Assembly (NCBI GenBank): GCA_048882385.1
Contig: JBHLRQ010000024.1
Span: forward strand, 14,075-36,901
Direction: 5' to 3'
DNA from: Candidatus Thorarchaeota archaeon
GTDB lineage: Archaea; Asgardarchaeota; Thorarchaeia; Thorarchaeales; Thorarchaeaceae
DNA: 22,827 bases
The translations under genes and the position numbers were made by a program. This document shows positions 1 to 22,827 of the stretch, piece by piece. The notes under the pieces were generated by a model. The model saw only the letters and a list, made by a program, of their open reading frames with translations, did not search any database and was not told where the DNA came from. Every line of letters starts with the position of its first letter. The first letter of the stretch is position 1.

Positions 1-1
1 C

Positions 2-1150
2 GAAGGGCTTGATATTGAGCCAACAGTATGCGCGAGGTGTGGTTTCTGCACCTTTGTGTGTCCAGCATATCTGGATACCTTATGGGATTCTCAGTCACCT
101 AGAGGAAAATTGTTCCAATTGAGGTCACTCATCAAAGAGAACAAGCCAATCCCAAAGGATTTTGCAGAAAGAATCTTCTACTGCACATTATGCGGTGCTT
201 GTCAAGAAATTTGTCAAACAAACATACCTCTTCTAAGATTTTGGCAACTCACAAGACAAGAGATTGGAGAACTCAATCAATGGCCCGAGATTGTGAACTA
301 CATTGATGATTCTCTTCAACAATCGCAGAATATTATGGAAATGGACCAGGCTGACAGAACGCTATGGACAGACATGGTAGATGATCTTGTTGAAGACAAA
401 ATTGGCATAGAGGCAGAGGTTGCTTATTTTGCAGGATGCAACATCTCATTCAAAGGAACTCTTGCACATATGGGTGAAAACACAATCAAGATTATGGATG
501 CAGCTGGAGTTGATTTCACTATTCTTGGTGATGACGAATTCTGTTGTGGAAACCCATACTTTGTAGCAGGCGGCTTTGAAAAAGGAAAAGAACTTGCTAT
601 GCACAATCTAAGATCTCTCAAGAATCTTGGCGTTAAGACTGTTGTATTCAATTGCCCAGGATGTCATCGGGCATTCGCAGAAGAATACCCGCACCTTCTA
701 GGAAAGGAAGCTGTTGAAGGACTTGAATTCCTTCCATTTTCAGAGTTTGTTCTTAGACTACTAAAAGAAGGCAAAATCAAATTCAACAAGGAATACTCTG
801 AAGAGGTAGTATGGCATGACCCATGCGAACTCGGAAGACATCAGAATATCTACAATCCAGCACGTGAGGTTCTGAATTCTATTCCAGGTCTCAAATTAAA
901 AGAGATGAAACACAATCGAAACAAAGCTAGATGCTGCGGAGGTGGAGGGCTGCTAAAAGGAACATATCCTGTTGCATCAGTCAGAGTTTCAGCTAGACGA
1001 ATTGAGGAAGCAGAAAAGACTGGGGCTTCCATTCTATCTAGTGAGTGTCCCTCGTGTACCATGTCCCTGAATGATGGTATCGAGAACCGTGAATCAAAAA
1101 TCAAATTCAAAGACCTGTCCCAAATTGTAGCGGAGGCGTTGGGTCTATAG
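2..1150 (+). CDS. (Fe-S)-binding protein, HdrD/GlcF/GlpC-like (2x 4Fe-4S ferredoxin motifs + 2 CCG domains); 5'-partial
   Basis: The frame is open from base 2 (EGLDIEPTVCARCGFCTFVCP), so the track's start at 56 cuts a CxxCxxCxxxCP motif. Second motif CTLCGACQEIC. CCG domains YFAGC..CCGNP..CPGC and HDPC..CCGGGG..CPSC. Confidence 0.9.
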   Translation, partial: EGLDIEPTVCARCGFCTFVCPAYLDTLWDSQSPRGKLFQLRSLIKENKPIPKDFAERIFYCTLCGACQEICQTNIPLLRFWQLTRQEIGELNQWPEIVNYIDDSLQQSQNIMEMDQADRTLWTDMVDDLVEDKIGIEAEVAYFAGCNISFKGTLAHMGENTIKIMDAAGVDFTILGDDEFCCGNPYFVAGGFEKGKELAMHNLRSLKNLGVKTVVFNCPGCHRAFAEEYPHLLGKEAVEGLEFLPFSEFVLRLLKEGKIKFNKEYSEEVVWHDPCELGRHQNIYNPAREVLNSIPGLKLKEMKHNRNKARCCGGGGLLKGTYPVASVRVSARRIEEAEKTGASILSSECPSCTMSLNDGIENRESKIKFKDLSQIVAEALGL

Positions 1151-1162
1151 GTGGTTATAGAT

Positions 1163-2884
1163 ATGATTAGAAACAAACATCTACAAAATCTGGCTGACAT
1201 AGTGGGTGAGGACTACTTCTCTTCCGAAGCATATATGATTAAACTCTACTCACATGATATCGCGGCTTTGCCAGGGATAGTCAATGATGTTCTAAATCCA
1301 AATGCCGATGCTGTAGCTCAACCAACGACTTCTGAAATCGTTTCAAATCTCTTGAAATACTGTAAACAGAATCAAATTCCAGTAGTTCCAAGAGGACATG
1401 GAACTAGCGGCTATGGAGGTGCACTACCTACCCGCGGAGGACTTGTCCTTGAAATGACTAGAATGAATAAGATATACAACATCGATAAACAAAACATGAC
1501 TGTCGAGGTGGGCTCAGGTATTATCTGGGGAAAGCTGATAGAAGAACTTGAAGATGAAGGTCTGACTGTAGCTGCTTATCCCTCGAGTGCACCATCCAGT
1601 ACTGTTGGCGGATGGGTAGCGGCTGGTGGAAGCGGTATTGGAAGTACAAAATATGGGGGTATTGCAGAACAAGTAGTAGACCTTGAAGTTGTTCTTCCGG
1701 ATGGAGAAATAATCAGATCAAAAGATACTTCTGAGGAATTCTTGAAACCTAAAACAGGAAGTCGAGTTTTCAAAGGGAGTGACAGCTTCTACGCTGACGT
1801 GAGCGAAAGTATTCCTTATTCTTCAGAATCAACACAGTTATTTGTGGATAGTAATGGAACACTCGGAGTCATAACGAAAGTTGTCTTGAAAATCATACCA
1901 CTGAGACATATTCGACCTACGACCTCATCTTTTCGAAGTCAAAATCTAATGGTAGCAGCTCTTCAAGATATTCTGGAAGCGACAAGACCATTCTATTTGC
2001 ATTTCATCACGGATAGGTTTACGCAGATGCTCAAAGAGGTTGATCAAGCCCCACCAACTGGTGGAGAATTCATAATCTCTTGTGCATTTGAAGGAACAGA
2101 TGATGAAATAGAAGCTGAAATTGAGAAGCTCAAACATATTGTAAGTAGACATAGTGGTGCGCTCGAATCGAGGGAGGTTGCTGAGCACGAATGGGCAGAA
2201 CGGTTTTACCCCATGAGGATTAAACGTCTGGGTCCCAGTCTAGCACCTTCGGAAGTTTATGTCCCGTTGGAAAATTTGGACGGCTATCTGAATCATATGA
2301 ATAAGCATTTCAAAAGTGAAGACTTCGCACTTGAGGGAGCCATCACAGATCGCGGAGAAGTTGCAGTACTTACATGGTTCCCTGACGATGAACGACGTCG
2401 GATTTCATTCCTGATGGGATGGTATCGCTCTCTTGATGTCATTAACATCGGTCTGAAACATGGAGGTAGAGCATATTCTATTGGTATGTGGAACGCTGCC
2501 CATTCAAGAAGTTTCTATGGGAAAGAGAATTACACGAAGATGTCAACTCTGAAACAGAAGACCGATAAGAAAGGATATCTAAACTCTCACAAAGTCTTTC
2601 CTGGACCCTTGGTGCTTAGCACGCGTATGAATTTACTTATCATGTTCGTTGCAGCGATAGTGGCACCCATCGTGATTTGGGTAGCTAGACTTTTGGTACC
2701 TTCTATATTCCTTGCGTATGTGCCGTGGATAATAGTAAACGACATTCCTAGTTTCCTAATCTGGGCAACCGTAGGGTTACTTGTAGGTTTCATTGTAACA
2801 GAATTTGCTAATCTAATACCAATAACAGTAGTGCTTTCTATAGGCACTCCATTCCTGAGATTGGGTAGGAGGATTTTCCACTAA
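1163..2884 (+). CDS. FAD-binding oxidoreductase (FAD_binding_4 + FAD-oxidase_C; GlcD/D-LDH/AGPS superfamily) with C-terminal transmembrane anchor
   Basis: PVVPRGHGTSGYGGA, PSSAPSSTVGGW, GTLGVITKVVLK and D..GYLN..K motifs, then about 80 largely hydrophobic residues. ATG at 1163 is preceded by AGGTGG. The ORF track starts at GTG 1151. Confidence 0.88.
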   Translation: MIRNKHLQNLADIVGEDYFSSEAYMIKLYSHDIAALPGIVNDVLNPNADAVAQPTTSEIVSNLLKYCKQNQIPVVPRGHGTSGYGGALPTRGGLVLEMTRMNKIYNIDKQNMTVEVGSGIIWGKLIEELEDEGLTVAAYPSSAPSSTVGGWVAAGGSGIGSTKYGGIAEQVVDLEVVLPDGEIIRSKDTSEEFLKPKTGSRVFKGSDSFYADVSESIPYSSESTQLFVDSNGTLGVITKVVLKIIPLRHIRPTTSSFRSQNLMVAALQDILEATRPFYLHFITDRFTQMLKEVDQAPPTGGEFIISCAFEGTDDEIEAEIEKLKHIVSRHSGALESREVAEHEWAERFYPMRIKRLGPSLAPSEVYVPLENLDGYLNHMNKHFKSEDFALEGAITDRGEVAVLTWFPDDERRRISFLMGWYRSLDVINIGLKHGGRAYSIGMWNAAHSRSFYGKENYTKMSTLKQKTDKKGYLNSHKVFPGPLVLSTRMNLLIMFVAAIVAPIVIWVARLLVPSIFLAYVPWIIVNDIPSFLIWATVGLLVGFIVTEFANLIPITVVLSIGTPFLRLGRRIFH

Positions 2885-2894
2885 AAAAGGAGGA

Positions 2895-3077
2895 GTGAAC
2901 TATATTGGTGGTGACAGAAGTCTGAACGTGATGGAGAAATCAAAGAATTTCTCAATTTGTGGGGCAACAGAGGACCATTCAGTAATATTTCATTCCGTTT
3001 CATATTACATGAACATGGAGATTCTTGATTTGATTTCTGGAGAGAAAACATGGCTCAATAAAACTGGAGGCGTCTAA
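2895..3077 (+). CDS. possible small hypothetical protein (48-60 aa)
   Basis: Fills the gap between two operon genes and its stop abuts the next TTG. No recognisable motif, so it may be non-coding. Confidence 0.25.
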   Translation: MNYIGGDRSLNVMEKSKNFSICGATEDHSVIFHSVSYYMNMEILDLISGEKTWLNKTGGV

Positions 3078-3488
3078 TTGACAACAAATTTACTAATTAA
3101 TCAGTTTCAAGCAATGCAAATCGATAACTTTCACATGACCATTTGGCTGGGGCTCCCAGCTCTGATTCTCTTGTACATTGGAACTGCGTTGTATTATATT
3201 TCGCAGGAGAAGTATACGTTTATACATGGTCTGTGTGCGGGTCTTGCACTTTTACTGACAACAATCAATATTGTAGCAATTCTACCCCTAACAGATACGG
3301 TTCTAAGGACGGGTGGAGCTGACTTATTTCATTTGATTCATATTGGTTTGGGAATCATAGGATATCTTGCAGGGATTGGAGCCTTTCTTACTGGAATATC
3401 AGGTATTCGAACTCATATTCCAGGACTTACTGCAGCTACTTGTTGGACTATTGTGTTTGTAATGGGCTATATCCAGTTTATTGCATAG
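3078..3488 (+). CDS. small 4-TM membrane protein, putative di-heme cytochrome b (cytochrome b561-like)
   Basis: GGAGG lies 7 nt before TTG. Four hydrophobic segments each open with a His: H19 (NFHM), H50 (FIHG), H88 (IHIGLG), H113 (THIPG). The CDS is well supported; the function is inferred. Confidence 0.65.
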   Translation: MTTNLLINQFQAMQIDNFHMTIWLGLPALILLYIGTALYYISQEKYTFIHGLCAGLALLLTTINIVAILPLTDTVLRTGGADLFHLIHIGLGIIGYLAGIGAFLTGISGIRTHIPGLTAATCWTIVFVMGYIQFIA

Positions 3489-3502
3489 GAGAGAGAAGAG
3501 AG

Positions 3503-4981
3503 ATGACTACGACAGAAGAAATCAAAGAGTTGGCTGATGTTTCTTGGATAAGTGATCTCACTGCAGAGAGACTGTCAGCAAGCGGAGATACGACAGGGAT
3601 TCCTTACTATCACTATAGGTGGAAAAAGAAATGGTTGGCTGATTATGTCGCATGGCCTGAAACAAGTAATCAAGTTGCATCTATCATGAATTTAGCTACT
3701 AAGAAGAAAATCCCAGTTATTCCTAGAGGTGGAGGAACCTGTTATTATGGATCTGCAAGTCCAACAAGAGGCGGTATTGTTCTGGACACTAAAAGAATGG
3801 ACCGAATAGTAGAGGTCAACAAGGAGGAGAAATGGGTCCATGTTCAAGCTGGAGCGGTCTGGGAGGTTTTGAATAACGAGTTAGCCAAGGAAGGATTCGT
3901 ACTTCCTGTCGCACCACAGAGCGCAGTAGCATCTACACTTGCAGGGTGGCTTGCAATTGGTGGAAGGGCTGGAATTGGAACACCCAAGTTTGGCTCTATG
4001 ATAGATAATGTTCTTGAGATGGAAGTTGTAAGACCAAATGGAAGTATAGAAACAGTCACAGGAGAGGACATGTTATCATTCTATGGGACATCAGGAATAG
4101 CAGGGACTGTAAGTTCTATGAAAATGAGAATAATCCCTATTCCTGAGATTATTGATGGAAGGATGTTTGCTTATCAGGAACTTGAGAAGGCAATTGATGC
4201 GGTGATTAGACTTAGCAAGACCAAAGTTCAACCAATCTATCTCCGCCTCACAGATCTTGAATATGAATGGCGCATTCAGGGGGGTTTACCCCCTAAGACG
4301 AAAGGTCTGTTCTTCGTGACTGTAACATACGGTGGGTCATCTGAGGAAGTCGAAGAGTCACTTAAGATTGCTCGAGGAATATTCGAAATTGCTGGAGGTT
4401 TGGAGATGCCTCACAGCTATTATCAAAGAAATTGGGATGACAGATACATCGTTGAAATGAAACTCAAACTTGAGGTACCAACTCTATCTATGCAGAATTT
4501 TTGGGTGCCATTAGATCATGTTGAGCCTATCGTGAGAAAAATGTACAAGATAGCACACAACTATCGAATTAACTCCTGTTTCTATCTGGTGCTTGGAGGA
4601 AATGCGAAGGCTCGACTTTGTGTGTTTGCGCCTTCAGATCACAGACATTGGATGCACTTCATGTCAGGCAAAGCAATGTTGCATAGGTTGGTCAAAACTA
4701 TGTATCGACTGGGTGATAAACTCTATACACTCGGCCTTCAAAATACAGTCTATGTAAAGAAGTTTCAACCTGAGGATTACAAACGATACAAACAGCTTCG
4801 GCAAGATTGGGATCCGAAGGGGATTATGAATCCAGACAAATTGACACATTGCAATATGTCATACACTAGGATGAACCTGATGTTTACTATGAACGGATAT
4901 TTCAGACGATTGCAATCTATCCTTAGACGAGCGAAGAATATCTTAGAAATTCCAGTTGCATATCAGGAGGGACCTATCTAA
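3503..4981 (+). CDS. second FAD-binding oxidoreductase (GlcD/AGPS superfamily), soluble paralog
   Basis: PVIPRGGGTCYYGSA, PQSAVASTLAGW and DPKGIMNPDK motifs. ATG at 3503 follows a purine-rich SD. The track start (3440) overlaps the upstream gene. Confidence 0.88.
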   Translation: MTTTEEIKELADVSWISDLTAERLSASGDTTGIPYYHYRWKKKWLADYVAWPETSNQVASIMNLATKKKIPVIPRGGGTCYYGSASPTRGGIVLDTKRMDRIVEVNKEEKWVHVQAGAVWEVLNNELAKEGFVLPVAPQSAVASTLAGWLAIGGRAGIGTPKFGSMIDNVLEMEVVRPNGSIETVTGEDMLSFYGTSGIAGTVSSMKMRIIPIPEIIDGRMFAYQELEKAIDAVIRLSKTKVQPIYLRLTDLEYEWRIQGGLPPKTKGLFFVTVTYGGSSEEVEESLKIARGIFEIAGGLEMPHSYYQRNWDDRYIVEMKLKLEVPTLSMQNFWVPLDHVEPIVRKMYKIAHNYRINSCFYLVLGGNAKARLCVFAPSDHRHWMHFMSGKAMLHRLVKTMYRLGDKLYTLGLQNTVYVKKFQPEDYKRYKQLRQDWDPKGIMNPDKLTHCNMSYTRMNLMFTMNGYFRRLQSILRRAKNILEIPVAYQEGPI

Positions 4982-6198
4982 TGAGGAGATTTTTCACACC
5001 TGAACTTGATGTTGATCCAGATCAGATTGTCTTGTGCAGTAATTGTTCAACATGTAGATGGACATGTACAAGCTATGAGGAATTCCAATCAGAAGCAATG
5101 TTTGCAGGAGGCAGACTTCGTCTCCTACGATCCTATGTTGAGAAGAACCTGCCTGTGGATGAGGGATTCGTCAGAGCTGTGTATGCATGCAGCACATGTG
5201 AACAGTGTGTTGAGAGATGTCCAATCAAAGTACCATATGTTAGAATAATTGAAAATGTGAGGAAGAAACTAGTACAATTGGGCAAGGGACCCTATGGAAA
5301 ATTGCATGTGATGGGAGACCTGGCATTCAAGCACAACAATGTCTTCGGTGAAAAACCGCAGGAAAGGGCTAGCTGGGTCAAACCAGATACGAGGATCTCT
5401 GAGGATTCTAATTGGGCATACTTTGTGGGATGTACCGCGTCCTACAAAAGACCAGAGATAGCAGATGCGACCTTGCGAATGCTCAACTACTTCGATATAG
5501 AACCTCAGATTCTGGGAGCTGATGAGGTCTGTTGTACAAGTCCACTGATAAGAACAGGACAGGTTGTCAGACCAATCTATGAAGAATCAGAGGATGGAGA
5601 AAAAGATCTACTTGGAAATTTAGAGGTAGAGAAGTTCATTCTCCATAATGTGGAACAGATGAAAAAACGAGGTATTGAACATGTAATATTCTCATGCTCG
5701 GGATGCTACCGAACGACAACTCTCGATTGGCCACAATACTATCGAGAAAGACATGGAATTCTACCTTTTTCGACTCAACATCTAACACAGTTTCTTGCAC
5801 TTAAGCTAAAGAAGGGAGAGCTGAAGTGGAAAGGAAGCTATCCAGAAACCGTGACATATCATGACCCTTGTCACTTGGGACGTCACGTTGGAATATTCGA
5901 AGCACCAAGACAAGTCATTAAGAGTATTCCTGGAATCAACTTTGTCGAGATGGAAAGAAATCGGCAGAACTCTGTATGTTGTGGAGCTGGAGGTGGATTC
6001 AAAGCTGGATTTGGAGAAAATTCAGTAAACGTAGCGGCGAGAAGATTGCAGCAAGCCCTTGACACTGGTGCTACAAGCATCATTTCCTCTTGCGTATTCT
6101 GCAAACTGAATTTCTTAGATGCTGTCAAGAAAAAGGATATCGATATCAAGGTGCTCAACATCGAAGACCTTTTCATCAGTCTTATGGAACTTGATTAG
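4981..6198 (+). CDS. (Fe-S)-binding protein, HdrD/GlcF-like (2x 4Fe-4S + 2 CCG domains)
   Basis: CSNCSTCRWTC, CSTCEQCVERCP, FVGC..CCTSP..CSGC and HDPCHLGR..CCGAGGG..CVFC. TAATG overlap with the upstream gene, with GGAGG upstream. Confidence 0.92.
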   Translation: MRRFFTPELDVDPDQIVLCSNCSTCRWTCTSYEEFQSEAMFAGGRLRLLRSYVEKNLPVDEGFVRAVYACSTCEQCVERCPIKVPYVRIIENVRKKLVQLGKGPYGKLHVMGDLAFKHNNVFGEKPQERASWVKPDTRISEDSNWAYFVGCTASYKRPEIADATLRMLNYFDIEPQILGADEVCCTSPLIRTGQVVRPIYEESEDGEKDLLGNLEVEKFILHNVEQMKKRGIEHVIFSCSGCYRTTTLDWPQYYRERHGILPFSTQHLTQFLALKLKKGELKWKGSYPETVTYHDPCHLGRHVGIFEAPRQVIKSIPGINFVEMERNRQNSVCCGAGGGFKAGFGENSVNVAARRLQQALDTGATSIISSCVFCKLNFLDAVKKKDIDIKVLNIEDLFISLMELD

Positions 6199-6211
6199 TA
6201 TTCAGAAGAAG

Positions 6212-6257
6212 TAATGTGAAAATGGATGCCAGTTGTTACTGTGCATCCATCACATTA
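6212..6257. terminator. long stem-loop (19 bp, two bulges) between the oxidoreductase cluster and ccmA; terminator/processing/stability element
   Basis: TAATGTG-(AAA)-ATGGATGC-CAGT-[TGTT]-ACTG-(T)-GCATCCAT-CACATTA; all pairs are Watson-Crick. Confidence 0.6.
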
Positions 6258-6288
6258 AATAGGGGAACCAAGAGGGTTCGAGAAGCCA

Positions 6289-6981
6289 GTGGGTGAACTG
6301 TTAGTGACAAAAGCAGTTGAAGCAAATGAGCTAACTCGACGATATGGATATCGTGTCGCTCTTAGAAAAGTTTCACTTGAGTATACAGTTGGTGGAATCC
6401 ATGGACTTTTTGGTGCTAACGGAGCTGGAAAGACAACTCTGATGAGGGTCATTTCCACTCTCTTGCGCCCTCATGGTGGATCCATCTCTGTCCTAGGTTT
6501 TGACCCACAAGAGGATCCAGAAGAAGTGAAAAAACGGTTTGGATTAGTTGGAGACAAACTGCTTCTCTATGAGGAACTTACTGGAATTGAGAATCTTCAG
6601 TTCTATGCCAAGCTATATGATTTGTCATCAGATTTCTTTGAAACCCAGGTGGAGGTGTTAGCCCCACGTTTTGCAATAAAATCCTGGCTGGAAGAACCAG
6701 TGAAGAATCTATCAACAGGACTTAAGAAAAGAATAGATATCGTGAGAAGTCTAATTCACAATCCTGAACTACTTCTTCTTGATGAACCATTCAGCGGATT
6801 GGACAAAGACACAACTGAGGACTTTTGGGAGTATCTTCAGGAGTATCGAAAATTGAGAACGACAATCGTGACAACGCATAATCTATCATTTGGTGCTGAA
6901 TTGTGCGATGATTTTGTCACGCTCAGAAAGGGTATAGTTGTTAGTCAAGGACCAATTTCTGAGTTTGATCAGACACTCTGA
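6289..6981 (+). CDS. ccmA: heme ABC exporter ATP-binding subunit CcmA
   Basis: Walker A GANGAGKTT, signature LSTG, Walker B LLLLDEPF, H-loop TTH; directly upstream of ccmB/ccmC. Confidence 0.85.
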   Translation: MGELLVTKAVEANELTRRYGYRVALRKVSLEYTVGGIHGLFGANGAGKTTLMRVISTLLRPHGGSISVLGFDPQEDPEEVKKRFGLVGDKLLLYEELTGIENLQFYAKLYDLSSDFFETQVEVLAPRFAIKSWLEEPVKNLSTGLKKRIDIVRSLIHNPELLLLDEPFSGLDKDTTEDFWEYLQEYRKLRTTIVTTHNLSFGAELCDDFVTLRKGIVVSQGPISEFDQTL

Positions 6982-6987
6982 GGTGGC

Positions 6988-7671
6988 ATGATGACATCAG
7001 GTTTCGGTGCAGCTCTGGCAATAGCAAAGAAAGACATTCTTACGCAATTTCGAAAGAAGTTCGAAGCATTTTCTATGTTCTTGTTTGCATTGATTGCAGT
7101 CCTAGCTTTCTCCTTTGCTTTGGTTTCAGATGAAGGTATTCCACAAGATGTTGGGAGTGCAATGTTGTGGGTGATCATATTCTTTACAGGTATGTTTGGA
7201 TTTGCACCAATTTTCCTATCAGAATCAGAAACAGGAACATTACGAGGTCTCGCAACAGCACCTATTCCAGCCTGGTCTGTTTACTTGGGAAAAGTGTTCT
7301 ATGGTTTCGTCTTGATGGGGATCGTGGAAATAGCGCTGGTACCAATAATCACAGTGCTATTCGGATTCTCATTTCAAAATGATATTCCACTTACAATAGC
7401 CACTCTTTTTGTTGGCACATTAGACCTAGCGGCAGTCGGATCTATGGCATCCGCACTCACCATGCCATCAGAATCAAAAGCAACAGTCTTCCCGCTTGTG
7501 TATTTTCCCACAGCAATTTCAGGGCTAATGTTGTTGATTGAAATTACAAAAATAATCGTGATTGGTCCAGGTCTGATTCCAGTTTTGTCAATCTTTGGAA
7601 TTCTCATCGCCCATCTTATAGCTATGTTGACACTATCTGCATCTGTGTTCCACTTTGCGCTTTCGCCATGA
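6988..7671 (+). CDS. ccmB: heme exporter membrane subunit CcmB
   Basis: About 6 TM segments; IAKKD.., LWVIIFF, F..E.E.GTL..L..AP and YLGK motifs; ccm context. Confidence 0.88.
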   Translation: MMTSGFGAALAIAKKDILTQFRKKFEAFSMFLFALIAVLAFSFALVSDEGIPQDVGSAMLWVIIFFTGMFGFAPIFLSESETGTLRGLATAPIPAWSVYLGKVFYGFVLMGIVEIALVPIITVLFGFSFQNDIPLTIATLFVGTLDLAAVGSMASALTMPSESKATVFPLVYFPTAISGLMLLIEITKIIVIGPGLIPVLSIFGILIAHLIAMLTLSASVFHFALSP

Positions 7672-7740
7672 AGCTATTGTTAATACAAAACCTTCATATT
7701 GTAAATAGTGAAGTGCCGCGGCAATTCGAGTTGAAAAGCC

Positions 7741-8409
7741 TTGAGCAATAGAAGATTGATAATCCTCGGAGTTACAGCAGCGATATCACTCCTCTATGTT
7801 TACATGACATGGATATTCGCTCCACCAGATATTCTACTTGGAGAGAATGTTCGCATCTTCTTTCAACATGTAGCCCCTGCTCTTGTAGCATACGGACTTT
7901 TTGGTGGAACATTGCTTTGCGGAGTGATGTATCTCTGGAAAGGAGATATGAAATATGACCTGCTTGGGGCTGTATCAATCAAGCTCGGTTTGTTGTTCAC
8001 AACCATAACCCTATTGAGTGGCATGATGTGGGCTGATGCAGCTTGGAATTCGCCTTGGAATTGGGATCCTAGAGAAACAACGACATTAATTCTATGGGTA
8101 GCTTATGCTTGTATTCTTGCATATCGTGCCTCTGTTAGTGACAGAGAATCGAGAGCACAGTTTGGTTCTATCTTTGGAATAGTTGCTTTCCCCATGGTGC
8201 TTCTAAGTTACCTATCAATTCGAATCTGGGAAACCCTTCATCCAATTGTCATTGAAACTACAGGTCTTCAAATGGAAGTTGAACACATGATGACTCTGTT
8301 AGTTGCAATGATTGCAGTCACCATGATTGCATTGATTTTGGTTGATCTATCATACAAAGTTGATTCAGCACATGAGAAGTTGATGAGAATAAGAATCGAA
8401 AGGAGTTAA
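7741..8409 (+). CDS. ccmC: cytochrome c biogenesis protein CcmC
   Basis: Trp-rich WWD motif GMMWADAAWNSPWNWDPRET; flanking heme-ligand His in RIFFQHV and TLHP. Confidence 0.93.
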   Translation: MSNRRLIILGVTAAISLLYVYMTWIFAPPDILLGENVRIFFQHVAPALVAYGLFGGTLLCGVMYLWKGDMKYDLLGAVSIKLGLLFTTITLLSGMMWADAAWNSPWNWDPRETTTLILWVAYACILAYRASVSDRESRAQFGSIFGIVAFPMVLLSYLSIRIWETLHPIVIETTGLQMEVEHMMTLLVAMIAVTMIALILVDLSYKVDSAHEKLMRIRIERS

Positions 8410-8413
8410 TGTA

Positions 8414-8554
8414 ATGCAGCAAGTCGAACTATTTGTTGTAGCCGTGATTTTCTGGGGTGGTATCTTCGCGTTCTTAGCATATCTTTTATTGAGAATGAGG
8501 GGAATTGAAAAACAACTCAAGATTGTAGAATCTCAGATTGATGGAGAGCAATAG
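8414..8554 (+). CDS. ccmD: CcmD-like small single-TM protein (46 aa; not in ORF track)
   Basis: Manual translation MQQVELFVVAVIFWGGIFAFLAYLLLRMRGIEKQLKIVESQIDGEQ: one TM plus a charged helical tail. AGGAG SD at 8401. It sits between ccmC and ccmE with 4- and 2-nt gaps. Confidence 0.78.
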   Translation: MQQVELFVVAVIFWGGIFAFLAYLLLRMRGIEKQLKIVESQIDGEQ

Positions 8555-8556
8555 AA

Positions 8557-8943
8557 ATGAAAAAGAGAACCAGAATGGCACTAGTTGCAGTTGTCTTAGT
8601 CGCCACTATTGGTTTTGTTGCCTACGGTATGCTCAACCTGTTTGTAGACCCCTATCTCAGTGTTGATAATGTTGTTGAGGATCCTGAAGCGTATATGGGT
8701 CGAACCATCCAAGTCAAGGGTGCTCTTCAACCAGGATCTCTAACCATATCTGCAGAAAATGTGACACTGGTCATTGAGGGTGACAACTACACCATCACGG
8801 TTTTGGTTGTTGGCGAAGTCCCAGATATGATCGATGGTCAAGACATCGTTGCTATTGGGACATTAGAACCAGCTGGTTACATTCGAGCAACTGAGATTTT
8901 GACATCGTGTCCAAGTAGGTACGAAGCAACTACAACCTCGTGA
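8557..8943 (+). CDS. ccmE: heme chaperone CcmE, CxxxY (System I*) type
   Basis: N-terminal TM anchor, OB-fold-like V.G.L.PGS segment, C-terminal A.EILTSCPSRY. Confidence 0.92.
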   Translation: MKKRTRMALVAVVLVATIGFVAYGMLNLFVDPYLSVDNVVEDPEAYMGRTIQVKGALQPGSLTISAENVTLVIEGDNYTITVLVVGEVPDMIDGQDIVAIGTLEPAGYIRATEILTSCPSRYEATTTS

Positions 8944-8945
8944 TA

Positions 8946-9581
8946 TTACTTCCACTCATCACCAAATCGTACTTTTTGACCGTTAGGTCTCTTTTCATGG
9001 GCCCAAGGTACTGGATTTCGTACAAGAATAGAAGCTAGTGTTGCTACACGTGTACCTATTTGGGTGGCCATGTCGATAGCTTCCGTATCAGCTCGAATAT
9101 CACCTGCATTTAGAGCAAAGCCAACAGGCCAGCTCACACTACCAGGTACGATCATTTCCTTGACTAACATAAAGAACTGAATATGTGTTAATGCAAGATC
9201 GGTACCGGATCTTCTTCCAACAACAATTCCAGCTCCAACCTTTCCTTCAAGATGCAAGAATCTTCCAGTTCGATCCAATAGGTTCTTCATGGGTGTAGCA
9301 AGGGATGCATAATGATCAGGAGATCCAAAAATAATTCCATCAGCAGCCTTCATTGTCTTTGCAATCTTGTTTAGGTCATCGTCTATCTTACACTTACCCA
9401 AACGAGAACATTCGGAACAGTGCTCGCAAGCGCCTATATTCAGATCTGCAAGTTCCAAAAATTCAGTCTTTGCACCAGCTAGCTCTGCAGCTTGTAATGC
9501 TGTATCAACTAGGATGGATGTGTTACTGCTTGTCCTTGGACTACCGCAGATACCCATTATACGCGTTCTCAAGTATTGCAC
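8946..9581 (-). CDS. iron-sulfur flavoprotein (Isf / NADPH-dependent FMN reductase, flavodoxin-like family)
   Basis: GICGSPR..SNT FMN loop, compact CEHCSECSRLGKC (Cx2Cx2Cx5C) cluster motif, ADGIIFGSP and MKNLLDR. The start may be TTG at 9572. Confidence 0.88.
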   Translation of the reverse strand: MQYLRTRIMGICGSPRTSSNTSILVDTALQAAELAGAKTEFLELADLNIGACEHCSECSRLGKCKIDDDLNKIAKTMKAADGIIFGSPDHYASLATPMKNLLDRTGRFLHLEGKVGAGIVVGRRSGTDLALTHIQFFMLVKEMIVPGSVSWPVGFALNAGDIRADTEAIDMATQIGTRVATLASILVRNPVPWAHEKRPNGQKVRFGDEWK

Positions 9582-9884
9582 CCAGTCACATCAAATTGAC
9601 CCAAAGCAGCACTTGAATGTTACTTTCTAACTAGAGAATTCGAATAGTGTACGATTCGTAACTTTGAGCTTAAGTCCATATTCGAAATGTTACATTTTGA
9701 AAGAAAGAATGTCGGATTAAATACATGTTCAGAATGAAATTTGTTGGCATGAAGGTTTATCATTCAAATCAAAAATATAGCATTTTTCCGGTTTTCGGTG
9801 ATAATATGGAAAATAGTTTGGATAACTTCCTTCATCCTTTTCACAACTAAATTCAGAGAATTATGATTTGACACAACCGATATT

Positions 9885-9899
9885 GTGAAGTTTAAATTA
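9885..9899 (+). promoter_or_regulatory. putative archaeal BRE/TATA promoter for mutS
   Basis: GTGAAG-TTTAAATTA about 70 nt upstream of the mutS start. Confidence 0.45.
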
Positions 9900-9964
9900 T
9901 AGAATCAAGGTGGCGATGGCATTATTAGAGAGTCAGTTGATGAATAGAGAAGTAGGGAGTAAGA

Positions 9965-12562
9965 GTGAGTAAACAGACCCCGATGCAGAGGCAATACCTT
10001 CAGTTGAAACGCCAGTACCCTGATTGTATTCTCATGTATCAGCTTGGTGATTTCCATGAGATGTTCAATGAGGATGCTAAGATAGCCAGTAGGATCCTTG
10101 ATATTGTTCTCACAGCACGTGGTGAAGGTGTTGATAGATGGCCAATGTGCGGTGTGCCTAATCATTCCGTCGACAGTTACATTGCCAAACTTCTACAGGC
10201 AGGTCATACGGTAGCAATTGCTAGGCAGGTCGAGGATGCTTCAAAAGCGAAGGGATTGGTCAAGCGAGATGTGGTTCGAGTTATCACCCCAGGAACAGTC
10301 TTGGAAAGTACAATGCTTGAGGATACCACCAATAACTACCTTGTTTCACTGGTTGCACATGAAGACAAGATAGGAATTTCTGCGGTTGATGTTTCAACTG
10401 GAGAGTTCTTAGCTGCAGAGTTTGAAGCAGGAATCGATAGTGAAACCACAATGAATGAGATCGTAAAGTTCTCACCCTCAGAAATTCTGCTTCCAGATTC
10501 GGTTTCAAAGTCGAAACTTAAAGTCAAGCTTGAGGAACTTGACATCAGAATTACTTTCCGCAACGACACGGATTACTCAGCTAGAACCGCTGAAGAACGG
10601 ATTAAAGAGCAGTTTGGAGTTTCCACTCTCGATGGCTATGGTTTGACAGACAAACGAGTTGCCTTGGGTGCAGCTGGTTCGATTCTCGCATACCTGAGAG
10701 ATGTCCATAAGTCAGGAACCATCACTGTTTCCGGGATTCGAACATACTCTATCGAAACTCACATGATTGTTGACCCAACAACTCAGCGAAACCTGGAATT
10801 AGTTAGGAATGCGAGAGACGGTAGTACTCGTGGAACACTTCTTTCTGTGCTTTCAAAGACAGTCACACCAATGGGAAAAAGGAAACTGAAGCAATGGATG
10901 TTGAGTCCACTTCAAGATATTGATGCGATAACTTCCAGACAGGATTCTATTGAGGAACTTGCAAGAGATGCTCTGAATAGAAAGGGAATATCAGATAGCT
11001 TGAGAGATCTTGGTGACCTTGAGAGGATAACCAGCAGAATTGTTTTTGGTAGTGCTAATGCACGAGACCTCCTTGCACTAAAGAATGCACTATCCAAGCT
11101 ACCCAAGATAAAGAAGTCACTTGCAGAATGCAAGAGCGACCTGTTAAAGGAATCCAGTAAATCCATTGATCCCCTCTTGAAGTTGCATAAGATGCTCGAG
11201 AACGCCATTTTAGATGAACCTCCGGTTTCAATTCGTGATGGCGGAATGATAAAGAAAGGTTTCAACAAAGAACTGGATGAACTAAAGGAAACCATCGCTT
11301 CTGACAAGAAATGGATTGCATCTCTTCAGGAGTCTGAAAGAAGGAGAACAGGTATCAAGAATCTGAAGGTCGGTTACAACCGTGTCTTCGGATACTATAT
11401 CGAAGTCACAAAATCAAGTCTCTCAATGGTCCCCAAAGAATATGATAGAAAACAGACTCTAGCAAATGCAGAGCGGTATATCACTCCAGAACTTAAGGAG
11501 AAAGAGTCAACAGTACTTGCAGGAGAGGAGAAGATCAATCAGGTCGAATACGAAATCTATGAAGAGTTACGCGATGAAGTCAGAGATGGAGCTGGAATAC
11601 TTCGCCAAGACTCTGGGGCCATCGCAGTCGTTGATGTCTTGACATCTTTAGCAGATGTAGCAGTCACTAGAAGATATGCAAGACCAAAGCTGACAACTGG
11701 AACACGAATCAAGATCGTAGATGGTAGACACGCTTCTCTTGAAGTAATGCTTGGTCCAAATGAGTTTGTTCCTAATGGAATTGAGATTGGTGATGGTGGA
11801 ACCACACTGATGATTGTCACTGGACCTAATATGGCTGGGAAAAGCACATACATGAGACAATGCGCACTTATCGTATTGTTAGCACAGATGGGATCATTCG
11901 TACCAGCTAAAAGCGCTGAGATAGGTCTCGTTGATAGGATTTTTACAAGGGTCGGAGCATTTGACGATCTTACTGCAAGACAAAGCACATTCATGGTCGA
12001 GATGATTGAAACTGCTAACATATTGAATAATGCCACTGAGAGCAGTCTCGTCATTCTAGACGAAATTGGCAGAGGAACCTCGACATTTGATGGGATGGCT
12101 CTCGCTTGGGCTGTGGCTGAGAAGATAGTGCAGATGAAGACACGCGCACTATTTGCAACACACTTCCATCAGTTGACCGACATGGCTACTCAGTATCATG
12201 GTGTGAAGAATGTACATACCTTAGCGAAAGAAACTGGTGATACAATTATTTTCCTCCATAAGGTCGTAGATGGCGGAACTGACAGGAGCTACGGTGTCCA
12301 TGTAGCTGCTCTTGCTGGCGTTCCAGATGAGGTTGTCAAAAGAGCGAAGGAACTCCTTGTTCGGTTGGAGAAGGAAAATATCACAGCTGTCGATATGTCT
12401 GAACCAGGTTTTGACGACACTCATCAAGCAAGTCTTGAAGCACTGGTTATCGATGATCCGATTGTTGAAAGAATTAGAAACATGGACCTAGATAGGACGA
12501 CACCCATAGATGCACTCACTGAGCTGAAGGAGATTCAAGACAAGATAAAACGCCGCGATTAG
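9965..12562 (+). CDS. mutS: DNA mismatch repair protein MutS (MutS1)
   Basis: TPMQRQY, GDFHEMF (Phe-X-Glu), PMCGVP, TGPNMAGKSTY, STFMVEM, LDEIGRGTST and SYGVHVA; all five domains present. Confidence 0.97.
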   Translation: MSKQTPMQRQYLQLKRQYPDCILMYQLGDFHEMFNEDAKIASRILDIVLTARGEGVDRWPMCGVPNHSVDSYIAKLLQAGHTVAIARQVEDASKAKGLVKRDVVRVITPGTVLESTMLEDTTNNYLVSLVAHEDKIGISAVDVSTGEFLAAEFEAGIDSETTMNEIVKFSPSEILLPDSVSKSKLKVKLEELDIRITFRNDTDYSARTAEERIKEQFGVSTLDGYGLTDKRVALGAAGSILAYLRDVHKSGTITVSGIRTYSIETHMIVDPTTQRNLELVRNARDGSTRGTLLSVLSKTVTPMGKRKLKQWMLSPLQDIDAITSRQDSIEELARDALNRKGISDSLRDLGDLERITSRIVFGSANARDLLALKNALSKLPKIKKSLAECKSDLLKESSKSIDPLLKLHKMLENAILDEPPVSIRDGGMIKKGFNKELDELKETIASDKKWIASLQESERRRTGIKNLKVGYNRVFGYYIEVTKSSLSMVPKEYDRKQTLANAERYITPELKEKESTVLAGEEKINQVEYEIYEELRDEVRDGAGILRQDSGAIAVVDVLTSLADVAVTRRYARPKLTTGTRIKIVDGRHASLEVMLGPNEFVPNGIEIGDGGTTLMIVTGPNMAGKSTYMRQCALIVLLAQMGSFVPAKSAEIGLVDRIFTRVGAFDDLTARQSTFMVEMIETANILNNATESSLVILDEIGRGTSTFDGMALAWAVAEKIVQMKTRALFATHFHQLTDMATQYHGVKNVHTLAKETGDTIIFLHKVVDGGTDRSYGVHVAALAGVPDEVVKRAKELLVRLEKENITAVDMSEPGFDDTHQASLEALVIDDPIVERIRNMDLDRTTPIDALTELKEIQDKIKRRD

Positions 12563-12571
12563 GGCATATCA

Positions 12572-13633
12572 CTATGCCTTCCAGAAGACAACACCATTAT
12601 CTGATTTTTCAGATACCAGAATTCCATTCTTCACACGACGTTGAAGGTTTGTATAGACAATCTTCGAACGACCGTCCGCACGAGGATCATCTTCAATCAT
12701 TGATTCGACCACTTCCGCAAGGGTTCTTCTATTGGGTGAATTGAAATAACCTCTCTCGATAAGAGTTGAGAGAGCACTTGTAGGAGACCATGGTCTAGGA
12801 CGCTCTGAGAACCTCTTTTTCAGCTGAAGGTAGACTTTGTTGCATCGTTCTTTCATTTCATTAAGTGATTCTCCAACAATGTCGATTTTATCAATGTCAG
12901 AAATCCCATACCCCTTCTCGGCAAAACTCTCGATTGTCTTATGTTTAGAAATTTTCAGACCCGCAAGTATTGCTCCAACTGTTTCGACTGCAACTGCATC
13001 GCGGCCAACTGCAATGATATCGGTAGGTAGACTGTCCATGTGGTAACAGAACCGACTTCCATCAAGTACTGACAAGTCGATACCTCCAATCACTTGATAC
13101 AGTTGAGTGAGAAGATTGTAGAAAATCTCATTCTTGTGATATTGTGCCTTCTTTGGAGAGGGAGGTAATCCGAAGAGATTCTTCAAGATACTTCCCTTGT
13201 AGTAGCTTCTCAGAACATGAGTCGATATGAAAGCTCGAGGTTTTAGGACGACCCTGGATAATTCCAGGAAAATCTCTCGAATAGGATTTTCAATTCTCAA
13301 TGTGAAGCTGTTTGTATCCTGCGAAAGATCAAATGGAACAACTCGATCCGTGAATAGTTCATTCCAGATCTGAAGACGATCCAGAGCTAGGCCTTGATAA
13401 TTGTCAGACTCTGCTAAGTAAATCTTAGGGCTTGCATTGAATGCATTCACAATATCTCGAACAATACCAACAGTGGAATAATGCGGTGTATTGACTCCGA
13501 AGACCCCAACCTTAATGACAGCCTCTCTTTGGTCGTTATTCAAATCATCGATGCCACCAATCAGATCGATAGCTTCTCTTACCGGTGATTCACGATTCTT
13601 TCTTAGGTCTACAAGAGCCACAACAGTGTTCAA
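12572..13633 (-). CDS. DUF362-like protein with C-terminal putative winged-helix extension
   Basis: VREAIDLIGG, IYLAESD, LKNLFG, IDLSVLDG and GRDAVAVE match the DUF362 pattern, followed by about 70 extra residues. GGAGG SD before the TTG start. Confidence 0.7.
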   Translation of the reverse strand: MNTVVALVDLRKNRESPVREAIDLIGGIDDLNNDQREAVIKVGVFGVNTPHYSTVGIVRDIVNAFNASPKIYLAESDNYQGLALDRLQIWNELFTDRVVPFDLSQDTNSFTLRIENPIREIFLELSRVVLKPRAFISTHVLRSYYKGSILKNLFGLPPSPKKAQYHKNEIFYNLLTQLYQVIGGIDLSVLDGSRFCYHMDSLPTDIIAVGRDAVAVETVGAILAGLKISKHKTIESFAEKGYGISDIDKIDIVGESLNEMKERCNKVYLQLKKRFSERPRPWSPTSALSTLIERGYFNSPNRRTLAEVVESMIEDDPRADGRSKIVYTNLQRRVKNGILVSEKSDNGVVFWKA

Positions 13634-13833
13634 CAGAGGTCCTCCAGATGTGTAATCAAACTGATGCGCAATGATGTTCGATGATAAGTGTGATTCTCAA
13701 GATTCACGAGTTACAAAGATGAACTTGTGTAGACAATAAAGGTTAATTCTGTAAATAATTTCAATATTCAATTGATTAAATATATATACAATCCCAGGCT
13801 ATCTCATTGTCAGGTTGATTAGGAGGAAGCTGC

Positions 13834-14148
13834 ATGGATCCAAATCCCAATTACGTAGCTCTTCTGGGTGAATATGATATACCAAAAACCAATCTAGAAC
13901 CATATCTGAAAGTCATGAGAGAAAGTTCCAAAGCATTCTCAACTTGGTCAAAACAAGGACTCGTTAAGGACTTCCAATCCTGGACGGACAATACAGGTCA
14001 CTTTGTGATATTCATCTTGTTTGAATCTATTGAAAAATTCGCAGAGATTTGGAACAAGGAAGAGTTTCACAAATTTACAAGTGAAAGCTCAATGTTTCTA
14101 GAAAATGTAAGACTTCGACTCATGCGACCTGCCTTTCTACCCGAATAG
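13834..14148 (+). CDS. hypothetical protein, probable ferredoxin-like alpha/beta (Dabb/ABM-like) fold
   Basis: Strong AGGAGG SD (13821-13826) and a TATA-like TTAAATATATATA upstream. Alternating strand/helix pattern; fold is inferred. Confidence 0.7.
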   Translation: MDPNPNYVALLGEYDIPKTNLEPYLKVMRESSKAFSTWSKQGLVKDFQSWTDNTGHFVIFILFESIEKFAEIWNKEEFHKFTSESSMFLENVRLRLMRPAFLPE

Positions 14149-14214
14149 AAGCAGCACAACCTCACGGTATTATTCGAGAAGATTAAAAACAGACTATTGT
14201 TAGGTCAAAATGCA

Positions 14215-14871
14215 ATGAAACCTCTTCTCACACCCTCTATCCTTGCGGCCAACTTTGCAAACCTTGAAGCTGACATCAAAGCTGCTGAGAAAGGTGGAGC
14301 AGACTATTTTCACTTAGACATAATGGATGGGCACTTTGTTCCAAACATTTCATTTGGACCTTGGGTAGCCAAGCTGATGAAGCAAATTACTGATATCCCT
14401 CTTGATGCACATTTGATGATAACAAATCCACGAGAATACATACCAAAGTTCATTGATGCTGGTGTGGAACTCATCTATCCGCACATTGAAGCATCATTCG
14501 ATGTTTACAGGACTGTTCAGCTTATCATTGATCATGGCGCAAGAGCAGGTATCACCCTAAATCCTGCAACCTCTGTGCAAACTGTTGAAGGAGTCATCGA
14601 TCTTATTGATTCAGTCCTCTTGATGAGTGTCTGTCCAGGATTCGGTGGACAGAAGTTCATCCCCTCCACAATCGAGAAGATAACTAATCTGCGACAACTC
14701 CTTGATGAACAAAAACCAGAAATCAGGATTGCTGTTGATGGAGGTGTGACATTGGAAAATGTCGGAGACCTTCGTAAAGCAGGTGCAGATTTCTTTATTG
14801 CAGGTTCAGCAGTCTTCAAAGCACCAGATATCGAGCAGCGTGTTCGTGATTTCAAAAAGGCAATGGAATGA
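14215..14871 (+). CDS. rpe: ribulose-phosphate 3-epimerase
   Basis: PSILAANF, HLDIMDGHFVPN, DAHLM, MSVCPGFGGQKF, VDGG and GSAVF. ATG at 14215 is preferred over TTG 14197. Confidence 0.97.
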   Translation: MKPLLTPSILAANFANLEADIKAAEKGGADYFHLDIMDGHFVPNISFGPWVAKLMKQITDIPLDAHLMITNPREYIPKFIDAGVELIYPHIEASFDVYRTVQLIIDHGARAGITLNPATSVQTVEGVIDLIDSVLLMSVCPGFGGQKFIPSTIEKITNLRQLLDEQKPEIRIAVDGGVTLENVGDLRKAGADFFIAGSAVFKAPDIEQRVRDFKKAME

Positions 14872-14959
14872 ACTACTAGACCCCACTTTTTAAATCGAGA
14901 TTAAGAACTACAATCGTAAGTAGAGACCACGTTCTGGTCGAGACAGGAGAGAACTAGAG

Positions 14960-15613
14960 ATGAAATTCTTTATAGACACCGCGAATGTAGATGCAATTCG
15001 CAAAGCTCACGAGAGGGGAATGGTTGATGGAGTCACAACGAACCCGTCGCTGGTTGCAAAGGAAGGTCGTGATTTCAGAACTGTTGTAGACGAGATTGCC
15101 TCATTCGTGGAGGGGCCGATAAGTCTTGAAGTTGTGAGTGAAGACGCAGAAGGAATGTTGAAAGAGGCTCACGAATTGAACGGATGGATTGACAATGCCG
15201 CGATCAAGATTCCTATGACATGGGAGGGGCTCAAAGCTGTCAAGGTCTGCGCAGATGAAGGCATCCAAACCAATGTCACACTTTGCTTTAGTCCAAATCA
15301 AGCTCTTCTCGCAGCAAAGGCTGGAGCTACATTTGTATCACCATTCATTGGCCGCTTGGACGATGTTGGCCAGGTTGGAATGGAAATCATAGAGTCGATT
15401 GTTCAGATTTATCAGAACTATGGATTTGAAACTGAAATCATCGTAGCGAGTATTCGTCATCCAATACATGTCTATGAAGCAGCATTATTGGGTGCGGATA
15501 TTGCAACTATTCCACCAGCAGTTCTCGATAAGATGGTAACTCATCCTCTTACTGATGTTGGAATCAGAAAATTCCTAGAGGACTGGGAGAAGGTCAAGAA
15601 AGCGAAGAAGTAA
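14960..15613 (+). CDS. tal: transaldolase (short TalC/FSA family)
   Basis: [15 protein letters not shown], Schiff-base IKIP and NVTLCFS. Glu in SLEV and Phe in SPFIGR are the transaldolase residues (FSA has Gln/Tyr). Confidence 0.93.
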
Positions 15614-15629
15614 ATTCTTGAGTTGAAGT

Positions 15630-15669
15630 TGTAGTGGGGAACGGTGTCGTGGCGGCCGTTCCCTCTACA
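15630..15669 (+). terminator. GC-rich stem-loop downstream of tal
   Basis: TGTAG(T)GGGGAACGGT...GCCGTTCCCTCTACA; about 15 bp with G-U pairs that form only on the + strand. Confidence 0.55.
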
Positions 15670-15870
15670 GAGAAAAGAAGGTGATAAATCAGGCAAACCT
15701 CTTTCTAGCATCCAACGGCGTTAGTGAATATAATCTATCTAACATTATTATTATCATATTATATATATGAGGGTATGTTGCATGAAATAAGATGAAAAGC
15801 ATCTAACTACGATGCTCTCTATGACAAGAAAGATATGGTAGGTTGAAGCAAAGGTGGACTGTGTGTGCCC

Positions 15871-17424
15871 ATGAAAATCGAAGCTGACTTAGTTGTCTTT
15901 AATGGAAATATCATCACAATGGACCCACAAAAACCAACTGCAACTGCACTTGCTGTCAAAAGCTTCAAAGTGCTTGCAATCGGTGAAGAGGAGGAAATAA
16001 TCGATCTGGTTCCTGATGCCAAGAGAGTAATTGATCTTGGTGGAAAGACTGTTGTCCCTGGTTTCATAGATGCACATACTCATCTATCCAGTGCTGGTGT
16101 GAAATCAGCTCACGTTCAACTTGACAAAGTAGGTTCAGTAGGCGAGGCGATAAGGTTCCTTACTGATTCAGTTCCAAAATATCCTAAGGGCGAATGGATC
16201 TTAGGGTACAATTGGGATGAAAGTGAGTGGAAGAAAAAGAGATACATCACAGCCAAAGATTTAGACAATGTCAGCACGGACCACCCGATAATGGCAACGC
16301 GAGTCTGCGGCCATTTAGCTTCGGTGAATAGTGTTGGGCTAAAGAAGCTAGGAATTCCTCTTGACCAGAGAGGTGTTCAGAAAGATAGGTTAGGTAAACC
16401 AACAGGAGTATTGAAAGATATCGAAGAAGTCTGGGAAAAGGTCAAGCCGAGTCCTGAGAAAATTCGAGAAGGTGTAATAGCAGGAAACAAAATAGCCAAC
16501 GAGAAAGGTATCACCACAGCTGTGGACAATGCATCAGCTGGGACAATCAGGTATATCAGAGAAATTGAAACCAAAAATCAACTATCCACTCGCATGATTG
16601 TAAACATTCCAGTAGAACAGATAGATCATATGATAGAAATTGGTCTGACCTCAGGAATGGGAAGCCCATTGGTCAGAGTTGGTGGCGTGAAAATCTTTAC
16701 TGATGGATCAATTGGCGCAAAGACAGCGTGTGTTGCCAAAGGATATAATGACGATCCAAAGAATAAAGGAATGCTTCTTTTCCCGCAAAAAGACTATGCA
16801 GACATCGTGAAAAAAGCAGTGGAACACAACATTCAGACAGTGACTCATGCTATTGGAGACGAAGCAATAGAGATGGTCATCACAACATTTGAAGACCTCG
16901 ATGACAAAAGGATGCTAAGGTTCCAGAGACACAGAATCGAACATGCAGAGATGATAAATGAATATCAGATTCGACGAGCAGTAGGTCTTGGTCTTATTCT
17001 TTCTATGCAACCCAATTTTGTTGGCAGATGGCAACAGGTTGGAGGACTTTATGACCAGAGGTTTGATGCTGAAAGAGTTAGAGGGATGAACATGTTTCGA
17101 GTAGCCCTCGACAACGGAGCTCGTCTATGCTTTGGATCAGACGGAATGCCTTACGGTCCACTATACGGTATCTGGTCAGCAGTCACTCATCATAACGAGA
17201 GAGTTCGACTCACTGTCGAAGAGGCTCTAAGATGTTATACGTTGGAGAGTGCATATTCTGTTTTTCAAGAGAATACCCTAGGCAGTCTTACGGTTGGAAA
17301 ACGTGCGGACTTTGTTGTCCTTTCTGAGAATATTCTTGATGTCCCAGTAGACAAAATAATTGAAATAGACATTGAAATGACAGTCTTAGGCGGAATCGTA
17401 GAGTATTCAGCTTCACGTGCATGA
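15871..17424 (+). CDS. amidohydrolase 3 family protein (YtcJ/NfdA-like metal-dependent hydrolase)
   Basis: PGFIDAHTH, KIFTDGSIG, HAIGD, RIEHAE, FGSDG and GKRADFVVLS. Confidence 0.92.
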   Translation: MKIEADLVVFNGNIITMDPQKPTATALAVKSFKVLAIGEEEEIIDLVPDAKRVIDLGGKTVVPGFIDAHTHLSSAGVKSAHVQLDKVGSVGEAIRFLTDSVPKYPKGEWILGYNWDESEWKKKRYITAKDLDNVSTDHPIMATRVCGHLASVNSVGLKKLGIPLDQRGVQKDRLGKPTGVLKDIEEVWEKVKPSPEKIREGVIAGNKIANEKGITTAVDNASAGTIRYIREIETKNQLSTRMIVNIPVEQIDHMIEIGLTSGMGSPLVRVGGVKIFTDGSIGAKTACVAKGYNDDPKNKGMLLFPQKDYADIVKKAVEHNIQTVTHAIGDEAIEMVITTFEDLDDKRMLRFQRHRIEHAEMINEYQIRRAVGLGLILSMQPNFVGRWQQVGGLYDQRFDAERVRGMNMFRVALDNGARLCFGSDGMPYGPLYGIWSAVTHHNERVRLTVEEALRCYTLESAYSVFQENTLGSLTVGKRADFVVLSENILDVPVDKIIEIDIEMTVLGGIVEYSASRA

Positions 17425-17433
17425 GGTGTTACC

Positions 17434-19230
17434 TTGGGTAGAATCAAGGTTCTCAGTGAAGAGATTGTTTCACTGATATCAGCAGGAGAGGTAATCGAGA
17501 ACCCATCTTCAATAGTCAAAGAACTAATTGAGAACTCACTTGATGCAAGAACAGATATGATTGATATTTCCATTGAGGGGGGAGGAATCGACAGGATCGT
17601 AGTTTCAGACAATGGGACAGGCATTTCACGCGACGATTGTGAGATCTGTCTTCAAAGATATTCAACAAGCAAGATTTCATCGAAGGAAGATATCGATGTG
17701 ATATCCACCTATGGGTTCAGGGGAGAAGCCCTGGCAAGCATTGCTGCTATGGCTGATGTCAGAATAACAACTCAGGCAAAAGAAGAGGACGTTGGAACTC
17801 TTGTAGTTTCGAGAGTGGGTGAACCTCCAATCATTTCTGATTCATCGAGACCTATTGGAACAACGGTTGAAGTTAATGATATCTTCAAAAAGATACCAGC
17901 GAGACGAAAGCATCTATCAAGTCCAAAGGTCGAGGGGCAACGAATTCTGGAAGTAATAATGAAACATGCTGTAATCAGAACAGACGTGGGTTTCAGACTA
18001 GTAAGAGATGATAATGTTGTAATTGATTGTCCTCCAGATCAGAGCGCTATTGATAGAATAACCTACCTTTGGGGCAGTGACATCGCTAAAGGACTTGTGG
18101 AAATTTACTATTCAGAAGAGGGAGTATGGGTTCAAGGTTTTGTAGCAATGCCGCCAATATCTAGAGGGAATCGATCGCGCGAATACTTTGCTGTAGCTAG
18201 AAGACCCATTACTGACGAAAGGTTGAGTAATGCAGTTGAGTCAGCCTATTCGACATTACTCATGAAGGGGCAATACCCAGTTTGTGCCATTGATATTAGC
18301 TTGAATCTTGCAGATGTTGATGTGAATGTTCATCCAACTAAAAGAGAAGTTAGAATACTCGATATCGAAAAAGTAAGCTCTATCGTTACAAAGTCAGTTA
18401 GAGATGCTCTGGGTGTGGACAGACCTAAAGAAGAAAGCCAGACGTTGGAAGTATTTCTTGAGGAGGTCAAAGACGATAGGATTTCAGAAACGCAACCGGA
18501 TCGAGAAGTGAAGCGAGCACAATCAGGACCTTTTCCTCTGATCGAACAAACACTCCTCAAACCAATCATCGATGTTGGTGATGATGAAGACTCAGTGAGT
18601 CTTCTAGGAGGAGTATTCAGGATAGTCGGACAAATTCATCAGCTCTACATTCTCCTTGAAAATGAGGACGGTCTCTTTATCATTGACCAACATGCTGCAC
18701 ATGAAAGAGTCCTGTATGAAGAATTGAGAAAAGAGGTCAATGAACACAGAGTTGCCATCCAAGAGTTGCTTCAACCATTTGTTCTAAGTCTTAGCTCTGT
18801 TGAAACAGAAAGGATTCTTGAGCTTGAAGATATACTTGATGACATTGGATTTACGATTTCGAAATTTGGTGCGAAAGATGTTTCAATTTCCACCGTACCA
18901 GAAATCTTTGGTAAGGTGACATCAGAATCAGAACTAATCTCACTTCTTGATCGAATTGCTACAATTGGCGTTTCAGAAGCACGTGATTCATTTGTTGATG
19001 AACTTGTGAAGCTTGTGGCTTGTCATTCAGCAGTTAGAGCGGGACAAATATTGAATGTGGAAGAAATTCGAAGTTTGATTGAGGATTTCTCAAAAACACA
19101 TGGTATGTATACTTGTTGCCACGGAAGACCCTCAATGATTCAGATAAAGAAGGAAGATATTGACAAGGCTGTTGGAAGACTAGGTTTTGATGCTATTCAA
19201 AGATACAAGAGACGGCACCAAATTGAATGA
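17434..19230 (+). CDS. mutL: DNA mismatch repair endonuclease MutL
   Basis: ISAGEVIE.P..VKELIENSLDA, DNGTG, GFRGEAL and DVNVHPTK; endonuclease motifs DQHAAHERVLYE, ACH and CCHGRP. GAGGTG SD overlaps the upstream stop. Confidence 0.97.
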   Translation: MGRIKVLSEEIVSLISAGEVIENPSSIVKELIENSLDARTDMIDISIEGGGIDRIVVSDNGTGISRDDCEICLQRYSTSKISSKEDIDVISTYGFRGEALASIAAMADVRITTQAKEEDVGTLVVSRVGEPPIISDSSRPIGTTVEVNDIFKKIPARRKHLSSPKVEGQRILEVIMKHAVIRTDVGFRLVRDDNVVIDCPPDQSAIDRITYLWGSDIAKGLVEIYYSEEGVWVQGFVAMPPISRGNRSREYFAVARRPITDERLSNAVESAYSTLLMKGQYPVCAIDISLNLADVDVNVHPTKREVRILDIEKVSSIVTKSVRDALGVDRPKEESQTLEVFLEEVKDDRISETQPDREVKRAQSGPFPLIEQTLLKPIIDVGDDEDSVSLLGGVFRIVGQIHQLYILLENEDGLFIIDQHAAHERVLYEELRKEVNEHRVAIQELLQPFVLSLSSVETERILELEDILDDIGFTISKFGAKDVSISTVPEIFGKVTSESELISLLDRIATIGVSEARDSFVDELVKLVACHSAVRAGQILNVEEIRSLIEDFSKTHGMYTCCHGRPSMIQIKKEDIDKAVGRLGFDAIQRYKRRHQIE

Positions 19231-19271
19231 AAAAAGTGAAAGATGGGAAGTTTCAATATAGAAACCTCCCA
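19230..19271 (-). terminator. hairpin plus U-tract terminator between convergent mutL and surface-protein genes
   Basis: Minus strand TGGGAGGTTTC-TATATT-GAAACTTCCCA (one G-U), followed by TCTTTCACTTTTTT. Confidence 0.65.
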
Positions 19272-19278
19272 AAAATAA

Positions 19279-21549
19279 TCATTTCTTCTTTGTTGATTTC
19301 TTCTTTGGTTTGCTCTTTGGAGTCGAAGACCCACTTCGTTGACGGGAAGCAACTACGCCAATTATGATGATACCACCTACTGCTGCACCTATTATTGCTA
19401 GTGTGGTTGCGTCCAATGGGAATTGGAATCCACCACCTCCAGATGGCATCATGAAAGTTATCTCGTTCTCCCAGAGTTCAATACTATCTGCATATGTTGA
19501 GTCATCCTCATCAGTTCCAAAGTTATCGATTACAAATGCATTAAAGAGAGTCTGTCTGTCACTGCTTACGACAATGGCTGCGCTTCCATCTTGGATGTTT
19601 CCAGTCGTACCCGCTAGTGCGGTATAACCAGATCGGACTGTTACTGCATCACCATCATCAGCGAAGGGACCATTAGATGTGTAGTTATACACTCCATGGT
19701 CATTTGGTTCGGAAAAGATAGGGTGAGACGCATCCCAGACATACATTGAAGGATTCCCTGATAGTGTAGATGAAAACTCCACACCTACCTTCGACCATAA
19801 TGGATGTGTGGGATCATCATCCACAGCAAAGTATGTCATGATTAATTTTCCACCGTTATCGACGTATGCATAGAGCTCATCTAATATCGTTAGTTCCTGG
19901 AGATAATTGACTGCATTATAGATTAGGAGACTCCATTCCTTAGAGTCAAGGAAATCATCCAAATAGTCACGAGTGGTGAATAATTGATATGGAAGTCCAA
20001 GATCATTAAGGGCTAGGCATGGAGCATCTCTCCATCCTAGATAGTCTGTATGCACAAGAATCTCCGCATCGTTTGCAGTAAGCCAATTCAGGACATTGAG
20101 GGCAAAGCGTCTGTTATCTGTTAGTTGCAATTGACCATCATCGAAGATGTTCATATCTCCAACTAAAATAGCTCGACCTTGACCAAAATCTTGACTAGCT
20201 ACAACTGGATTGCCTGATTCCAACCAAATTGTATCTGCAGATCCAATGACACTCAGATAGTTGCGATACGCTATGGATAAAGAAGTACAACCCTCTAGAG
20301 TTACGTGTGTTCCTGGAGTGCTTGTAGTATAGTCCAATACGTTGGTCGTTCCAAGACTCATGTCAAAGTTCTGTAGCATTGTATTAATGTAGATGTAACC
20401 ATCTCCACCCAATCCAGTCCTATCACCGAGAACTAACAGGCTTCCTCCTCCATCGACCCACTCCTCTACTGCCAAATATTCAGCATCGGTGTAATTCACA
20501 TCAGGCCAATCGATAATGAGCACATCATAGTTTGCAAGGCGTTCTGCAGTTAGGTTTCCGGTTGAAGAGGGATATAGTTTGTCAAATGTATATGAATGGT
20601 TAACAGCAAGTGTTCGGAATTGCGTAAAAACATTAGGTTCAATAAAAGTTGTAGCGAACTCAACATCCCACGGATCAACAGATATGCGAGGCCAATGAGA
20701 TAAATCAAAAGCTATTCGACCCTTTGGTCTAGGAATGAGCCACTCAACTGAATCGCTGATTATACTCTCAAATTCAGTTGGAATTGACGAACCATCTCCA
20801 GGCAAGTGAACAATACGACCACCATAATCGGACCTGTCAACAGCGAATGCAGTGACCCAGGCTGGGAGAGTCACATTGGTCATTAATGCCACAGGGTCAG
20901 AAAATGTATTAAAGTTGTCAAGAACCAAGGTAGATGTTATCACCCAATTTTCTGCTCTCTCTGAAATTGTGTCATTAATGTGATAATCCTTCATTGTTGG
21001 ATGACGAGCAGACACATTCTGAGTATCAGACGAATGATATAGCCAATGAGATATATAACCATCATCAGTAAGAGTTGGATCAAGAATCCCAGCATACAAG
21101 AGATAACTCAAAGCGCTATTGAAACTCAAGATTCCACCTCCGCCCATCCAGAATTCCTTGACATGGTTAATTATACTCGGTCGGGGAATATTATTGATTA
21201 TAATGAAGACATCGTAGTCAGCAGTAATCAATTCATGACTGAGAATATCTGCTTCTGTGAGCGCTTCAACTGAATGTCCAGCATCCTCAAGAATTGATGT
21301 TATCTCTGCGAGGTTATTGGTCAGATTCACTGCATCTGAGAATGCAGGTGAAGTTAGATTGTCCTCGTCATATATTGCTACTCGAGCATCATGTGGCATC
21401 TGCGACAGTAATGCTTGAGATTTTGGTGTTGCATCAATATTTGCCAGAGTAGAGTTTACTCCAAAGACAAGCACTGATGGAACCATTAGTAAACTTGTAA
21501 GAAATATTGTAACAATAAGTATTGGCGCGACTCGTGTCAGGGCCTCCAC
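19279..21549 (-). CDS. secreted, C-terminally membrane-anchored surface protein with three GATase-like (DUF4350/GIFT) domains
   Basis: N-terminal hydrophobic signal, acidic ectodomain with many N-x-S/T sequons, three repeats of YDV/WSL..(F/W/Y)..GG.L..(D/N)..W/F, then GGGG linker, TM helix and Lys-rich tail. Confidence 0.8.
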   Translation of the reverse strand: MEALTRVAPILIVTIFLTSLLMVPSVLVFGVNSTLANIDATPKSQALLSQMPHDARVAIYDEDNLTSPAFSDAVNLTNNLAEITSILEDAGHSVEALTEADILSHELITADYDVFIIINNIPRPSIINHVKEFWMGGGGILSFNSALSYLLYAGILDPTLTDDGYISHWLYHSSDTQNVSARHPTMKDYHINDTISERAENWVITSTLVLDNFNTFSDPVALMTNVTLPAWVTAFAVDRSDYGGRIVHLPGDGSSIPTEFESIISDSVEWLIPRPKGRIAFDLSHWPRISVDPWDVEFATTFIEPNVFTQFRTLAVNHSYTFDKLYPSSTGNLTAERLANYDVLIIDWPDVNYTDAEYLAVEEWVDGGGSLLVLGDRTGLGGDGYIYINTMLQNFDMSLGTTNVLDYTTSTPGTHVTLEGCTSLSIAYRNYLSVIGSADTIWLESGNPVVASQDFGQGRAILVGDMNIFDDGQLQLTDNRRFALNVLNWLTANDAEILVHTDYLGWRDAPCLALNDLGLPYQLFTTRDYLDDFLDSKEWSLLIYNAVNYLQELTILDELYAYVDNGGKLIMTYFAVDDDPTHPLWSKVGVEFSSTLSGNPSMYVWDASHPIFSEPNDHGVYNYTSNGPFADDGDAVTVRSGYTALAGTTGNIQDGSAAIVVSSDRQTLFNAFVIDNFGTDEDDSTYADSIELWENEITFMMPSGGGGFQFPLDATTLAIIGAAVGGIIIIGVVASRQRSGSSTPKSKPKKKSTKKK

Positions 21550-21560
21550 CTCCCGAATTT

Positions 21561-21587
21561 GTGCATTCTCTAATTATATAAATGCAC
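21561..21587 (-). promoter_or_regulatory. TATA box flanked by a 7-bp inverted repeat (candidate operator)
   Basis: GTGCATT-N13-AATGCAC encloses TTTATATAA (minus strand), about 25-30 nt upstream of the surface-protein start. Confidence 0.5.
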
Positions 21588-21675
21588 TAGAAAAATCCTC
21601 CAAGTATTGCTATTTGACAACCTTGATTAGTATGTCATCAGGCTTGATTTCAACTTACAGCCAAAAGGGAGAACG

Positions 21676-22827
21676 ATGATTGACAATGAAGTGACATTGG
21701 ATTTTGAAGATACCAATGCATTATCGAGTATAAGGAAAATAACCTTCTTGGGTATGCTTACATTGCTAGCAATCACAGCTGCAGCAATTCTTCACGTTAA
21801 TCAACCAGAATTCATTCTTGACAGGTTTGTCGGTATTACTGAGTTTGAGTACTCACTTTTTGACACAACATTGTACTTCTCATATCTCATTATTGGGATT
21901 GTAACAGGTCTTCTATCAGATAGATGGGCTAAGAGACGCATTTTCGTTGTGATTGGAGCTACAGGATCAATCTTGTTCTATTGGTTAATGACCACAACTC
22001 TCTCATACCCGGTACTTCTTCTCTACAGATTTACTCAAGGATCATTCACCGTAATGACATGGCAGACTTTCATGACTCTCGCGATTGATTTCTCTGACAG
22101 TAGCAACAGAGGAAGGAATATGGGCATCTTTGGTGCCTTCCTTGCAATAGCTATGGGACTTGGTCCAGCAATTGGAGGATTCATTGCATCTTATGGTGTT
22201 TTTATCCCATACTACACTGCTGCAGGTCTAAATGTGGTTGTTCTCCTAATGGCTCTTATTGCGTTAAAAGATCCTACTATCCTGAAGGCAAGACCGACAC
22301 TAAAGCAGAGTGTTTTACTAGCCAAAAATAGTCCTGAACTAGTTGTTCCAGGAATCTTCAACCTATTCGATCGACTTCACATCGGATTTATCCTGACTGC
22401 GTTGCCTTATTTCCTATCAGAGATTCTTGGACTCGATGAATCACTCAGAGGCATGTCACTTGCAATCTTTGCGATGCCATTCATACTTCTTCAATACCCT
22501 ATGGGGAAACTTTCAGACAAACATGGAAGATTTCGTCAACTAGTGATTGGAAGTGTAGGCTTTGGTCTTGTCTTGTCCGTCATAGGTTTTGTTGGAATCG
22601 TAGGGTTTAGTGTTCTACTCGTAATGCTTGCCATCCTTGGTCTATTTTCTGGAATCACATCTCCACCCGCTATGGCGCTGGTAGGAGATATTGTAGGACA
22701 AGAAGAATCTGCTATGGGGATGGGTTTCTTTAACTTTCTAGGTAATCTTGGAATAACTATTGGTCCAATTATCTTTGGGATTCTCTTTCCGATTATTGGA
22801 ATGACCAATGCTTTCCTTTTTGTAGGA
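21676..22827 (+). CDS. MFS transporter; 3'-partial (not in ORF track)
   Basis: Open frame from ATG 21676 to the window end (384 codons). Motif A GLLSDRWAKRR, its repeat GKLSDKHGRFR, RGRNMG and GLGPAIGG; multiple TMs. Confidence 0.93.
   Translation, partial: MIDNEVTLDFEDTNALSSIRKITFLGMLTLLAITAAAILHVNQPEFILDRFVGITEFEYSLFDTTLYFSYLIIGIVTGLLSDRWAKRRIFVVIGATGSILFYWLMTTTLSYPVLLLYRFTQGSFTVMTWQTFMTLAIDFSDSSNRGRNMGIFGAFLAIAMGLGPAIGGFIASYGVFIPYYTAAGLNVVVLLMALIALKDPTILKARPTLKQSVLLAKNSPELVVPGIFNLFDRLHIGFILTALPYFLSEILGLDESLRGMSLAIFAMPFILLQYPMGKLSDKHGRFRQLVIGSVGFGLVLSVIGFVGIVGFSVLLVMLAILGLFSGITSPPAMALVGDIVGQEESAMGMGFFNFLGNLGITIGPIIFGILFPIIGMTNAFLFVG

Follow-up and report, generated by a model that had tools for sequence, protein, structure and literature searches.

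The stretch of DNA analyzed here (22,827 nucleotides from a Candidatus Thorarchaeota archaeon, referred to as the window) carries at positions 2 to 8943 a run of genes that are all encoded on the + strand, with intergenic distances of -1 to 193 nt. Analyses of open reading frames (ORFs), Pfam and NCBIfam recovered, in place, every gene that a preliminary description had named in this region, in the order CCG/Fe-S protein, anchored FAD enzyme, four-helix (4-TM) His protein, FAD enzyme, CCG/Fe-S protein, ccmA, ccmB, ccmC, a ccmD-like ORF and ccmE. The features are as follows (basis of assignment in parentheses).

2..1150, + strand: CCG_C, HdrD/EtfD-like Fe-S protein with two CxxCxxCxxxC motifs and two CCG domains (Pfam)
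1151..2884, + strand: FADTM_C, VAO/PCMH-type FAD enzyme with a C-terminal membrane anchor (Pfam)
2895..3077, + strand: 60-aa ORF in the 193-nt spacer, most likely no gene (no Pfam family)
3078..3488, + strand: 4TM_D, 136-aa four-helix membrane protein of a rare DUF420-related family, candidate heme b carrier (model, HMMER, hhalign)
3503..4981, + strand: FAD_D, soluble VAO/PCMH-type FAD enzyme (Pfam)
4981..6198, + strand: CCG_D, HdrD/EtfD-like Fe-S protein (Pfam)
6289..6981, + strand: ccmA-like ABC ATPase (ABC_tran; position before ccmB)
6988..7671, + strand: ccmB (PF03379)
7741..8409, + strand: ccmC (PF01578)
8414..8554, + strand: ccmD-like 46-aa single-TM ORF (TIGR04391, conserved position)
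8557..8943, + strand: ccmE with an archaeal Cys-type heme site, CPSRY (PF03100)
8946..9581, - strand: FMN_red / iron-sulfur-flavoprotein-like gene, last gene of the island described below (PF03358, 2.4e-29)

The ORF at 2895..3077 gave a single weak match among relatives (E 0.002 over 35 aa). The assignment of the DNA to a probable Asgard archaeon in the preliminary description agrees with the labels of 29 related loci, most of which are named "Candidatus Thorarchaeota archaeon" while the remainder carry less specific archaeal labels.

Two pairs, each consisting of an FAD enzyme and an Fe-S protein, are present in the window. CCG_C, which matches the CCG domain in two stretches (PF02754, 2.5e-35) as well as a 4Fe-4S dicluster (Fer4_8, 4.7e-12), pairs with the anchored FAD enzyme FADTM_C; it is 40% identical to CCG_B, and a 100-N scaffold gap truncates its gene at the 5' end (the orthologue in genome G002 has 392 aa). 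FADTM_C (FAD_binding_4, 5.4e-41; FAD-oxidase_C, 7.6e-10) falls in an orthologue group of 12 rows with 99% support and has mouse LDHD as its closest solved protein (5.6e-27). Its C-terminal ~90 aa are hydrophobic, with 2-3 segments seen in the G002 orthologue and in the alignment, which showed no conserved His in this anchor. FAD_D (FAD_binding_4, 1e-35), which likely starts at ATG 3503 (the alternative TTG at 3440 overlaps 4TM_D), matches LDHD (6.3e-26) and AGPS (2.6e-24) among solved proteins; its matches above about 200 bits are named Thorarchaeota, Promethearchaeota or Hodarchaeota, followed by bacterial proteins at ~120 bits. The start of CCG_D (CCG, 4.5e-27) overlaps the stop of FAD_D. 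The closest solved protein of CCG_D is EtfD (9ojn_A, 2.6e-29), HdrB chains (1.3e-07 and weaker) and HdrC chains being also among its solved matches, and 18 Cys, including those of both CxxCxxCxxxC motifs, are invariant in 20 sequences.

Both FAD subunits of the window find their best solved matches among FAD-dependent D-2-hydroxyacid dehydrogenases, and GlcDEF, mitochondrial LDHD (8jdb), LctD and YdiJ likewise pair FAD_binding_4 and FAD-oxidase_C domains with a GlcF/CCG-type Fe-S protein. We nevertheless dropped the GlcD/GlcF-type label of the preliminary description, as the corresponding equivalog cut-offs were not reached (164.5 vs 567.9 bits), nor was any other NCBIfam equivalog cut-off reached by the FAD enzymes. 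Moreover, the positions that align with the metal-binding His/His/Glu of LDHD are not conserved; they are Ala/Val/Ala in FADTM_C, and no metal-site residues were found in FAD_D.

The protein between the two pairs, 4TM_D, gave no Pfam match. Its model consists of four helices (pLDDT 90), fold searches returned generic four-helix bundles only, and weak leads pointed to cytochrome b561 and DUF4079. Proteins of this type are rare (56 HMMER matches among 1.84 billion, i.e., 1.84e9, representatives) and were found in four families within the 400 Asgard genomes sampled. The preliminary description had called it a "4-His" membrane protein, and H19, H50, H85 and H88 are indeed invariant in 14/14 Thorarchaeota sequences. 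Among 39 family members, H50, H88 and W123 were each found in 39/39, H19 in 38/39 and H85 in 29/39. As only three His are near-universal and none is located on TM4, H50 at the inner face is left with no evident partner ligand; a two-heme relay within the protein is, on these alignments, not assured. Loop charges in the family (+1.3, -1.3 and +2.2) would fit a topology with the N-terminus outside, as would fusion to a signal-peptide ectodomain. In the window, this domain makes up a whole protein; upstream, it is joined to an exported heme-c/Ig-like domain, and the membrane part of that fusion protein is 38% identical to 4TM_D. Most family members are such fusions to an exported CH-motif/Ig-like N-terminal domain.

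Comparison of the 4TM_D family with Asgard DUF420 proteins (hhalign) gave a probability of 91% (E 1.1e-6). DUF420 / CtaM (PF04238) proteins are also four-helix membrane proteins, and the profile match places the invariant His, the His of TM3 and the invariant Trp in register. Unlike these proteins, 4TM_D of the window falls below the Pfam model, and its family is tied to FAD/CCG enzymes and Ccm, mostly with an exported N-terminal domain. Judged from these profiles, it is a new DUF420-related family, and 4TM_D is assigned as DUF420-like rather than as a cytochrome b of the HdrE/NarI type.

The genes that follow encode cytochrome c maturation (Ccm) proteins. ccmB (PF03379, 2.8e-21) is above the cut-off; ccmC matches PF01578 (Cytochrom_C_asm, 2.7e-28) and, below cut-off, TIGR01191 (1.1e-25). 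The ccmA-like gene matches ABC_tran (3.6e-25) and its position before ccmB is conserved, but it did not reach the CcmA models TIGR01189 (101 bits, below 131.6) and PRK13538 (103, below 195). The ccmD-like ORF, with a match to TIGR04391 (CcmD_alt_fam, 4.9e-4) of 20 bits, below the cut-off of 24, is conserved in 6 loci of the same genus (76-89% identity) and in genome G346 (42%), and is always located between ccmC and ccmE. ccmE (PF03100, 1.4e-13) ends in CPS[KR]YE in 8/8 Thorarchaeota loci examined; a CXXXY motif of archaeal CcmE has been described (PMC9084895). In G002, CcmF is encoded by one undivided gene (685 aa), and CcmH was looked for and not found. Taken at the level of sequence, ccmA, ccmB, ccmC, the ccmD-like ORF, ccmE with CxxxY and ccmF are predicted to make up a complete archaeal-type maturation set. 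The streamlined CcmABCEF of Methanosarcina acetivorans (PMC9084895) similarly comprises ccmA, B, C, E and F, a CcmE with CXXXY and no CcmH. In Thorarchaeota, by comparison, the genes form one operon beside client cytochromes, and a conserved ccmD-like ORF is present between ccmC and ccmE, whereas that source reports ccmD as absent from archaea.

Positions 2-9581 of the window represent the right-hand end (about a third) of a Thorarchaeota island of ~25.5 kb, the remainder of which lies upstream of the 100-N scaffold gap. In full, the island comprises four FAD/CCG modules, an OcwA/NrfA-like multiheme cytochrome (MHC), mono-heme proteins that are exported, ccmF and, besides the 4-TM proteins, a second kind of His-bearing membrane part, a DUF2231-like protein. 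In G002, ccmF, a 723-aa protein and MHC are encoded on one strand and cyc4TM_A, FAD_A, CCG_A, AmOx, CCG_B, FADTM_B, cyc192, mem166, CCG_C, FADTM_C, 4TM_D, FAD_D, CCG_D, ccmA-E and then FMNred on the other. The same order recurs in related loci (L019-L046), so the arrangement in the window is not due to chance; in the more divergent loci L032, L038, L039 and L040, no ccmF, 723-aa protein or MHC was found within ~9-10 kb upstream. We found no publication describing this island. Each of the four modules consists of a VAO-type FAD enzyme and an HdrD/EtfD-like protein with two [4Fe-4S] motifs and two CCG domains. The duplicated flavin/Fe-S pairs of the preliminary description are therefore real as two pairs in the window, but they belong to a set of four modules that are old paralogues, represent two different types and did not arise by a recent duplication.

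In the same-genus genomes G001, G012 and G014, which lack the island, a distance of ~1.1 kb separates MutS from the gene found next to ccmF in G002, and the FMN_red-like gene, which comes after ccmE in relatives, is missing along with the rest. The island is therefore an optional unit, inherited as one block at one fixed locus. A smaller unit, the triad of 4-TM protein, FAD enzyme and CCG protein, was found in four Asgard families (f1, f9, f26 and f27); in f9 it adjoins ccmF/A/B/C/E, CcdA and a thioredoxin-like gene.

The preliminary description had also anticipated a genome with ccmF and c-type cytochromes, and both are present, in the same island. Among 6321 ORFs of at least 80 aa in genome G000, a single one has at least 3 CxxCH motifs, and this is MHC of the island; the one ORF with 2 CxxCH motifs encodes a zinc-ribbon protein. 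The two PF01578 genes that the genome has are located on one contig (C24). MHC carries 6-7 CxxCH and 0-2 Cx4CH motifs and a C-terminal membrane anchor. Its best solved match is OcwA (6i5b_A, 4.6e-9), with collinear heme motifs; the match covers only part of the protein. In Thermincola, the chain upstream of OcwA is quinol-based and uses other cytochromes. OcwA of Thermincola potens (PDB 6i5b) is, according to bioRxiv 10.1101/641308, a cell-surface terminal reductase of the NrfA/c554/MccA family that serves extracellular electron transfer in a single-membrane cell; the partial match, the motif count and the anchor set the Thorarchaeota MHC apart from it. In the exported ectodomains, CH is invariant in 46 sequences (all picked for carrying CH). 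The spacing of the first Cys varies among CxxCH, Cx3CH, Cx4CH and Cx6CH in Thorarchaeota, a single Cys is present in f9, and AH replaces CH in G170, a genome without Ccm. The motif appears to behave like a c-heme site.

The association with Ccm extends beyond the island. Among the 400 Asgard genomes, the 4-TM family was found in 89 and PF01578 (CcmC/F) in 104; 74 had both, 15 the 4-TM family alone, 30 Ccm alone and 281 neither. Within genus g1, both occur together in the same 20/28 genomes and are missing from the same 8. The linkage of FAD/CCG and 4-TM genes with ccm, on which the preliminary description had placed weight, proved conserved in relatives: ccmA-B-C-E directly follow CCG_D in 5 related loci (L019-L023), G002 and G000, follow it after a 2.4 kb spacer in G346, and are linked in a different arrangement in f9 (G259, G293). 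One exception is L026, where MutS directly follows CCG_D and ccm is absent from that place. This locus, together with the 30 genomes with Ccm only, would be expected if two unrelated operons were neighbors by accident. Such a fortuitous adjacency is very improbable, given gain and loss of the block as one at a fixed locus, the identical distribution within g1, the separate arrangement in f9 and the location of the genome's only c-type cytochrome candidates inside the block.

Overall, the island seems to link cytoplasmic flavin/Fe-S enzymes, via small His-bearing membrane proteins, to surface heme proteins. We favor, with a probability of roughly 55%, a path from FAD over CCG and [4Fe-4S] clusters to a membrane heme b and on to surface c-hemes. 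A cytoplasmic substrate would be oxidized at FAD, and its electrons would reach, via the two kinds of clusters, a heme b bound in the 4-TM protein, where H19 and H88 would lie at the outer membrane face and H50 at the inner one. After crossing the membrane at this protein, electrons would pass to exported c-type hemes and finally to the surface multiheme cytochrome, which would reduce an outside acceptor (mineral, humic compound, partner cell or soluble N/S compound); the Ccm genes would serve maturation of the island's own cytochromes. If so, a supposed fermenter could pass electrons across its own membrane. The membrane complex envisaged in the preliminary description, running from flavin over Fe-S and heme b to a carrier or c-cytochromes, is thereby kept in outline, with the ccm linkage, ccmF and the cytochromes in its favor, and loses its GlcD/GlcF label and HdrE-type cytochrome b.

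That description had been modeled on HdrDE of Methanosarcina, in which a CCG Fe-S subunit is docked on a membrane b-type cytochrome, the NarI-like HdrE, and electrons of methanophenazine reduce CoM-S-S-CoB. In the present case, no Hdr equivalog cut-off was reached, and the membrane protein is from another family. EtfD of Mycobacterium smegmatis (PDB 9ojn) offers a solved precedent, sharing with CCG_D the two [4Fe-4S] motifs and two CCG domains; it forms a wire in which FAD-derived electrons from a flavoprotein travel via CCG clusters and a pair of [4Fe-4S] clusters to a heme b that two His hold in the membrane (PMC13083937). EtfD is one 1042-aa chain with five TM helices and has ETF as donor and menaquinone as acceptor, whereas in Thorarchaeota each part has its own gene, the flavoprotein is of the VAO type, the DUF420-like 4-TM protein is in many cases joined to an exported heme-c domain, and a search of G000 for two families of quinone markers found neither.

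Heme supply bears on a different role for the membrane proteins. HemB (PF00490) was found in 0/28 genomes of the genus and HemC in 0/3 (G000, G002 and G013); with no heme synthesis found, heme would have to be scavenged, which weighs against the favored path. The 4-TM/DUF420-like proteins could then be heme-handling or cytochrome-assembly factors rather than electron carriers, the island serving heme capture and cytochrome maturation in heme-auxotrophic Thorarchaeota, while heme iron or cysteines would be maintained in the reduced state by the flavin/Fe-S proteins. The relation to DUF420 and the tight co-occurrence with Ccm would agree with this, and His at both membrane faces are reminiscent of heme-channelling proteins. 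CtaM, the only studied case of DUF420 proteins, is an assembly factor of heme-copper oxidases, needed for active oxidase, and not an electron carrier (PMC8239418). We consider such a role improbable, as the 4-TM gene is always partnered by an FAD enzyme and a CCG Fe-S protein, including in f26, where the triad persists although G164 has no Ccm and G175 one weak PF01578 match; in addition, a helper function in assembly would hardly account for four dehydrogenase-like modules in parallel and a terminal cytochrome of the OcwA type.

The FAD/CCG modules could also be membrane dehydrogenases that feed a lipid-soluble carrier (quinone- or phenazine-like) at the 4-TM protein or the anchor helices, with the c-type cytochromes forming a branch of their own, either further downstream or unrelated. 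Quinones are reduced by enzymes of the GlcDEF and Dld types, and modules B and C are anchored by helices of their own, with no His-bearing partner in the same pair. EtfD, too, reduces quinone (PMC13083937). A search of G000 (95% complete) for two marker families, MqnA (PF02621) and MenD (TIGR00173), found neither, which favors cytochromes over quinone as the outlet. As most 4-TM domains are fused to an exported CH-motif domain, pointing outside, and the family co-occurs with Ccm, a lipid-soluble outlet is as doubtful as a role in assembly.

The same hardware could also work inward, from an outside donor (reduced mineral, humic compound, partner cell or reduced N/S compound) at the multiheme cytochrome over c-hemes, heme b and [4Fe-4S]/CCG clusters to a cytoplasmic substrate, which would be reduced either at FAD or, in the manner of disulfide reduction by HdrD, at the CCG site. 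Hdr-type CCG proteins are catalytic reductases and HdrB chains match CCG_D, the redox parts are all reversible in principle, and the missing dehydrogenase metal site makes an oxidative role of the FAD enzymes less certain; cytochromes of the OcwA type, moreover, operate across a broad span of potentials (10.1101/641308). The sequences themselves set no direction. Inward flow is nonetheless unlikely, though somewhat less so than the two preceding alternatives, because the presence of four flavoenzyme modules in parallel suggests several inputs feeding one outlet rather than one input feeding four outlets, and because the solved relative EtfD runs from flavin to membrane (PMC13083937).

The co-oriented row of FAD, Fe-S, membrane and ccm genes claimed in the preliminary description was borne out by the ORF list and by Pfam and NCBIfam scans, with spacers of about 0-193 nt between the window genes. 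In the following feature list, the suffixes A to D denote four modules, each consisting of a FAD enzyme and a CCG Fe-S protein, and FADTM denotes a membrane-anchored FAD enzyme.

Island genes in the window (window position, strand, description)
2-1150, +, CCG_C, CCG/Fe-S protein (CCG 2.5e-35; 4Fe-4S dicluster 4.7e-12)
1151-2884, +, FADTM_C, FAD enzyme with hydrophobic C-terminal tail (FAD_binding_4 5.4e-41; FAD-oxidase_C 7.6e-10)
2895-3077, +, 60-aa ORF in the largest spacer, not conserved
3078-3488, +, 4TM_D, 136-aa membrane protein without a Pfam family
3503 (likely ATG start)-4981, +, FAD_D, second FAD enzyme
4981-6198, +, CCG_D, second CCG protein
6289-6981, +, ccmA-like (ABC_tran)
6988-7671, +, ccmB (PF03379 2.8e-21, above cut-off)
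7741-8409, +, ccmC (PF01578 2.7e-28, above cut-off)
8414-8554, +, ccmD-like 46-aa single-TM ORF (CcmD_alt_fam 4.9e-4, weak)
8557-8943, +, ccmE (PF03100 1.4e-13, above cut-off; heme site CPSRY)
8946-9581, -, FMN_red-family flavoprotein with Cys cluster CEHCSEC...C, last island gene

These genes are the right-hand end of an optional Thorarchaeota gene block of ~25.5 kb, with bounds set from ccmF to the FMN-reductase gene. The full gene order was read from G002, a genome of the same genus with an unbroken contig, where ccmF (a single gene of 685 aa), the 723-aa gene and the multiheme cytochrome gene (MHC) lie on one strand and cyc4TM_A, FAD_A, CCG_A, AmOx, CCG_B, FADTM_B, cyc192, mem166 and CCG_C on the other, followed by FADTM_C, 4TM_D, FAD_D, CCG_D, ccmA-E and then FMNred and MutS. 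In the source genome (G000), the remaining genes were found as follows (L003 denotes the locus upstream of the window).

Island genes upstream of the window (position, strand where noted, description)
upstream, contig C24, N-terminal part of ccmF, with the C-terminal part on contig C128
upstream, 723-aa exported protein
L003:3314-4768, -, MHC, 484 aa, C-terminal anchor, 6 CxxCH and 2 Cx4CH
upstream, cyc4TM_A, 405 aa, signal peptide, CGGCH, Ig-like domains and C-terminal 4-TM domain
upstream, FAD_A and CCG_A, FAD enzyme and CCG protein
L003:8877-10220, +, AmOx, amine-oxidase-fold flavoprotein (HpnE-like 4.8e-34)
upstream, CCG_B and anchored FADTM_B
upstream, extending into the N gap, exported CGSSGCH protein (cyc192-like)

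AmOx sits between modules A and B, is 74-94% identical across Thorarchaeota loci and shows a weak protoporphyrinogen-oxidase match (4.8e-13, below cut-off). A run of 100 N (G000:C24:13975-14074) lies immediately 5' of the window, which spans G000:C24:14075-36901; it conceals ~0.5 kb, and relatives have at this place a 166-aa DUF2231-like His-rich membrane protein (mem166; HPVFVHFH motif). In G000, mem166 falls in this scaffold gap and is absent from the rest of the assembly; in G002, the DUF2231 match of mem166 (8.2e-5) is below cut-off.

We found 29 related loci in named genome records, the majority of them from Candidatus Thorarchaeota archaeon (including SMTZ1-45) and the remainder from records named Promethearchaeota archaeon, "archaeon isolate" or "uncultured archaeon"; a further locus search with alignment A3 gave 9 pattern matches and no confirmed relatives. 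Local tblastn maps showed a common gene order, with ccmA-B-C-E directly 3' of CCG_D in loci L019-L023 and with ccmF, the 723-aa gene and MHC upstream of cyc4TM_A in 7 loci. The exceptions are L026, where MutS directly follows CCG_D; L025, where no ccmA match was found within its 1.7 kb downstream; and the more divergent L032 and L038-L040, where neither ccmF nor MHC was found within 9-10 kb upstream. In three genomes of the same genus without the island (G001, G012 and G014), MutS and the counterpart of the ccmF-flanking gene of G002 are ~1.1 kb apart, which indicates that the ~25.5 kb block is present or absent cleanly at one locus. The FMN_red-family gene is lost along with the island in these relatives. 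A fifth pair, in which an anchored FAD enzyme is again coupled to a CCG protein, is transcribed divergently, shows 31-39% identity to module C and is located just outside the island (L067, L068, L069 and L026/L034/L054) and is retained in island-free genomes.

Among the four modules, FAD_A and FAD_D are 34% identical and FADTM_B and FADTM_C 36% identical, with 25-28% for cross pairs; likewise, CCG_B and CCG_C are 40% identical, with 27-29% for the other CCG pairs. For 66 FAD subunits, a quick maximum-likelihood tree recovered four well-supported Thorarchaeota orthologue groups (21, 10, 15 and 12 rows; SH-aLRT 99-100). From these identities and groups it follows that the modules are old and of two types. 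Type I modules combine a 4-TM protein, which may or may not carry an ectodomain, with a soluble FAD enzyme and a CCG protein, and type II modules pair a CCG protein with a self-anchored FAD enzyme. In one genome of another Asgard family (G314, family f27; L052:10060-12777, minus strand), a single 905-aa ORF unites the FAD enzyme with the CCG protein and adjoins a 4-TM protein with a CNCH motif, and this natural fusion supports joint working of both cytoplasmic subunits.

Both window CCG proteins match PF02754 in two stretches, and 18 Cys are invariant in 20 CCG sequences, representing two CxxCxxCxxxC [4Fe-4S] motifs (C19/22/25/29 and C70/73/76/80) and two CCG domains with five Cys each (C151/184/185/239/242 and C297/333/334/371/374). 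Identification of these proteins as TfrB, LdhH, GlpC, GlcF, TmcB, DsrK or HdrB was rejected, as all scores were below the curated cut-offs (best, TfrB 194.6 vs 385). Among solved proteins, CCG_D is closest to mycobacterial EtfD (9ojn_A, 2.6e-29), for which PMC13083937 describes an electron path that leads from flavin by way of CCG clusters, two [4Fe-4S] clusters and a bis-His heme b to menaquinone. EtfD carries its transmembrane heme-b domain and its Fe-S/CCG domains in one chain, whereas the island encodes its membrane protein separately, in a gene that belongs to a different family, and, unlike in EtfD, no hydrophobic segment was found in CCG_C or CCG_D.

Both window FAD enzymes show FAD_binding_4 and FAD-oxidase_C above the Pfam cut-offs and have their closest matches in LDHD, LctD, glycolate oxidase and AGPS, and the named close relatives of FAD_D are Thorarchaeota, Promethearchaeota or Hodarchaeota proteins. 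Neither enzyme reached an equivalog cut-off, and a GlcD identity was rejected (TIGR00387, 164.5 and 140.3 vs a cut-off of 567.9). The metal ligands in the LDHD active site are His/His/Glu. A metal site of this type was rejected for FADTM_C, which reads GAITDRGEVAV...GRAYS at GHVGDGNFH...GEHG of 8jdb, and the corresponding positions of FAD_D are likewise unconserved (pairwise HMMER, with moderate alignment confidence at these positions for both enzymes).

A profile of the 4-TM family, built from 14 Thorarchaeota sequences, was run against 1.84 billion proteins and matched no more than 56 representatives, of which 44 reached E <= 1e-10 and 5 reached E <= 1e-30; the named sources are Promethearchaeota and a marine sediment metagenome. 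The typical member has ~290 aa, with a signal peptide, a short CH-ending motif, an Ig-like domain and the 4-TM domain. None of the 56 representatives (longest, 406 aa) joins the latter to a CCG or FAD protein. The 4-TM domain of cyc4TM_A is 38% identical to the 136-aa window protein. Among 400 Asgard genomes, the family was found in 89, representing four families (42/85 plus G000 in f1, 37/135 in f9, 7/14 in f26 and 2/4 in f27), and not in the other families sampled.

Among 39 members (positions numbered on the 136-aa protein), H50, H88 and W123 are conserved in 39/39 each, H19 in 38/39 and H85 in 29/39. The AlphaFold model of the 136-aa protein is a confident four-helix bundle (pLDDT 90), for which Foldseek gave no match to the PDB at E <= 1e-3 and a wide fold search gave only generic four-helix bundles; for the full-length fusion model, the ectodomain alone drew matches, all of them Ig/FN3-like. 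The DUF420 model of Pfam (PF04238) did not match the 136-aa protein with the limit relaxed to E 1, and weak DUF420 matches occur in 6/39 members (best, 6.8e-5). Weak Pfam matches to DUF420 and cytochrome b561 and ESM Atlas leads for the 136-aa protein (leads only, scoring below 0.9) prompted an alignment of 10 Asgard DUF420 proteins; hhalign comparison with alignment A2 of the 4-TM family gave 91% probability (E 1.1e-6, 95 columns), with H50, H88 and W123 aligned to the conserved His, His and Trp of DUF420. CtaM proteins, the sole members of DUF420 to have been studied, function in oxidase assembly (PMC8239418), and a proposed link to heme A synthase is disputed (PMC12808453).

One alternative is a di-heme core as in cytochrome b561, in which each of four helices contributes one His and the four His form two bis-His pairs. 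Weak Pfam cytochrome b561 matches, which serve as leads only, occur in 6/39 members (best, 0.021); this core was rejected, as conserved His are found in TM1 (H19), TM2 (H50) and TM3 (H85/H88) and not in TM4, where the entry position (113) holds K in 28/39 members and R in 7/39. Loop charges of +1.3, -1.3 and +2.2 fit a topology with the N-terminus outside, which would place H19 and H88 on the outer side of the membrane and H50 on the inner side; a single outer bis-His site formed by H19 and H88 is possible. A complex prediction for CCG_D and the 4-TM protein, run without controls (score 0.00, mark 0.32), speaks neither for nor against binding.

Exported island proteins encoded off the window combine an export signal or N-terminal anchor with a CXnCH motif, and Ccm is encoded in the genome, as expected for c-type cytochromes. 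In cyc4TM_A, a hydrophobic N-terminus is followed by CGGCH; 4TM_D of the window has no exported CH-motif domain. The ectodomain motif varies among CxxCH, Cx3CH, Cx4CH and Cx6CH in Thorarchaeota orthologues and contains a single Cys in f9, variation of a kind that a c-heme site can show. G170 has AH at the motif and lacks Ccm. The f26 proteins carry extra TM helices instead of the ectodomain, and of two f26 genomes, G164 lacks Ccm, and in G175 a single, weak PF01578 match was found.

At least three CxxCH motifs are present only in the island MHC among the 6321 ORFs of G000; the sole ORF with two such motifs (contig C58) was rejected as a cytochrome, as it encodes a zinc-ribbon protein. The best solved match of MHC is OcwA (6i5b_A, 4.6e-9), and the heme motifs of the two are collinear; NrfA chains come next (~1e-3, residues 287-427). 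The PF13435 match of MHC (28.2 bits) is above cut-off. OcwA is described in 10.1101/641308 as the surface terminal reductase of Thermincola that also reduces soluble nitrogen compounds. At CLKCH of OcwA, MHC reads CMHCM, i.e., CxxC with Met in place of His, and its orthologues have 6-7 CxxCH, 0-2 Cx4CH and no CxxCK. ESM Atlas gave no usable match to the 723-aa island protein.

CcmB, CcmC, CcmE and CcmF family domains are all present, as in the streamlined archaeal System I (CcmABCEF); the truncated N-terminal part of CcmF in G000 matches PF01578 (2.3e-25) and NrfE/CcmF models (1e-41 to 1e-44). The ccmA-like ATPase scores below the CcmA equivalog cut-offs (101 < 131.6; 103 < 195) and higher with other ABC families, and it lies at a conserved position ahead of ccmB. 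No CcmH (PF03918) was found in G000, which has a DsbD_TM gene off the island, and CPS[KR]YE is present at the CcmE heme site in 8/8 Thorarchaeota loci. In PMC9084895, streamlined archaeal Ccm is described with CXXXY rather than HXXXY at this site and ccmD as uniformly absent from archaeal genomes. The predicted proteins fit this system in their lack of CcmH and in their CXXXY CcmE, except for the ccmD-like 46-aa ORF in the ccmC-ccmE interval (76-89% identity in 6 same-genus loci and 42% in G346). The conservation of this ORF and its weak CcmD_alt_fam match make the absence of CcmD doubtful here.

PF01578 (CcmC/F) was found in 104/400 Asgard genomes; 74 of the 400 have both Ccm and the 4-TM family, 15 the 4-TM family only, 30 Ccm only and 281 neither, with corresponding numbers of 20, 0, 0 and 8 for the 28 genomes of the source genus (g1). 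In f9, a triad of 4-TM, FAD and CCG genes adjoins ccmF/A/B/C/E, CcdA and a thioredoxin-like gene. Among the matches listed for f9, 27/28 genomes with a full-length (ectodomain-bearing) match have PF01578, and 6/7 genomes without PF01578 show membrane-domain matches only.

HemB was found in 0/28 genomes of g1 and HemC in 0/3 of those tested, which indicates that island-bearing Thorarchaeota would have to take heme from outside. Despite the missing HemB, 20/28 g1 genomes carry Ccm and c-type cytochrome genes; judged by gene content, these organisms appear to produce cytochromes while being auxotrophic for heme. In one f9 genome (G259), hemB and hemC are located 11-17 kb from the ccm/4-TM cluster. 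MqnA-family and MenD genes, taken as markers for a quinone, were not found in G000.

Overall, the island best fits a transmembrane electron route from cytoplasmic flavin/Fe-S enzymes to surface c-type hemes, the cofactors, contacts and substrates of which we infer; the route, in its inferred direction, probably runs outwards. This reading draws on a single heritable block, an association repeated across Asgard families, the precedent of EtfD for Fe-S-to-heme transfer and the OcwA-like surface cytochrome. We give roughly a one-in-three chance to a hitherto undescribed transmembrane electron conduit of Thorarchaeota and Loki-type Asgard archaea in which a lineage-restricted Ig-like c-heme ectodomain (with one Cys or free-spaced CXnCH), fused to a DUF420-like heme-b bundle, would be fed by metal-free flavin/CCG dehydrogenases and matured by Ccm with a CcmD-like subunit, so that archaea unable to make their own heme would discharge electrons from fermentation onto minerals or syntrophic partners.

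Asgard archaea are the closest known archaeal relatives of eukaryotes and are mostly modelled as fermenters that hand hydrogen or formate to partners. If true, the conduit would be a respiratory-like trait in these relatives of eukaryotes, and an island linking flavoenzymes to a surface cytochrome would give part of the Asgard lineages a direct electrical outlet or inlet, which would alter models of their syntrophy and role in sediments. The island also offers a candidate new membrane heme-protein family, predicted c-heme sites with one Cys or variable spacing that archaeal Ccm would handle, and putative cytochrome makers without heme synthesis. In the papers searched, cytochromes are either unmentioned for Thorarchaeota or Helarchaeota are reported to lack multiheme cytochromes, and no published description of the island system was found in the freely accessible main texts searched. 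A search of sequencing runs found the sequence in 20 DNA runs from 7 studies, with sediment and mangrove sites among their sources, and in no RNA run.

Beyond the island, the window encodes a full-length bacterial-type MutS with five MutS domains (9965-12562, plus strand) and MutL (17434-19230, plus strand), and between them a ribulose-phosphate 3-epimerase and a transaldolase, which represent a pentose-phosphate pair, as well as an amidohydrolase.
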